Shown: piece after piece, positions 1 through 64,000 of the stretch
Position numbering within the stretch: position 1 is the first letter of the stretch
Layout of the letters: each line of letters starts with the position of its first letter
Assembly (NCBI GenBank): GCA_965242965.1
Contig: OZ251518.1
Location: 3,680,001 to 3,744,000, forward strand
Direction: 5' to 3'
Origin: Candidatus Poribacteria bacterium
GTDB lineage: Bacteria > Poribacteria > WGA-4E > WGA-3G
Length of the DNA: 64,000 bases
The notes under the pieces: model-generated
The model's database searches: none
The model's input: the letters and a program-made list of their open reading frames with translations, nothing else
What the model was told of the DNA's origin: nothing
Translations under genes and position numbers: made by a program

Positions 1-185
1 CTTACCTACAGGCTGAAGAGACGTTTTTTTCCCCGTAGCGCGGGGGCCCTCGCCCTACGATGAAGGGGGGGCTTTCTGCCGCCGCGACCCCGGTAGGCGC
101 GCCGTCCTATTGCATCGAGACCAGGAGGTCTCTCCTACGGGGATTTATGAAACAAGTCAAATTATTTTCGCCAACATTTTTTCGC

Positions 186-214
186 TTGACATTTCATTGT
201 GAATCTGATAACAT
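186..214 (+). promoter_or_regulatory. Putative sigma70 promoter TTGACA-17nt-TAACAT
   Basis: TTGACA 186-191, TAACAT 209-214; the same pair recurs at 62593-62621. Confidence 0.5.
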
Positions 215-261
215 AGGAAAAATATCATCTTCATTTGCAGTAGGAGCAACACAGCAAAACC

Positions 262-1389
262 ATGACGAACTACGCTAAAGCCTCCGTGCATCCATCAGAA
301 CTTCGCGAATTTGACGATGCCCAAACGGGCGCGCATATCTATCAACTCACAAACGACGCATCCATCAACCACAACCTCTACTTTCTGACTTCCTCGTTCA
401 CGCCAGACCAGGGTTATCTCGTTTGGACATCCTATCGTTCTGGCAAACCGAACTTTTTTAAAGCGGCGTTTCCGGATGGCGATATCGTCCAACTCACCGA
501 TGCCGATGACATCCACGGCTACTCCGGCGTGATTGCCAAAGGTGGCACGCAACTCTTCTATACCCAAGCCGACGAGATTAAGGCGATTCATTTGGAGACG
601 CTGGCAGAACGGACGCTGGAAAAATTTCCCGGCGGCAGCCTCGGCGAGTGCAGTGTCAGTGCTGATGAAAAGTTTATCGTCACAGCGATGAAGCGTGATG
701 GCAAATCGCACATTACCATCACCGCAACCGATGGCAGCGGCGGCGAGGTTATCTATACGTCGCCGACACAGACGATTATCCACCCGCAGTTCCATCCGAA
801 ACACGCGGAACTCATCGCCTATTCCGGAGATCCAGCGCCGAGGATGTGGACTATCCACCGCGATGGCACAGAAAATCGGCAGCTCTATGAACACGATAAC
901 CACGAATTCCTCGTCCACGAAACCTTCCTCGGCGCGCAGGACGAACTGATTGTGACGCATTGGCCCTACGCGCTCCGCAGGTTCTCGTTGGAGACGTTGC
1001 AGATGCAGACAATCGCCGATTTCAACGCGTGGCACATCGCCAGCAACCGTGCCGGCACCAAAGTCTTGTGCGATACCGTGCATCCCGATATCGGTTTGCG
1101 CTTAGTCGATGTGGAAACGGGTGAGCATACGCCAATCTGCTATCCGCAAAGTTCGTCAAGCGGCAGCCAGTGGCAGACCGACCGGTACGCTCTCGCCGAA
1201 GATTGGGCGGCGGCACAACAGCAGGCAGATAGAGAGAAGGCACTTAGCTGGATGGAGATGAAGGTGGACACTGTTTACGGCCCGCAGTGGACGCATCCGC
1301 ATCCCTCCTTCAGTCCTGATGAGAAGGCGGTGGTGTATACGTCAGATATTTCGGGGCATTCCCAGGTCTACGTTGCGGAGATTCCGTGA
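262..1389 (+). CDS. Oligogalacturonate lyase (Ogl)-like beta-propeller protein
   Basis: 375 aa; HNLYFLTSSFTPD, HETF and C-terminal HPHPSFSPD..VVYTSD motifs; AGGAG SD upstream. Confidence 0.75.
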   Translation: MTNYAKASVHPSELREFDDAQTGAHIYQLTNDASINHNLYFLTSSFTPDQGYLVWTSYRSGKPNFFKAAFPDGDIVQLTDADDIHGYSGVIAKGGTQLFYTQADEIKAIHLETLAERTLEKFPGGSLGECSVSADEKFIVTAMKRDGKSHITITATDGSGGEVIYTSPTQTIIHPQFHPKHAELIAYSGDPAPRMWTIHRDGTENRQLYEHDNHEFLVHETFLGAQDELIVTHWPYALRRFSLETLQMQTIADFNAWHIASNRAGTKVLCDTVHPDIGLRLVDVETGEHTPICYPQSSSSGSQWQTDRYALAEDWAAAQQQADREKALSWMEMKVDTVYGPQWTHPHPSFSPDEKAVVYTSDISGHSQVYVAEIP

Positions 1390-1404
1390 ACAGCCTGTTG
1401 GCCC

Positions 1405-2112
1405 GAACAGACACTTGAACGAACGCGAGGGACAGGCCCTCGCGCTACGGTGAACAGGCGGTTTTTGTCTCGACCGGGGGCTCGCGAGGGACAGGCCCTC
1501 GCGCTACGGTGAAGGGGCGGCGTTGTTACCGTAGGGCGGGGGCCTGTCCCCCGCCATGCCACGCACGACGATGCAGCAGACTCTTATCCTGAAAATCTGG
1601 AAAATCGTGTAAATCCTGCTTCAGACTTGAACGCTCGCGAGGGACAGGCCCTCGCGCTACGGTGGAAGAGGTGGTTTGCGGTGAGACCGGGAGATCGCGA
1701 GGGACAGGCCCTCGCGCTACGGTGAAGTGGCGGTTTTGTTACCGTAGGGCGGGGGCCTGTCCCCCGCCAGGCCGCGCACGACGATGCAGCCGACTCTTAT
1801 CCTGAAAATCTTGATAATCGTGTAAATCCTGCTTCAGATTTGAACGATCACGAGGGACAGGCCCTCGCGCTACGGTGAAAAGGCGGTTTTTGTCTTGACC
1901 GGAGAATCGCGAGGGACAGGCCCTCGCGCTACGGTGAAAAGACAGTTTTCGTTATTCCCTTCTGTAGTTTGCGATCGCCTAATCGCAAACAGGTCAGGAT
2001 CAGGCGATCCTGACCTACAGAGGAGGAGCCCCTACGCGGGGGACAGGCCCCCGCGCTACGGGGCCTAAAACGATCGCGGGGGACAGGCCCCCGCGCTACG
2101 GGGCCTTAACAG
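1405..2112. repeat. Intergenic cluster of GTAG-type REP-like palindromes plus ATCCTGAAAATC..AAATCCTGCTTCAGA units
   Basis: Many copies of (C)GCGAGGGACAGGCCCTCGCGCTAC and CGTAGGGCGGGGGCCTGTCCCCCGCC; internal ~210-bp duplicated unit; similar cluster at 8330-8850. Confidence 0.85.
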
Positions 2113-2113
2113 T

Positions 2114-5100
2114 CTATTCCCGCTGTTTCACCTCACCGAACGTGGTCAGCATCCGATTTGACGCAGACACGGAACCGCGCAACAGACGCGTCGCTAACGT
2201 CGCCGGCTTACCATCAGACGCGACTTCTTCGATCTGATAGTAATACTCAACCCCAGGCTTCGCAGACGTATCCGTGAACGTGTAGGTTTGACGTTCACCG
2301 GTAGTGCCGGCACCGGCGATGAGCGCAGGATTCAAAAGCGTGAAACCGCTATCGCGTTTCAAACTGCGGCGCAGGTTGAAACCCGCGTTATCGACTTCCG
2401 ATTCGGTTGTCCATGTCAAGACGACAGCACCGGTTTCACTGCGCGTCATCGAGAAACTCGATAACTCCACCGGCAACGCGCCGCCGCGACGATGCCCCGG
2501 TGTGCCGATGTCATCCGCATCACCCCAGTGGAGCGCATCACTGCTAGAAGCGACTTTCTTGACACGCGCCGCCAAGACCCAACTCGACCTCTTTTGCCCC
2601 GGTTCCGCCGCCGAGGTGCCCTCGGTGTAACGCCGAATGACAGAACTCCGCGAACCTTCCTCGCTACTCAACGGTAATGCCCAGGCCGGTGCATCGTCCG
2701 AATGCCTGTTGCTGTCCCTATTCCCGACTTCGTCGACGAGATGCCCATTTCTATCGGTGAGTTTCAGGTAGAACCCCTCCATACTCAAGAAGGTATCCTG
2801 CGCACGCTTGATACGCAGATTCTTCTCGTGTAATGCAAGCAGGTCGTAAACTCTGTCAGTCGGCAGATACGAGTCTGACGACGCACGCGCCGGGCCCGCG
2901 ACAATTAAGAGCGTCTGATTCGGTTGAATTATTTTTTCCTTCAACGTCAACGTCACAACCGGTCTGCCGACTAAGTCCTCAGAATCGACATTCTGGATTT
3001 CCAGTTTCCAGCGGTTCAGGTTGAGTGCTTCCGTTTTCGAGGCATTATACAGCTCAATCCACTGCGGCAGTTTACCGTCCGCTGAATCCACCATGAGTTC
3101 ACTGAAGGTGACACTGCCCTTCGGCGTGGCAGCCACCGGTTTCACGGCATCGTTAGGATAACCGGGTGTGCCGGCTGTCGCCGGTGAGGTTTCTGTTACC
3201 CTATCATAGCCGACCCCGGTGTAGGCGGCCTGCATCCAGGCATCTTTGTGGTAGCCGACGCTGTCCGCCTTCGCGCGCCGCCATACCTTGCCTCCTGTAA
3301 AAGCCGCCTCGGTGTCCTCACGGGGATGTGCTGTCGCTTTCAAGGGCCAGATATCTGTCTGGAACGCGTCTCCTTTGTCTGCGATAAAGGCATCCGTATC
3401 GGGTCCGCCGCCGCCAGCGACATCAATCACGTTCTCCCCTTTGCCCAGTTTCCCCGTCGCATTGCGGAGAATCAAGAGGAACTGGCCATCATCGGGCAGC
3501 GTCAAATCAGGCGCGACGAAATAGTGATGCACTGCACCTGTCTTGCCGGGGTTCGCGATGTCAATCCCCCCTGCAAGCCGTGTTTTCTCCGGCGGCCGCC
3601 GCGTGATGAGCAAAATGCCATTCGGCGGGATGCGAAACGCCGCATCCGATGGAAATCTCACGAGTGGTTTGTCTACTTTCTCTCCATCGGTGACGATGCT
3701 GATGCCCCAGTTTTTCAACGGCACCGCCTCCGCCGTGACGTTCCGGAGTTCCAGCCAATCGTTGGCACCCGAAGCACCGTTGCCGAGTTCGTTGAAAATC
3801 AACGGCGTGCGCGGCATCTGTGTCGATTTCACGGGTTCCACTGTCTCTGGCGGCAGAAATACCACAGGCGCGCCCAGCACAGGCACCTCCTGTGTCAACG
3901 GCGCAACCGGCTCCTGCGGCTGACCGGGCGCGGGCTGCGTCGTTTCCCCCGGAAACGCCACGATGCCGCTAGGACCTCTGTCAGGCAGGGCATCGGTACC
4001 AGCAGGTTCGCCTGTCACTATCGCACTCACGCCATTCGTGATGGGGGCAGTCTCCGGCACGACGAGACGCGGCTCCCAATGGACCACGTTCGCAACGTCA
4101 TCCGACTGCACTTCATAGGCAAACGTGACAACGGTGGAATTCGCATCCCGCGCCGACTGCCAATAGGCGCGCCGCTGATTCGCCACCGTGCGCTCGCCTA
4201 AATAGAGCACGATATACGGCCGATTTGTAATATCCACATTCGCAGGGATATCTACATTGTCATCGTCAAATGTCAACTCAAGGGAGAGTTCACTACCGAC
4301 GATATATCCTGTCGCCGGGGGCGGCACCACGGTGACATTGGTTATTACCGGCGGCGTATTGTAAATCACCACCAACGGCGAGGCAGCACCGCCATAGGTA
4401 TCGCCTGCTGCAGTGGCAACACTGCCACTTTTCACCTGGAACGTGTAAGTGCCTTCCGCTGACACGGTGACAGGCACCGTATAACGCGCATCCGCCGATT
4501 CAGCACGCGTCAATTCACCGAACGTCGCTGTCCCCGCGCCACTGACGTTGATGTCTGAGACGCTAAACGCCCCATCTCCAACGGCGGCAAGGGGCTTCGA
4601 GAAATCGAACGTCACTGTCCAACTCGGTTCACTTGTCACGCGTCTTCCTTCTGTCAACGCAACCGAACTCTCAAGCACCAGCTCGACAGACATATCGTCG
4701 ACAGCGGTAACGGTAATCGCGAGACGCTGCGTCTTGATTAAGCGCCGGTCACCTGTCCCACTCGTCGCCGTAATGAAGACAATATAGGTGTTGTTGCCCG
4801 CCGCATCCGCCGCATCTTCCGGATCAGACGACATGTGCGCAACATCTGTCGGATTGCCATAATCTGGCGATACGCGAAACCGCAAGACACCGCTGCTCGC
4901 ATCAAACGTGAAGGCACCGCTATCTGTCCCGCTCAGCGTATACCCCATAATCTCATCGGCGGGATCGCCGTCCATCGCAACGACAGTGACGACAGGCGTG
5001 TCCGCCGGGGTATTCTCTGCCACAGTGACAGCAGCACTACTGCTGAAAACCGGCGGGTCGTTATCCTGCGGCACCGCCGTAACGGCATCCGACCAGGGCC

Positions 5101-8100
5101 CCGACCCCTCTGCATTCGTCGCGCGCACCTGAATCTCATGAAGCACATGCTGTGTCAACCCGGTAAGCACCGTGGCAGTGCCGGTGCCAGTGAAACCTGC
5201 ATCCGTGAATGCACCACTGCGCCCTTGCCGATACCGCACATCGTAACCCGTAATCGCCAACCCCGTGTCCGCCGGTGCTGTCCACTGAATGCTCACCGAA
5301 GTCAGCGTCATCTCCGTCAGGCCCGGGGCAGCCAGCTTCGGAGGGATCTCCACATTCGTCACAGTCACAACGAGCGTTTTCTGCGTCGTGAGTCGACGGC
5401 CGGGAGCACCACTCTGCGCTTGAACCACCACGACATACTCATTATTTCCCGCCGCATTCGCGGGTGCGGTGCTCAAAACGTCTTGCGCATTTTCAAAATC
5501 CGGTGCCGTTGTGAACGTCAACTCACCTGTCGTCTCATTAATCGAAAACTGCGCGCTATCCGCACCGCTAATCGCATAACTCACCGTATCGGTAACCACC
5601 GTATCCGCATCCGTCGCCGAGGCGGTTGTCACCGCGGTGCTATTTTCCGCAACATCGAATTCCGTCGTGGTATCGTCGAAAACCGGTGCAACGTTCGCCG
5701 CCGTGGTCCTACTGCCAGAATTAGACCAGAGTCCGGTGCCCTCTGCATTCGTCGCGCGCACCTGCACCTGATACGCTGTCCCCGGCGTTAAACTTGACAA
5801 CGTCGTGGAAGTGCCAGTGCCAGTGAAACCTGCATCTTGCCACATGCCGGCAGGCGGACCCGTCGTCCGATACTGCACATCGTAATCCGTAATCGCCGGC
5901 TTGCCGGTGTTCGTCGGCGCACTCCACGTCACGCTCAACTGCGTCGGCGTGGCATCCGCCGCTGTCACCGTCGGTGCAGCAGGTTTCAAGGGCGGCTCGT
6001 TCACATCCGTAACGGTGACGGTGAGCGTCTTACTCTCCGACAGCGCACGAGCACCTGTCCCACTCGATGCCGTGACTATCACGATATACTCATTATTTCC
6101 CGCCGCATTTGACGGATTGGCACTCACGACATCTTGCGCATCTTCAAAATCCGGTGCCGATGTGAATGTCACCGCGCCGCTAGACGCATTGATGGAGAAC
6201 TTCGCGCTATCCGCGCCACCACTAATCGCATAACTCACCACATCGGTAACCACCGTATCCGCATCCGTCGCCGAGGCGGTTGTCACCGTGGTGCTATTCT
6301 CCGCAACATTGAATGCCGTTGTGGCAACGTCAAAAGCCGGTGGAGCATTCGCCGCCGTGGTCGCATCGCCAGAATTAGACCAGGCCCCTGTCCCCTCTGC
6401 ATTCGTCGCGCGCACCTGCACCTGATACGCTGTATTCGGCGTTAACCCGGTTATCGTTGCTGTTCTGGTGGTACCGGTGTGTGCATGACTCGTGAACCCC
6501 CCAGAAGTCCCCGCGCGATACTGCACATCGTAATCCGATATTGCCGGCTTGCCGGTGTTCGTCGGCGCACTCCACGTCACGCTCAACTCTGTCGGCGTAG
6601 CTGGTGCCGCTGTCACCATCGGTGCATCAGGTTTTGAGGGCGGCTCGTTCACATCCGTAACGGTGACAGTGAGCGTCTTGTTCACCGACAGCGCACGGGC
6701 ATTTGCCCCACTCGATGCCGTGACTGTCACCACATACACGTTATTCCCCGCCGCATTTGACGGATTGGCACTCACGACATCTTGCGCATCTTCAAAATCC
6801 GGTGCCGAAGTGAATGTCACCGCGCCGCTAGACGCATTGATGGAGAACTTCGCGCTATCCGCGCCACCACTAATCGCATAACTCACCACATCGGTAACCA
6901 CCGTATCCGCATCCGTCGCCGAGGCGGTTGTCACCGTGGTGCTATTTTCCGCAACATTGAATGCCGTTGTGGCAACGTCAAAAGCCGGTGGAGCATTCGC
7001 CGCCGTGGTCGCATCGCGAGAATTAGACCAGAGTCCGGTGCCCTCGTCATTCTTCGCACGCACCTGCACCTGATACGCTGTCCCTGCCGTTAACCCTGTC
7101 AACGTCGTGGAAGTGCCAGTGCCATTGAAACCTGCATCTTGCCACATGCCGGCAGGCGGACCCGTTGTGCGATACTGCACATCGTAATCCGTAATCGCCG
7201 GACCCGTGTTCGCAGGTGCACTCCAAGTCACGCTTAATTGCGTCGGCGTTGCATTCGCCGCTGTCACCATCGGTGCAGTCGGCGCAGACGGTGCCTCAGT
7301 TGTCACATCCGTGACGGTGATAGTGAACGTCTGCGTGGCAGTTTGCGTCGGCAGCGTATAAGGCGTATTGTCAGTATCACTAGTCTGGTAGTTGGTAGAG
7401 CTGGGGTTAGTGCTGGAGGCAGTGACGATAACGATATATTCGTTGTTCCCCGCCGCACTGATCGGATTTTCAAAGTTTGGCACGGCGACAAATCGCAATC
7501 TGTCGTTCCCGGTCCCCGCAATCGTAAACCGCGCGCCATCTGCGCCCCCGCCGGTCGCCGTAATGGCATAAGTCACCGTATGATCCGTATTGCCATCGGT
7601 GGCTGCCAAGGTAGCGATGTCCGTAGACGTAGTTGTCCCTTCCGCTATGGAAAGCGTTTGGGTGGCTGCAGAAAACGTCGGTGCCAGGTCATGATAGACT
7701 AGAAGTACCTTTGTGGTGGGTGCGGCGAGAGTATCACCACTATTATCGGCTGCTTCAATTGTTGGACTAGAACCGAGGAACGCGTTAATCTGAAAGGCAG
7801 CTGTGCTTGTTGGAGTAATCGTCGTTTTCCAGACTTTTTGATTGGTGGAATCTTCCTGCGGCGTGGTGAAGGTTCCTCCAACAAAAGAAAAGTGGTTGTT
7901 CCCAAGCCCAGTGATTCTCTCTGAAAAGGTTATTTCAAGCGTAAAGGAACCGGTTACCCGACGCGCGAGGCGGATACTTTGGCCGACACGGTATCCAAAC
8001 GCATCACCAACCTTGGCTCCGGATGCCGATAACGTATAGGTGATGTCGGCGGCGGCGTGCGCGGTGGACGGTGCCAGCCAGGGTAGCATGCCGATGCACA

Positions 8101-8122
8101 GCAGGAGCAGACAGCCTAACAA
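2114..8122 (-). CDS. Giant secreted surface protein: Ig-like, alternating cadherin/fibronectin type III repeats, two lamin-tail domains, LPVELSSF-type Ig domain, C-terminal LTTFGEVK motif; probable real start 8202 via frameshift
   Basis: 2002 aa; cadherin motifs (VAEN, DAD, PDFE), Fn3 motifs (VTWSAP, YDVQYR, YQVQVRA), IFNEL/FSELM..WIELYN LTD motifs, GTPG; signal peptide ending AHA. Confidence 0.85.
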   Translation of the reverse strand: MLGCLLLLCIGMLPWLAPSTAHAAADITYTLSASGAKVGDAFGYRVGQSIRLARRVTGSFTLEITFSERITGLGNNHFSFVGGTFTTPQEDSTNQKVWKTTITPTSTAAFQINAFLGSSPTIEAADNSGDTLAAPTTKVLLVYHDLAPTFSAATQTLSIAEGTTTSTDIATLAATDGNTDHTVTYAITATGGGADGARFTIAGTGNDRLRFVAVPNFENPISAAGNNEYIVIVTASSTNPSSTNYQTSDTDNTPYTLPTQTATQTFTITVTDVTTEAPSAPTAPMVTAANATPTQLSVTWSAPANTGPAITDYDVQYRTTGPPAGMWQDAGFNGTGTSTTLTGLTAGTAYQVQVRAKNDEGTGLWSNSRDATTAANAPPAFDVATTAFNVAENSTTVTTASATDADTVVTDVVSYAISGGADSAKFSINASSGAVTFTSAPDFEDAQDVVSANPSNAAGNNVYVVTVTASSGANARALSVNKTLTVTVTDVNEPPSKPDAPMVTAAPATPTELSVTWSAPTNTGKPAISDYDVQYRAGTSGGFTSHAHTGTTRTATITGLTPNTAYQVQVRATNAEGTGAWSNSGDATTAANAPPAFDVATTAFNVAENSTTVTTASATDADTVVTDVVSYAISGGADSAKFSINASSGAVTFTSAPDFEDAQDVVSANPSNAAGNNEYIVIVTASSGTGARALSESKTLTVTVTDVNEPPLKPAAPTVTAADATPTQLSVTWSAPTNTGKPAITDYDVQYRTTGPPAGMWQDAGFTGTGTSTTLSSLTPGTAYQVQVRATNAEGTGLWSNSGSRTTAANVAPVFDDTTTEFDVAENSTAVTTASATDADTVVTDTVSYAISGADSAQFSINETTGELTFTTAPDFENAQDVLSTAPANAAGNNEYVVVVQAQSGAPGRRLTTQKTLVVTVTNVEIPPKLAAPGLTEMTLTSVSIQWTAPADTGLAITGYDVRYRQGRSGAFTDAGFTGTGTATVLTGLTQHVLHEIQVRATNAEGSGPWSDAVTAVPQDNDPPVFSSSAAVTVAENTPADTPVVTVVAMDGDPADEIMGYTLSGTDSGAFTFDASSGVLRFRVSPDYGNPTDVAHMSSDPEDAADAAGNNTYIVFITATSGTGDRRLIKTQRLAITVTAVDDMSVELVLESSVALTEGRRVTSEPSWTVTFDFSKPLAAVGDGAFSVSDINVSGAGTATFGELTRAESADARYTVPVTVSAEGTYTFQVKSGSVATAAGDTYGGAASPLVVIYNTPPVITNVTVVPPPATGYIVGSELSLELTFDDDNVDIPANVDITNRPYIVLYLGERTVANQRRAYWQSARDANSTVVTFAYEVQSDDVANVVHWEPRLVVPETAPITNGVSAIVTGEPAGTDALPDRGPSGIVAFPGETTQPAPGQPQEPVAPLTQEVPVLGAPVVFLPPETVEPVKSTQMPRTPLIFNELGNGASGANDWLELRNVTAEAVPLKNWGISIVTDGEKVDKPLVRFPSDAAFRIPPNGILLITRRPPEKTRLAGGIDIANPGKTGAVHHYFVAPDLTLPDDGQFLLILRNATGKLGKGENVIDVAGGGGPDTDAFIADKGDAFQTDIWPLKATAHPREDTEAAFTGGKVWRRAKADSVGYHKDAWMQAAYTGVGYDRVTETSPATAGTPGYPNDAVKPVAATPKGSVTFSELMVDSADGKLPQWIELYNASKTEALNLNRWKLEIQNVDSEDLVGRPVVTLTLKEKIIQPNQTLLIVAGPARASSDSYLPTDRVYDLLALHEKNLRIKRAQDTFLSMEGFYLKLTDRNGHLVDEVGNRDSNRHSDDAPAWALPLSSEEGSRSSVIRRYTEGTSAAEPGQKRSSWVLAARVKKVASSSDALHWGDADDIGTPGHRRGGALPVELSSFSMTRSETGAVVLTWTTESEVDNAGFNLRRSLKRDSGFTLLNPALIAGAGTTGERQTYTFTDTSAKPGVEYYYQIEEVASDGKPATLATRLLRGSVSASNRMLTTFGEVKQRE
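5480..7260 (-). repeat. Near-identical intragenic Fn3+cadherin DNA repeats (~650-bp period)
   Basis: 6100-6380 closely matches 6760-7030, and 5720-5900 closely matches 7025-7200. Confidence 0.85.
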
Positions 8123-8271
8123 CTGCTTCGGAGTTGCTAAAGGGTATACTTCACGTATGTCGTGAAGGGGGGGGGTCTTTTGTGATATTCGGTAACATTC
8201 ATTGTTTCTCCTTTATCTATATTTTGGCTATTGGGTAGGTGGTTTCTCCTACCGTAGCGGCGTTGATAGAT

Positions 8272-8300
8272 ATAATATCATAAATACGTAAAAATGTCAA
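8272..8300 (-). promoter_or_regulatory. Putative sigma70 promoter of the giant surface-protein gene
   Basis: Minus-strand TTGACA (8300-8295)-17nt-TATTAT (8277-8272). Confidence 0.5.
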
Positions 8301-8857
8301 ATTTTTTTCGTTTTGTTTAATTTTCGTTATCGTAGCATTGCGGGTGAATGGGCGGTTTTCGTCTCGACCGGCGCCTCGCGAGGGACAGGCCCTCGCGCTA
8401 CGGTGGAAGAAACGTTCCTGTTACCGTAGGGCGGGGGCCTGTCCCTCGCCATGCCGCGAACGACGATGCAGCAGATCTCTTATCCTGAAAATCTTGAAAA
8501 ATCTTGTAAATCCTGCTTCAGACACTTGAACGCTCGCGAGGGACAGGCCCTCGCGCTCCGGTGAATGGACGGTTTTCGTTGTTCCCTTCTGTAGTTTGCG
8601 ATCGCCTGATCGCAAACGGGTCAGGATCAGGCGATCCTGACCTACAGAGGAGGAACCCCTGCGCCTGTCCCCCGCCATGCCGCGCATGACGATGCAGCCG
8701 CTCTCTTATCCTGAAAATCTTGAAAAATCTTGGAAATCCTGCTTCAGATTTGAACGCTCGCGAGGGAAACCCGCTCGCCTGCGCGTATGGCATCCGAGGG
8801 CCCCCGCGCTACGGTATCCGGAACGGTTACGGGAAAAAACGTCACCCCTCAATTACG

Positions 8858-10102
8858 CTAACTCCACAATCTATCATGCGAACGTTCCGAATCCCATTCA
8901 GTCGTCGGCGGAAAGTATTGCGGGGCATCCGGATGCAGATGCTCCCGAATCACCTCTTCGTTGAGCTCAATGCCTAACCCCGGCGTGTCAGGGACAGTGA
9001 TGTGGCCATCTTGGATGATAGGGTTCGGCAAACCTGTCACCATGTCATCCCACCACGGGTTATCAACAGAGTGGTTTTCCAAGACGAGGAAGTTTGAAGT
9101 CGCCGCGGCGCAATGGACGCTCGCCATCGCACAGACCGGGGTGCCTGCCATGTGGAGTGCCATCGCGATGCCGTGTTCCTCCGCCAAATCGCCGATTTTC
9201 TTCGTCTCTAAAATCCCACCCGATGTGGCAATATCCGGATGACAAACCGAAATCGCCCGTTTTTCAAACAGCGGCATGAAGTCCTCTTTGCAATAAATGT
9301 CCTCACCGGTGCAAATCGGTGTCGCACACGAGTTGGAAAGACGGACATACTGCTCCGTGTATTGCCACGGCACCATATCTTCCAGCCACGCGAGGTTATA
9401 TTTCTCCAACGCCCGCGCGAGGCGGATGCAGTCCTCAATGCCGATGTGTCCGAAGTGATCTACGGCGAGCGGCACCTCATAATCAATAATCGCTCTGACG
9501 AGCTCAACATACTCCGACAAAATCTGGATGCCTTTGTCGCTGATGCGGATACCGGTGAACGGATGCATCAGGTCATGCGTGTCTAAGCTGCCGCTCGGTG
9601 CGGCGAGCGCGCCGCGGATACCGCGAAGCAAGCCAATCCCGAGGTCCATCTTCAGGAAGGTGAACCCGCTGTCAATCCGTTCTTGGAGTTTCGCGCCCAT
9701 ATCCCCCGCGTCTTTGAGGGACGGCGTATCGCTATAACATCGGATTTTGTCGCGGAATTTCCCGCCGGCGAGTTGATAACACGGCACGCCGTATGCCTTC
9801 CCCGCCAAATCCATGAGTGCCATCTCGATACCGCACACGCCGCCGCCTTGCCGCCCGTGGTGCCCGAACTGCTTAATCTTTCGGAAGATTTTATCGACGT
9901 TGCACGGGTTTTCGCCCAGGATGCGGTTTTTGAGCATCAGTGCATACGTTGGGCTTGCGCCATCGCGGACCTCGCCGAGTCCGGAAATGTCTTGATTCGT
10001 CTCCAATTTCACGATGGGACCGCCTACCTGCGTCCTGACGAGACGCATGTCCGTGATTTTCAGTTCTGAAGGACGTGAGGCGGTGTTTACATTTTCTAAC
10101 AT
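8858..10102 (-). CDS. Mandelate racemase/muconate lactonizing enzyme family protein (enolase superfamily)
   Basis: GIEMALMDLAGKAYGVP, KMD, WLED, TGE, HPD motifs; start moved to ATG 10102 (AGGAGA SD) because the longer ORF start lies in REP sequence. Confidence 0.85.
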   Translation of the reverse strand: MLENVNTASRPSELKITDMRLVRTQVGGPIVKLETNQDISGLGEVRDGASPTYALMLKNRILGENPCNVDKIFRKIKQFGHHGRQGGGVCGIEMALMDLAGKAYGVPCYQLAGGKFRDKIRCYSDTPSLKDAGDMGAKLQERIDSGFTFLKMDLGIGLLRGIRGALAAPSGSLDTHDLMHPFTGIRISDKGIQILSEYVELVRAIIDYEVPLAVDHFGHIGIEDCIRLARALEKYNLAWLEDMVPWQYTEQYVRLSNSCATPICTGEDIYCKEDFMPLFEKRAISVCHPDIATSGGILETKKIGDLAEEHGIAMALHMAGTPVCAMASVHCAAATSNFLVLENHSVDNPWWDDMVTGLPNPIIQDGHITVPDTPGLGIELNEEVIREHLHPDAPQYFPPTTEWDSERSHDRLWS

Positions 10103-10563
10103 AAGACATAGTCTCCTGATAGTCTGTTGCTCTCCCCGTAGGAGAGCCCTCCTGGTCTCGATTTTGCCCGTAGCGCGGGGGGCCTCGGATGCCATACGCG
10201 CATCCGAGAGGGTTTCCCCCGCGATCGTTCGTTAGACCGGTGCATGGCGAGGGACAGGCCCTCGCCCTACGGTGCGGGGTGACGTTTTTCACCGTAACCG
10301 TTCCGGATACCGTAGCGCGGGGGCCTGTCCCCCGCGATCGTTCGGTAGACCGGTGCATGGCGAGCGGGTTCCCCTCGCCATCCTTCGCTCGCCAGGCCCT
10401 GTAGGTCAGGATCGCCTGATCCTGACCCGTTCGGGAGCGGGCGCTCCCGAACTACAGAGGTGGGCCCGATGGTTGTTGTATCGGGACAAGGATGTCCCTC
10501 CTACGGTAGGCGAGCCCTCCTGGTCTCGATGCAATAGGACAAACCTCCCTATCTCAATCCCAT

Positions 10564-11295
10564 TTAGCAAAACGCAAGCGCGCCATCCAATATCCCCAAA
10601 TGGAGCGCGATGCGTTGTTTAAGGGACCAAATCGTCGGCGTTTCTGTGATGATAACATGTTCGCTGTGAAAATGCAACAAATAAGGCGCGAGTCCTTGCG
10701 TGCCCCATGCCGTAGCAACTTTATAGACACCTGCCGCAATTTCGGGTGCCTCTTCGCCCGGATCGTCCGCATCTATCGGCCCTATTGTTTTAACAGCGTC
10801 AGCAAGTTGGGCACCGATATACGCCGCGTCGCGTTTGCCTTCGTAGAGATAAAACCCGGTTGCGTCGTAATCTTCGTGGAAATCTATCGCCAAAGCAAAT
10901 TGAGTGTGTCCGAGGGCTTTCTTGACGATGGCGACTTCGGGGACATCTGTTGTCTCAAAAGCGCGGTTAATGTCAACCCCCTCTCGGTTCTCTCGCGTTC
11001 CGTGGACGTAACCGTAGGGATTAATGCATGGAATGACGACAAACGTGAAGCGTTTTAAGAGTTCGGTATTGTCGCGCTCTAAGAATTGCAACGTTGCTGC
11101 GATGCCTGCCGGTTCATCGCCGTGCACGCCACCGGTGATGAGGATAGGCATCGGTGCTACCGCTGACGATGCGAGACAGATTTTGTATATAGGGTAATCG
11201 TGGATGCGCCCGAGAAGTTCTGCAGGCACGTTCAATTTTTCCACGCGGGCAGTGATGTCGGTATAATCGCGCAATGTTTCGTGCTCCTGATTCAT
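10564..11295 (-). CDS. M14-family Zn carboxypeptidase / succinylglutamate desuccinylase-like
   Basis: GGVHGDEPAG, NPYG, DINRAF, DFHED motifs. Confidence 0.8.
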   Translation of the reverse strand: MNQEHETLRDYTDITARVEKLNVPAELLGRIHDYPIYKICLASSAVAPMPILITGGVHGDEPAGIAATLQFLERDNTELLKRFTFVVIPCINPYGYVHGTRENREGVDINRAFETTDVPEVAIVKKALGHTQFALAIDFHEDYDATGFYLYEGKRDAAYIGAQLADAVKTIGPIDADDPGEEAPEIAAGVYKVATAWGTQGLAPYLLHFHSEHVIITETPTIWSLKQRIALHLGILDGALAFC

Positions 11296-11335
11296 TTGGA
11301 ATCACTCTGGTTTTCTGATGCCAATCGCTTTTGGG

Positions 11336-12466
11336 TGAGGGTGTTTCATAAATCGTTTTCCCCAGTAGGAGAGACCTCCCGGTCTCGATTTTGCCCGTAG
11401 CGCGGGGGCCTGTCCCCCGCGATCGTTCGGTAGAGCGCAGCATGGCGAGGGGAACCCTCTCGCATGCGCGTGTGGCATGCGAGGGCCCTCGCGCTACGAT
11501 GAAAAAACGGTCACCTTCACCGTAGGGCGAGGGCCTGTCCCTCGCCATGCGTTTGGTTGGCAGACTGCATCCCCCCTGTAGGTCAGGATCGCCTGATCCT
11601 GACCTGTTTGTGATCAGGCGATCACAAACTACAGGGGGGGAACACACATCGGAACGATGGCACTCGCGGGGGCCTGTCCCCCGCACTACGGGAAAAAACG
11701 GCACTTCACCGTAGGGCTTGGGTTCTCGCATGCCAAACGCATGGCGAGCGGGTGTCCCTCGACATCGCTCGCGTGCCAGGCTCTGTAGTTCAGGATCGCC
11801 TGATCCTGAACTGTTTGTGATCAGGCGATCACAAACTACAGAGGGGGAACACACATCGGAACGATGGCACTCGCGGGGGACAGGCCCCGCACTACGATAA
11901 AAAACGTCTCTTAGGTCCTTTAGGACCTACATGTCTATAGCAGCCCGTGTCGTTACGTTTTCAAGGTCCTTTAGGTCCTTAATAAAACCCGCGCGGCCCT
12001 GGCAAAACCTATTAAGGACCTAAAGGACCTTAGAGTTCTTCACAACCTCACGTGCTATAGACATTCAGGTCCTACGGACCTAAGAATCGTTTTTTTCTCG
12101 TAGCGCGGGGGCCCTCGGATGCCATCCGCGCATCCGAGCGGGTTTCCCCCGCGATCTCCATCGTCAAGATGCTGTCTTAGGTCCTTTAGGTCCTACATGT
12201 CTATAGAAAAACGTGTCGTTACGTTTTCAAGGTCCTTTAGGTCCTTAATAAAACCCGCGCGGCCCTGGCAAAACCTATTAAGGACCTAAAGGACCTTAGA
12301 GTTCTTCACAACCTCACGTGCTATAGACATTCAGGTCCTACGGACCTGAAGAGAACAAGAGACGTTTTTTGCGTCGCGCGGACGATGGCGAGGGACAGGC
12401 CCTCGCCCTACGATGAAGAGGGGACCTTCTGCCGCCGGGAAGGCATTGATATATAAAACCCCCTCA
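11336..12466. repeat. REP cluster bounded by inverted TGAGGGTGTTTCATA-like ends, containing two ~175-bp AGGTCCT/AGGACCT palindromic elements
   Basis: TGAGGGTGTTTCATAA 11336-11351; degenerate inverted copy ending 12466; long palindromes 11911-12083 and 12177-12350. Confidence 0.75.
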
Positions 12467-12468
12467 AG

Positions 12469-13419
12469 TTAGTCATGAAGTTTCATCTTCCCCCACACCG
12501 TCGTTAACAACCACGGCTGCGGCGCGACAGACAAATTGCTCGGATCGAACCAATCAGGAGTAATGTTCCGACCACGGCGCGTCAGGCGTTTCTTCCTTTC
12601 AGTCCGAAGATCGACTGTGACAATCTGCCAGTCCCCATCATTTGCCTCCTCGACATAGACGAGTTTATCGCCTTGTGGAGACCAGGCGGGAGAGTGTGTC
12701 CCCAGTGCCGCTTTCCCAATCTGCTCCAAACGCCGCCCATCACGATTCACAACGTGAATCGCATGCTTCCCACCAATGCCCCATTTATACCAAGAAAAAG
12801 CAAGTTTGTCACCCTCTGGAGACCAGGCGGGAGTATACATCCACGACGTTTTGTTCGGCAGGAACGTTCGGATTTCACCCGTGTGAAGATTGACAATACG
12901 GATGCGGCGTGAACCACCGACATCATCGACATACGCAATCTCATTTCCATCGGGAGACCAGGTGGGATTCCCGCCGCGCCGGTCTGCCACGGCCACCTGC
13001 TTTGAGTTTGCGCCGTGAACGGAGGCAATTCGGATGCTCCACCTCGGCGTTTCGGCGTGGTAGGCGATCATCTGTCCATCGGGGGACCAGGTCGGTTCTA
13101 ACCGATGCGCCCGCTGCCGGAAGACCGGACGCACGCCGCTGCCATCGGCATCCATCAGATAGAGGTCGCGGATACCACTCCGTTCCGAGGCAAACAAGAT
13201 CTGCTCGCCTGTTGGAGACCAGGTGGGACTGAAATTGCCGGCATTGTCCCGTGTTAGATTCTCCTGCTTGCTTCCATCGGGATTCATCAGATAGATATCC
13301 CATGCGCCACTGCGATCTGATGCGAACGCGATTTTGGGGGTTCTCGGCACTCTGGCGAAACCGAGATGAACAATTGCGAGCATCAGAGCCAAACTGAGCG
13401 CGGAATGTATCCATTTCAT
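12469..13419 (-). CDS. Secreted TolB-like PD40/WD40 beta-propeller protein with C-terminal LTTVWGKMK motif
   Basis: Repeated P[TA]WSPDG motifs, KIAFASDRSG; signal peptide from ATG 13419. Confidence 0.85.
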   Translation of the reverse strand: MKWIHSALSLALMLAIVHLGFARVPRTPKIAFASDRSGAWDIYLMNPDGSKQENLTRDNAGNFSPTWSPTGEQILFASERSGIRDLYLMDADGSGVRPVFRQRAHRLEPTWSPDGQMIAYHAETPRWSIRIASVHGANSKQVAVADRRGGNPTWSPDGNEIAYVDDVGGSRRIRIVNLHTGEIRTFLPNKTSWMYTPAWSPEGDKLAFSWYKWGIGGKHAIHVVNRDGRRLEQIGKAALGTHSPAWSPQGDKLVYVEEANDGDWQIVTVDLRTERKKRLTRRGRNITPDWFDPSNLSVAPQPWLLTTVWGKMKLHD

Positions 13420-13594
13420 TGTCAATTTTCCTCTCTCGCAGTAGGCGAGACCTCCCGGTCTTGATTTGGACAGCCCCACCTTACGGGCCACGGCGGTTTT
13501 CCCGGTAGGAGAGACCTCCCGGTCTCGATTTTCTCCCTCCGGACATGCCCCACCTTACGGGCCAAGGCAGAAGTTCTCGCATCGGCATTCAGGA

Positions 13595-14425
13595 TTATTC
13601 CACCCGTTTCAATGTGCATCGGAGGCCGCCGACGCGCATCCAACCTTTCGGCGTTAATTCCATGTCGCCATAGACGATGAGATAGAGCCGGTCTTCCGTT
13701 ACGGCGATGCCCATGGTTGAGGCGATGGCGAACGATGGGGCTTTGGCGAGAGCGCGTCGGCTGCCTTGTGCGCCCATGCTGCGCCTCTGAGCGAACACGG
13801 CGCGTCGGCTCCTTGCAAGCGCGTTCCGTGCCGGTTCATAACCAAATAAAAACTCCAACATTTCCAACCCCGTGCGCCGATTGAACCGAATAAACGGATA
13901 CGATTCATCGCCAACGCGCATCGTGATGACGTTACACTGCCCGGTAATATCGTTGCTGCCGTTGTTGCCGCGGTAGTAGTAAGACGAGTGCTGCTCAAAA
14001 AATTCCACCGTTAGATGTTTGCGAGTCGATGCAACCATCGCCGCCTTCGCCGCCGCTATCTGCTGACTGGCTGGGTTATCCGTGACTTTAACCGGCGGCA
14101 ATCGGAACGCGTCGTCTTCTGAGTCCGACACCTGCTCATTGGGGGTGACTTGCCCATCGGCATTCGTCGGTGCTTCGCTTTCCTGCGGTGCATCCGCTTT
14201 CTGCTTCTCGATGCTACCCCCTTCAACCTCAAGGCTCACATACTGCCATTTTCCGAGCAACAAGGCTTTTATCGCGTTTTTGACTTTATCGGGATGGTGT
14301 TCTTCGCGGACATCTCCGACTTCCGTGAGAAGTTTTTCGCGTTCTTGCCGGAGTTCTTGCGTCTGCATGGTGGCACAACTGGTGAACAGCAGCACCAGCA
14401 TGCCAAAGATTGCTAAGGTTTTCAT
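13595..14425 (-). CDS. Hypothetical lipoprotein, paralog of the adjacent gene
   Basis: Lipobox LFTSC; shares LLG.W...LEVE, PFIRF.RR, DRLYL..YG.M.L.P.GW motifs with 14422-15063. Confidence 0.7.
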   Translation of the reverse strand: MKTLAIFGMLVLLFTSCATMQTQELRQEREKLLTEVGDVREEHHPDKVKNAIKALLLGKWQYVSLEVEGGSIEKQKADAPQESEAPTNADGQVTPNEQVSDSEDDAFRLPPVKVTDNPASQQIAAAKAAMVASTRKHLTVEFFEQHSSYYYRGNNGSNDITGQCNVITMRVGDESYPFIRFNRRTGLEMLEFLFGYEPARNALARSRRAVFAQRRSMGAQGSRRALAKAPSFAIASTMGIAVTEDRLYLIVYGDMELTPKGWMRVGGLRCTLKRVE

Positions 14426-15063
14426 TTTTTCTTCTCCTCAACGCGTTCAAAGGAACACAAGAGTCCGCCGCTCTGCACCCAGCCGTCGGGACTCAGTTGC
14501 ATCTTCCCATACATCGTTAAATAGAGTCTGTCGTCCGTGACAGAGATACCGATTTCGGCAGCCTTCGCCTCAGCGAACCCGGTTGCCCCTTTGAGTCCGA
14601 GCGGTTTTCCATCAGGACCGGCTGCGAAGAGCAGCTGCGGCATCAGCGGTCCGGAGCGTCTGATGAACCGAATGAACGGGAACGGTTCATCGCCGAATCG
14701 GACGGTGGTGATATTGAACTGTCCCGCGAAATCTGTCTCGCCTCTTTTGCCGCGGTAGGAATGAGATGCGTTCTGCTCAAAAAATTCAAGCGTGAGATTC
14801 TTCAGATCGAGTGCGTAGAGAGCGGCTTTGGCGGCGGCGATATCTTCAGAAGCATCGGCCTCCTCGACCTCGAGGTTGAGGAACTTCCATGTTCCGAGCA
14901 GTTTATCAGTGATTTCGGTTTCAAGTGTTCCGCTATCGTGTTCGCGGCGGAGGTTTTCATAGTTTTCGATGAGTGCATCGCGTTCGTGTTGCATCTCTTG
15001 ATATTGCGTATTGGCGCAGCCCGCGACTAGGATAAGGATGCTGAGGGAGATGACGGTTTTCAT
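14422..15063 (-). CDS. Hypothetical lipoprotein
   Basis: Lipobox LVAGC; strong AAGGAGG SD; 4-bp overlap with its paralog. Confidence 0.7.
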   Translation of the reverse strand: MKTVISLSILILVAGCANTQYQEMQHERDALIENYENLRREHDSGTLETEITDKLLGTWKFLNLEVEEADASEDIAAAKAALYALDLKNLTLEFFEQNASHSYRGKRGETDFAGQFNITTVRFGDEPFPFIRFIRRSGPLMPQLLFAAGPDGKPLGLKGATGFAEAKAAEIGISVTDDRLYLTMYGKMQLSPDGWVQSGGLLCSFERVEEKKK

Positions 15064-15139
15064 TGGTTTTCCTCCTTTTTTATCTTGCTGTGTAGTTTAT
15101 ATGATTTTAGTTTTCGGGTCAAGAGAAAAATTGGGGAAC

Positions 15140-15950
15140 GCCGTCCCTTCATCGTAGGGCGAGGGCCCTCGCATGCCACACGCGCATGGCGAGCGGGTTT
15201 CCCGCGCCATGCAGCGATCGCGGGGGACAGGCCCCCGCGCTACGGAAAAAAACGCCGCCCCTTCATCGTATGGCGAGGGCCTGTCCCTCGCCATGCGGCG
15301 CTCGCGGGGGACAGGCCCCCGCGCTACGGTTAAAAACGGTCCCCTTCACCGTAGGGCGAGGGCCTGTCCCTCGCCATGCGTTTGGCTCGCAGATCGCATC
15401 CCTCCTGTAGTTCAGGAGCACCTGCTCCCGAACTACAGAGGTGGGCCCGATGCCTTCCAGTAGGAGAGACATTGATATATGAAACACCCTCATTTAAATG
15501 AGGGTGTTTCATAACTCGTTGTTATCAAAATGATTTCGTGATACTCCGAGCGATTCCGTTTTCCCGGTAGGAGAGCCCTCCTGGTCTCAATGCCAGCGAT
15601 GCCCCCGGTAGGAGAGCCCTCCTGGTCTCGATGCATGCCGCCCGGTCTTGATGTGGCTCGTATCGGGAAGACATTGAGATGCCCGCTGTCGTTTGCAATC
15701 GCCTGAGCACAAAGCGTTCAGGCACAGGTGCGCCTGCACGCTAGGAGAGGCGCATTGCTCTCGTTTGCGAGTATCGAGACCGGGAGGTCTCTCCTACCGG
15801 GATGTATCGAGACCAGGAGGGCTCTCCTACCAATGTGCGGGTAGGAGGGACATCCTTGTCCCGATACCGAACTGGAAGGAGTTGAGACTAGGAGGTCTCT
15901 CCTACGGGTGCTTGCATCGAGACCAGGAGGGCTCTCCTACAGGAAACCGC
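15140..15950. repeat. REP cluster including a perfect 36-bp palindrome at 15478-15513
   Basis: TATGAAACACCCTCATTTAAATGAGGGTGTTTCATA plus many GTAGGAGAG(A/C)CCTCC(C/T)GGTCTCGAT copies. Confidence 0.8.
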
Positions 15951-15953
15951 CGT

Positions 15954-16535
15954 TTACCGCGCCTCAAATGCCGCGATATTCGCCTCAAATTGGAGCGTCC
16001 AGCCGATTTCGTCAAGGCCGTTGAGCAAGCAATGCTTCTCAAAATCGCCTATCTCAAACGGATACGCAGTGCCATCGGGACAGAGAACCGATTGCGCTTC
16101 CAAGTCTACCATCAAACGGTAACCCTCCGTAGTTTGCGCAGCGTCACTCAAATCGGCGATAACATCAGCGGGGAGGGTTATCGGCAGGATACCGTTCTTA
16201 TAGCAGTTGTTGCGGAAGATGTCGGCGAACGAAGGCGCGAGAATCGCCTTGAAGCCATACTGCTGCAATGCCCACGGCGCATGCTCACGGGAGCTGCCGC
16301 AGCCGAAGTTCACACCGGCGATGAGGATGCTCGCACCTTGGTAACGCCGTTCATTCAGCACGAACGCCGGGTTCGGTTCGCCGTTTTCGAGATACCGCCA
16401 GTCGTAGAAGAGGAATTCGCCGAAGCCGGTCCGCTCGATGCGTTTCAGGAATTGCTTCGGAATAATCTGGTCGGTGTCAACGTTAATTCTGTCAAGAGGG
16501 ACGACAAGTCCCACGTGTTCTTTGAATGCTTCCAT
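15954..16535 (-). CDS. leuD: 3-isopropylmalate dehydratase small subunit
   Basis: [29 protein letters not shown]. Confidence 0.97.
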
Positions 16536-16621
16536 TTTTCGTCTCCACTAGGTAAGCAGAACTGTGACACAGGTCCATGTCCTGCACAAGGGTTACGTTT
16601 CTGTAACGACGCGTTTGAATA

Positions 16622-16891
16622 TCAGAGTTGCCCAAGCAACTTATCATACTCGCGATGCGGCCCGATCCAAAACCAAAAAAAGTCGTTTCCATTAAATTCG
16701 CCGACAGCTCTATAGTTCTCACTGATTCGCACCGAATAAATCGGTTTTGTATCGTGAACCTTCTTGAATTGCAAGCCGGGATGATTCGGATTTTCCGCGA
16801 AAAGCCGGTAGGCACTCCGTGCTTGCCTCCGAACGTTGGCCGGTAACGTTGCAAGCATTTGGCGGAATACTCTTGTCGTTCTTGAATTCAC
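16622..16891 (-). CDS. RelE/ParE-like toxin
   Basis: 89 aa basic protein; HPGLQFKKV, YSVRISENYRA, WFWIGPHREYDK. Confidence 0.75.
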   Translation of the reverse strand: MNSRTTRVFRQMLATLPANVRRQARSAYRLFAENPNHPGLQFKKVHDTKPIYSVRISENYRAVGEFNGNDFFWFWIGPHREYDKLLGQL

Positions 16892-17106
16892 AGGTTTTCT
16901 ACATCCAAGACTTGCGTTTCGCCGCGTCGATGTTCCTCAAGAGCCTCCGCGCCCAGTGCCTCTAGCATATCTTGGGAATCGGCGAACAGCTGCGCCCACC
17001 GTTTTTCGGATTCCAATTCCAAGAGCATCCACTCGCCGAAGGCATCTTGTTCCTTCGGTGAGAGTTTGGCTGCCTCGGCGAAGGCGCGTCTGAGTTGTTC
17101 TGTCAT
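16888..17106 (-). CDS. Putative antitoxin
   Basis: 72 aa acidic helical protein overlapping the toxin start (ATGA). Confidence 0.7.
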   Translation of the reverse strand: MTEQLRRAFAEAAKLSPKEQDAFGEWMLLELESEKRWAQLFADSQDMLEALGAEALEEHRRGETQVLDVENL

Positions 17107-17388
17107 CGTGATTTTGTCCTCGTAGTTATGGGAGGGTGTTTCATAATTCGCTCGCCGTGCGTTTTGCTGTCAGACCTCATAACCCCTGTAGGTCAGGAGT
17201 GCCTGCTCCTGACCCGTTCGGGAGCGGGTGCTCCCGAACTACAGAGGTGGGCCCGATGCCTTCCTTGTAGGAGGGACATCCCTGTCCCGATACGCACCAC
17301 ATCGAGACCAGGAGGGCTCGCCTACTGGAGTATGCATCGAGACCAGGAGGGCTCGCCTACAGGGTGCATCGAGACCGGGAGGGCTCGC

Positions 17389-18792
17389 CTACTGGAACGT
17401 TCGGATGTCAACGAAATGGCCGGCGATAGCTGTCGCCGCCGCCATCTGTGGACTGACAAGATGCGTGCGGCCACCCTTGCCTTGCCGCCCCTCAAAATTT
17501 CGATTGGAGGTGCTGGCACAACGCTGTCCAGGGCTGAGAATATCCGGATTCATGCCGAGACACATACTACACCCCGCCTCGCGCCAGTCAAAACCTGCCG
17601 CGCGGAAAATGTCGTCAAGGCCCTCCGCCTCCGCTTGCCGTTTGACTGCCTGCGAACCCGGGACTACCATCGCACTGACGGTATCGGCGACTTTTCTGCC
17701 TTTCACCACTTCAGCGGCGACGCGCAAATCGCTGATGCGAGAATTCGTGCAACTGCCGATGAACACTCTGTCCACTGGAATATCAGTGATGGGGGTTCCG
17801 GGGGTGAGTGCCATGTATTCCAGCGCGTGCTCCGTGGCGCGCTTCTCATCGGAAGAAGACATGTCACCCGGGGCTGGCACTCTGCCTGTCACATCCGTTA
17901 CCATGCCGGGGTTTGTGCCCCACGTCACCTGCGGAGCGATGGCGGCTGCGTCAAGTTGCAGCGTCCTGTCGTAAGTTGCCCCCTCGTCTGTGGGGAGCTG
18001 CTTCCACTCTTCCACGGCGGCATCAAAGTCGGCACCTTTCGGTGCGAAGCGTCTGCCGGCGAGATATGCGTAGGTGCTGTCATCGGGTGCTATCATCCCG
18101 GCGCGCGCGCCTGCCTCGATGGACATGTTGCAAATCGTCATCCGTTCCTCGATGCTGAGCGCGCGGATAGCGGCACCGGTATACTCAACAACCGCGCCGT
18201 TGCCGCCATCAATTCCGATGTGCCCGATAATGGAGAGGATGATGTCTTTCGCTGTCACGCCGAAGGGAAGTGTGCCATCGATACGAATTTCAAACGTCTC
18301 CGATTTCTGTTGCAGCAGGCACTGCGTTGCAAGCACATGCTCGATTTCGCTAGTCCCGATGCCGAAGGCGAGCGCGCCGAGTGCACCGTGCGTTGAGGTG
18401 TGGCTATCGCCGCACACAATCGTTTTGCCGGGTTGCGTGATGCCGAGCTCGGGGCCGATGACATGCACGATCCCCTGGTCAGGACTGTTGATGTCGTAGA
18501 GCGCGATGTCAAACTCGGCGCAATTTTGCGCGAGGGTTTCGATCTGTCTCGCCGCAATCTGATCTGCGATGGGTAATGTCCTGTCTGTCGTGGGGACATT
18601 GTGGTCCATCGTGGCGAAGGTGCGTTCTGGACGGCGCACCTTTCGGTTGGCGAGCCGCAATCCCTCGAATGCCTGTGGCGATGTGACTTCGTGGACGAGA
18701 TGCGTGTCAATATAGAGTATCGGCACTTCGCCGGCATTGGCACGCACGAGATGCGCGTCCCATATTTTTTCATACATTGTTTTTAGTTGCAT
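17389..18792 (-). CDS. leuC: 3-isopropylmalate dehydratase large subunit
   Basis: [47 protein letters not shown]. Confidence 0.97.
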
Positions 18793-19242
18793 ACGTTTTT
18801 CCTAGCATTGTGTAGGTGCTGCAAATCGCGCCTACAAAAAATCGAGACCGGGAGGTCTCTCCTACCGGGGACAGTAAATTGAGGGTGTCTCATCATTCAC
18901 TCAACGTCGCGGGGGACAGGCCCCCGCGCTACGGTGAAAAAACGTCTCCCTTCACGTAGGGCTTGGGCCCTCGCATGCCACACGCGCATGCGAGCGGGTT
19001 TCCCTCGCCATGCGTTTTGCTGTTAGACCGCATTCCCCTGTAGTTCAGGATCGCCTGCTCCTGACCCGTTCGGGAGCGGGTGCTCCCGAACTACAGCGGT
19101 GGGCCTGATGCCTTCCCGGTAGGAGGGACATCCCTGTCCCGATAGGCACATCAACAAACGCATCAAGTCAGGTAGGCGGGACATCCTTGTCCCGATACGG
19201 TGTTTGTCGAGACCCGAGGTCTCTCCTACCGGGGACAATAAA

Positions 19243-20913
19243 TCACACGCGCATGACAACGGGGAGCACGAGAGGACTCCGCTGCATTTGCTTTGCGAAA
19301 AATCGGCGGAGCGCGCCCCGAATTTCGGCTTGGACCATCTCCGTTTCATCTTTCTGTTCATCGCTCAGGTTTTCAATGACGCGCCGCGTAATCTGCTTCG
19401 CCTCAGCCATCAATTCCTCCGATTTGTCCATGTAGACAAAGCCGCGAGAGATAATCTCCGGTTCAGTGGCAATCGCGCCCGCGTCGCTGTGCAGGACGAC
19501 AATCGGGATTACCATGCCGTCTTGCGAGAGGGTAATCCGGTCGCGGAGGACGATGTCCTCTAGTTCAATTTCGGGTTTGCCATCGACTAGCACGCGCCCA
19601 GAACGTCCTTTTCTGCCGAACACTTCACACGCATCAGGAGTGAGACGAATCAGTTCGCCATCTTCCGCCACTTTGATGTTGTCGTGGGGGATGCCGACAG
19701 ATTCGGCGAGTTCGGCGTGCCGCACGAGGTTCTGATACTCGCCGTGCATCGGGATGAAAAACTTGGGATGCAACAGATTGAGCATCAACTTCAGGTCCTC
19801 GCTAGCACCGTGTCCGGAGACATGCACGTTGGAGTTCCGTTCGTGGAATATCCGCGCGCCGCGTTTGAGCAGATGATTGACGACGTGCCCTACCGATTTT
19901 TCGTTACCGGGGATAATCCGCGCCGAGATGACGACGGTATCCCCCGACTCCACCTTTAAAAACGGGTGCGTGTCAAGAGCCATCAGTGCCATCGCCGAGC
20001 GCGGTTCGCCTTGGCTGCCCGTGCTTAAAACGACTACCTCATGCGGTTTGAACATGGCGGCATCGCGCGCATCTATCAGATAGTCCGGGTTGATTTTCAG
20101 ATAGCCGAGTTCAGACGCGATGCGGACGTTGTTGATGAGCGAACGCCCGGTAACGGCGATGAGCCGCCGATGCTTGTCCGCCAAATCGATGAACTGCTGA
20201 ATCCGATGCAGACTTGACGAAAAGGTGCAGAGGAAGAGTTTCTGCTCCGTGTTCTGATAAATAGTGTCTATCGCGTCGTAGATGCTCCGTTCAGACGGCG
20301 TGTGTCCCGGCCAGTCGGCGTTCGTGCTGTCAGAAACGAGCAGTTGCACACCTTCCTCGCCGAGGCGCGCGAGGGTGTGGATATCGGTTAATTTCCTGTC
20401 AACCGGTGTCGTATCAAACTTAAAATCACCGGTATGCACGATAATCCCTGCCGGCGTGCGCAGCGCGATGGCGACAGCATCCGGAATACTATGCGTGACG
20501 TGAATGAATTCGGCGGAAAAATCGCCGAGGGTGAGCGTATCACCGGGTTCAATGGTATTGAGTTGTGCTTTCCCGAACACGCCGTATTCCCGCAGGCGGC
20601 CGCTGGCGATGGAGAGCGTCAATTGCGTGCCGTAGACTGGCACATCTAATTGCTGCAGCACATAAGCCAAGGCCCCGATGTGGTCTTCGTGCCCGTGCGT
20701 GAGGATGATGCCGCGCACTTTGTCACGGCGTTCCACGAGATAACTGATGTCCGGAAAAATCAGATCGACACCGGGCATATCGGCATTCGGGAGCATGAAA
20801 CCGGTATCAATGACGATGAGGTCATCCTCGGTTTCATACACCATCATGTTCAATCCGAATTCGCCGAGGCCGCCGAGCGGAATGATGCAAACTTCTTCAA
20901 AGTTATGGTTCAT
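19243..20913 (-). CDS. rnj: Ribonuclease J
   Basis: PLGGLGEFG, THGHEDHIG, HTGDFK, GSQGEP, HVSGH, PMHGE. Confidence 0.95.
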   Translation of the reverse strand: MNHNFEEVCIIPLGGLGEFGLNMMVYETEDDLIVIDTGFMLPNADMPGVDLIFPDISYLVERRDKVRGIILTHGHEDHIGALAYVLQQLDVPVYGTQLTLSIASGRLREYGVFGKAQLNTIEPGDTLTLGDFSAEFIHVTHSIPDAVAIALRTPAGIIVHTGDFKFDTTPVDRKLTDIHTLARLGEEGVQLLVSDSTNADWPGHTPSERSIYDAIDTIYQNTEQKLFLCTFSSSLHRIQQFIDLADKHRRLIAVTGRSLINNVRIASELGYLKINPDYLIDARDAAMFKPHEVVVLSTGSQGEPRSAMALMALDTHPFLKVESGDTVVISARIIPGNEKSVGHVVNHLLKRGARIFHERNSNVHVSGHGASEDLKLMLNLLHPKFFIPMHGEYQNLVRHAELAESVGIPHDNIKVAEDGELIRLTPDACEVFGRKGRSGRVLVDGKPEIELEDIVLRDRITLSQDGMVIPIVVLHSDAGAIATEPEIISRGFVYMDKSEELMAEAKQITRRVIENLSDEQKDETEMVQAEIRGALRRFFAKQMQRSPLVLPVVMRV

Positions 20914-21273
20914 ATTTTCGTTTAACGCTGTTCTAATAAATGGCGAGCTCAGGCGAGCTCGCGCTATAAAGGAAAATTACGTTCAAGGATAGGCGTTTTT
21001 TTCACCGTAGCGCGGGGGCCTGTCCCCCGCGATCGTCCGAGTCCGCGAAACGCGCATGCGAGCGGGTTTCCCCGCGATCGTTGCATGGCGAGGGACAGGC
21101 CCTCGCCCTACGGTGGAGGAGCGGCGTTTTTTTACCGTAGCGCGGGGGCCTGTCCCCCGCGATCGTCCGAGTCCGCGAAACGCGCATGCGAGCGGGTTTC
21201 CCCGCGATCGTTGCATGGCGAGGGACAGGCCCTCGCCCTACGGTGTCGGGCCGCGCCCTACGTCCACGCGTGG

Positions 21274-24003
21274 CTACACGACGATATTAATCAGCCGATT
21301 CGGCACCACGATAACTTTACGGATAGGCTTACCAGCAACGAAACGCTGGATACGTTCATCAGCAAGGGCGGCTTCTTCGATGGCTTTGTCCGAAGCATCG
21401 GCAGGCAACTCCAGCCGATTGCGGAGTTTTCCGTTAACCTGCGCGACAATCGTTACCGTGGCCTCTGCCAGCACCTGTTCGTCGTGAACGGGCCAGGTTT
21501 CGTGCGCGATGAGTTCTGCCTCGCCGAGGCGATGCCACAACTCCTGCGCGATGTGCGGCGCATACGGCGCAAGAAGCCGAAGGAACACTTTCAACGTCGC
21601 CTTTGGAATCGTCTCCGCCTGCGTCGCGTTATTGACGAAAATCATCATCGCACTGACAGCGGTGTTCATTTTGTCAATGGATTCGGTATCCTCTGTCACC
21701 TGCTTGATAGTTTGGTGGAGTTCCTTCCAGAGTTGCGGGTTGCTGGCACCCGGTGCATCGGTGAGCCGTTTGCTCAATTCGCCGTTCTCTTCGTTCACAA
21801 CGAGCCGCCAGACGCGCTGGAGGAACCGATGAACTCCCTCTACACCGGCGGTTTGCCACGGGGTGCTCGCCGTGACAGGGCCAATGAACAGGAGGTAAAG
21901 CCGAATCGAATCCGCTCCGTATGTATCAATGACATCGTTCGGGTTGATACCGTTGAGTTTCGATTTGGACATCTTCTCCATCTGCGCGCTGAGGGGTGTC
22001 CCGGTAGATTTCTCGACGAACGCGCCATCTTTCTCCGCTACGTCGTGCGGATAGTAGTATTTCCCCGCTGCGTCTTGATAAGATTCAGCGAGAATTGTGC
22101 CTTGATTGACTAGCCCTTGGAACGGTTCTTTCGTTGAGACGAGGCCGCAATCATAAAGCACCTTATGCCAAAAGCGCGCGTAGAGCAGATGAAGCACCGC
22201 GTGCTCAGTGCCGCCCATGTAAAGATCTACGGGCATCCAATAGCGTTCCAACTCGCTGTCCCACGGAGCTTCGGCGTTGTGCGCGTCCAGATAGCGGAGA
22301 TAATACCAGCACGAACCAGCCCATTGCGGCATGATGTTGGTTTCTCGGCGCGCCTTCCTGCCATCGGGAAGTATGATATTCAACCACTCGTCTGAAGCGC
22401 GCGCAAGCGGGGGTTCGCCATCAGCTGTCGGTTTATAGGCATCGACAGAGGGCAATTCAATCGGCAGTGCTTCATCGGGTAGCGGGACGATGCTTCCGTT
22501 TTCCTCCCCGTTTTCCCCATCATTTGCAACGTGCGCCAGTGGGAACGGTTCACCCCAATAACGTTGCCGGGAGAAGAGCCAATCGCGCAGACGATACTGG
22601 ACCTGCCGCGTGCCTTTCTTCTCGCTTTCTAGCCACGCTATCATCGTCTCCTTTGCGTCAGCGACGCGCAGCCCGTTGAGGAACCCGCTGTTGACGCAGA
22701 CACCGTCGCCGACGAAAGGTCTTTTTGTTGTTCGCAAGGCGTTCGATAACGTGTCCCGTGCAATCACGTCTCTCTCCGTAAATCCGTCATTGACGTTGTC
22801 AATGACTACGTTTTTGATAGAAGGACCAGAAGGGGTTTCTTCTGTGGAAGATGCACGGTTAGAAACCGCGCCTACAGGCGACGTTTCCTCTTTGAGCGGT
22901 TGGATCACCGCAACGATAGGGAGCCCGAAGGCTGTGGCAAACTCGTGGTCCCGTTCGTCGTGCCCCGGCACCCCCATGATGGCACCCGTGCCGTAGGTAA
23001 TCAGCACATAGTCCGCCACCCAGATAGGGATAGGTTCGTTGTTCGCCGGGTTGATGGCATAAGCCCCCGTGAAAACGCCTGTTTTTTCTATCGCCAGGTC
23101 CGTCCGCTGCAAGTCAGATTTGTTAACGGCTTCCTTGACGTAGTCGGTAACAGCGGCTTCTTGTTCCGGTGATGTGATTTCGGCGACGAGCGGATGTTCT
23201 GGTGCCAGCACGCAGTAAGTCGCGCCGAAGAGGGTATCCGGCCGCGTGGTAAAGACGGTGAATGTGCTATCGCTATCTGTCACTTGGAAGTGAACCTCTG
23301 CGCCTTCGGACTTGCCGATCCAGTGGCGTTGCATCTCCTTGAGGCCATCGGGCCAGTCAAGTTCCCCGAGGTCAGCGAGGAGACGTTCGGCGTAGGCGGT
23401 GATTTTAAGCATCCACTGCCGCATGAGACGGCGTTCCACCGGGTCACCGGTGTCGACATATTTTCCGTCTTTGACTTCCTCGTTTGAGAGGACGGTGCCG
23501 AGTGCTGGGCACCAATTGACAGGGACATCGGCGAGGTATGCCAGTCCTTTTTCATAAAGGCGGAGGAACATCCACTGCGTCCATTTGTAGTAGTCAGGCG
23601 CGGAGGTGTCGATTTCGCGCGTCCAATCGTATGAGAAGCCGAGGCGTTGTATCTGCTGCCGGAAGGTATCGGTATTCCGCCGTGTGATAATGGCGGGGTG
23701 TATATCTTCACGCACCGCGGTGCGTTCGGTGGGGAGCCCGAAGGCATCCCAGCCCATCGGGTGCATGACGTGATACCCCTGCATGCGCCGGAAATTCGCG
23801 AGGACATCGGTGGGGACGTAGTTTTTCGGGTGCCCCATGTGCAGCCCCGCGCCGGAGGCGTAAGGGAACATGCCTAGCACATAAAATTTAGGCTTCTGTT
23901 TCAAGATGTGAATGTCGTTTGGTATTTTGAATGCCTCGCGTTCGCGCCAGACTGCCTGCCAGTGCGGCTCAATTTCTGCGGGGACATAACCGTGATTTTC
24001 CAT
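21274..24003 (-). CDS. leuS: Leucine--tRNA ligase
   Basis: [43 protein letters not shown]. Confidence 0.97.
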
Positions 24004-24151
24004 TTTTTCGTAGTGTAGCCAAGCGTTCGGCAGTATTTCGGACGAACGCCGGTGCCTCCTTCGTTAAGTTTGGCATTGAAGGGCTCTAACGAACTGTGCT
24101 GCTCAGAGACTTCCAATGCCGTGCGATGAAAGTTGCGTGGGGATGCGCGGT

Positions 24152-24364
24152 TTAATTCAGCGCGCTAATAATCGATGCGACCGCGCCTGCCAGTGCTCCT
24201 ACGCCGAGCAGTGCCGCGAGCCCGCCGAAAATGTAGTTGAGCCGTTTTTCAACGGCGGACAGACGTTCCTCAATCTTGTCAACGCGCGCGTTGAGATTAC
24301 CGACATCTGTCTTGAGTTCGTCCAATTTCTGTAGTGCTCGTTTTTGGAATTCTTCGTTCGTCAT
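24152..24364 (-). CDS. Small coiled-coil protein with C-terminal TM helix (tandem copy 1)
   Basis: AAGGAGG SD before MTNEEFQK; heptads followed by IFGGLAALLGVGALAGAVASII. Confidence 0.65.
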   Translation of the reverse strand: MTNEEFQKRALQKLDELKTDVGNLNARVDKIEERLSAVEKRLNYIFGGLAALLGVGALAGAVASIISALN

Positions 24365-24412
24365 TGCCGAGGCCTCCTTTGCCATGAAAGTTGCGTGGTG
24401 CCGATGCGCGGG

Positions 24413-24604
24413 TTAATTCAGCGCGCTAATAATCGATGCGACTGCGCCTGCCAGTGCCCCTACGCCGAGCAGTGCGGCGAGCCCGCCGAAAATGTAGTTG
24501 AGCCGCTTTTCAACGGAGGACAGACGTTCCTCAATCTTGTCAACGCACGTGTTGAGTTCGTCCAATTTCTGTAGCACCTGTTTTTGGAATTCTTCGTTCG
24601 TCAT
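24413..24604 (-). CDS. Small coiled-coil protein with C-terminal TM helix (tandem copy 2)
   Basis: Near-identical to copy 1 but one heptad shorter; AAGGAGG SD. Confidence 0.65.
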   Translation of the reverse strand: MTNEEFQKQVLQKLDELNTCVDKIEERLSSVEKRLNYIFGGLAALLGVGALAGAVASIISALN

Positions 24605-25000
24605 TTGTTTCGTATCCTCCTTAAGTGTTGATTTCAGTGTTTGCAAGGCGCGCTGCAAATGGACTCCTCTCTGTAGTTTGTGATCGCCTGATCACAAACA
24701 GGTAAGGAGCAGGTGCTCCTTACCTACAGGGCCCGGCGAGCGAGCGATGGCGGGGCCTGTCCCTCGCCCTACGATGACATGCCGTTTTTTCCCGTAGCGC
24801 GGGGGCCTGTCCCCCGCGATTGTTGGATTGCGCGAGGCATGGCGAGGGACAGGCCCTCGCCCTACGATGAAGGGGGGGTTCTGCCGCCGCGGCCCCGGGA
24901 GGCGCGCCGCTCTATTGCATCGAGACCAGGAGAGCTCTCCTACACAGATTTATGAAACCCCCTGCAAACCAATATATCTATTAAAACATATTATGCAAGG

Positions 25001-25470
25001 TTGACATACTCCCTACACGCTAAAGACGGCTGGCACATGTGCCAGACCTCGTGGGGATTCAATGGTGTCGGTATCCCGTTGCTTTGTGTGGAATTCTGCG
25101 ATGTGTGCGACCGACCGCACGCGTGAGATGCATGGTTACCCGCGTCTGACACTCACTCTCACACTAGACTGATGCCCCGCCTAGATGATGGGTGGTAGAT
25201 AACCGAACAATGCAGCATAACCCGACTTTCGCCCGGTCATCTACCGTCGGTGTTTTACAGGGTCTCACCTGCAACCCGCCAACGCCTCTTTCCACAGAGA
25301 CAGATAGGCACCGCGACTTGGATTGCCGCGGGTGGAAACGCCTATCCAGCAGGTTACAGATAGTATACCACATTTCTTTTTGCAATGCAAGTCTTTTTTT
25401 TCATTCTATACCGTTAGCGATGTCTACATCCCGCAGTCTGAAGACTAGGGATTTGACATCGAAGATGTGG
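25001..25470 (-). mobile_element. Non-autonomous IS200/IS605-family-like element (no transposase or TnpB ORF)
   Basis: Minus-strand 3' end GAATCCCCAC...TTTAGCGTGTAGGGAGTATGTCAA resembles IS605 right ends; subterminal hairpin ATCCC(TA)GTCTTCAGACTGCGGGAT at the other end, next to TTAA. Confidence 0.6.
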
Positions 25471-25520
25471 TTAATGCAAGGAAATTTTTATGCATCGCGG
25501 TATTGTGGCGATAAAAAAAC

Positions 25521-25549
25521 TTGACACGTTAAATTTTTTGCGGTATACT
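25521..25549 (+). promoter_or_regulatory. Putative sigma70 promoter of the TA operon
   Basis: TTGACA-17nt-TATACT. Confidence 0.6.
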
Positions 25550-25651
25550 GAATGGATAAACGGGACAGGCCCCGCGCTACGGTTATTTTGTCGTTCGGGT
25601 TTGCCTGATGCCGGATGGAAACAAGAGAAAAAAGATAACGGAGGACAAACC

Positions 25652-25906
25652 ATGCCAACGGTTGCACTGACAACCCAACAGATTATCGGATGCATCCAGC
25701 AGATGTCACCCGAAGAACGATTCAAGGCACTGCGGGTGCTTGCTAGAAGCACACCCAAAGCACGCGAATTGCAAATGAAACACTCTGAACCTAGCATCCG
25801 TCAGGAGTGCGCGCAGCGCGGACTGGATTGGGACGCGATGGACGATGAAGAGCGGCTCGATTTTATTAACGACATCATCCATGAGGACCGCGCATGCCCC
25901 CCATAG
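25652..25906 (+). CDS. Putative antitoxin
   Basis: 84 aa from ATG 25652 (GGAGG SD); overlaps the PIN toxin gene. Confidence 0.6.
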   Translation: MPTVALTTQQIIGCIQQMSPEERFKALRVLARSTPKARELQMKHSEPSIRQECAQRGLDWDAMDDEERLDFINDIIHEDRACPP

Positions 25907-26298
25907 TCGTCTACGATACCAACGTGCTCTTCTCTTGGACACGCTGGCGGGGCACGCCTTACCGATGTGTTGAACTCGCGCGGCACGGCATCGTCGTGGG
26001 ACTGATTTGTGATGAACTCCTGGATGAGCTCGTCGGCGTGCTCGCCCGCAGGAAATACCCCATCACAGAAATTCTCAGCAAACAAGAAGATCTTGTCACT
26101 TTCCTCAAGTTCGTTGAGATTCCTCGTCAGCTCCATGGAGTCTGTGCCGATCCCGATGACGACATGGTGATTGAATGCGCTGTCGTCGGTGGGGCAACCC
26201 ACCTCATCACCGGTGACACAAAGCACCTGTTACCTCTTCAACGTTATCAGGGGGTACTCATCGTGTCGCCCGCCGAGTTCATTGAGCAGTTCCCCTAA
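25894..26298 (+). CDS. PIN-domain (VapC-like) toxin
   Basis: VVYDTNVL, DPDDDMVIECAV, LITGD.KHLL. Confidence 0.85.
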   Translation: MPPIVVYDTNVLFSWTRWRGTPYRCVELARHGIVVGLICDELLDELVGVLARRKYPITEILSKQEDLVTFLKFVEIPRQLHGVCADPDDDMVIECAVVGGATHLITGDTKHLLPLQRYQGVLIVSPAEFIEQFP

Positions 26299-26671
26299 CC
26301 AGTCCCGCGTTTTTTATCGGGAAGGCGAACGGGTTTCCCTATAGAGGGATGCGCGTCACAGAAAGATCGCGGGGGACAGGCCCCCGCGCTACGGTGATAG
26401 GTGGCGTTTTCAGTTCGCGGGGGACAGGCCCCCGCGCTCCGGTGATGGATGGCGGCTCCAATTCCCGCGCGACGTTAGCCGCGATGCAAAATTTGTCACA
26501 AATTTTTAACTGTTTCTCAAAACAATCGTAACATTTAAACGGTAAAGTCCATTACGAACGAATTTGGAGAACGCAAATGCCGCGCTATTGCAGCGCGCAG
26601 GATGACACAACACTTCAACACGGAGGAACTAGTTCGGTGGAAAACCGATTCCTCCACTACGGAGAAGAAAG

Positions 26672-28117
26672 ATGAGAGACAAATTATCGCGGCGGCAGTT
26701 TTTACGCACCAGCGCGCTCGCCAGTGCATCCATCGCTGTCAGCCTCGGTTTTATAGGATGTAACCGCGCCTTACTCGACAACATCCCCGGTTTCAAACCT
26801 GAGCTGCCCTATCAATTCACGCCCAGCGCGAACCGACTCCTCGACCTGCCGGAAGGCTTCACCGCCAACGCTGTCTCACGAACCGGCGAGATGATGGACG
26901 ATGGACTCTGGGTTCCGGGTAAACACGACGGCATGGCCGCCTTCCCCGGCCCCAACGGGAAAACCATCCTCATCCGCAATCACGAATTGAACGCAACCGA
27001 CAAGACGCTCGGGGCATTTGGATGGAATAATGAGAAGATTGCGCGCGCGGAGAGTGACAAATTCTACGATACCGGTTCTGGAGAGACACCCGGACTCGGA
27101 GGCACGACGACGCTTGTCTATGACACCCGCACAGCGGAATTGGATAAGCATTTCCTGAGTTTAGTCGGCACAATCCGCAATTGTGCCGGCGGACTGACTC
27201 CCTGGCAGACATGGATTACCTGCGAGGAAACCGTCCAAAAGGCAGAGAAAACTTACGAACAGGACCACGGTTACAACTTTGAAGTGCCTGTCTCTGCTAC
27301 CATCGGACTTGCAACGCCTATCCCACTCAAGGCGATGGGACGGTTCAACCACGAGGCTATCGCCGTGGACTCGCGCACCGGCATTGTCTACCAGACCGAG
27401 GATAGAAACGATGGACTCATCTATCGGTTTATTCCTGAACAGCAAGGCGAGCTCGCTAAAGGCGGCCGCCTGCAGGCACTCAAAATCCGCGATGTCAAAG
27501 GCGCGGATACCCGAAATTGGAAAAGCGGCACGCAACAGTTTTTCCCATGGACATACAAACCTTTCCCGGTAGGCGAAGTTCTGGATGTCGCATGGGTGGA
27601 TATTGAGAACGTGGAGTCGCCGAAGGATGATCTTCGCAGACAAGGCATTGAGGGAAAAGACGCTGCCAAATTCGCACGCGGCGAAGGAGTATGGTTCAGC
27701 GGCACCGATTTCTATATCGCCTGCACGAACGGCGGCATCAAGCGAAAAGGGCAAATCTGGCGATACACACCCAGCCCTTACGAAGGCACAACCGACGAAG
27801 AAAAACAGCCTGGCACGCTGCAACTCTTCATTGAACCGAACGATAGCAATCTCCTCGAAAACGCCGATAACCTGACCGTGACACCGTGGGGAGATCTGAT
27901 TCTCTGTGAGGACGGACCGAGGGAGCAATTTTTGGTAGGCGTAACGCCGGAGGGGCATCTCTATCGATTCGCGCGTAACGCCGGCAATACCTCCGAATTA
28001 GCAGGCGCGACGTTCTCACCCGATGGCACGACGTTGTTCATAAATATCCAGAATCAAGGAATTACGCTTGCGATCACGGGCCCATGGCATGAGATTCGCC
28101 AGCGGCCGTTGGGGTGA
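26672..28117 (+). CDS. PhoX/DUF839-family alkaline phosphatase with Tat signal
   Basis: SRRQFL Tat motif; HDGMAAF, RNHE, NCAGGLTPW..WITCEE, MGRFNHEA, NADNLTV..CED, SELAGATFSPDG. Confidence 0.88.
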   Translation: MRDKLSRRQFLRTSALASASIAVSLGFIGCNRALLDNIPGFKPELPYQFTPSANRLLDLPEGFTANAVSRTGEMMDDGLWVPGKHDGMAAFPGPNGKTILIRNHELNATDKTLGAFGWNNEKIARAESDKFYDTGSGETPGLGGTTTLVYDTRTAELDKHFLSLVGTIRNCAGGLTPWQTWITCEETVQKAEKTYEQDHGYNFEVPVSATIGLATPIPLKAMGRFNHEAIAVDSRTGIVYQTEDRNDGLIYRFIPEQQGELAKGGRLQALKIRDVKGADTRNWKSGTQQFFPWTYKPFPVGEVLDVAWVDIENVESPKDDLRRQGIEGKDAAKFARGEGVWFSGTDFYIACTNGGIKRKGQIWRYTPSPYEGTTDEEKQPGTLQLFIEPNDSNLLENADNLTVTPWGDLILCEDGPREQFLVGVTPEGHLYRFARNAGNTSELAGATFSPDGTTLFINIQNQGITLAITGPWHEIRQRPLG

Positions 28118-28137
28118 TGTAGATGTCCTGTGCTTTC

Positions 28138-29055
28138 CCCGTAGCGCGGGGGCCTGTCCCCCGCGATCACCATCATTACGAGGTGCGTCTAGGTCCTTTA
28201 GGACCTAAATGTCTATAGCAACCCGTGTCGTGCCGTTTTCAAGGTCCTTTAGGTCCTTAATAAAAACCATGCGCCGCAAAACACATTAAGGACCTAAAGG
28301 ACCTTAACTCTCTTCGCGTCCTCAAGTGCTATAGACATTAAGGACCTAAAGGACCTTAAGAGCCGTTTTTTTTCTAGTGCGGACGCTGGCGAGGGACAGG
28401 CCCTCGCCCTACGATGAAGGGAGACGGCCTCGACAACCGTAGCGCGGGGGCCTGTCCCCCGCGATCGTTCCTTGCAAGAACCGTTTTTTCCACCGTAGCG
28501 CGGGGGCCTGTCCCCCGCGATCGTTGGGGTACGCGGACGATTCGCCACCCCATCTGTAGTTCGGGAGCGCCCGCTCCCGAAACGGGTCAAGAGCAGGTGC
28601 TCTTGACCTACAGAGAAGAGGAGGTCTGGTGCCTGAACGATGGCGAGGGACAGGCCCCCGCCCTACGGTAGCGCGTGCGTTTTTTGTTGGTGACCGCGGG
28701 GATGCGTTTTTTTTCACCGTAGCGCGGGGGCCTGTCCCCCGCGATCGTTGGGATACGCGGACGATTCGCTCCCCCATCTGTAGTTCGGGAGCGCCCGCTC
28801 CCGCACGGGTCAAGAGCAGGCGCTCTTGCCCTACAGAGAAGAGGGAGGAGGTCTGGCGATCGAACGATGGCGAGGGACAGGCCCTCGCCCTACGGTAACC
28901 CGTGCGTTTTTTGTTGGTGACCGCGGGGATGCGTTTTTTCCCCGTAGCGCGGGGGCCTGTCCCCCGCGATCGTCAAATTACGCGTGCCTGAACGATGGCT
29001 GGGGAAACCCGCTCGAATGCGCGTATGGCATCCGAGGGCCCAAGCCCTACGATAA
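28138..29055. repeat. REP cluster with long AGGTCCT palindrome (28189-28360) and duplicated REP doublet units
   Basis: Repeated CGTAGCGCGGGGGCCTGTCCCCCGCGATC and GTAGTTCGGGAGCGCCCGCTCCCG modules. Confidence 0.85.
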
Positions 29056-29106
29056 CACGAACCGTTTTTTTTTTCATTAAATGCAAAACAATTGGGAGAA
29101 AAACAC

Positions 29107-29331
29107 ATGCCAATTCAGTGGAGAAACCACATCACCAGCACGCCGGACATCTTACGCGGAAAACCGCGCCTCAAAGGCACCCGCATTCCCGTGAGCCTCA
29201 TCCTCGGATACTTAGCCGCCGGCGCAACATCGGCAGACATTCTCGCGGATTTTCCAGACCTCGAGGCACATCAGATTCACGCCTGTCTCGATTATGCACG
29301 CGAATTAGCCGAATTTGAGGTAGCCACTTAA
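29107..29331 (+). CDS. DUF433 antitoxin-like protein
   Basis: HITSTPDILRGKPRLKGTRIPV..IL..LAAG, DFPDL...I.ACL.YA. Confidence 0.88.
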   Translation: MPIQWRNHITSTPDILRGKPRLKGTRIPVSLILGYLAAGATSADILADFPDLEAHQIHACLDYARELAEFEVAT

Positions 29332-29523
29332 TGCGCTTGCAATTCCTGGCAGATCACTGTGTGCCAACCCTCGTGGTTGAAAGCCTTCAAGCCGCCGGCC
29401 ACGAAGTGACACGACTCAGAGATTGGCTCCCCGGAATCACCGGATGAACATGTTATCGCAAAAGCGCAAGAATTGGCGGCGATCCTCCTCACGCTCAACG
29501 GCGACTTCGCGCACCATCTGTAG
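29331..29523 (+). pseudogene. DUF5615 PIN-like toxin remnant, frameshifted and truncated by a REP array
   Basis: MRLQFLADHCVP..GHEV..LRDWLP stops early; PDEHVIAKAQELAAILLTLNGDF continues in another frame, then runs into a REP. Confidence 0.7.
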
Positions 29524-30660
29524 TTCGGGAGTGCCCGCTCCCGAACGGGTCAAGAGCAGGCGCTCTTGACCTACAGAAGGAGACACGTCGTTTTCACCGT
29601 AGCGCGGGGGCCTGTCCCCCGCGATCGTTGCATGGCGAGGGACAGGCCCTCGCCCTACGGTGGAGGGGAGGCGGCCTTGACAACCGTAGCGCGGGGGCCT
29701 GTCCCCCGCGATCGTTGGGGTACGCGGACGATTCGCCACCCCATCTGTAGTTCGGGAGCGCCTGCTCCCGAACGGGTCAGGATCAGGCGATCTTGACCTA
29801 CAGAGAAGAGGGGGTCTGGTGCCTGAACGATGGCGAGGGACAGGCCCTCGCCCTACGGTATCGCGTGCGTTTTTTGTTCGACAACGCGGGAGACGTTTTT
29901 TTCACCGTAGCGCGTGGACCTGTCCCCCGCGATCGTTGGGATACGCGGACGATTCGCCACCCATCTGTAGTTCGGGAGTGCCCGCTCCCGCACGGGTCAA
30001 GAGCAGGCGCTCTTGCCCTACAGAGAAAAGGGAGGAGGTCTGGTGCCTGAACGCTGGCGAGGGACAGGCCTATAAACGGGGCTGCTGGGGTCTCCATTAG
30101 GGGATGCTGGTGCCTGAACGCTGGCGAGGGACAGGCCCTCGCCCTACGGTAGCGCGTGCGTTTTTTGTTCGACAACGCGGGAGACGTTTTTTTCACCGTA
30201 GCGCGGGGGCCTGTCCCCCGCGATCGTTCGATCGCGCGGACGATTCGCCCTCCCCCTTCTGTAGTTTGTGATCGCCTGATCACAAACGGGTCAAGAGCAG
30301 GTGCTCTTGACCTACAGAGGGACGGGTCTGGTGCCTGAACGCTGGCGAGGGACAGGCCCTCGCCCTACGGTAAACAGCACGCTTTTTTCACCGTAGCGCG
30401 GGGCCTGTCCCCCGCGAGCATTGATTACCCCAATCATCTGTAGGGCAAGATTAGGCGATTTTGAATTATTGATTCTATCGCTGCAATGCGAGGGACAGGC
30501 CCTCGCGCTACGAGCACCGGGGACGATTTCCTACGAAGTATTATACCAAATTTGGAAAATGAATTTGACAAATTTGGTGAAAAATGGTAGTATTGTTAGA
30601 AATTAGGATGGAGACTATCAATACAACGCGAGGGACAGGCCCTCGCGCTACGGGGCCCGA
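29518..30660. repeat. Large REP cluster
   Basis: Multiple tandem and inverted GTAG palindromes with repeated spacers. Confidence 0.85.
30565..30593 (+). promoter_or_regulatory. Putative sigma70 promoter of the LRR surface-protein gene
   Basis: TTGACA-17nt-TAGTAT. Confidence 0.45.
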
Positions 30661-30974
30661 GGACGATGTCCTACGCCGAAAACGGGCACCGAAGACGATT
30701 TCTGTTGGATAACCCACTCGTGAAAACGAGATAGGAGATACGCCATGAAGATCCGAATTGCTATTAACACCGCTATGAAACACGCCGCGCGCGTGCCGTT
30801 TGCTGCTTTGCAGACTAACTGCGAGGCATTCAGTCGATTTACCCCCCCTTCACTCGACACCCGTTAACTCCAGGCCTCACAAGGCAACATCGGCGTTCTT
30901 TCGGAGATTCCGGCCGTGAACGCCGGACTGCCGCCAACATTCGCTTACCCGGTAACGTCGGCGTTCTTCTGGCG

Positions 30975-33900
30975 TTGCTGGTGATTGCATTCTCTTGTTG
31001 CTGGATCCCTGTCGCCTCCGCACAGGATGAAGTCCCGTTCCATGAACGAGCTTTCAGAGATACTGTTTTCAGAGATGTTGTGGGGTCTGCACTTAGCGAA
31101 AATCGCCCTGGTGGGCGAATAAAAGATCTCTCCGATCCCATCACGCAAGCACATATGGCAGACTCACGCTTCACTGAGCTGAGTCAGTTTACCCGTCCCT
31201 TTCCGACTCGGCCCCTAATAACGGACTTAACGGGAATTGAGTACGCGACAAGTTTGACAACCTTAGATATCAGCAACCAGGAAGTTAGCGACCTCTCGCC
31301 GATCGCAGGTCTGACGGGGTTGACAGATTTAACTCTCAATGGTAATGAGATTAGCGACCTCACGCCACTCCGAAACCTGACAAATTTGACGGTCTTAGCG
31401 GTCAGCCGGAATGATATTCGCGACCTCTCGCCGATCGGAACACTGACAAGTTTAACCACGTTATACATCAATAACAATCCAAATCTTGGTGCGAACCTTG
31501 CGGGACTCAGAAGTCTGACGAATCTGATGGAATTAACGATGTATTCTATCAACGCACGTGACATTCAGCCGCTTGAAGGGCTGACGAATTTGAGCAGACT
31601 AATTGCCTATGACAACCAAATCCGAGATCTCTCACCGCTCAGAGACTTGGAAAATTTGACGATTTTGAACATTGCGGCTAATGGAATTCGTGATATTTCG
31701 CCGCTCACGGAGTTGACGCTCAGCACTTTAAACTTCAGACAGGTCTCATTTTGGGGGGACTCCTATTATAGCAAGTTACTGAGTTACCCATCACTCTATA
31801 CGTATCTCCCCATCATTCTAGCCAACAATCCGACGCTATCTGTGGGAAACTTCACTTTCGGTCCCCCTAACTTTCGCGTTCCGACAACCCTAGAGAGCAT
31901 CTCTGGCGATGGGGCAACCGTCGTATCGGACGAGGCACTGCCGGAACCGCTCATCGTGAAGGTGCTGGATGAAAACGAAGAACGGTTTGCTGGCGTGCCG
32001 GTGACGTTTGCAGTGACAGAAGGAGATGGCACCGTGGAACCCGCAGAAACCGCGGCGTTGGACCCCACATATAACCTGCGCGACGAGGAGGAAGGAGAGG
32101 CGCAGACTACCTTCACAGCGGGCGAATCCCTCGGGCAGCAGACCGTGGTGGCGACGGTGACACACGAAGACACAACGCTCCAAGCCACCTTCACCATCAA
32201 CGTGCAACCCGGTGCCATCGCGGCACCGACAATAGCAACAGTTGACCCTCCTCTACCCACCACGCTGCCCGTAAGGTGGGCCGCGCCTTCGTATGCCGTG
32301 CAAAGTTACGAAATACGCTATCGAGTCCAGGATAGCGAGGCGTGGACAGTTGCAGTCATCGAGGGAACAGAGACGCTCTTCACGCTCCCCGATTTAATCC
32401 CGGGCACCACTTATGAGTGGCAGGTGCGGGCGGAGACGGAGGTGGGCTTCGCCCCCTGGTCTCCATCAGGTTTCGCCACCACGGGGATCGCGGCACCGAC
32501 AATAGCAACAGTTGACCCTCCCCTACCCACCACGCTGCCCGTAAGGTGGGCCGCGCCTTCGTATGCCGTGCAAAGTTACGAAATACGCTATCGAGTCCAG
32601 GATAGCGAGGTGTGGACAGTTGAAGTCCTTGAGGGAACAGAAACGCTCTTCACGCTCCCCGATTTAATCCCGGGCACCACTTATGAATGGCAGGTGCGGG
32701 CGGAGACAGAGGTGGGCTTCACCCCCTGGTCTCCATCAGGTTTCGCCACCACGGGGCATGTATCTTTACAGCGTGAGTTGGCACCTGCGCCTGTCGCCTT
32801 GGCTCGGCTCGTCCTCAACGAAATTCGGAATGCGCCGGCGGACCGCGATGATTGGGTGGAGTTAAAAAACATCAGCGGTTCAGAGCTCTCGCTTGCAGGT
32901 TGGGAGCTCAGCATCGTTGCGCCGGCAGGCGATGCGGCGAATCAGGATGTGGATATCGTCACGTTCCCCGACTACACATTGCCGGCGGGGGAAGTGTTGC
33001 TCATCACGAACACCGACCCGGGCGAGACAGCCTTGGCGAGTGGGGTGAACATTGCGACAGGTGCGCGCAAAAAAGGCGCGACGCACCGCTATCTCGTCGC
33101 ATCGGGATTGAAATTGCCGGCGACGCGCTACCTGTTGCTGCTGCGCAGTGCTGTTGATAAAAATGGCACCTCGGCGGCATTGGAGGATGTGGCAGGGAAC
33201 TACTTCCGCGAGGCAGGAGATATCCTCTTTGAGGGGGGCACGCAAGTGTGGCCCCTGCAAGATACCGAGCATCCGGGCGATGCGCCGCCGTTGACAGAGG
33301 GAGAGGCATGGACCCGGGTTTCCACGGAGAAACGCGGTTATGTCGCCTCTGCTTGGAGTGCGAGTGGGTATCACGATGGGCTCGGGTATCGTCGCAATGC
33401 GGAAGCGGAGACGAGTCTCGGCACACCCGGGTATGACGCACCGGCTATCACCGCGGCCACGCCGACAGCGCAGCTGAGTGTGAGTGAATTGATGCTCACG
33501 ACAGGCGGCAGCCGTGGCGGACCGCAGTGGATAGAGCTCTACAATCCGTCCTTGACAGCACCGGTGAAGTTGGAAGGCTGGCGGTTGGAAGTGGAATATC
33601 TGGATGCGGAGAATGCGCGGCGGAATCGGTATGAGGGGATTTCTTTCTATCCGTTCACCGTGCTCCCGATTCAGACTATCCTCCTCACGACATGGCACGG
33701 TGAGAATTCGGGGCATTTTCCGGAGAGTCGGGTTTATCACCTTGGATTTCGTCATGGGCGGGCTTTTAACCAACGTGAGCGGCGAAGCGACATGTTGAAT
33801 CCGCTGGGTTTCTCGGTGAAGCTCTTGGATGCGGAGGGTGCTCTCGTTGACATTATCGGGAATTTAGATGGCGTGGCTCGGACGAAAGACGAACCGGCGT

Positions 33901-34448
33901 GGCAAGTGCCGCCTTTTGAGACAACTGATGGCGTGCGCGTCTCGCTGTTGCGCAAGTATGAAGATGGCGCGCCGCTGCCGGGGATGGAGGCGGCGAGCTG
34001 GAGAAGCGCGGCACAGGTGAAACTCGTCGGGACAACCTATTTCGGGCGCGAGACAGACCTCGGGACGCCTGGTTATCGGCGAGGTGGTGCGTTGCCGGTT
34101 GTCCTGTCGCATTTCCACGCGCTTCGGACGGAGGCGGGAGTTGTTATCCGTTGGACTACCGAGTCAGAGGTAGACATGGCTGGGTTCAACATCTTGCGTA
34201 GCGCGAGTCGTGCGGGGCCGTTTACGATTATCAATCCGGCACTGATACCGGGTGCTGGCACATCGGGTGAGAAGCATACTTACACGTTTACGGATACTGC
34301 ATCGAAGCCGGGGGTTGTTTCGTATTATCGGCTGGAGGAGGTATCTTTAGGTGGTGTGCGTTTACCTTTAGCGACGGCGCGTTTGAAGGGGCATATCGGT
34401 GCGCGCGGCAAACTCACGACGCGTTGGGGTGAATTGAAGGCGCGGTAG
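30975..34448 (+). CDS. Secreted internalin-like LRR + Big_1-like Ig + 2x Fn3 + 2x lamin-tail domain protein with C-terminal LTTRWGELK; probable real start 30745 via frameshift
   Basis: L..L.L..N.I.DLSPL repeats, GVPVTFAVT, duplicated Fn3 (32218-32484 vs 32487-32754), LVLNEI/VSELM..WIELYN, LPVVLSHF. Confidence 0.87.
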   Translation: MLVIAFSCCWIPVASAQDEVPFHERAFRDTVFRDVVGSALSENRPGGRIKDLSDPITQAHMADSRFTELSQFTRPFPTRPLITDLTGIEYATSLTTLDISNQEVSDLSPIAGLTGLTDLTLNGNEISDLTPLRNLTNLTVLAVSRNDIRDLSPIGTLTSLTTLYINNNPNLGANLAGLRSLTNLMELTMYSINARDIQPLEGLTNLSRLIAYDNQIRDLSPLRDLENLTILNIAANGIRDISPLTELTLSTLNFRQVSFWGDSYYSKLLSYPSLYTYLPIILANNPTLSVGNFTFGPPNFRVPTTLESISGDGATVVSDEALPEPLIVKVLDENEERFAGVPVTFAVTEGDGTVEPAETAALDPTYNLRDEEEGEAQTTFTAGESLGQQTVVATVTHEDTTLQATFTINVQPGAIAAPTIATVDPPLPTTLPVRWAAPSYAVQSYEIRYRVQDSEAWTVAVIEGTETLFTLPDLIPGTTYEWQVRAETEVGFAPWSPSGFATTGIAAPTIATVDPPLPTTLPVRWAAPSYAVQSYEIRYRVQDSEVWTVEVLEGTETLFTLPDLIPGTTYEWQVRAETEVGFTPWSPSGFATTGHVSLQRELAPAPVALARLVLNEIRNAPADRDDWVELKNISGSELSLAGWELSIVAPAGDAANQDVDIVTFPDYTLPAGEVLLITNTDPGETALASGVNIATGARKKGATHRYLVASGLKLPATRYLLLLRSAVDKNGTSAALEDVAGNYFREAGDILFEGGTQVWPLQDTEHPGDAPPLTEGEAWTRVSTEKRGYVASAWSASGYHDGLGYRRNAEAETSLGTPGYDAPAITAATPTAQLSVSELMLTTGGSRGGPQWIELYNPSLTAPVKLEGWRLEVEYLDAENARRNRYEGISFYPFTVLPIQTILLTTWHGENSGHFPESRVYHLGFRHGRAFNQRERRSDMLNPLGFSVKLLDAEGALVDIIGNLDGVARTKDEPAWQVPPFETTDGVRVSLLRKYEDGAPLPGMEAASWRSAAQVKLVGTTYFGRETDLGTPGYRRGGALPVVLSHFHALRTEAGVVIRWTTESEVDMAGFNILRSASRAGPFTIINPALIPGAGTSGEKHTYTFTDTASKPGVVSYYRLEEVSLGGVRLPLATARLKGHIGARGKLTTRWGELKAR

Positions 34449-35120
34449 GAGAGACCTCCTGGTCTCGCTGCGCGCGTGCGTTTTCCCGGTCATGCGATAA
34501 CGCCGCGCCTTACCGTAGGGCTTGGGCCCTCGGATGCCACCCGCGCCTGCGAGCGGGTTTCCCTCGCCATGCGTTGATTGCGGGGCCCATCTCTGTAGTT
34601 CGGGAGCGCCTGCTCCCGATCGGGTCAAGAGCAGGTGCTCTTGCCCTACAGATGGTTGGGGTAAGCAGCGATCGCGGGGGACAGGCCCCCGCGCTACGGT
34701 AAAAAGGCATGTTCGCGGGGGACAGGCCCCCGCGCTACGGTGATGCGATAACGCCGTTTTTTTCGTAGGGCGAGGGCCTGTCCCTCGCCATGCGTCGATC
34801 GCGGGGCCGATCTCTGTAGTTCGGGAGCACCTGCTCCCGATCAGGTCAAGAGCAGGCGCTCTTGCCCTACAGATGGTTGGGGTAAGCAGCGATCGCGGGG
34901 GACAGGCCCCCGCGCTACGGTGCGGCGTTAACGCCGTTGTTTTGTAGGGCGAGGGCCTGTCCCTCGCCATGCAACGCGCATCCCAACGATCGCGGGGGAC
35001 AGGCCCCCGCGCTACGGTACGGTGGTAAGCCGTTTTTTTTTCGTAGGGCGAGGGCCTGTCCCTCGCCATGCCTCGCGCGCCCCAACGCTCGCGGGGGACA
35101 GGCCCCCGCGCTACGGTGCG
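34445..35120. repeat. REP cluster
   Basis: Starts at the TAG stop of the upstream gene; repeated CGCGGGGGACAGGCCCCCGCGCTAC. Confidence 0.85.
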
Positions 35121-35148
35121 TTGATAACGCCGTTGTTTTTTCGTAGAC

Positions 35149-35700
35149 TCACCCTTCATCTTGCTGAAAGGGACCAAAGTCTCCAGCATCCTCCCCAGTT
35201 GGCACCTTGAAGACACTCGGGTCTTTGCCGAGGGAGATCAGATGCGCAATTGTCTCCTTCAATTCCTCATCTGTTTCCACCAGCCTTGAAATATAGGCAG
35301 CCTCTTCCCTATTCTTTCTCGCCAGCGTGAGTTGGATTTCATTGAGGCGCAGGAGATCTGGCAGGAGGACCGCGTTAGCCCCTGCAACTCGCTCAGCGAT
35401 GGTTACGTATTCTTCGAGGAAGGTTTCGTCGCCTTGCGCGAAGAGATGATACGCTTTTACGAGTTCTTCGCGGGCTGCTGCCGGCTCGTCCTCGCGGTGT
35501 TCAAGATATCTCTCTACCCGCTTGACAGCCTCTTTCTCCCGCATTTCAATCGGGACAGCAGCGTCGTTCTGAAGACGTGCCTCCTTTTCCTCTTCCGTGA
35601 GGAGTAAGCGAGAAGCGTCTTCCGTATTCAGTTCTTGTCCATCATCCGCACATCCGACAAGGATGCAGAGGATGGCAAGCATCGCACATAAGTAACGCAT
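35149..35700 (-). CDS. Hypothetical lipoprotein
   Basis: Lipobox ILVGC; AAGGAG SD. Confidence 0.65.
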   Translation of the reverse strand: MRYLCAMLAILCILVGCADDGQELNTEDASRLLLTEEEKEARLQNDAAVPIEMREKEAVKRVERYLEHREDEPAAAREELVKAYHLFAQGDETFLEEYVTIAERVAGANAVLLPDLLRLNEIQLTLARKNREEAAYISRLVETDEELKETIAHLISLGKDPSVFKVPTGEDAGDFGPFQQDEG

Positions 35701-35733
35701 GGGTAACTCCTTTCTACAAAAGAGAGATTCGCT

Positions 35734-36480
35734 CTACATCCCACCAAAACGGTAGGACTGCTGAAAGGGAATCTCAATGCCTTCATCAGCAGCAAGTTGC
35801 CGTAACTCTTTGAGATACGCAACCTGCTCAACCACCTCCTGAACATTTTCAGGAGGCACACTCGGTGGTATCAGCCTCAAAAAGGCTTCAGCGTTTGCAA
35901 TTGCATCGTCAATAGTGCCGGTGCCTTCATTACTGCGTTGAACCGTTTCAACAAGGATATCGACATCGGCAGAATCGCCGTATTGTTCCCGGAACGCATC
36001 ATCTAAGCGTTGATATGCGTAGGCGGGATGGGTGTCAAGATAGGCATTGTAATCGTCAAAGCCTGCCTTGACAATTTCTACGTCATAAGAGAGTCCATCG
36101 GAAGCCTCGGCAATGTCGCCTTCTTCTGGCAAGGTGTCACCATCGTTTTCTTCCACGAGTGGCTCAAAAAGTGCCAGTGGGGCATCGCCAGGGGATTCAG
36201 GAAAGTCTTCTACCGAATCAACCTTCGTATCCGCGATGCTATCCGATGTTGCATCCGATGGATGCGTTACAACAGGGATGGGTTCGGAGTCAGCGAGTTC
36301 CTCCGTGACACCTTTGGCGTTCGGGGTGTCTTGCGATGCCGTATCCATCGTTGGGACTTCCGGCAGCGATTCCTGAAACCGCTTTAAGTCCCATTGAGAA
36401 TAGAGAAAGATGCCGGCAGAGAGCAGGAGGACAACAACGGTGGCCCATCCGAGTGCCTGCAGGGAATTTCGGGATTTCAT
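35734..36480 (-). CDS. Hypothetical acidic protein with N-terminal membrane anchor
   Basis: Start MKSRNS at 36480 (GGAGG SD); single TM helix then D/E-rich region. Confidence 0.6.
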   Translation of the reverse strand: MKSRNSLQALGWATVVVLLLSAGIFLYSQWDLKRFQESLPEVPTMDTASQDTPNAKGVTEELADSEPIPVVTHPSDATSDSIADTKVDSVEDFPESPGDAPLALFEPLVEENDGDTLPEEGDIAEASDGLSYDVEIVKAGFDDYNAYLDTHPAYAYQRLDDAFREQYGDSADVDILVETVQRSNEGTGTIDDAIANAEAFLRLIPPSVPPENVQEVVEQVAYLKELRQLAADEGIEIPFQQSYRFGGM

Positions 36481-37299
36481 TTTTTGCCTCCAATGGTATA
36501 TAACCGAGTTTACCGTAGTGCGAGGGCCTGTCCCTCGCCATCGTTCATGCACGTGCACTCCAACGCTCGCGGGGGACAGGCCCCCGCGCTACGGTGAGGG
36601 GATAACGCCGTTGTTTCCCGTAGGGCGAGGGCCTGTCCCTCGCCATTGTTCATGCACGTGCACTCCAACGTTCGCGGGGGCCTGTCCCCTGCGCTACGGT
36701 GAAAAATGGGGACTTGCCGGTGGGCGGCCCCTTCCGATCTCAATGCCTTCCGGGTAGGAGAGACATCCCGGTCTCGATGCATCCCCGTAGCGCGGGGGCC
36801 TGTCCCCCGCGATCTCTGTCGTCAAGAGTGGCGTTTTAGGTCCTACGGACCTAAGAGAACAAGAGACGTTTTTTTCGCAGCGCGAGGCATGGCGAGGGAA
36901 ACCCGCTCGGATGCGCGTGTGGCATCCGAGGGCCCAAGCCCTACGATGAAGGGAGGCGGCCTTGACAACCGTAGCGCGGGGGCCTGTCCCCCGTGATCGT
37001 TGGATTCCACGAGCGATGGCGAGGGACAGGCCCTCGCCCTACGATGAAGGGCGGCGGCCTTGACAACCGTAGCGCGGGGGCCTGTCCCCCGCGAGCGTTG
37101 GATTCCGCGGACGCTGGAAACCGAATCGTTCGCGGTATCACGAAACCATTTTGACAACAACGAGTTATGAAACAACCTCAACTCTACTTCCAATGTCGAC
37201 CAAAAAGCTGGAAGTGTCCACTCTTTTTTTACGACACGCGTATTTTCGTATGTTTTGCGTCGTGCGCCATGCCAAAGACAGGCGCATCGACGCGCTTTG

Positions 37300-38127
37300 T
37301 CAATGAAAACCTGGATCATCCTCCTGTTCCCTCATTTCCCTCGCGAGCTGCTTCAGTTTCTTCATTGCGGCAGACGAGGTCTCCGAGACCCAGGATTTGC
37401 CGTAGCCAACGACTTCTGCAATCTCGCGAACGCTCATTGGAGGGGTGCCACCGATGCCCCACTGAAGCCGAATTACCTCGGCTTCCTCGGGTTTAAGACG
37501 CGCGAGGAAGAAGTCTAATTCCTGCCGCGCTTCAACAGCCGCGATGTCGGCATCGTGGGTGCCGACGCACTCGGCGAGCGTTATGTCTTCTTCGTCAGCA
37601 TCTGTCCCCACCGAGGCATCAAGACTCTCTGTGCCCTGCGCCGAGCAGCGACGAATCTCTTGCACCTCTTTGAGAGAACAGTCCAACACGGATGCCATCA
37701 TTTCATCGGAGACAGAACCGCCGAGGCTATCAAGCATGCGGCGAAACCGGTTCACCTGCTGCCGCAGCGGTTTCGGCACGTGGACGAGCGTCCGGTGCTT
37801 GTCGATGTAATCCATGATTCTGCCACGGATACGGTAACTGGCATAAGTGGCGAGTCGGCCACGGGAGGGATTGAACTTATCAACGGCTTGGATGAGTGCC
37901 ACCTCTCCTTCCGAGAAGAGGTCATCGAGCTCTAGCCCACAGCCTGAAAATTGGAGGGCGATGGACTTGACAAGCCGCAGATTACAAAGGATGAGCTCCT
38001 CGCGCGCGGCTTCGGAACCGTCGCGCGCGAGGGAACGCTCTTCCTCGGCAGACAACAAGGGATAACTCGAAATGAGCCGCTCAATAGCAGGGCTCAGGTG
38101 TGGGATATCAAAATGTTCGGACATCAT
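37300..38127 (-). CDS. Sigma-70 family RNA polymerase sigma factor (divergent RpoD/RpoS-like)
   Basis: LLSAEEE, NLRLVKSIA, LIQAVDKF, SLDA, region-4 HTH (REIAEVVG); AAGGAG SD. Confidence 0.85.
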   Translation of the reverse strand: MMSEHFDIPHLSPAIERLISSYPLLSAEEERSLARDGSEAAREELILCNLRLVKSIALQFSGCGLELDDLFSEGEVALIQAVDKFNPSRGRLATYASYRIRGRIMDYIDKHRTLVHVPKPLRQQVNRFRRMLDSLGGSVSDEMMASVLDCSLKEVQEIRRCSAQGTESLDASVGTDADEEDITLAECVGTHDADIAAVEARQELDFFLARLKPEEAEVIRLQWGIGGTPPMSVREIAEVVGYGKSWVSETSSAAMKKLKQLAREMREQEDDPGFH

Positions 38128-38345
38128 GATCGCGCTCCTTTTGGGAATTAGCAAAGGCGCGCATCAGAGATGCACCGCCTCTACCTGCACTTCATGTTGA
38201 CATTCACCTGTTGAATCATTACGTTTGACTTCCTAAATTCGGTTTGGCATGCGTCGTTTCCGACGCGCGCCGGTTAATAGGTTGAGCGGCATCGCCAAGT
38301 ATGGATGCCATTTCAGGATTAAAGTGGACAATGTTCCTAACTAAA

Positions 38346-38646
38346 TGAGGGTGTTTCATAACTCGCTCAACGTTGCGGTGAAACCCGCTCGGATGCGCGT
38401 GTGGCATCCGAGGGCCCCCGCGCGACGATGAAAAAAACGCCTCCTCTTCACGTAGGGCGAGGGCCTGTCCCTCGCCATCGTTCATGCACCAGACCCCCCC
38501 CTCCCCTCTGTAGTTCAGGATCGCCTGATCCTGACCCGCTCGGGAGCGGGTGCTCCCGAACTACAGATGTGGGCCCGATGCCTGCCGGTATTCGCCCGCC
38601 CTCCAAGGCGGGATAAATACCGAAACGGAATTATGAAACACCCTCA
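38346..38646. mobile_element. MITE-like unit with 16-bp perfect terminal inverted repeats carrying REP cargo
   Basis: TGAGGGTGTTTCATAA (38346-38361) ... TTATGAAACACCCTCA (38631-38646). Confidence 0.55.
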
Positions 38647-39097
38647 GTTTACCGTAGGGCGAGGGCCTGTCCCTCGCCATGCCTCGATCGCGGGGGACAG
38701 GCCCCCGCGCTACGGGTGGAGAAAAGCCTCCTTTCATCGTAGGGCGAGGGCCTGTCCCTCGCCATCGTTTTGGTGTCAGACCGCCTCACCCCTGTAGGTC
38801 AGGATCGCCTGATCCTGACCTGTTTGTGATCAGGCGATCACAAACTACAGAGAGGTGTGAACGAAAAGAAACGGTGCGCGTTCCTTTAGGTCCTAAAACG
38901 CCACCTCTTGATGATGGCCAACGCGGGGGACAGGCCCCCGCGCTACGGTAAAGAGGTGCAATGCTCGCGGGGGACAGGCCCCCGCGCTACGGTGAGGGGA
39001 TAACGCCGTGGTTTCCCGTAGGGCTTGGGCCCTCGCATGCCACACGCGCATGCGAGCGGGTTTCCCTCGCCGTGCCTCGCGCAATCTAACGCTAGCA

Positions 39098-39970
39098 TTA
39101 CCGCCGTTTGAGGTCTGCCCACGTCGTGGCGAGTTTGCGATGTGGATTGACATGCAAGTAGTTACCGGTATAGGTGAGGTGATGTCCGTTTCCAGAGGCA
39201 TCCCGCCACTTTGAACCCGGGTCTCCATCCCAATCAAAATGCCAAAGTGCCATCGTGTGTTCATCGGTTTCAAACCGTCCCTTCGGAATCTCAATAGTTT
39301 TCTCCCAGACCTCGTTCCATTTTTTGTCTGCTATCCCATCTGCAGGATATCGGACAACATTTGAGATGCGGACTTCGTCAATCAGTCCGCCGGTGAAGTC
39401 CACCCACACCGGTTTTCCGAGGAAGGGCCCGGGGGTAACCCCGAGTAAGGGCTTGCGGCCGCCGCCAATGCGGAGGGGGCCATCGGTATTATCAAATCTC
39501 AGCGGGCTACCGCGCGTCCCTCGGAGACGGTTGTTGACGCAGTGCTGCCGATACCGTTTTGCAAACGTGACAGCAATGTAGTGCCACTCCTTCAGCGGCA
39601 ACGTTGCCAGCAAACCGGGGAGGCCTCCTGCGTGGAATCCCTCTCGGAAGGTAAAGTTAAAACTCGGAGAGCCGGGTGGAAACATATCCCATCTGTAACT
39701 CTCGTCTTTGTAAAGAAGTGACCAGACTTCAAGGGGTTGTGCGATGGCATCGACACGTTCCTTCAAGGGCCGCTCCAGATACACCCACATCTCAATGGTG
39801 AATCCGTCCGTTTTCAAGGTAACGTCAAAGTCGTCGTGGTCTGGGACAGTGACGTAGTTGCCTTGTTCGTAGATGCGGAGATACTCGCCCCCGGCGGGGG
39901 ACGGTGGTGCAGTGTCCCCTGTGCGAAATAGGCACAGAGAGAGCAGTGCGGTGAAAACAAGCATTCGCAT
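39098..39970 (-). CDS. Secreted LamG-like jellyroll protein with C-terminal KLATTWADLK motif
   Basis: FTIEMWV, WHYIAVTF, G.IDEVRIS, ALWHFD, DASGNGH; signal peptide from ATG 39970. Confidence 0.8.
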   Translation of the reverse strand: MRMLVFTALLSLCLFRTGDTAPPSPAGGEYLRIYEQGNYVTVPDHDDFDVTLKTDGFTIEMWVYLERPLKERVDAIAQPLEVWSLLYKDESYRWDMFPPGSPSFNFTFREGFHAGGLPGLLATLPLKEWHYIAVTFAKRYRQHCVNNRLRGTRGSPLRFDNTDGPLRIGGGRKPLLGVTPGPFLGKPVWVDFTGGLIDEVRISNVVRYPADGIADKKWNEVWEKTIEIPKGRFETDEHTMALWHFDWDGDPGSKWRDASGNGHHLTYTGNYLHVNPHRKLATTWADLKRR

Positions 39971-40601
39971 GGTTTGGCTCCTTCTCTTAGTTCCTAACGG
40001 ACCTAAAACGATGCGTCCGAAAAAACGGCGTGTTTTACCGTAGGGCGAGGGCCTGTCCCTCGCCGTGCCACGATCGCGGGGGACAGGCCCCCGCGCTACG
40101 GTGAAAAAAACGCCTCTCCTTCCCGTAGGGCGAGGGACAGGCCCTCGCCATGCTGTCTGCGCTGCAGCATTTCTGTAGTTCGGGAGCACCTGCTCCCGAT
40201 CGGGTCAAGATCAGGCGATCTTGACCTACAGGTGCTTGGGGTAAGCAGCGATTGCGGGGGACAGGCCCCCGCGCTACGGTGGGTCGGTAACGGCGTTGTT
40301 TCCCGTAGGGCGAGGGCCTGTCCCTCGCCATGTCACGATCACGGGGGACAGGCCCCCGCGCTACAGGAACATCGAGACCAGGAGGTCTCTCCTACGGGGA
40401 AACATCGCTCGCTATAAAAATGAACGTTTTTAAAAACGTAGACGTTATTTTTCGGCAAAAGGTACCACAAAAAATGCAGTTTTTTTCAAGAAAATCGATA
40501 TTCTTTCCATTTTTCTCCCAGATTGTCAAAAAATCTATCCATTATTCCGACTTTTATGCTATAATAACATATCCAAATCCGAAAAAAGGAACCGAAAATA
40601 A

Positions 40602-41612
40602 ATGGCAGATACTATCAGAGGTGCTGTGCTCGGTTACGGCGCAGCCTTTAATATGGGCAAGGCACACGCGAATATGATGGCGCGCACCGAGGGCATCCAC
40701 TGCGTCGCCGTGTGCGACATTGACGAATCACGCACCGATGCGGCGAAACAGGATTTCCCCGGCATCCGAACCTATAACACCGTAGAAGAACTCATCGCCG
40801 ATGACGCGGTCGATCTGGTTGCAAACGTCCTCCCGCACAGTCTGCACGGCGCACCGACGGTGGCGTGCCTCAACGCAGGCAAGCACGTTGTCGTCGAGAA
40901 ACCAATGTGCATCACGATTGCGGAAGCCACCGAGATGATTACCGCCGCCGAGGAAAACGGTGTCATGTTATCCGTGCATCACAACCGGCGTTGGGATGCA
41001 GATTTTTGGACGCTCCGCGAATTGGTGCATGCCGGTGTTATCGGCAAAGTTTTCAACGTCGAGATGTGGGGTGGTGGATACGGAAGACCGAATCCGAATT
41101 GGTGGCGTAGTGTGAAAGCCGTCTCTGGCGGGCAATTCTATGACTGGGGCGCGCACTACCTCGACTGGTTGCTCAACATCATCGAGGCACCGATGGTGAA
41201 CGTCACCGGGTTTTACCAGCCGAACCTCGTCTGGGACGACATTTCCAACGAAGACCACGTTCAAGCCATCATCCGCTTCGCTGACGGCTGCATGGCGAAC
41301 ATCCAGATGTCCAATATCGCGAGAATCAACGGACCGCGGTGGAAACTGCTCGGTTCTCACGGCGCGATTGTTTCAGGCGATGGACAATTCAAGGTGCTTT
41401 CTGAAGTGGAAGGACAACCGAAGGAGAAAATGGTAGGGTTCGCCGGCCGCCCCGGTCCCAGTTATTATGAGAACATCGTCGCGCATTTGAACGATGGCAC
41501 ACCGTTGTTGGTAACGCCAGAATCGGCGCGCCGCGTTATCGCTGTGATGGACTTGGCGGAGAAATCGTCTAAGACGCATCAGGCGGAGACTGTGCCGTAT
41601 GAATTTTCGTGA
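40602..41612 (+). CDS. Gfo/Idh/MocA family oxidoreductase
   Basis: GKHVVVEKP, HNRRWD, GGQFYDWGAH. Confidence 0.9.
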   Translation: MADTIRGAVLGYGAAFNMGKAHANMMARTEGIHCVAVCDIDESRTDAAKQDFPGIRTYNTVEELIADDAVDLVANVLPHSLHGAPTVACLNAGKHVVVEKPMCITIAEATEMITAAEENGVMLSVHHNRRWDADFWTLRELVHAGVIGKVFNVEMWGGGYGRPNPNWWRSVKAVSGGQFYDWGAHYLDWLLNIIEAPMVNVTGFYQPNLVWDDISNEDHVQAIIRFADGCMANIQMSNIARINGPRWKLLGSHGAIVSGDGQFKVLSEVEGQPKEKMVGFAGRPGPSYYENIVAHLNDGTPLLVTPESARRVIAVMDLAEKSSKTHQAETVPYEFS

Positions 41613-41712
41613 TGTTTACGTTTCCGTGGGGGGATGCTCGCGGGGGACAGGCCCCCGCGCTACGGAGGTGGCCGGCGTTTGTGCCATGCCGTAGTTTCCA
41701 AGATATGAAAAT

Positions 41713-42765
41713 ATGAAAACCATCGTTTTTGAAAAAATCGGACAGCTGCGCATCCAAGAGAAGCCTATCCCCACACTTGACGCGGGCGATGTGCTCATCC
41801 AAATGGAATTGTGCGGCATCTGTGCATCCGATCTTGCCGCTCTCCGAGGCGATGTCTCCGACTACGCACCGCCTGTTGTTATGGGACATGAACTCGCCGG
41901 ATTCATCGTGGAGAGCCGACACCCCGATGTCAAAGTCGGCGAGAAGGTTACCGTTAACCCGATGCTCTCTTGCGGCGTTTGCACGCATTGCAAAAATGAC
42001 CGGGGTAAATACTGCGACACCATTGAAGGCATCGGGCATGACATTGACGGCGGCTATGCGGAATATATCCGCATGCCAAAGCACGGTGTGGATACCGGTA
42101 AACTCATTCGCGTGCCGGAAACTATGCCTGCAGCGGAGTTGCTGTTCTTGGAACCCCTCGGCTGTTGTATCAATGCGATGCAGGAGACTTTGGGGGATAG
42201 TCCTCGCGTGCAGACAGGCGCGCCTACGGGTGCAGTCGCAATCCTCGGCGCGGGGCCGATAGGCTTGATGTTAACGCAACTCGCCAAACGCCGCGGTTTA
42301 GCAACTTACGTGCTGGAACCGCTCGCGCACCGCAGAACCGTCGCCGAAGAAGTCGGTGCAGATGCGACGTTCAGCATTGCCGCTGACGATGTCGCGCACC
42401 TCCGGGACATCACTGATGGCGGCGTGGACACCGTCATCTCCGCGACGACGAACAACGCCGCCGCCATCGCGCTCGCTTTTGACGTGGCGCGGCGAGGCGG
42501 ATGCATCAACTTCTTCGGGCTCGCCCCGGAAGGACAGGAACTCCGCATTAACTTAGAACAATTCCATTACGATGGACATAAACTGATGGCATCGTGGGCA
42601 TTTTCACGCGCAAGCCTTGAGGCATCGCGGCAGTTGTTAATCGAGAAGGCGTTAAATTTCGCGCCGCTGTTAACTGCGCGGTTCCCGATTGAGAAAGGCT
42701 TAGAGGCGTTTGATACTGCAGCGGCACATCAGGGGGTGAAGACTGCGGTGCATGGATGCCCTTGA
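41713..42765 (+). CDS. Zn-dependent (MDR) alcohol/sugar dehydrogenase
   Basis: CGICASD, GHE, C..C..C structural Zn site, GAGPIG. Confidence 0.9.
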   Translation: MKTIVFEKIGQLRIQEKPIPTLDAGDVLIQMELCGICASDLAALRGDVSDYAPPVVMGHELAGFIVESRHPDVKVGEKVTVNPMLSCGVCTHCKNDRGKYCDTIEGIGHDIDGGYAEYIRMPKHGVDTGKLIRVPETMPAAELLFLEPLGCCINAMQETLGDSPRVQTGAPTGAVAILGAGPIGLMLTQLAKRRGLATYVLEPLAHRRTVAEEVGADATFSIAADDVAHLRDITDGGVDTVISATTNNAAAIALAFDVARRGGCINFFGLAPEGQELRINLEQFHYDGHKLMASWAFSRASLEASRQLLIEKALNFAPLLTARFPIEKGLEAFDTAAAHQGVKTAVHGCP

Positions 42766-42950
42766 TTTCTTCGCATTATTCGTGTATAATTGAGGGTGTT
42801 TGTCGAGACCGGGAGGTCTCTCCTACCGGGGTGCATCGAGACCGAGGTCTCTCCTACGTTAATCCGATGTCTATAAGGAGGTAAGAACTCACAGCGTGAG
42901 TTCTGCCTGGTCTGGGAACGCTATTCAATACCACCAGGCAAAACAAAACC

Positions 42951-43796
42951 ATGATTCTTGGCGCGCATGTATCAACAGCCGGCGGTTTACACAACGCCAT
43001 CAAAAACGGCGATAAACTCCGCTGTGACGTGATACAAATTTTTCTGCAAAATCCAAACCAGTGGAAGCCGAAACCCATCGGGACAGATGGCATCGAAAAG
43101 TTCAAGGCGGCGTGGTGTGAATCGCCGATTCGCGAAGTAGTGGCGCATGATATCCACTTGAGCAATCTCGCCTCGCCGAAACCTGACGTATTGACCAAAT
43201 CGCGCGAGCAATTTCGGGCACAGCTGGAATTAGCGGCGCAGCTCGGCATCAGCGGCATCGTCACACACCTCGGCGCGCACCTCGGTGAAGGCGAATCTGT
43301 CGGTTTGAAGCGGCTGACAGAAAGTTTTGACGAACTCTTTGAGACTTCCGATGCGCCGGCAGTCACTGTGCTACTTGAAACCACCGCTGGGCAAGGGACA
43401 AACCTCGGCTACCGGTTTGAGCACCTGCGCGATGTGATTGCGATGTCCCGGTATCCGGCGCGATTCGGTGTCTGCTTTGACACGTGTCACGTCTTCGCCG
43501 CCGGTTACGATATGCGCACGGAGGCGGATTGCGAGGCAGTCTTTGCGGAGTTTGACGCGGTTATCGGCTTGGAACGGTTGCAGGCGTTTCATCTCAACGA
43601 CGCGAAATCGGAATATGAGAGCCGCGTGGACAGGCATGCGCACATCGGCGAAGGCAACATCGGTTCGGAGGCGTTCGCGTTCATCGTCAACGATGCCCGT
43701 TTTGCTGAGGTGCCGCTCATCATTGAAACGCCGGAGCTGAAAACGATGCATGAGGTGAATCTTGCAACCTTGCGTAGGTTAGCAGGCGTTTCATGA
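42951..43796 (+). CDS. nfo: Endonuclease IV
   Basis: GAHVS, ETTAGQG, CFDTCH, HLND, DRHAHIGEG, ETP. Confidence 0.93.
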   Translation: MILGAHVSTAGGLHNAIKNGDKLRCDVIQIFLQNPNQWKPKPIGTDGIEKFKAAWCESPIREVVAHDIHLSNLASPKPDVLTKSREQFRAQLELAAQLGISGIVTHLGAHLGEGESVGLKRLTESFDELFETSDAPAVTVLLETTAGQGTNLGYRFEHLRDVIAMSRYPARFGVCFDTCHVFAAGYDMRTEADCEAVFAEFDAVIGLERLQAFHLNDAKSEYESRVDRHAHIGEGNIGSEAFAFIVNDARFAEVPLIIETPELKTMHEVNLATLRRLAGVS

Positions 43797-43818
43797 CCCT
43801 GCACGATGTCTTCAAATG

Positions 43819-43954
43819 CACCGTAGGTTGAGGGCCTGTCCCTCAACATGCCGCAAATTAATAAAATGCACCGTAGGTTGAGGGCCTGTCCCTCAACAGG
43901 CCGCGATGAGTTAACATCCACCGTAGGTTGAGGGCCTGTCCCTCAACAGGCCGC
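43819..43954 (+). repeat. Three direct copies of a REP variant with exact 50-bp period
   Basis: CACCGTAGGTTGAGGGCCTGTCCCTCAACA at 43819, 43869, 43919. Confidence 0.9.
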
Positions 43955-44023
43955 AATCCAATCTAAGTGATAACGGTAAAATAAAAAAGGTTAAGGCACA
44001 TAAGCATCGTCGGAGAACAAAAG

Positions 44024-44209
44024 ATGCGTATCGGTTTTTGGGAAGTTGCATTCCTACTCATCCTCTTTTTCGGGATAATCCTTATCTCGCGCATCGTTAC
44101 CCATTTTCAAACGAAGCGCGTCTGTCCAAACTGCGGTTTGGCGATTCGGACAGCCGCGCGGCGGTGCCCTGAATGTGACCGTAAATTTCCCCAGAAGGTA
44201 TCAACATGA
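44024..44209 (+). CDS. Small membrane protein with zinc ribbon
   Basis: N-terminal TM helix, CPNC...CPEC; GGAGA SD. Confidence 0.6.
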   Translation: MRIGFWEVAFLLILFFGIILISRIVTHFQTKRVCPNCGLAIRTAARRCPECDRKFPQKVST

Positions 44210-44412
44210 CAAAGTTAAAACTCAAAATCAACGGCATGTCCTGTCAGCACTGCGTCAAAACGGTGACAGATGCCTTGACAGAAGTGGAAGGCGTTCAGCG
44301 CGTCAAAGTCAATCTGCGAAAAGGCGAAGCCACCTTGCGCTTTGACGAGACGCGCGCCACGACTGCACACCTCACAGCGGCAATAACGGATGCTGGTTTT
44401 GAGGTAGTATAG
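44206..44412 (+). CDS. copZ: Heavy-metal-binding (HMA) copper chaperone
   Basis: GMSCQHC motif, 68 aa. Confidence 0.8.
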   Translation: MTKLKLKINGMSCQHCVKTVTDALTEVEGVQRVKVNLRKGEATLRFDETRATTAHLTAAITDAGFEVV

Positions 44413-44608
44413 AAACGCTCACCGTTCTGATTTCTCTCGCGCAGCCCACCTCTGTAGTTCGGGAGCGCCTGCTCCCGATCGGGGCCGGATCAGGTAATCT
44501 TGCCCTACAGGTGTGATGCGATCTGCCAGCAAAACGCATGGCGAGGGCCTGTCCCCCGCTTTCTTTCTCGCAGAGCTAGACATCAACAACCGCTAGGAAC
44601 AACCAAAA

Positions 44609-45910
44609 ATGGACACGGCTAAAATCGAAGTCAAAGCAGGCAACGGCGGCAACGGATGCATCAGTTTCCGTCGCGAAAAATATGTGCCGCGCGGTGGCCC
44701 CGATGGTGGCAACGGTGGCAACGGTGGCGATGTCATTTTCGTTGCAACCCTAGGCATGAGCACCCTCATCGATCTTCGGCATAACCCACGTCAAGTTGCC
44801 GGGAACGGCGCGCACGGCACCGGCAAACAGCGCGATGGCGCGGATGGCACAGATTGCATCGTCAAAGTCCCTGTCGGCACCATTGTGAGAACGGTGGACA
44901 CCGAGGCTGTCCTCGCCGATTTGACGGTGCCTGAACAGCGCGTTGTCGCTGCACGCGGCGGCATCGGTGGCAAAGGCAATGCTCGCTTTAAGAGCAGCAC
45001 GTTCCGAACCCCGCGCGTCGCCGAGAGAGGTGAGCCGGGGGAGGAGCGTGAGATAGGGCTTGAGGTGAAACTCATCGCCGATGTCGGGTTAGTTGGGTAT
45101 CCGAACGCCGGCAAGTCGACGTTATTGGCGCGGACTTCGGCTGCCACACCGAAAATTGCCGCGTATCCGTTCACCACGTTGCGTCCCAACTTAGGCGTTG
45201 TCCGCATCAATCGCGAGCAGAATTTTGTCCTCGCCGACATTCCGGGATTGATAGAGGGCGCGCATCAAGGCGCGGGGCTCGGACATCAATTTTTGCGCCA
45301 CATTGAACGGACAAAGATGCTGATTCACGTGCTTGACGTTAGCGCGACTGACGGCCGCGAACCGATTGCCGATTATGAACAACTGAACCTTGAGTTGGGA
45401 CGCTACACCCCATCGCATTCAGAAGAGCACGCCTTCCGGAAGTTATCAGAACTGCCGCAACTCATCGCCTTAAATAAAATAGATATGCCGGCATCGGCGG
45501 CGAATGTGGCACGTGTGCAGGCGTATTTCGGCAGGAGGCCGGTGTTTCCCATCTCTGCAATCACGGGTGAAGGCGTGAATCGCCTGATGCACCAAGCGTA
45601 TCGTTCGCTGCAGCATCTGGAGGAGCGTGCGCGCGCTGAAGCGGAAGCCACGATTGCGTTTGAACCAGAGGAGCCGCCAACACCTCGCGAGCGCTTTGAA
45701 CTCCTTCAAACAGGCGATAGGTTTGTTATCAAGGGTGCCGAACCGCGGCGCGCCGTGCTCATGACAGATATGGAGAACGAGCAAGCGTTGATTCTGCTCT
45801 ATCGGAAATTGAAAAAGATGGGTGTGATGAATGCCCTCCACCGCGCCGGCGCGGTGGAAGGAGACACCGTCCAAATTGATGAATTTGAGTTCACATACAC
45901 CCCCAAATAA
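44609..45910 (+). CDS. obgE: GTPase Obg
   Basis: FRREKYVPRGGPDGG, GYPNAGKST, YPFTT, DIPG, NKID. Confidence 0.96.
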   Translation: MDTAKIEVKAGNGGNGCISFRREKYVPRGGPDGGNGGNGGDVIFVATLGMSTLIDLRHNPRQVAGNGAHGTGKQRDGADGTDCIVKVPVGTIVRTVDTEAVLADLTVPEQRVVAARGGIGGKGNARFKSSTFRTPRVAERGEPGEEREIGLEVKLIADVGLVGYPNAGKSTLLARTSAATPKIAAYPFTTLRPNLGVVRINREQNFVLADIPGLIEGAHQGAGLGHQFLRHIERTKMLIHVLDVSATDGREPIADYEQLNLELGRYTPSHSEEHAFRKLSELPQLIALNKIDMPASAANVARVQAYFGRRPVFPISAITGEGVNRLMHQAYRSLQHLEERARAEAEATIAFEPEEPPTPRERFELLQTGDRFVIKGAEPRRAVLMTDMENEQALILLYRKLKKMGVMNALHRAGAVEGDTVQIDEFEFTYTPK

Positions 45911-46010
45911 GGTTTGCACCGTAAAAGTTTAGTCCAGGCGCGTCGTCATTGACAGATTGACAGATTAACAGATTGACAGCATCACTGATGGATTTGGGAA
46001 GGAGATAGGA

Positions 46011-47180
46011 TTGCACCAAGAACGTATACGAACGCTTGGCGATGTCCAAAAAATCGTGGTGAAGGTGGGCAGTAGCACGCTTTCAGATGGCGCGCACCTC
46101 AACGAAGCCGCCCTTGATGGGCTCGTCCACGACTTGGCGATTGTCAAACAAGATGGAGTGGAGGTAATCCTTGTCACATCGGGTGCGATTGCGGCGGGGT
46201 GGCCCCAACTCGGTTTTCGGCAACGTCCGCAAACGTTACCAGGGTTGCAAGCGGCTGCCGCTGTCGGACAGATTCGGCTGATGTCGGCATACGAGGAGCG
46301 GTTTCGTCATTATGGACAACGCGCCGCGCTGCTGCTGCTCACACAAGACGATTTCTCCGATAGGAAACGCTATATTCGCATGAGCGACACCCTCCGGACG
46401 CTGCTCCACCTCGGGGCAATTCCGATTATCAACGAGAACGATACCGTCGCCGTGGACGAAATCAAAGTCGGCGATAACGATACGTTGTCTGCCTACGTAA
46501 CGAACCTCGCCGAGGCGCAGCTCCTCGTCATTTTGTCAGACCAGGCGGGGTTTTATACCGCCGATCCGCGGGTGCATCCGGATACGAAACTGATTGATAC
46601 TGTCTCGGCGATATCGGCGGAGATGTGGACAGCCGCCGGGAGTGCAGGCACGAGTGTCGGCACAGGCGGCATGCTGACGAAACTGCGCGCCGCCGAGATT
46701 GTCACCGGTTCCGGTGAAATGATGGTGCTGGCTGATGGCAAGGAACCGCTCGCTGTGACACGCATCTTGAAAGGCGAACGCCTCGGCACGCTGTTTCTGC
46801 CGCAAGCCCGAATCACTAGCAAGAAACGGTGGATTGCCTATTCGCGCCCGCCGAAAGGTAGGCTATTCGTTGATAACGGCGCGCACGATGCACTCGTGCA
46901 AGGCGGAAAAAGTCTGCTGCCTGTCGGCATCCGCCGCGTTGAGGGGCATTTTGACTATGGCGACACCGTCTCCTGTTTCACCGATGATAATGCCTCTTCG
47001 CGCGTAGGAGAGCTCCCGCAATCTCGATGGGGACGCGAGTTCGCGCGCGGGCTGGTGAACTATAATTCAACACAAACGGCGCAACTCGCTGGCAAACAGA
47101 CGAAGGATATTGATAAAATCCTCGGCTACCGCGATTACGATGAGATTATCCACCGTGATAACCTTGTCTTATTGGATTGA
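46011..47180 (+). CDS. proB: Glutamate 5-kinase with PUA domain
   Basis: VVKVGSS, INENDTV, GDND, GTGGM.TK, IHRDNLV. Confidence 0.95.
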   Translation: MHQERIRTLGDVQKIVVKVGSSTLSDGAHLNEAALDGLVHDLAIVKQDGVEVILVTSGAIAAGWPQLGFRQRPQTLPGLQAAAAVGQIRLMSAYEERFRHYGQRAALLLLTQDDFSDRKRYIRMSDTLRTLLHLGAIPIINENDTVAVDEIKVGDNDTLSAYVTNLAEAQLLVILSDQAGFYTADPRVHPDTKLIDTVSAISAEMWTAAGSAGTSVGTGGMLTKLRAAEIVTGSGEMMVLADGKEPLAVTRILKGERLGTLFLPQARITSKKRWIAYSRPPKGRLFVDNGAHDALVQGGKSLLPVGIRRVEGHFDYGDTVSCFTDDNASSRVGELPQSRWGREFARGLVNYNSTQTAQLAGKQTKDIDKILGYRDYDEIIHRDNLVLLD

Positions 47181-47311
47181 TGCCAAATGCGGTGAGATGT
47201 GTTCGCGGGTAAAAATAAAAATCAGTTGCATGTTTCCTTGTTTTCGGGTAAAATATTGTAAAAGGAGCACTCCGAACTTCGTATTGGAGAGTTTCTGAAG
47301 GAGTTAGTTCA

Positions 47312-47755
47312 ATGCTGCAGAAACGTGGCATCTATCAGCAAATTGTGCGAGTCCTAGAGAGCCATGGTGGACTGATACTATCACACATCGCTATCTTTTT
47401 CTTCTATGGCTATCTGTTTCTCGCACACTGGAAACCCAACAGCGGGCTGGTGAAATTACTGCAAGCGCATGGCAGCACTGCACAAGTTGTCTCGATTGCA
47501 GCTATTTTGACAGGCGCATTGCTTATATGGTGGGGTGAAAAAGTGTTATTTCGTTTGAAGGAGCGTGAGGAGTTGGAGCACCTAAGACATCTCGTCGCCG
47601 AATTGAAACCGCTGACTGCAAGAGTCGCTCTTCTGGAACAACAGAACGCCGAGAAGGACGCGCGTCTTGCCGAGAAGGACGCGCGCATCGCCCAATTGGA
47701 GAACCAGAAGGCACCGTCGCAGCCGGCGCAGCAATCAGAAACGCTGCCAAGTTAA
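47312..47755 (+). CDS. Hypothetical two-TM protein with coiled-coil tail
   Basis: AAGGAG SD; two hydrophobic helices; AEKDARL/I heptads. Confidence 0.55.
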   Translation: MLQKRGIYQQIVRVLESHGGLILSHIAIFFFYGYLFLAHWKPNSGLVKLLQAHGSTAQVVSIAAILTGALLIWWGEKVLFRLKEREELEHLRHLVAELKPLTARVALLEQQNAEKDARLAEKDARIAQLENQKAPSQPAQQSETLPS

Positions 47756-48002
47756 ACGCACCGGCGGCTTATTTACCGCGGCGCGTAATAACGAAGGTGC
47801 AGTGCGCCTCTTCAGGTCCGTTAGGCACTTCATTGAACAGCGAACATGCAGATGTCAGGACCCATTAAGGTGCTAAAAGCCCTCGGGGTTCTCGGACGTC
47901 TGCCGTGCTCTAGTTATTGGGCTGGCGGACCCAAAGAGGCGTTTTGAGGCGCATTTCAAAACATCCTCAGTTAAAAGCGAGGGTGAAAAGGGAGGTGAAA
48001 AA

Positions 48003-48311
48003 GTGTTATTTCGTTTGAAGGAGCGTGAGGAGTTGGAGCACCTAAGACATCTCGTCGCCGAGTTGGAACGGCTGCCTGCAAAAGTCGCTCTTCTGGAACA
48101 ACATAACGCCGAGTTGGAACGGCTGGCTGCAAAAATCGCTCTTCTGGAACTACAGAATGCCGAGAAGGATGCGCGCATTGCCGAGAAGGATGCGCGCATC
48201 GCCGAGAAAGACGCGCGCATTGCCGAGAAGGATGCGCGCATCGCCCAATTGATAGCGCGCATCGCCCAATTGGAAAACCAGAAGGCACTGGCGCAGCCGA
48301 AGCAACAATAG
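48003..48311 (+). CDS. Partial duplicate of the preceding coiled-coil tail with expanded 21-bp repeats (possibly a fragment)
   Basis: DNA nearly identical to ~47533-47720; four AEKDARI repeats; GGAGG upstream of GTG. Confidence 0.45.
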   Translation: MLFRLKEREELEHLRHLVAELERLPAKVALLEQHNAELERLAAKIALLELQNAEKDARIAEKDARIAEKDARIAEKDARIAQLIARIAQLENQKALAQPKQQ

Positions 48312-48372
48312 GAACACCGGCGCGGTAAACGCTCAGGCATGTTTACCTTAGCGGATACTAACGGAGGCAGCC

Positions 48373-48942
48373 ATGGCAACTGCTGCAGCATACGCCTACC
48401 TGACACAGGAAGAATACCTTGCCTTTGAACGCGCGGCGGACATCAAACACGAATACTGCAACGGGCAGCTCTACGCGATGTCCGGTGCCAGCCGCGCCCA
48501 TAACCTAATCTCTGGCAATATATTTGGTGAACTCCGCGCGCAATTAAAAGGGCGGACGTGCGAAGTTTATATGAGCGAGATGCGGGTGCTCGTTGATGCG
48601 GCTCGCTCGTATCGGTATCCTGATGTGGTTGTCGCTTGTGATGTCCCCCGTTTTCAGGATGATGTCTTTGATACGCTGCTCAACCCAACCGTGATTGTCG
48701 AGGTGCTTTCTCAGTCTACGGAAGCACGCGACCGGGGTGAGAAATTCGCCGAGTATGCACAGTTAGTTTCGCTGCGCGAATACATCCTCGTTGCGCAAAA
48801 AGCGGTGCATGTCGAACATTATTTGCGTCAAGGCACGCAGTGGATATCGCGCGAATGCTGGGACTTGGACGCGGTGCTGCAGTTGGAGTCAATCAACTGC
48901 GCGCTGCCTTTACGCGACATTTACGAACGATTAAACTTGTAG
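48373..48942 (+). CDS. Uma2-family PD-(D/E)XK endonuclease
   Basis: EEYLAFE, MSGAS..HN, YPDVVV, VIVEVLS.ST..DRGEK. Confidence 0.88.
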   Translation: MATAAAYAYLTQEEYLAFERAADIKHEYCNGQLYAMSGASRAHNLISGNIFGELRAQLKGRTCEVYMSEMRVLVDAARSYRYPDVVVACDVPRFQDDVFDTLLNPTVIVEVLSQSTEARDRGEKFAEYAQLVSLREYILVAQKAVHVEHYLRQGTQWISRECWDLDAVLQLESINCALPLRDIYERLNL

Positions 48943-48976
48943 GCGAGACCTCCCAGTCTCAATTGTAGGAGAATCA

Positions 48977-50236
48977 ATGAGCGAAAACATTCAACAAACC
49001 ATCCAATCTAAAGCACAAAAGGCGAAAGCCGCGATGCGCGTCTTATCGCGCAGCTCCGCCGATGTGCGAAATAACGCACTGCTAGCGATGGCAGAAAATG
49101 TGAAAAACGCCACAGACGAAATTCAGATGGCAAACCGCATTGATTTGGAGAACGGTGAGAAAACAGGACTCGCCGCGCCACTCATGCAGCGGCTGCTGCT
49201 TGACGACAAGAAAATCGACCGGATGGTGGACAACCTGCGGCAAGTCGCCGCACTCCCAGATCCGATTGGTTCTATCATCAGCATGGGTGAACGGCCGAAT
49301 GGCCTCAACATCGGCACCATCCGTGTGCCTATCGGCGTAGTCGCGGTGGTGTATGAGTCGCGGCCCGATGTCACCGTGGAAGTCTCGGCACTTTGCATAA
49401 AATCTGGGAACGGCGTTATCCTGCGGGGCGGTTCGGAGGCGATTCATTCCAATACGACACTCGCGCGCATTCTCAGTGAGACTGCTGCCGCCGAAGGCAT
49501 CCCCGGTCCGATTCAGTTCGTGGAGACGACGGATAGACAGGCGGTGCATGAACTGATTCGCCTGCCGGCGTTCATCGATCTGGTTATTCCGCGCGGTAGC
49601 AACGAATTCGTCCAATTCCTGATGCGTAAATCGGATATCCCGGTGCTTGGCCATGCGGACGGCATCTGTCATATTTACGTTGACAAAGCCGCCGACCTGG
49701 GTATGGCCGCCGACATCACCATGAATGCGAAAGTCGGTTACAAAGTCGGTGTCTGCAATGCGGTAGAGACGCTGCTCGTCCACGAGGCAGTCGCCGAGGA
49801 ATTTCTGCCGGTTATCGGGAACCAGTTGCGCGATGCGAATGTTGAGGTGCGCGGATGCGAACGGACGCAGCAGCTCCTTCCGGATGCTATCCCCGCAACG
49901 GAAACCGATTGGCGCACCGAATACCTTGACTATATCCTCTCCGTGCGCGTTGTCGACAGCCTTGACACCGCGGTGGAGCACATCGAGACTTACGGTTCGC
50001 ATCATTCGGATGCCATCATCACCGAGAGTTATTCCGCCTCGCAACGCTTCCTGAAGGAGGTGGATTCCGCCGCTGTCTATGTCAACGCCAGCACCGTGTT
50101 CACAGATGGTTATGAATTCGGGCTCGGTGCCGAAGTGGGCATTAGCACCCAGAAACTCCACTCCCGCGGCCCGATGGGGCTTGAGGGTTTGACAAGTTAT
50201 AAGTATATTATTTACGGGGATGGACAGGTGCGGTAG
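48977..50236 (+). CDS. proA: Gamma-glutamyl phosphate reductase
   Basis: YESRP, LRGGSEA, IPRG, CNAVETLL, NAST.FTDG, STQKLHSRGPMGL. Confidence 0.96.
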   Translation: MSENIQQTIQSKAQKAKAAMRVLSRSSADVRNNALLAMAENVKNATDEIQMANRIDLENGEKTGLAAPLMQRLLLDDKKIDRMVDNLRQVAALPDPIGSIISMGERPNGLNIGTIRVPIGVVAVVYESRPDVTVEVSALCIKSGNGVILRGGSEAIHSNTTLARILSETAAAEGIPGPIQFVETTDRQAVHELIRLPAFIDLVIPRGSNEFVQFLMRKSDIPVLGHADGICHIYVDKAADLGMAADITMNAKVGYKVGVCNAVETLLVHEAVAEEFLPVIGNQLRDANVEVRGCERTQQLLPDAIPATETDWRTEYLDYILSVRVVDSLDTAVEHIETYGSHHSDAIITESYSASQRFLKEVDSAAVYVNASTVFTDGYEFGLGAEVGISTQKLHSRGPMGLEGLTSYKYIIYGDGQVR

Positions 50237-50317
50237 TAGAAACGGGCGCGCCTATAAGTTGATGGGATACCGGATAACCTCATCGAAACCCGCGAAAAAC
50301 AACCACGGAGGACAGAC

Positions 50318-53281
50318 ATGCAAGCATTGACAACGTCAACGTCAACGTCAATGCGGCCTGCCAAATCAGAACAGCAGCCAAACAACGCATTGCGAAGACC
50401 GAAAAACCGCAGAAAAGGTATCAAGCTGCCCGCTTGGCGCGATGTCATTCGGCCCAATGAAGATGTCATCGCCGGCACCTTCCGAAAATCCGAATTCGCC
50501 GCGGACCTGCAGGAAGTCTACGAAGGCAGGGCGAAAACGGCTGAATACGGCGAAGCGGTGCTCTTCTTCAACCATACCTATATCACCCCGGGACTCCGCG
50601 GCTTAATCGTCAATACGTTGCGGCGGCTCAGCGGCAAAGGCGGCGAGCCTGTCATCCAGATGAAGACTGGGTTCGGCGGCGGTAAGACGCACAGCCTCAT
50701 TGCACTCTATCACCTCGTGACGAGTGCAGAACTTCTCACCACGCTGCCGGAAGATAAGTATGCCCGGCTGCGCGCCGAAATTCACGACATCATGCAGGAG
50801 GCGGACGTTGACGCGTCGCGATTACAAATCGCGTCTACCGGTATCGCAAACATTTCGGTGCTTGTCGGCACTTACCTCTCCACCACGGATGCCGATACGA
50901 CAGGACGCGGCGACCGGCTCCATACCCTTTGGGGCATGATGGCGAATCAACTCGGTGGACAGGACGCTTACGACATCATCGGTGAAGCGGCGCGGCAAGG
51001 CATCTCCCCCGGTGGAAAGCAGTTGGACAATCTTTTCAAAGCAGTCGGTCCCGCTGTCATTTTAGTCGATGAGCTCGTCGCGTATGTGCGCAACGTCCAG
51101 GGTGTCACGCAAGATAGCATCTATACCTTCCTTCAGACGCTCACGGAATCTGTGAGGCGCAGTGATAACATCGCGCTCGTTGTGACGCTGCCGGAAAGCC
51201 AGACGCAGGCAGGCGCAGCAGCCGGCAACGAAGCACTCCTGAAACTTGAGGAACTCCTTGAAAGTCATCAGGAAGAAGAGACAAGTGGCGAAGACGACGT
51301 TGTTGAGGAAATCTTTGAACGGATTGAGAACGTCTGGGCACCTCTGGAGATTAACGAGGCGTTTGAAGTCGTGCGCCGCCGGCTGTTCGGCAGCGAAATT
51401 GACGAGGAAGCTCGCGACTTGACGTGTGAGGCGTTCCACAAGCATTACCAGAACGCCCGCCGCGAATACCCGGACAACGTCACCGAGGCAAAATATCTCC
51501 AGCGGATGAAGGAATGCTACCCGATTCATCCCGAAGTCTTCGACAGGCTCCATTCGGATTGGGGTGCTGTGCCGGGGTTCCAGCGCACGCGCGGTGTCCT
51601 GCGCATCATGGCGAACTGTATTAGCCGACTCTATCAGCGGGAGAACCGTTCACCGTTGATAATGCCGGCAGACCTGGCACTGAGCGATTCGTCGCTTGCC
51701 GACGAGTTCACCGGGCTGCTGAGCCGACAAGGCGGACAGTGGCAGCCTGTCATCACCGAGGTGGATAACGATGGTGGGCTGACAGATCGGATTGACAGCG
51801 CGAGTCAATCATTCCTTGATATGGGTGGGGCTGCAAGGCGCATCGCACGCACTGTCTTCTTCGGCAGCGCGCCAAGTGGGGCAGTGAAAGGGATTAATAT
51901 CCGAAGCATCCATCTCGGCACCGTGTTGCCAGGGCAGAGCGTCTCCGTTTACAATGACGCTCTCCACCGCATGAGCAACGCGCTCTACTTCCTCTATCAT
52001 CTTGATGACAGGTATTATTTCCACGCCGAGGCGAACCTGAACAAAGTCGCCGGTGATCGTGCGAAGGAGTTTACCGATGACGATGTGCATGGACATATCA
52101 TCGGGATGCTCAATAACGCCGTTGGCAGAGAACCGGGGGTTCACGTCTGTCCGACATCACCGGGAGAGGTGCCGGATTCGGACGCGCTCCAGTTTGTGAT
52201 TTTGCCGCCGCATCAGGCTTTGCCGAGTCAGCAGAAAGATGCGGATACCGCAAGGCCGGCGGTGGAGCAGTTCCTCCGCTACCGAGGCACCGATGAGACA
52301 CAGCGCACCTATCGGAACACGCTCCTCTTCATCGGCGCGCGGCGCGGCAATATCCGAGAGTTGGAAAATATCGTCCGGCGGCACCTCGCGTGGGATTCTA
52401 TCCTCAACGGACACGAGCTCTACTCCGCTGTGTCGAACCTGAAAGATGCACGCCGAGATCAGACGATAGACAACGTTCAGGCAACTGACGATGCGGCGCG
52501 GGAACGGCTGTTCAAGGCGTTTCGACGCTTGCTAGTGCCGGCGCAAGAGAATCCGCGGCAGGATGAATACCACATCGCGGAGACAGAGATTAACGCCGAT
52601 GATGGCAGGATTGTCTCGCGCGCACGCCGACAATTTGAGCGCGACGAGACTATCATCGCCGATATGGCACCGGCGTTATTTGCGGACATGCTGAACCGAT
52701 ACATCTGGTCCAGCGAAAATTATCAGGAGCATATTGCGCTGGATACACTCTGGGCTCTGATGGCGCGCCACCTCTACATGCCGCGCCTGAAAAATAAGGA
52801 TGTCCTCATCCGATGCATCCGAAGCGGGGTGGAGGAAGGCTACTTCGGATATGCACGGGCGTATGAAGCGGGAAACTACGTGAACCCTCGGTTGCGCAAA
52901 CCGGTGTCCGGCGCAATCAGCATCGGCGCGGGAAGTGCCGCTGTCCTGATTAGTCCCGAAATGATGAAACTGTTGCTAGAGGAGCCGGTGCAGGAACCGG
53001 TGCCGAAAGCACCACGGGTAAGCGTGTCTACTGAGCGCGACCTGGCAAGCCAACAAGGGCCGACGCACCTTACCGTAACCAAAACATTGCAATTGGAGAT
53101 GGATTTCTCGGAAGATATCGATTTCCTACAGAACGAGATTGTTCGCACCTTGCACGACGATGGCGGCGAGGTGACGGTGCAGGTTATCGTTACGGCGAAG
53201 AAGACGGAGGGGTTTTCGGAGAACGCTGCGCGTTCTGTAAAAAATAACAGTGCGGAACTCGGTGCCGAATTCCGCACATGA
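50318..53281 (+). CDS. DUF499 AAA+ ATPase (BrxC/PglY-related)
   Basis: WRDVIRP..D, EFAADL, FF.HTY.T, Walker A GFGGGKTH, Walker B LVDE, YPIHPE, FQRTRGVLR. Confidence 0.88.
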   Translation: MQALTTSTSTSMRPAKSEQQPNNALRRPKNRRKGIKLPAWRDVIRPNEDVIAGTFRKSEFAADLQEVYEGRAKTAEYGEAVLFFNHTYITPGLRGLIVNTLRRLSGKGGEPVIQMKTGFGGGKTHSLIALYHLVTSAELLTTLPEDKYARLRAEIHDIMQEADVDASRLQIASTGIANISVLVGTYLSTTDADTTGRGDRLHTLWGMMANQLGGQDAYDIIGEAARQGISPGGKQLDNLFKAVGPAVILVDELVAYVRNVQGVTQDSIYTFLQTLTESVRRSDNIALVVTLPESQTQAGAAAGNEALLKLEELLESHQEEETSGEDDVVEEIFERIENVWAPLEINEAFEVVRRRLFGSEIDEEARDLTCEAFHKHYQNARREYPDNVTEAKYLQRMKECYPIHPEVFDRLHSDWGAVPGFQRTRGVLRIMANCISRLYQRENRSPLIMPADLALSDSSLADEFTGLLSRQGGQWQPVITEVDNDGGLTDRIDSASQSFLDMGGAARRIARTVFFGSAPSGAVKGINIRSIHLGTVLPGQSVSVYNDALHRMSNALYFLYHLDDRYYFHAEANLNKVAGDRAKEFTDDDVHGHIIGMLNNAVGREPGVHVCPTSPGEVPDSDALQFVILPPHQALPSQQKDADTARPAVEQFLRYRGTDETQRTYRNTLLFIGARRGNIRELENIVRRHLAWDSILNGHELYSAVSNLKDARRDQTIDNVQATDDAARERLFKAFRRLLVPAQENPRQDEYHIAETEINADDGRIVSRARRQFERDETIIADMAPALFADMLNRYIWSSENYQEHIALDTLWALMARHLYMPRLKNKDVLIRCIRSGVEEGYFGYARAYEAGNYVNPRLRKPVSGAISIGAGSAAVLISPEMMKLLLEEPVQEPVPKAPRVSVSTERDLASQQGPTHLTVTKTLQLEMDFSEDIDFLQNEIVRTLHDDGGEVTVQVIVTAKKTEGFSENAARSVKNNSAELGAEFRT

Positions 53282-53299
53282 GCGCGAAAGCCAAACGTT

Positions 53300-53950
53300 C
53301 AACGTAGGGCGAGTGCCTGTCCCTCGCCCCACGCCAAACGTCTTAACTGAGGGTGTTTCATAACTCCCTTATGGATGCCTCTTTAGGTGCTTTAGCACCT
53401 ACATGTCTATAGAAAAACGTGTCGGTTCATGTCAAGGTCCTTTAGGTCCTTAATAAAAAAACGCGCCGCATGTCAAAACACATTAAGGACCTAAAGGACC
53501 TTAGTGTTCTTCGCGAGGGCGCGTGCTATAGACATTCAGGTCCTACAGACCTGAAAGACCTTGTTTTTCGGAGCGCGAGGGCCTGTCCCCCGCGAGCGTT
53601 GGATTGCACGGACGCTGGCGAGGGACAGGCCCTCGCCCTACGGTGAAGGCGGGCGTTTTTTTCACCGTAGCGCGGGGGCCTGTCCCCCGCGATCTCCATC
53701 GTCACGATGTGTGTTTCCTCCCACTGTAGTTTGTGATCGCCTGATCACAAACGGGTCAGGAGCAGGCGAGCCTGACCTACAGGGCCTAGCGCGCGAACGC
53801 AGGCGAGGGAAACCCGCTCGGATGCGCGTATGGCATCCGAGGGCCCTCGCCCGACGGTGAAGGGGGGCTTTCTGCTCACCCTATTGCATCGAGACCAGGA
53901 GGTCTCTCCTACCGGGGATGCATCGAGACCGGGAGGTCTCTCCTACGGGG
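53300..53950. repeat. REP cluster with long AGGTCCT palindrome (53383-53555)
   Basis: Same modules as the other clusters; TGAGGGTGTTTCATAA at 53348. Confidence 0.8.
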
Positions 53951-53965
53951 GAAAAGGCTTCGGCG

Positions 53966-54553
53966 TTAGGCACTCGGCATCCGTTCTTGTTTAAGGGTTT
54001 TTAATTCCTCTTCCATGGCATCCATTCGCTGTTGTTGTGTTTCAAGCATTTGTTGTTGTGCGGCGAGTTGCTGTTGTTGCGCCTCGATTTGTTGCTGTTG
54101 TATTGCAATTTTCTCTTCTTGCGCGCGTTCCTTTTTCTTATCCTGCAGATAGGGCAGGCCGAGGGCCACGCCAATCAGACCTAACAGTGCCACCAGCAGC
54201 GTCAAGTTGAGACTCAGGCGGGTATTCACGCCATTAAAGCGACTATTCGTATCGTCAAAACGACCATTTGTATCGTCAAGGCGACTATTCGTATCGTCAA
54301 TCCGAGTGTTGATGGCTTGCAGTTCGGCGGCTACGCGGCGGTCGCGTTCGTCCATCCTCACCACGAGTTTTGCGATTTCTTGGGTGACGAATGCCCGCGT
54401 CCGCTTTTCCGATGCGGCGATTTCTTCTTTCACAATCGCGCGGGTGTCTTCTCGAATCAGGGCCCGGAGCGTTTCAAAGTCCGTCGCGTTCTGTCCAAAC
54501 GCGAACGCGTTGAAGAACGCGATGCCGAGAACGAAAAATAGGCAAACTTTCAT
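53966..54553 (-). CDS. Hypothetical signal-peptide + coiled-coil + TM protein with DDTN(S/G)R repeats
   Basis: AAGGAGG SD; 21-bp internal repeats; Q-rich tail. Confidence 0.65.
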   Translation of the reverse strand: MKVCLFFVLGIAFFNAFAFGQNATDFETLRALIREDTRAIVKEEIAASEKRTRAFVTQEIAKLVVRMDERDRRVAAELQAINTRIDDTNSRLDDTNGRFDDTNSRFNGVNTRLSLNLTLLVALLGLIGVALGLPYLQDKKKERAQEEKIAIQQQQIEAQQQQLAAQQQMLETQQQRMDAMEEELKTLKQERMPSA

Positions 54554-54585
54554 CGATTATGCCTCCTTCTTAAAGATTTTATGTT

Positions 54586-54657
54586 ATTATACCTGAATTG
54601 CATAGGAATGTCAAGTTTTTTCAATTCTTGACTTTTTATTCGGAAATATGGTATAAA
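54586..54657. promoter_or_regulatory. Divergent sigma70 promoters
   Basis: Minus: TTGACA (54614-54609)-17nt-TATAAT (54591-54586); plus: TTGACT (54628)-18nt-TATAAA (54652). Confidence 0.6.
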
Positions 54658-54692
54658 TTATCCAAATAACCTAAAAAGAAAGGCACGCATAT

Positions 54693-57536
54693 ATGCCAAA
54701 ACCCCGAAAGAAACTCATTGAGGTGAGTCTACCGTTGGAGGTCATCAACCGAGAAGCAACAAAAGATGCCTCCCTGACGCACGGGCACCCCTCAACGCTA
54801 CATCGATATTGGGCGCGGCGCCCTCTCGCGGCATGCCGTGCTGTGATTTTTGCCAGCATGGTAGATGATCCTGTCTCTTGTGAGGACGAATTCCCTACCG
54901 AAGGAGATCAGAACGTTGAACGCAGCCGGCTCCACGGCCTCCTTCGCAGACTCGTCGTTTGGCAAAATAGCAACGACGAAAAACTCTTGGAGGCAGCACG
55001 CCTAGAAATTGCAGTTTCCTCCGCGCGGAACCGCGGCGAAAACGCGAAAGCCTTTCGGAAAAGGTTTGAAAACAACCCGGATGCAGTCCTGCACTATCTC
55101 GGTGAACATTGCCCCGCCATTTACGATCCCTTTTGTGGTGGCGGTTCCATCTCGTTAGAGGCACAGCGACTGGGCTTACGCGCCCGCGGTTCTGACCTGA
55201 ATCCTCTCCCCGTTCTCCTTAATAAGGCGATGATCGAGTTGCCGCCGCAGTTCCACAACCAGAAACCGGTGAATCCAGACGCGGACCCGCTCGGCATGTT
55301 CACCGGCACTGGCAAACATCGGACGCGTGTTTTGTGGAAAGGCACCTCCGGTCTGGCGGACGATATCCGTTACTACGGCGCGTGGATGCGAGAGGAAGCG
55401 CGTCAACGCATCGGGCACCTCTACCCAGAGGTGCAACTGCCTGATGGAAAAACTGCGCCCGTGGTTGCGTGGTTATGGGCGCGCACCGTTCCGTGTATTA
55501 ACCCTGCCTGCGGCCTTCACATGCCCCTGATGAAAACTTTTTACCTTTGTAAAAAGAAAGGGAATGAGCATTGGCTCAAACCAATTGTTAATCGCGACTT
55601 GAATACCATCTCGTGGGTAGTGGAAAGTGCCGATACCCTCCTTCACCCCCTTTCACAAAACTTAAGTTATATTGCGCCTAGCGATGATGGAATGCGCAAA
55701 CCTACCGTCAACCGCACCGGTGCGCACTGTATCGCCTGCGGTAGTGCTGTCAAATTGGGTGATGTCCGCGCACAGGCGAGTGCCGGCAAAATGGGAGAAA
55801 CGATGGTGGCGATAGTCGCCGAGGGGAAACCCAAGTTGTTCCTCGCTCCGACAGCCGAACATATCCACGTGGCGATGTCCGCTAAATCCCCGCGCAGACC
55901 GCGGCAAGCGATGCCGAATAACCCGACTTTGGTGAGCGGGCGCGGCTATGGCATCACGCATTGGCATCAACTTTTCACCGAAAGGCAACTCATCGCTTTG
56001 AATACCTTCGGCGATTTGCTGTCAGAAGTTCACACCTGTCTCACACAAGATGGCGCAGAGAGCCACTACGCAGATTCCGTTTGCACCTATCTCGCTCTGG
56101 CAATCGGAAGAATCACTGAAACTAATTGTCGTTTCTCGTATTGGGATGTCGTTGATAGATTCATCTCTAAGGCCTTTACACGCCAGGCACTTCAAATGAC
56201 ATGGAATTTTTCTGAATCAAATCCGTTCTCCAATTCGACCCAGAATTGGATGGCGCAGGTGGAATGGATTGCGAAGGTCGTTGAGAAACTACCTGCTCCT
56301 GCACATCAAGGCGAAGTGTATCAAGCCGATGCTACCACTACCCGGCATGCGGCTGATAGGCCCGTCTTTGTCACCGATCCGCCCTACTACGACAATATCG
56401 ACTACGCCGATCTTTCGGATTTCTTCTATATCTGGATCCGGCCCTTACTCCGCGACATCTATCCGGATTTGCTCTCTGGGATGCTAACTCCTAAAGATGA
56501 GGAAATCGTTGCTATTCCGTCTCGGTTTGATGATCCGTCAAATCGGTTTGAGAGGTTGCTTGGCGAAACATTACTGCAGATGCGACAAAACTGCACCGAC
56601 GCGTTCCCTTCCTCTATCTTTTACGCTTACAGACAGCAGGAAGAGGAACGCGGTGGCAGAACCTCCACCGGCTGGGAGACAATGCTCATGGCAATCGTCA
56701 ATGCCGGCTTTCAGATAGTCGGCACGTGGTCCATGCGGACTGAGCGGCCTACAGGTGTCAAAACCAAGAAAAACGTACTCGCATCGTCTGTTCTTTTAGT
56801 TTGCCGGCCGCGCCCGGAAGACGCACCGTTCATCACCCTCCGCAACTTTCAGGCGGAACTCAAAAAGGCGATGCCGCCTGCACTGCGCAGACTCACCCGC
56901 ACTGCTAGAATCGATCCCGTAGATCTCGCGCAAGCCGCCATCGGCCCCGGCATGGAGGTATATTCTCGTTATAGCAAGGTGATGCGCATCAGCGGCGAGA
57001 GTGTCCCCATCCGAGAGGTGCTGAAATATATCAACGACGAAATCACCGCCTATCACGAAGAGGAGAGCGGCGCGTTGGATAAGACGACGCAGTTCTGTTT
57101 GACATGGTTTAAGCAGCATGGGTATCAGGCGGGCGATTTCGGCACGGCGCAGCTGCTGGCGACAGCGACAGGCGTAGACGTTGCGCAGCTGCACGAAAAG
57201 GTGTTGACAGCGGCGCGAGGCAAGGTGAAACTTTTCCGTCGCGAGGACTATTATGAACGTGAATTGAGCGATGAGGTATCAGCGTGGGAGGGGTGCCAGC
57301 GGATGGTATTCCACTTGACAGATACCGCGGTCGGCGGCGGGATTCAGGCGTGTGCGGCGGTTGTGCGTGCGATGGGTGCGGCGGATGAGTCTGCGGAGCG
57401 GCTGGCGCGCGTCTTGTATAGTTATTACGAGGCGTTAGACGATGCCTCAAGTGCGCTGGCATATAACACGTTGGTTCAAAATTGGACAGAGATTTGGGAT
57501 GCCAGTCGCGAGGCGCGGCAGAGCAGTTTCTACTAG
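54693..57536 (+). CDS. DUF1156 amino (probably N6-adenine) DNA methyltransferase
   Basis: KKLIEV.LPL, HPSTLH.YWARRPLAA, motif I DPFCGGG, motif IV TDPPYY, CxxC-like pairs. Confidence 0.9.
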   Translation: MPKPRKKLIEVSLPLEVINREATKDASLTHGHPSTLHRYWARRPLAACRAVIFASMVDDPVSCEDEFPTEGDQNVERSRLHGLLRRLVVWQNSNDEKLLEAARLEIAVSSARNRGENAKAFRKRFENNPDAVLHYLGEHCPAIYDPFCGGGSISLEAQRLGLRARGSDLNPLPVLLNKAMIELPPQFHNQKPVNPDADPLGMFTGTGKHRTRVLWKGTSGLADDIRYYGAWMREEARQRIGHLYPEVQLPDGKTAPVVAWLWARTVPCINPACGLHMPLMKTFYLCKKKGNEHWLKPIVNRDLNTISWVVESADTLLHPLSQNLSYIAPSDDGMRKPTVNRTGAHCIACGSAVKLGDVRAQASAGKMGETMVAIVAEGKPKLFLAPTAEHIHVAMSAKSPRRPRQAMPNNPTLVSGRGYGITHWHQLFTERQLIALNTFGDLLSEVHTCLTQDGAESHYADSVCTYLALAIGRITETNCRFSYWDVVDRFISKAFTRQALQMTWNFSESNPFSNSTQNWMAQVEWIAKVVEKLPAPAHQGEVYQADATTTRHAADRPVFVTDPPYYDNIDYADLSDFFYIWIRPLLRDIYPDLLSGMLTPKDEEIVAIPSRFDDPSNRFERLLGETLLQMRQNCTDAFPSSIFYAYRQQEEERGGRTSTGWETMLMAIVNAGFQIVGTWSMRTERPTGVKTKKNVLASSVLLVCRPRPEDAPFITLRNFQAELKKAMPPALRRLTRTARIDPVDLAQAAIGPGMEVYSRYSKVMRISGESVPIREVLKYINDEITAYHEEESGALDKTTQFCLTWFKQHGYQAGDFGTAQLLATATGVDVAQLHEKVLTAARGKVKLFRREDYYERELSDEVSAWEGCQRMVFHLTDTAVGGGIQACAAVVRAMGAADESAERLARVLYSYYEALDDASSALAYNTLVQNWTEIWDASREARQSSFY

Positions 57537-57549
57537 GGAGACTTTTGTC

Positions 57550-57921
57550 ATGCGAGAGGAATCGAACGCTTATTTAGCGGCACATAATTTGCGGCGCGAG
57601 TTGCGTCCATATACCCGCGCCGAGGTTTCGCGGTTACCGAATGACCGGCGTGGTGTGTATGCGCTCTGGCGGCCGCGCTCGGGGAGTGAGCGGCTGGAGT
57701 GCCTCTATGTTGGGGAGTCTCGGACGTGCGTGCGTCGTCGGTTGCTGGAGCATTTCTCCTCAAAGGAGCCAAATGAGGCATTGCGCAATCAGTTGCAGTT
57801 GTATCGGACGGTTGTCGTCTTTTCGGTGGAGTTCACGGAGGATGCGGCGGAGACGTTGTTAATGGAAACGGAGTTGATTCGTGCGTGGCAGCCGAAGACG
57901 AATGAGAAGGGTTTGGGATAG
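57550..57921 (+). CDS. GIY-YIG nuclease
   Basis: GVYALW...LYVGES...RRRLLEH...E.ELI...P.TN; AGGGAG SD, 13 bp after the MTase stop. Confidence 0.8.
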   Translation: MREESNAYLAAHNLRRELRPYTRAEVSRLPNDRRGVYALWRPRSGSERLECLYVGESRTCVRRRLLEHFSSKEPNEALRNQLQLYRTVVVFSVEFTEDAAETLLMETELIRAWQPKTNEKGLG

Positions 57922-58181
57922 GGGTTTCAGGAGCAGGTGCGCACGCTAGTCCTGTAGTTCGGGAGCGCCTGCTCCCGAACGGGTCAGGATCAGGCGATCC
58001 TGACCTACAGGAGTGATGCGGTCTGACAGCAAAACGCCTGGCGAGGGGAACCCTCTCGGATGCGCGTGTGGCATGCGAGGGCCCTCGCCCTACGTGAGGG
58101 GCGGCGTTTTTTCACCGTAGGGCGAGGGCCTGTCCCTCGCCGTGCCTCCGGGAGGAATGCATCAAGACCAGGAGGTCTCTC

Positions 58182-59009
58182 CTACCGCCGTTTTTTACGT
58201 CTCCGCGCACGCGGTTGACTCGGTTTAGACACATCACTCACCGGCGCTGCAACGTCAGGCACCGCAGGCGGAACCTGCGGGCGATGCCACATCCAAAAGA
58301 TAAAGCCGCTCCCGAAGAAGACCAGGAAAATGCTGAAGAGTTGCGCCGCTGACAACCCGACATAGATACGCGGATTCGTCCGCCAAAACTCTACGATAAA
58401 CCGTTCTACGCCGAGTAGGATAAGACTCGCGCCGAATAAGATACCCGGTGTCGCCTCAAGCCGCCGGCGTTGTGTCCATAAGATACCGAAAAAGGCGAAC
58501 GAAATCAACGTTTCATAGATGGGTGTCGGATGCACGGGCACATCTGTCGGCACGGTGCCGTTCGGGAATGCCATCGCCCACGGTAAATCTGAGGGCGGGC
58601 CATAGTCACCGTCGCCGGCGAGGAAGCACCCGATGCGTCCAATGCCGTAACCGAGTAGCAACGTCGGCCCGATGATATCGATCGTCGCTAAATAAGGATT
58701 CGGCGAACGGAGAATATAGAGGCTCGCGGCGAGACTGCCCCCGATTAAGCCGCCATACCAGACGAGCCCACTCGTTGAGAAGAGTTCGTCGAAGTGGAGG
58801 TGGCCGTCTTGGAGCGCGGAATAGAGTTTCGCGCCGACAACGCCGCCTATCCCCGCCGCCATGACGATGGACGCTGCCACTTCCGCGACAAAACCGCGCC
58901 GCTTCAATTCTCGTTGCAATACGAATACGACGGTGATAAACGCGCACGCCAGCATCAGCCCGTAACTGTGGATGCCAAATGGTCCAAAATCGATCAGCGT
59001 TGGATACAT
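58182..59009 (-). CDS. lgt: Prolipoprotein diacylglyceryl transferase
   Basis: SYGLM, GLVWYGG, GRIGCF..GD.YG, HPTPIYE, RFIVEFWR. Confidence 0.92.
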   Translation of the reverse strand: MYPTLIDFGPFGIHSYGLMLACAFITVVFVLQRELKRRGFVAEVAASIVMAAGIGGVVGAKLYSALQDGHLHFDELFSTSGLVWYGGLIGGSLAASLYILRSPNPYLATIDIIGPTLLLGYGIGRIGCFLAGDGDYGPPSDLPWAMAFPNGTVPTDVPVHPTPIYETLISFAFFGILWTQRRRLEATPGILFGASLILLGVERFIVEFWRTNPRIYVGLSAAQLFSIFLVFFGSGFIFWMWHRPQVPPAVPDVAAPVSDVSKPSQPRARRRKKRR

Positions 59010-59017
59010 CTTCTGTC

Positions 59018-59722
59018 TTACTCCCCCAGATAGGCTTGCCGCACGCGTTCATCGGCTAATAATTCGGTGGAGGAGCCCGCAATGGGAATCTCACCGGTTT
59101 CCATGACGTAGCCGCGGTGCGTAACTTCTAGCGCGATGTGCGCGTTCTGTTCCACCAGCAAAATTGTCGTGCCTTCGGCATTAATCTGCTGGAGGATTTC
59201 AAAGATCTGTTTCACAATAAGCGGCGCGAGCCCGAGCGAGGGTTCGTCTAAGAGGAGCAATCGCGGTTGTGACATTAACGCGCGCCCGATGGCGAGCATC
59301 TGCTGCTCACCGCCGCTGAGACTGCCGCCGCGCTGTCGCTGCCGCGCCGCTAGCACCGGAAACAACGCGAAGATTTTGTCTAAATCCGCACTAACCCCCG
59401 GTTTATCGGTTCGGAGGTACGCGCCGAGTTCTAGGTTTTCCAAGATGGACATGTCCGGGAAGATGAGTCGTCCCTCCGGCACCTGCGAGATACCGAGTGC
59501 GACGCGTTGCTCCGCCGAAGTGTCCGTAATATCCTCGCCTTCAAAGTGGATACTTCCCTGCGCGGGCGGATGCACGCCGGAGATAGTCATCAGCGTCGTC
59601 GATTTGCCGGCACCATTCGCGCCGATGAGACACACCATTTCACCCTGATTCACCGCTATTGAGATGCCCCGGACCGCGCGGATATTGCCGTAGGCAGTGT
59701 GAATGTTCCTGAGTTCAAGCAT
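59018..59722 (-). CDS. livF: Branched-chain amino acid ABC transporter ATPase
   Basis: GANGAGKST, VPEGR, LSGGEQQM, LDEPSLGLAP, LVEQN. Confidence 0.9.
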   Translation of the reverse strand: MLELRNIHTAYGNIRAVRGISIAVNQGEMVCLIGANGAGKSTTLMTISGVHPPAQGSIHFEGEDITDTSAEQRVALGISQVPEGRLIFPDMSILENLELGAYLRTDKPGVSADLDKIFALFPVLAARQRQRGGSLSGGEQQMLAIGRALMSQPRLLLLDEPSLGLAPLIVKQIFEILQQINAEGTTILLVEQNAHIALEVTHRGYVMETGEIPIAGSSTELLADERVRQAYLGE

Positions 59723-60497
59723 CGTCAGTTGTTCCTAAATACGCCGTGATGACGCGTTCATCGTTTTGCACGTCTGCCGGTTTCCCATCGCTGATTTTCT
59801 GACCGTGGTCTAACACCGTGACCCAGTCGGAAATCTGCATCACCAGTTTGACATCGTGTTCGATGAGCAGCACGGCGATGCCTTGTTCGCGGATAGTGTA
59901 GATAAGCGCGATGAGCTCCTGTGTTTCTTGCGGGTTCATGCCGGCGGCGGGTTCGTCCAACAGGAGGAGCTGCGGCTCAGTAGCGAGGGCCCTGGCGATT
60001 TCAACACGCCGCTGATCTCCGTAAGAGAGGTTTCCTGCTATCTGCTCCACCACGTCAACAAGCCCTACAAACTTGAGCGTTTCCAGTGCGCGTTCGGTGA
60101 TGTCCGCCTCTTCCTGTCGCTGCTTCTTCGTGCGTAGCACCGAACCGATTAAGGCACTTGACGTGCGCGGATGCCTGCCGATTTTGACGTTGTCCAGCAC
60201 CGTCAAATCCGAGAAAAGTCGGATATTCTGAAACGTTCTGGCGATGCCGCGCTCCGTAACCTGGTCTGGCCGAAGCCCGGTAATCTGTCTGCCTAAAAAG
60301 TTGACAGTGCCGGCTGTCGGTTTATCTAATCCTGTGACGCAGTTAAACAGCGTCGTCTTGCCGGCACCGTTCGGTCCGATGAGACTGAAGATTTCAGATG
60401 GGCGCACGTGCATCGTGACATCGTCTAGTGCGATGACACCACCGTAATGCCGGCTGAGCTGTTTTGTGTCCAAGATGTGTTGGATGTTTTCTGCCAT
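59715..60497 (-). CDS. livG: Branched-chain amino acid ABC transporter ATPase
   Basis: GPNGAGKTT, ARTFQNIRLF, LSYG, DEPAAGMN, IEHD. Confidence 0.9.
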   Translation of the reverse strand: MAENIQHILDTKQLSRHYGGVIALDDVTMHVRPSEIFSLIGPNGAGKTTLFNCVTGLDKPTAGTVNFLGRQITGLRPDQVTERGIARTFQNIRLFSDLTVLDNVKIGRHPRTSSALIGSVLRTKKQRQEEADITERALETLKFVGLVDVVEQIAGNLSYGDQRRVEIARALATEPQLLLLDEPAAGMNPQETQELIALIYTIREQGIAVLLIEHDVKLVMQISDWVTVLDHGQKISDGKPADVQNDERVITAYLGTTDDA

Positions 60498-60662
60498 GTT
60501 TATTCCTTAAGTGGGATGCATCGAGACCGGGAGGGCTCGCCTACCCAGTTTGTTCATAATAGTATACCTTAAGTTGGGTTTACGTGTCAAATCGGGTTGA
60601 TTTTCATTACAATTTGTGATATTATAGTCGCAGTTCTCCGCGCCACCGTTGCGCACATTACG

Positions 60663-61322
60663 TGAGGGTGTTTCATATATCAATGCCTTCCCGGTAGGAG
60701 AGCCCTCCTGGTCTTGATGTTCCCGTAGCGCGGGGGCCTGTCCCCCGCGTTGTCCAGCGTCAAGCGGTGGCGTTTTAGGTCCTTTAGGACCTTAATGTCT
60801 ATAGAAAAACGTGTCGGCCCATTTTCAAGGTCCTTTAGGTCCTTAATAAAAAACACGCGGCCCTGTCAAAACCTATTAAGGACCTAAAGGACCTTAGCAT
60901 TCTTCGCGGGTGCGCGTGCTATAGACATTAAGGTCCTACGGACCTAAGAGACGTTTTTTCATCGTAGCGCGGACGATGGCGAGGGACAGGCCCTCGCCCT
61001 ACGGTGAAAGGGAGGGCTTTCCTCTTACCGTAGCGCGGGGGCCTGTCCCCCGCGAGCGTTGGATTGCGCGAGCGATGGCGAGGGACAGGCCCTCGCCCTA
61101 CGATGAAGGGGGGCTTTCTGCCGCCGCTGCCCCGGGGGTGCCGCCCTATTGCATCGAGACCAGGAGGTCTCTCCTACGGGAACATCGCTTGCATCGAGAT
61201 CTGGATGGCGCGCCGACAGGAAAAAATTGAGACCGGGAGGGCTCTCCTATCCAAGAGGGCGCGGGAGTCGCCCGCTCCCCAAAGGGGAATAAATACCGAA
61301 ACGGATTTATGAAACACCCTCA
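60663..61322. mobile_element. MITE-like unit with TGAGGGTGTTTCATA terminal inverted repeats carrying REP cargo
   Basis: TIRs at 60663 and 61307-61322; subterminal ATAAATACCGAAACGGA shared with the 38346-38646 element. Confidence 0.55.
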
Positions 61323-61446
61323 TCTTACGTAGTGCGAGGGCCTGTCCCTCGCTCTGTTCACCGATAACGCTAACCCATTCCGTTGCGTTCGTGACGTAGT
61401 GCGAGGGCCTGTCCCTCGCCTTTAAATAAAAATGAGGGAAACGCTG

Positions 61447-62079
61447 ATGGCATTTAGTGATTTCAAAACCGCGGCTGAAGTCCAAGAGAAATTCGGGATT
61501 GCTTCCGTTGAAGAAAACTTCATAGAGAGTGAAAGGGAAGAACCGCCGGCGCATTTCCTGCGAGACTTTGAGTTTGCGCAGCAGCATATTGATGTTCTGG
61601 CATCGGAGTCGGCGCGGTGTCATGCGCTCATCTATCCGATTTTATGGGAGTGCTATAAGGCGTACGCCGAGGACTACGCGCTCTGGATTGGCAAATCCAT
61701 CACCTACAATGAGACATTGACAGGCACGCCGGATTACTTCGTCTCCACAAAGTCGCCGTTAGGTAAAAACGTCGTTGGAAGTCCCTTAATCATGATGGTT
61801 GCGGCGAAGCGGAACGATTTTGACCAGGGATGGGGACAATGTCTTGCGGAGATGGTGGCCGCGCAGAAAATCAATGGCGATGTGGTTTGCCCGGTGTATG
61901 GCATTGTTAGCGATGGGCAATCGTGGGAATTTGGTCGGCTTGTCGGTGAGACTTTCATCTGGAGACGTAGCCGTATTAACACGGATGATTTGCCGGGAGT
62001 CTTTGGGGCAGTTAAGGCGGTTTTCAGGCACGCGAAGCAGCATACTGGGCCTTGCAACTTAAACGAGCGTGTTTCCTAA
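61447..62079 (+). CDS. Hypothetical protein, restriction-endonuclease-like fold (HsdR_N-like)
   Basis: G.PDY, AK..DF..GWGQCLAEMVAAQ, YGIVSDG..W.F motifs. Confidence 0.6.
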   Translation: MAFSDFKTAAEVQEKFGIASVEENFIESEREEPPAHFLRDFEFAQQHIDVLASESARCHALIYPILWECYKAYAEDYALWIGKSITYNETLTGTPDYFVSTKSPLGKNVVGSPLIMMVAAKRNDFDQGWGQCLAEMVAAQKINGDVVCPVYGIVSDGQSWEFGRLVGETFIWRRSRINTDDLPGVFGAVKAVFRHAKQHTGPCNLNERVS

Positions 62080-62592
62080 ATCGCTCAACGTCGCGGTGAC
62101 AGTCTCGATGCGAGCGGTGTCCCCGTAGGAGAGCCCTCCCGGTCTCGATGCACATTCTGTAGTTCGGGCTCGCCTGCTCCCGACCGGGTCAGATCAGGCA
62201 GCGAGGGCCTGTCCCTCGCCCTCCGTGAAGGGGCGGCATTTTTTCACCGTAGCGCGGGGGCCCTCGGATGCCACACGCGCATCCGAGCGGGTTTCCCTCG
62301 CGAACGTTCGGGGTGCCGAGACATGGCGAGGGACAGGCCCTCGCCCTACGGTGAGGGGGGGCGTTTTGTGAAGAAGATGTCCCGTTACCGTAGTGCGGGG
62401 CCCCTCGGATGCCATCCGCGCATGCGAGCGGGTTTCCCTCGCAATCGTTCGGGGTGCCGAGACATGGCGAGGGACAGGCCCTCGCCCTACGGTAATCGAG
62501 ACCAGGAGGTCTCTCCTACCAGAGCTAATCGAGACTGGGAGGTCTCTCCTACCGGGAAGACATCGAGATATGAAACACCCTCAATAAAAAAC

Positions 62593-62621
62593 TTGACAAA
62601 TAGTCAAAAAATAGATAACAT
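62593..62621 (+). promoter_or_regulatory. Putative sigma70 promoter
   Basis: TTGACA-17nt-TAACAT. Confidence 0.5.
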
Positions 62622-62673
62622 AATGCATAAACGTGGAATCTTGCTAAAAATGTTTTAAATGGAGGTAGGTATC

Positions 62674-63456
62674 ATGAAATCGCGTCGTATATCTTTGGCA
62701 TTGACGCTCTCGCTAGTGGCGCACGTGTGCATCGCGGTAGCCGTGGCGTATGTTGCGCTCACTGCCCAAAATCAGACACCGAGAGATACCATTGATGTCA
62801 GTTTTTTCATCCTCACGCCGCCGAAGGCGCAACCACGGGATTTGATAACGCCCGAGCTGCTCGTCGCGCCGGCACCGAATCCGGATTGGCAAGTCGTCCA
62901 GCAAACTGAGCCGACGACACGCCGTGCGGCTATTGCGAGACAGACGACAACGCCGATGAACACCGCACTGCCCGCTGCAGCCAGACCGGATGCACCGAAG
63001 CGGGGACAGGTGAACGTTTCTAGCACGCCTTCCGTTCGCACGGATATTGCGCCGCCGCTCACAACGGCGGCAGACCTGGCGATAGAATCGGAATCGCCGC
63101 TCGCCGCAGGTTTGCGTAGCGGGAATGCTCTCACCGCAGGGCTCAGTAACGGCGATGGCGATGGCGATGGTGAAAATGCTGGCACTGGACGCGGTGCCTT
63201 CGGCTCCGCAGGGGCAATGACTCAAGAACGCGGGAGAGGTTATGCCGGCCTAGACACCCTCGTCGGTGGTGCAGGCGTTGCGAATATGAACGCCGCTCTG
63301 GCAGACGTTACGGAGAACATTGTGCTTGGCAACAATGTGCCTCCCCTCCCGAAAGGCTCACCGGGTGCTATCATCCAAGGCCGCGGCAAGGAGATACTGG
63401 GTAGGCTCAACCTTGTCCGCTTGGATGATCCGTTGCATCCGAACCTTGATATATGA
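62674..63456 (+). CDS. TonB-like membrane-anchored Pro/Gly-rich protein; N-terminal part of a probable readthrough fusion
   Basis: GGAGGT SD; SLVAH TM anchor; ends in TGA, after which the same frame stays open. Confidence 0.7.
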   Translation: MKSRRISLALTLSLVAHVCIAVAVAYVALTAQNQTPRDTIDVSFFILTPPKAQPRDLITPELLVAPAPNPDWQVVQQTEPTTRRAAIARQTTTPMNTALPAAARPDAPKRGQVNVSSTPSVRTDIAPPLTTAADLAIESESPLAAGLRSGNALTAGLSNGDGDGDGENAGTGRGAFGSAGAMTQERGRGYAGLDTLVGGAGVANMNAALADVTENIVLGNNVPPLPKGSPGAIIQGRGKEILGRLNLVRLDDPLHPNLDI

Positions 63457-64000
63457 GGCAGCGGCATCGGACATCTCCGATTTGGGGCAGGTCTGCCCTA
63501 TTTAGTCAAGGCGTTGAACACGCAAACTGGTGTTCTCACTCAACTTGTTGACGCAGTTCAAATTACCGATGCGGCGTTCTTTGAATCGCCGATTATCTTC
63601 ATGGAGCCCGTCTCTAGTTCGGTCCTTCAGAGCAACACGCTTGGGCTCAGCGATGCTATCTGGGATACGCAGAGTTCGCGCGCTACGAAAGGCTACACTG
63701 ACCGGGAGGCGCAGCGCATCCGTGAATACGTTATCAACCGTGGTGGGTTTATCTATATGCCGACACACGGCAATACCGAGGAGGCGATGCGTCCGGCGCG
63801 GCGCGTCTTACGGCAAATTCTGCCGGAATATCACCTCTCCGTTATTCCCCGAGACCACGCGCTCTACAAGAGTTTTTATGAGTTGAACGGGCCGCTCCGT
63901 TTTCCTGTGCGGAAGATCGGACGCACCATTCTCCATCATGGGCCGTATAGCCAATTGCAAGGCGTTTTCATTGATGGACGACTAGCGGTTCTCGTGGATA
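63457..64000 (+). CDS. DUF4159-like domain in frame after the TGA (runs off the window)
   Basis: Manual translation: ESPIIFM...RIREYVINRGGFIY...LRQILPE...IPRDHALYKSFYEL...LQGVFIDGRLAVL. Confidence 0.65.

Follow-up and report, generated by a model that had tools for sequence, protein, structure and literature searches.

Where does translation of a large LTD surface-protein gene begin when its only sensible start codon stands in another frame, and what is the role of the seven cytosines found close to the change of frame? The question is raised by site 2, which lies, together with a similar locus called site 1, in the stretch of 64,000 nucleotides from a Candidatus Poribacteria bacterium analysed here (the window). 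The features of both loci are collected in Table 1. All the positions given for site 2 in the initial annotation (AGGAGA, ATG 30745, TAA 30865, C7 30842-30848, body frame open from 30819) were confirmed.

Table 1. Coordinates of the features of sites 1 and 2, numbered from the first letter of the window.
Feature	Position	Strand	Remarks
Site 2, sigma-70-type promoter TTGACA-17 nt-TAGTAT, TG before second hexamer	30565..30593	+	10/12 matches; about 150 nt 5' of leader ATG
Site 2, REP-like repeat copy or copies inside 5' untranslated region	30620..30700		many short matches to query positions 57-106 in related genomes
Site 2, Shine-Dalgarno sequence AGGAGA	30733..30738	+	6 nt 5' of ATG 30745
Site 2, leader ORF, 40 codons + TAA, C-terminal RFTPPSLDTR-stop	30745..30867	+	stop is the TAA within GTTAAC
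Site 2, C7 homopolymer, proposed frame-switch site	30842..30848	+	leader frame ACC CCC CCT
Site 2, cassette core motif: A, C7, 14 nt, GTTAAC (30863-30868)	30841..30868	+
Site 2, body frame, -1 relative to leader, 1209 stop-free codons	30819..34448	+	LRR, Invasin_D3, two fn3, two LTD
Site 2, signal-peptide-like segment, body frame	30915..31022	+	read from translation, no predictor: basic R33-R42, hydrophobic V47-A68, VASA then QDE
Site 1, promoter TTGACA-17 nt-TATTAT	8272..8300	-	11/12 consensus matches
Site 1, Shine-Dalgarno sequence AAGGAGA	8213-8207	-
Site 1, leader ORF, 21 codons + TAG, holds C9 8167-8175	8137..8202	-	ATG 8202, stop TAG 8139-8137
Site 1, body ORF, 2002 aa from TTG 8122, -1 relative to leader	2114..8122	-	fn3 x4, cadherin x3, LTD

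At site 2 the C7 tract sits inside the leader ORF, near the 5' end of the reading frame. The leader is closed by the TAA at 30865-30867, the body frame by a stop at 34446-34448. The latter frame is -1 relative to the leader, because 30745 is 1 and 30975 is 0 modulo 3. Its first ATG, GTG or TTG is TTG 30975, corresponding to residue L53 in the hydrophobic segment V47-A68, and no purine-rich Shine-Dalgarno (SD) sequence is present in the 24 bases 5' of it; the description of this codon as an SD-less start in a hydrophobic core is accurate. Since the body frame features no ATG, GTG or TTG from 30819 to the middle of the hydrophobic core, ATG 30745 is the only sensible start. Computation of the frames bore out that one added C would join leader and body. 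The codons ACC CCC CCT of the leader frame make up a slippery heptamer of the X_XXY_YYZ type (C_CCC_CCU), and C8 alleles read C_CCC_CCC in the same frame. Two stretches of the site 2 protein (P0001; window 32802-33056 and 33456-33860) match the Pfam LTD domain (PF00932), at 64.3 bits against a cut-off of 34.3. Site 1, found on the minus strand, has the arrangement that had been claimed for it: an SD-ATG leader, a C tract, and an ORF in the -1 frame. The tract and the direction of the shift are common to both sites, which had been regarded as paralogs; they are not close paralogs, because the leaders differ.

The same elements are observed as a cassette at 53 places in this genome, in the order strong sigma-70-type promoter, leader ORF, A-Cn, about 13 nt, GTTAAC, the TAA of the latter ending the leader frame. 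Near-consensus promoters comparable to that of site 2 are located within 450 nt upstream of the tract in 44 of the 53 sites (43 of these at 152-282 nt), and downstream of it in none; the corresponding figure in random windows is 3.8%. This distribution excludes the tract as a promoter spacer and GTTAAC as a -10 box. Because promoter and SD-ATG are upstream, the tract lies in the mRNA and in an ORF. Other candidate roles were discarded. GTTAAC is not a generally unusual hexamer (1041 copies, median 848 for hexamers of the same composition), and pairing in a small inverted repeat TNNAC/GTTAAC, judged by eye, is inconsistent. Rfam 15, searched at gathering score, gave no match in the window, and only chance-level hits at 30400-31100 and at six cassette loci.

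The leader ORF is coding, as denoted by differences of 0.269, 0.257 and 0.417 at the three codon positions between genomes G000 and G001. Within the five codons following the tract, second positions of leader-frame codons are the best conserved. The stop closing this frame is likewise conserved, at a fixed distance from the tract, and so is the tail of the leader peptide. Column variability among 8 paralogs is 0.03-0.08 in the cassette, 0.42 in the 5' untranslated region and about 0.5 in the mature part. At 30 of 71 sites the tract and the gap after it together measure 21 nt, while the tract alone is C7, C8 or C9.

A TTCAC context shared by the two sites had been taken as a mark of these genes. 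Allowing up to one mismatch, 7 copies of the sequence CCCCCCCTTCAC are found in the window, where 0.23 are expected, and 7 is reached in 0 of 100 shuffles. The five copies other than those of sites 1 and 2 are part of a REP-like repeat, Cn-TTCA[CT]-CGTAGGGCGAGGGCC, so that Cn-TTCAC by itself does not single out the two genes. The window is not enriched in C7 runs in general, having 10 of them where 8.8 are expected.

Over the whole genome, C tracts of at least 6 residues not belonging to REP-like repeats were found at, or just upstream of, the 5' end of 33 of the 40 distinct LTD open frames. The motif is hence common to the LTD surface-protein family, more widely than had been proposed; that the family is one of adhesins, as also suggested, has not been shown. 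Three DNA methylase genes also bear such G/C runs. The stricter pattern A-C>=7-N12-15-GTTAAC has 24 occurrences in this genome and 15 in a set of four relatives, two of the same genus and two from other genera of the family, and is missing in the 26 other relatives searched; the reversed control pattern gave no matches. Alignment of the leader to 61 genomes of the family yielded matches only in G000 (13), G001 (6) and G002 (1). Pattern matches to further leader-family loci were obtained in 75 metagenome and 95 genome contig stretches, none of which was confirmed by leader alignment. The frame reading G_TTA_AC remains open for at least 300 nt past the tract in 34 of the 37 sites with a long open frame, which implies that translation enters that frame at the tract. 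At about half of the loci the tract resides within a long upstream ORF ending near the main gene's own start. A proper SD and start are found downstream of the cassette at C1:5054530 (GTG), at C1:4608225 and 5627316 (ATG, lipoprotein-like) and in a 14-copy cassette family, and at least 13 large LTD genes feature an SD-ATG 250-640 nt past the tract.

Frame states were scored in 36 cassettes by spacing. The leader is one C short of the body frame in 29, in frame in 5 and one C long in 2. Out-of-frame states are thus not evenly split, one short being strongly preferred (29 vs 2). In the family ascertained by the leader, 11 of 13 members in G000 are one short, 1 is in frame and 1 one long, and 4 of 6 members in G001 are one short and 2 in frame; over three genomes, 16 of 21 are one short. 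The counterparts of the two sites in G001, relatives or orthologs, are one short as well (L028, C8; L036, C9), as is the G002 paralog L007 (C8), the paralog L008 (C9) of the same genome being in frame. One-long cassettes are L002 of G001 (C11) and L011 of G009 (C8). In L016:402-3911, an intact paralog of 1169 aa, one extra base at the edge of the tract brings the same leader, C7 and body into a single frame. While the tract varies from C7 to C10 the offset modulo 3 is maintained, and all the 12 census-scored copies of the 14-copy family have identical spacing. The frame offset is mostly conserved in orthologs and paralogs, but in-frame and one-long alleles are observed as well. Body ORFs following out-of-frame tracts are intact over 1100-2000 codons, as expected if the genes are still used. 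According to the initial annotation, an invariable -1 would have denoted programmed recoding, mixed frames phase variation. Frames turned out to be mixed, yet strongly skewed to -1, and the choice between the two is for this reason left undecided by frame states.

The length of the tract was checked in contigs of public sequencing runs. Those of four runs from four studies (X1, X3, X6, X10) span the C7 of site 2. A C9 allele, with two more C, is also found in X1 (1644.7 of 5110.7 depth) and X3 (21.8 of 104.1), whereas C7 is unchanged in X6 and X10 among the indels listed, a listing that leaves out 70 further ones. C7 and C9 coexist in X1 and X3, which come from two studies, and the tract is thus polymorphic in nature. 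The check was made on contigs, which drop rare variants, and not on raw reads. In-frame tracts in independent data, which would have refuted the original proposal, were not met among the contig indels listed, C7 and C9 being both out of frame. Near-identical in-frame alleles were also sought among public proteins (110-350 aa only, with 30819-31418 as query); the 52 matches all involve LRR sequences, the best at 60% identity, and none is informative on this point.

By a narrow measure we favour the view that C7 is a slippage-prone contingency tract, responsible for translational phase variation of the surface-protein family, no RNA or protein data being at hand. On this hypothesis, C7 would be a homopolymer, transcribed and translated, within the coding leader at the 5' end of the gene for a large secreted LRR/fn3/LTD protein, and gain or loss of a C at replication would decide whether the SD-ATG leader shares the frame of signal peptide and body. 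The resulting on/off switching of the protein would be heritable yet reversible. As the site 2 gene is one C short here, leader translation would stop 16 nt past the tract, at the TAA that GTTAAC contains. With a copy of the cassette in front of most LTD genes, the subset of surface proteins expressed would vary within a population. Site 2 fits a contingency locus in having a run of about 7 or more residues in the 5' reading frame, natural length polymorphism (C7/C9 in X1 and X3), and a one-base length change toggling full-length and truncated products, as the paralog in frame over 1169 aa indicates. The anatomy, the distribution across the family, the mixed frames and the length polymorphism are observed; frequent, reversible switching and control of protein output by the tract are inferred. 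Some observations count against phase variation: the 29/5/2 skew, the one-short state of the G001 orthologs, the sum of 21 nt recurring with tracts of different length, the fixed spacing in the 14-copy family, the conservation of codons and stop in the leader frame, and the fact that only out-of-frame alleles were seen at site 2. Simple slippage accounts neither for the strong excess of one-short alleles nor for the leader-frame stop at a fixed distance and the conservation of GTTAAC.

Switches of this kind have known counterparts. In Neisseria opa and Helicobacter outer-membrane protein genes, CTCTT or CT repeats reside in the region encoding the signal peptide, and most copies are out of frame. 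In the paralogous surface-protein genes of the LTD family the putative switch similarly follows the start codon and precedes the signal-peptide core, and most copies are out of frame, but it is a homopolymer, accompanied by a separate conserved leader-frame stop and the GTTAAC motif. Mycoplasma families of the vlp/vsp type have a homogenised 5' cassette with a homopolymer in the promoter spacer. Near-identical 5' regions preceding diverged mature parts are found also here (0.03-0.08 vs about 0.5 variability), but the promoter precedes the tract by 150-280 nt. Poly-G or poly-C contingency loci are described for Campylobacter, Neisseria, Haemophilus, Helicobacter and Bordetella, within the 5' coding part of surface-protein and methylase genes (PMC8355987, PMC5084427, PMC1891110, PMC2831843). 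These loci share with ours G/C runs of 7-10 residues near the 5' end, the length of which sets the frame, the occurrence of many loci per genome, natural length polymorphism, and the type of genes (here surface-protein and three methylase genes). Differences lie in the host, which is here a sponge-associated non-pathogen lineage, in the inclusion of the tract in a conserved cassette, in the skew to one short, and in the long upstream ORF, ending near the main gene's start, that holds about half of the tracts.

Programmed -1 recoding, the main rival, is possible, although in our opinion not likely. One short would be the designed state, at which the ribosome slips to -1 on C_CCC_CCN, or RNA polymerase adds a C. 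Some translation would enter the body, and the remainder end at the conserved TAA, releasing a short peptide with the tail PP-hydrophobic-hydrophobic-Y-x-R. This is supported by the dominance of the one-short state (29/36 by spacing, 16/21 in the leader-ascertained set, and the G001 counterparts of both sites), by the offset modulo 3, constant across C7 to C10, and by the leader itself, coding, conserved at second codon positions and stopping at a fixed distance. As in the -1 frameshifting of dnaX and IS3-family elements, a slippery heptamer in the zero frame is soon followed by a zero-frame stop, while the -1 frame continues; unlike in those systems, in-frame DNA alleles exist, the products are surface proteins rather than replication or transposition proteins, and no stimulatory structure was found at the usual spacing. 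No consistent stem-loop was found 5-9 nt past the tract in 16 folded loci (z -3.7 to +1.6, from 100 mononucleotide shuffles each); at site 2 a strong stem begins about 40 nt downstream. An SD-like GGAGG precedes the tract only in the 14-copy family. Transcriptional slippage usually needs runs of 9 or more residues, and C7 is shorter. In E. coli, C_CCC_CCC is listed as one of the most efficient -1 heptamers, and the tetramers C_CC.U and C_CC.C shift when a pseudoknot follows, but such motifs are described as barely shifty without a stimulator (PMC4066793), which weighs against recoding here. So do the cassettes with in-frame and one-long alleles, and the polymorphic tract of site 2. It is doubtful that one short is the designed state of a family-wide recoding, by which more than 30 surface-protein genes are expressed via -1 slippage on a poly-C heptamer in a conserved leader, DNA length changes providing a second, slower layer of control. 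The output of such recoding may be tuned by Pro-Pro stalling.

It is improbable that the leader is an independent regulatory upstream ORF, encoding for example a Pro-Pro stalling peptide, with the body starting at TTG 30975 or GTG 30981. Tract length would then be no frame switch for the body. Several cassette genes are indeed provided with an SD and start of their own further downstream, and the leader tail is conserved, but at site 2 the starts fall only inside the hydrophobic core, are SD-less, and would deprive the protein of its basic n-region, the G_TTA_AC frame stays open past the tract in 34 of 37 sites, and in-frame paralogs fuse leader and body. Least credible, and largely refuted, is the idea that the missing C is an assembly error, or marks a fresh pseudogene without switching: the assembly in 2 contigs suggests long reads, which can miscount homopolymers, and G/C runs are located at frame junctions (15, with 29 inside ORFs) more often than A/T runs of at least 7 (16, with 200 in frame inside long ORFs), but C7 recurs in the contigs of four runs from four studies (one of which could be the assembly's own source), A/T runs are mostly in frame, the 210-contig genome G001 is one short at 6 of the 8 cassette loci examined, body ORFs are intact, and the motif is conserved across genera.

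Sponge symbionts bear many eukaryote-like surface proteins (LRR, fn3, cadherin, LTD), and we know of no account of how their display is controlled. No paper that connects homopolymer phase variation with sponge symbionts or with LTD proteins was found in a literature search. Most genes of this type will receive wrong starts or pseudogene calls in annotation. Should programmed recoding be at work, the recoding regulon would be unusually large. If phase variation is true, the poly-C switch preceding 33 of the 40 LTD genes would let each cell display a different, heritable and reversible subset of these proteins, a variable surface display by phase switching so far described mainly for mucosal pathogens.

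Two surface-protein genes of the window are preceded by a short leader ORF, which holds a poly-C tract and reads in a frame other than that of the long body beyond it. At site 2 (C7, plus strand), the Shine-Dalgarno (SD) sequence, ATG, tract, leader stop and -1 body lie where the initial annotation had set them. The first ATG, GTG or TTG of the site 2 body frame is TTG 30975. This corresponds to L53 of the body translation, midway in the hydrophobic stretch V47-A68, and the bases directly before it include no purine-rich ribosome-binding site. A basic stretch, as expected ahead of a signal-peptide core, is encoded in the body frame 5' of TTG 30975 (signal peptides were assessed by eye). Pfam domains found in the body frame are LRR, Invasin_D3, fn3 (two) and LTD (two). 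Site 1 (C9) shows matching anatomy on the minus strand. Near-consensus promoters lie upstream of both leaders, which places both tracts within transcripts and translated ORFs.

Features of sites 1 and 2 and of dispersed poly-C families (window positions, or positions in contig C1 of the same genome where so marked)
Feature	Position	Strand	Description
Site 2 promoter	30565-30593	+	TTGACA-17-TAGTAT, near-consensus, upstream of leader
Site 2 Shine-Dalgarno	30733-30738	+	AGGAGA, upstream of ATG 30745
Site 2 leader ORF	ATG 30745 to TAA 30865-30867	+	40 codons, passes through ACC CCC CCT
Site 2 C7 tract	30842-30848	+	within ACC CCC CCT of leader frame
Site 2 body frame	30819-34448	+	1209 codons, -1 relative to leader
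Site 1 promoter	8300-8272	-	TTGACA-17-TATTAT, near-consensus, upstream of leader
Site 1 leader	ATG 8202, stop TAG 8139	-	AAGGAGA, SD-ATG leader holding C9
Site 1 C9 tract	8175-8167	-	within leader
Site 1 body ORF	from TTG 8122	-	2002 aa, fn3/cadherin/LTD, -1 relative to leader
REP-like copies	60-71, 1509-1520, 24867-24878, 53857-53868, 62225-62236	-	sequence matches
14-copy family	C1: 82364, 1430685, 1635662, 1825742, 2502515, 2612609, 2769854, 3260520, 3293501, 4160417, 4245958, 4746638, 4914445, 5267145		
Eight-copy family	C1: 2101457, 2540469, 2542105, 2841489, 3319143, 3590607, 3818338, 5063325		

The genome (5.70 Mb, 2 contigs) is over-represented in G/C runs from length 7 up (C6 283, C7 48, C8 34, C9 15; G runs similar), and 224 runs measure at least 7. 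About 67 of these are part of a REP-like repeat, Cn-TTCA[CT]-CGTAGGGCGAGGGCC. Its core, CGTAGGGCGAGGGCC(TGT)CCCTCGC, frequently follows a poly-C run plus TTCA[CT]; copies also reside in the site 2 5' UTR and abound in the related genomes G001 (same genus, 210 contigs) and G002. The Cn-TTCAC context proposed as common to sites 1 and 2 is present at both, but is not diagnostic by itself since the REP-like repeat carries it, and explains 5 of 7 window matches. A second class features GTTAA(C) about 13 nt after the C run, and includes 71 runs of at least 6, in which tract plus gap measure 21 nt (30/71), 22 nt (11/71) or 20 nt (8/71). A strict census (A, at least six C, 6-17 nt, GTTAA, REPs left out) gave 53 cassette sites. 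A TTGACN-16..18-TANNNT promoter, found in 3.8% of random windows, lies within 450 nt upstream at 44 sites, in 43 of them 152-282 nt before the tract, and within 450 nt downstream at none of the 53. GTTAAC is read as G_TTA_AC at 34 of 37 sites, in a frame open for at least 300 nt beyond the tract, which implies that, beyond the tract, translation keeps to a single defined frame.

Distinct LTD open frames above the Pfam cut-off number 40. A non-REP run of at least six C on the same strand, from -800 to +200 nt of the frame opening, accompanies 33, 30 of which also carry the TTAA motif; the proposed switch is common in the family, as the initial annotation had supposed. The tract resides inside an N-terminal coding leader, as at site 2, in 17 genes; in the other 16 it is placed 180-640 nt upstream of a gene that possesses an SD-ATG and a signal peptide of its own. 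In the latter, the G_TTA_AC frame is open for 250-540 nt beyond the tract. At 8 of the 23 upstream-cassette sites scored (upstream-tract LTD genes and a 14-copy family) this frame closes no more than 20 nt from the main start, twice with an ATGA overlap. Members of the 14-copy family (GGGGAGGCTCGA-C8-GACACCCACAGGC-GTTAAG) lie 230-420 nt before unrelated genes, most of which start at an ATG of their own and encode a signal-peptide-like N-terminus. Tract spacing is identical in every copy, in three by base substitution at the tract edge; this constancy is unexplained.

Poly-C is also found at or near the 5' ends of three N6_N4 DNA methylase genes (C1:471799, C8; 473397, C9; 2324431, C9; loci L024 and L025). 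Two are tandem copies with the run 14 nt before the ATG; in the third the run falls inside the D-P-P motif and the gene is split into two frames. In an eight-copy family, C7-C9 is followed by TTCAAAATTTGGTCAAAACCC-GTTAAA, and on the opposite strand the run marks, in several copies, the junction of two long open frames. A 5-bp stem with variable loop, CCTGC-N8-GCAGG, lies directly 3' of GTTAAC, ahead of GAAGGCG, at C1:1117209-1117700 and in seven paralogs; comparable stems in which some pairs differ are found in other cassette families, as well as in G001 and G002.

Between the members of one leader family in the genome (13) and in G001 (6), differences at codon positions 1, 2 and 3 are 0.269, 0.257 and 0.417, a coding-frame pattern from which leader translation is inferred. 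Across eight paralogs in an LTD family of 1500 aa, column variability is 0.03-0.08 between the start of the leader and the region of signal-peptide cleavage, against 0.42 in the 5' UTR and about 0.5 in the mature part. Judging from this alignment, the cassette is either homogenised among paralogs or under strong constraint.

Leader and body frames were compared across the tract. The count by spacing was restricted to the 36 of 53 sites where no upstream-open frame is longer than the ...T-P-P frame; 29 of them are one short, with the leader reading GT_TAA and terminating, 5 in frame and 2 one long. With the longest upstream-open frame taken in any phase, the split is 30, 9 and 11 (n=50). The leader-ascertained family has 11 one short, 1 in frame and 1 one long (n=13); in G001, 4 members are one short and the other 2 in frame (n=6). 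A paralog pair in G002 includes one short (L007, C8) and in frame (L008, C9) members, and the G001 relatives of site 2 (L028, C8) and site 1 (L036, C9) are both one short. One-long alleles include L002 (C11), L011 (C8) and C1:1502751 (C6). An intact site 2 paralog (L016:402-3911, 1169 aa) has TTAA-C7 in place of TTTA-C7. States among paralogs and related genomes are not independent, and the leader frame at sites lacking a clear SD-ATG was inferred from open-frame length. The pattern A-C7-N12-15-GTTAAC was searched in this genome (24 matches) and 30 relatives. Among the relatives it is present in four, two that share the genus (3 and 7 matches) and two of other genera of the family (4 and 1), and gave no match in the other 26; a reversed control pattern gave none in any of the 31 genomes.

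Natural alleles of site 2 were sought in contigs, not raw reads, from four public runs, each belonging to a different study, aligned to window 20001-40000. Position 30841 is covered in all, and C7 is unchanged among the indels listed for X6 (depth 15.5) and X10 (218.3). X1 (1644.7 of 5110.7 depth) and X3 (21.8 of 104.1) each feature one contig with two extra C beside the reference form. C7 is thus reproduced, with a C9 allele alongside; neither is in frame with ATG 30745. In-frame tracts in independent sequence would have refuted the proposed switch; among the indels listed for these contigs, which lose rare variants, no in-frame site 2 allele was found. The assembly may itself derive from one of the four runs. 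A form lacking 176 nt between two REP-like copies (30513-30690), a skip that would delete promoter 30565-30593, is present in the contigs of every run; with flanking matches of only 22-24 nt, it could reflect joining at the repeats instead of a genuine deletion. At a C4 run (29425-29428), X1, X6 and X10 contigs have two extra C after 29428 at full depth, X3 contigs do not, which suggests a fixed difference between strains at this short run.

The best-supported reading, in the absence of RNA data, is that poly-C is a contingency tract, a heritable frame switch by slippage, given the anatomy, in-frame paralogs, mixed states, C7/C9 polymorphism at site 2, intact bodies and gene class. Replication slippage would alter C-run length and, depending on this, the leader would run on into signal peptide and body, or end at the TAA of GTTAAC. 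In genes with their own start, an early leader stop would leave several hundred untranslated bases ahead of the main gene, a stretch which could, by inference, reduce expression via polarity or RNA structure.

According to the initial annotation, a constant -1 would denote recoding, mixed frames phase variation. States are mixed, but lean towards one short far more than simple slippage would lead one to expect, and this excess, seen also in orthologs of another species, speaks against a contingency tract being the whole story, as does the 21-nt sum of tract and gap, constant while the tract edge shifts by substitution. Both fit programmed -1 recoding on C_CCC_CCU or C_CCC_CCC, which the leader frame offers; RNA data separating the two readings are lacking. 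Two further features speak against a contingency tract alone and fit recoding: the constant spacing of the 14-copy family and the conservation, relative to GTTAA, of T(-9), A(-6) and G(0), each a second codon position in the leader frame, whose stop is kept too. C_CCC_CCC is listed with the -1 heptamers of highest efficiency in E. coli, and heptamers of this kind are said to require a stimulator (PMC4066793); no consistent stimulatory structure was found at the usual distance from the tract in 16 loci, and in-frame DNA alleles exist. Deletion-biased slippage, with shorter runs more stable, could also, by inference, give rise to the skew. An assembly slip as cause of the site 2 frame break is largely ruled out by C7 in contigs of four runs and by sound homopolymers elsewhere: the assembly is not broken at these in general, as runs of at least 7, counted on both strands, lie in frame within long ORFs rather than at frame junctions in 200 vs 16 cases for A/T, and 29 vs 15 for C/G.

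Translational phase variation via G/C homopolymers in the 5' part of surface-protein genes is known in Campylobacter, Neisseria, Haemophilus, Helicobacter and Bordetella. Poly-C cassettes share the family logic of opa genes and resemble Mycoplasma vlp/vsp genes in having a homogenised 5' cassette. A literature search found nothing connecting such tracts with sponge symbionts or with LTD proteins. The poly-C cassettes differ from known G/C-tract systems in host (runs with this region bear a sponge metagenome label) and in the skew of frame states. They also stand apart through the conserved cassette, with its GTTAAC and a leader-frame stop at a fixed place, and through the upstream-ORF layout seen at roughly half the loci. 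On the best-supported reading, the poly-C cassette is, in kind, translational phase variation of surface-protein genes by a G/C homopolymer, in a new form.

Follow-up and report, generated by a model that had tools for sequence, protein, structure and literature searches.

A probable selenoprotein family of the DUF4159 type in Poribacteria, with tandem hairpins downstream of its UGA codon

Gene layout and reading frame

The window, by which we mean the whole stretch of 64,000 nucleotides analysed here, corresponds to positions 3680001-3744000 (forward) of contig C1 of a Poribacteria genome that we call G000. Close to its 3' end, a gene starting at ATG 62674 runs into an in-frame TGA and stays open beyond it, in the same frame, up to the end of the window at 64000; read further in the genome, it closes with a terminal TGA at window-equivalent 64237-64239, past the window end, and the gene (62674-64239) thereby comprises 521 sense codons, counting the UGA at codon 261 (Table 1). 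The initial annotation had reported this TGA, the open frame that follows it and two hairpins just downstream, and all of these were found again at the same positions. The ATG at 62674, and not the one at 62659, fits the starts of the homologs (MKS...), and a Shine-Dalgarno sequence precedes it. Promoter-consensus matches in the region scanned number two, versus 1.7 expected, and the promoter-like element listed in Table 1 is to be read accordingly. Public gene calls split the gene into two ORFs: some products end one residue before the UGA, for example P0040 (262 aa), and others start 3' of it, for example P0028 (245 aa), annotated as 'DUF4159 domain-containing protein'. TGA also serves as an ordinary stop codon in this genome, as it terminates the Sec gene itself.

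Table 1. Features of the DUF4159 gene and its immediate surroundings (window coordinates).
Feature	Position	Strand	Remarks
Promoter-like TTGACA-17-TAACAT	62593..62621	+	~50 nt 5' of the start codon; consensus match only
Shine-Dalgarno GGAGG	62661..62665	+	8 nt before ATG 62674; read directly
Codons 1-260	62674..63453	+	Short cytoplasmic N-terminus (predicted), membrane helix, Pro/Ala-rich linker, conserved segment
UGA, probably read as Sec, residue 261	63454..63456	+	TGA at this column in orthologs; Cys in paralogs
Hairpin 1, AUCGGA-CAUC-UCCGAU	63466..63481	+	Starts 9 nt 3' of the UGA
Hairpin 2, proposed SECIS / SelB-binding element	63483..63500	+	7-bp stem; GGUC loop at 63490-63493
Codons 262 onwards	63457..64000 (gene to 64239)	+	Sec-bearing insertion loop and DUF4159 domain

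Just 5' of the gene lies a 215-residue ORF (61432-62079, plus strand) for which Pfam gave nothing at E<=0.01. On both sides of the gene there are copies of a short interspersed repeat (window 60900-62590, and 3456-3734 of the extracted locus L001); in translation the repeat reads ...ARDRPSPYG..., ...GTGPRPTV... or ...IETRRSLL..., and it recurs in many ORF translations on both strands.

Conservation of the UGA column

The read-through product, used as the query of a protein search, had 22 matches, 20 of which (529-745 aa) span 77-99% of it; most of these full-length homologs cover 97-99%, and two cover 80% and 77%. In an alignment of 14 sequences, all 13 close database homologs carry Cys at the column of the UGA, in the context DI-C-G[NS]G[IV]G, and the single distant homolog has a Trp placed there. 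The wider alignment shows that this Trp is part of the canonical D-WW-DP motif, and the family-wide alignment shows that the UGA lies inside an insertion of about 10 residues specific to this subfamily, so that the canonical DUF4159 Trp residues do not align with the TGA. Decoding of the TGA as Trp, one of the alternatives initially envisaged, is thus at odds with the family alignment.

A six-frame search of 41 genomes yielded 17 loci with exactly one TGA apiece, and DUF4159 paralogs of 33-36% identity that have no in-frame TGA. Across 176 Poribacteria genomes, an ortholog was detected in 78 at E<=1e-80, giving 102 match rows: 85 with exactly one TGA (hereafter Sec forms), 15 without, and two fragments that do not extend as far as the column. 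The TGA occupies the same column in all 85 TGA-bearing orthologous loci (84 assigned by motif, plus the divergent locus L102), which come from 75 genomes and 8 genera and are 48-100% identical to the window protein. The 15 paralogs without a stop all encode Cys there, as TGT in 13 and as TGC in two. In a FastTree tree of 99 proteins and six outgroups, built without L102 and the duplicates L045 and L046, these 15 Cys forms are nested in a clade together with 26 Sec forms, and the nearest outgroup (P0027) also has Cys at the UGA column. Full-length homologs span the UGA, so that related sequence flanks it on either side and the frame around it is conserved as coding, as is expected of a selenoprotein gene. 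Homolog alignment, a check already proposed in the initial annotation, has hence returned Cys in the homologs and a conserved TGA in the orthologs.

These patterns bear directly on two other ways of reading the locus. A Cys codon that had mutated, or been misread in the assembly, to TGA would leave a broken gene; TGT or TGC becomes TGA by a single third-position change, and Cys forms do exist in the same phylum. Such an accident is nevertheless hard to reconcile with 85 loci, spread over 75 genomes of 8 genera and as little as 48% identical, that all have the TGA in one and the same column, and purifying selection on the protein persists 3' of the TGA, where residues are conserved while codons vary. 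We regard a pseudogene or an assembly error as having a practically negligible probability. The locus might also consist of two genes, a 260-residue membrane protein ending at the TGA and an independently started DUF4159 protein, as the public gene predictions divide it, and an in-frame TTG at 63514 is indeed the first in-frame start after the TGA. Against this, codons +1 to +19 are conserved at the protein level, with synonymous variation at +3, +9, +15 and +17, and no start is conserved, codon +20 (the TTG at 63514 here) being CTG in 68 of 84 orthologs, in agreement with the earlier observation that the second half lacks an obvious start of its own. The Cys homologs, moreover, are single uninterrupted proteins, and the DUF4159 fold starts before the TGA, as strands 32-48 of the structural model precede the Sec (model residue 62). 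Separate initiation is accordingly a very improbable account of the locus. Nonsense mutation, Trp read-through and separate initiation had all been listed at the outset as alternatives to a selenoprotein, and all three run counter to the conservation.

Hairpins downstream of the UGA

Hairpin 2, TGGGGCAGGTCTGCCCTA (63483-63500), folds on its own at -10.4 kcal/mol into GGGGCA-GGUC-UGCCC, with a stem of 6-7 bp and a GGUC loop located 33 nt after the UGA. The bSECIS model, as quoted in a recent inventory (PMC13188914), allows loops of 3-9 nt with G in their first two positions and stems of 4-16 bp, at a spacing of 16-37 nt from the UGA and with an MFE <= -7.5 kcal/mol; hairpin 2 falls within every one of these limits as they are quoted there, the spacing of 33 nt being near the upper one. 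The decamer GCAGGTCTGC occurs once in the window versus 0.15 times expected, and also in the SECIS of E. coli K-12 fdhF, which bears out the identity noticed in the initial annotation. The locus thus resembles fdhF in having an in-frame UGA followed by a hairpin whose apical GCA-GGUC-UGC is identical letter for letter. Unlike in fdhF, a second conserved hairpin lies in between, and the loop is farther from the UGA, as had also been remarked: 33 nt here versus 18 nt in fdhF and 17 nt in the SECIS of the genome's own selD. The tandem hairpins, with a SelB-type loop at such a distance, offer a natural test of the distance limit of bacterial SECIS elements.

Within the 72 nt counted from the UGA, none of the 84 aligned Sec forms departs from the others at columns 31-42 and 44-46. 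We separated constraint on the RNA from constraint on the protein in these 84 sequences by considering the columns occupied to >=95% by one amino acid with four- or six-fold degeneracy (n=103). Only five of these 103 columns use a single codon, namely +8 (CGA), +10 (GGG), +11 (GCA), +12 (GGT) and +13 (CTG), and the remaining ones have a median major-codon share of 0.54, the next highest value being 0.86. The five invariant codons correspond to the 3' arm of hairpin 1 together with the whole of hairpin 2. In hairpin 1, codon +8 is CGA in 84/84 sequences, and codons +4 and +7 end in C in 83/84 each. This indicates that both hairpins, hairpin 1 included, are under selection at the RNA level. The Cys forms (n=15) vary at the hairpin codons (CTG 8, TTG 6, CTA 1; GCA 12, GTC 2, GCG 1). 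They retain most of the hairpin, so that recent shared ancestry could account for some of the conservation at the nucleotide level.

When pairs were counted for hairpin 1 across 66 distinct sequences, 97.5% of cells were paired. A covariation test of a three-helix structure in the Sec forms gave no compensatory changes and pair counts not above those of shuffles, because both hairpins never vary among these forms; the case for an RNA structure is consequently made by synonymous-site invariance only. An outer stem joining columns 6-10 with 59-63, paired in only 85%, was unsupported and was discarded. When 63300-63700 was compared with Rfam (E<=10), no SECIS family was matched, and the two matches obtained were to unrelated families at chance level (E about 4). 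The bacterial SECIS models of Rfam are specific to a few clades, and the missing match thus weighs little.

Selenocysteine machinery and proposed recoding

The genome of G000 encodes the full set of genes for Sec incorporation, which the initial annotation had named as a further point to verify: selA, selB and selD score 577, 331 and 358 bits, respectively, each above its cut-off, and a tRNA-Sec (selC) with anticodon tca adjoins selB on the same strand (C1:179169-181207, outside the window). The selD gene (C1:58854-59813, also outside the window) is itself interrupted in frame by a TGA (C1:58884) within the motif KCAG-U-ASK, and is there provided with a hairpin GCUCC-GGG-GGAGC whose loop begins 17 nt after the UGA. 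Since selD carries a Sec codon of its own, Sec decoding is in use in this genome. A selA match is present in 163 of the 176 Poribacteria genomes, and the co-occurrence of selA and the ortholog is therefore not discriminating; the four ortholog-bearing genomes without a selA match have a completeness of 81-90%. In its combination of Cys homologs at the column with selA, selB, selC and selD in the genome, the locus resembles bacterial selenoprotein genes with a SECIS inside the ORF.

We also screened G000 for other selenoprotein genes, in the form of a TGA followed by a hairpin with a GGT loop. Most of the 63 candidates were noise, and selD, whose loop is GGG, escaped the screen. The two look-alike loci at C1:2955427 and C1:646303, and one near C1:229377, were set aside, as their translations are unconvincing as proteins.

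Following the established bacterial pathway, SelB carrying Sec-tRNA(Sec) would bind the loop of hairpin 2 as the ribosome reaches the UGA, and would deliver Sec there in place of termination. The spacing suggests that hairpin 1 may act as a spacer which, when folded, would shorten the way from the UGA to hairpin 2. The unpaired nucleotides left between the UGA and the stem of hairpin 2 would then number about 10, against 11 nt in fdhF and 12 nt in the genome's own selD. Such a folded spacer would explain the constraint on hairpin 1.

The inserted residue cannot be read from the sequence alone, and downstream RNA structures can stimulate stop-codon read-through in some systems, so that a programmed read-through with a standard amino acid (Trp, Cys or Arg), stimulated by the hairpins, has to be considered as well. 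Yet the GGUC loop of the hairpin is of the SelB type, and its apical decamer recurs in the fdhF SECIS; the full Sec machinery is encoded and already serves the Sec codon of selD, and Cys at the homologous position is the classic Sec/Cys pairing. We therefore give insertion of a standard amino acid only a slim chance. On comparative grounds, the in-frame TGA is almost certainly a genuine Sec codon, and we estimate at about 90% the probability that 62674-64239 is one gene whose codon 261, the UGA, is decoded as Sec, the product being a protein of 521 residues that crosses the membrane once. The candidate selenoprotein proposed in the initial annotation has in this way gained a TGA at the same column in 85/85 TGA-bearing loci, Cys homologs, a hairpin that fits the bSECIS model and invariant synonymous sites.

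The protein and its DUF4159 domain

The predicted protein has a membrane helix at about residues 5-28, followed by a Pro/Ala-rich linker and a conserved segment, GRGxxIxGRLNLVRxxDPLHP, and its N-terminal half matches no Pfam family. The C-terminal half is a DUF4159 domain (PF13709; 67.1 to 70.6 bits versus a cut-off of 25.9, over profile positions 65-201 of 202), as had been suspected from the sequence at the start. The label 'TonB-like', given to the product at the same time, was not upheld: the NCBIfam TonB model scores 19.5 bits versus a cut-off of 315, there is no TonB_C Pfam match, and the weak score covers residues 3-133 only, a stretch taken up by the membrane helix and Pro-rich linker. 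The Sec protein family is not represented by a model in NCBIfam, and a search of the ESM Atlas returned DUF4159 clusters only. We place the N-terminus in the cytoplasm and the linker and DUF4159 domain, by inference, outside the cytoplasmic membrane, because some paralogs have an ECF sigma factor N-terminal of the membrane helix.

Residues 200-521 were modelled with AlphaFold (pLDDT 82.5, pTM 0.83); the overall fold is confident, while the residues just after the Sec (63-69 of the model) have a pLDDT <50. The only clear structural relative is the uncharacterised protein Hoch_4089 (PDB 4i66; Foldseek E=6.6e-9, TM 0.64 on target; profile E=9.2e-17). Class I glutamine-amidotransferase-like proteins appear only as weak fold matches (Foldseek E>0.01), which suggests that the DUF4159 domain may adopt such a fold, and the Sec does not lie within a G-x-C-x-G nucleophile elbow. 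It belongs instead to a loop of about 10 residues, PLHPxxDI-U-GSGIGxxRFG, found only in this subfamily. In comparison with canonical DUF4159 domains, the D-WW-DP segment is replaced by this Sec-bearing insertion, and the canonical DDCG segment reads THGN in the Sec family (consensus lines compared by eye).

In the 99 Sec and Cys forms, no column other than 261 holds Cys in five or more sequences, and there is no second conserved Cys that could form a classical redox pair; five histidines (His255, 365, 395, 448 and 490) are invariant. The position occupied by Sec or Cys gives a first handle on DUF4159 function, because it marks a likely reactive site. With low confidence, we propose that the Sec might be a redox- or metal-reactive selenol in an extracytoplasmic domain with a sensing or catalytic role.

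Comparison with known selenoproteins

The reasoning applied here, a Sec/Cys pair combined with TGA-bearing homologs and a bSECIS, is that of published surveys of selenoproteins, and the kind of gene is in itself well known. The family, in turn, is absent from the published lists with which we compared it. A 2026 inventory comprises 119 prokaryotic selenoprotein families and subfamilies (Table 1 in PMC13188914), and DUF4159 or PF13709 was not found in the part of it compared, the DUF families listed there being others. The BSepDB supplement file (PMC13326102) does not, in the portion compared, contain DUF4159, PF13709 or Poribacteria, and the Sec DUF4159 family is not among the new families named in the passages compared of the deep-Sep paper. 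A literature search for DUF4159 and PF13709 found either term only in a Pfam database paper. The initial remark that DUF4159 is not a familiar selenoprotein family is thus in line with the lists compared.

Most families in the surveyed parts of these compilations have a thioredoxin fold or UxxC/CxxU motifs (PMC13188914; PMC13326102), in contrast to which the DUF4159 proteins have a lone Sec and no UxxC/CxxU pair. The resemblance to fdhF does not extend to the protein either, as the Sec protein shows no relationship to formate dehydrogenase and lacks both molybdopterin and Fe-S motifs. A Sec DUF4159 protein would add a family to the list of bacterial selenoproteins, with sponge-symbiont Poribacteria as hosts, and would correct a systematic annotation error, the gene being split in the public calls of dozens of Poribacteria genomes.

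Sigma factor fusions and gene neighbourhoods

Some paralogs of the window protein consist of Sigma70_r2 and r4 domains, then a membrane helix, then the same extracytoplasmic domain, and the long database homologs likewise carry Sigma70_r2 and r4 domains. Thirteen of the 15 Cys forms are open frames of 727-767 aa; one of them was confirmed to carry Sigma70_r2 and r4_2, and their length suggests the same fusion in the others. Only one of the 14 long forms (727-767 aa) interpreted as sigma fusions carries the Sec codon, TGA, namely a 739-residue ECF sigma fusion (Sigma70_r2, r4_2) in another genome (G069:C50; L184 460-2679). The sequence flanking this codon resembles that of the unfused Sec forms, and recombination between paralogs may have taken place.

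The fusions would point to a role in envelope signalling. The window protein itself, unlike the known ECF sigma/anti-sigma sensor systems, has neither sigma70 region 2/4 domains (Pfam) nor a recognisable anti-sigma domain, and no sigma gene lies beside it. One could imagine Sec261 as the redox- or metal-sensing residue of an extracytoplasmic DUF4159 sensor that signals to ECF sigma factors, together with a composite SECIS in which the folded spacer, hairpin 1, would place a distant fdhF-type SelB-binding loop at a working distance. We consider this combined scenario speculative and unlikely as a whole; if true, it would make the protein the first selenoprotein in bacterial transmembrane signalling. 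The Sec site is in any case unusual, being a lone residue in an apparently extracytoplasmic domain that occurs in fusions with ECF sigma factors as well.

In genera g1, g4 and g5, genes for a two-domain rhodanese, PTPS and GTP cyclohydrolase I are found 3' of the Sec gene; the rhodanese is present there in 5/5 scanned loci of these genera and absent from the single g15 locus scanned. In genus g11, the gene 3' of each Sec form encodes a lipoprotein with CarboxypepD_reg and PD40 repeats, about 560 aa long. Neither the rhodanese type nor the g11 lipoprotein type of neighbourhood provides a functional clue.

In G000, the rhodanese gene, with PTPS and GTP cyclohydrolase I after it, lies at L001 3862 onwards (window-equivalent 64961 onwards), and a perfect promoter-like TTGACA-17-TATAAT lies ahead of it at L001 3229-3257 (window-equivalent 64328-64356). 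One cluster of genus g11 (L180/L181; G038:C1:4140000-4176000) has a sigma-fused Cys form adjoining a Sec form, a DUF4159 paralog of 31% identity, and a second Sec form that lies about 20 kb off in inverted orientation.
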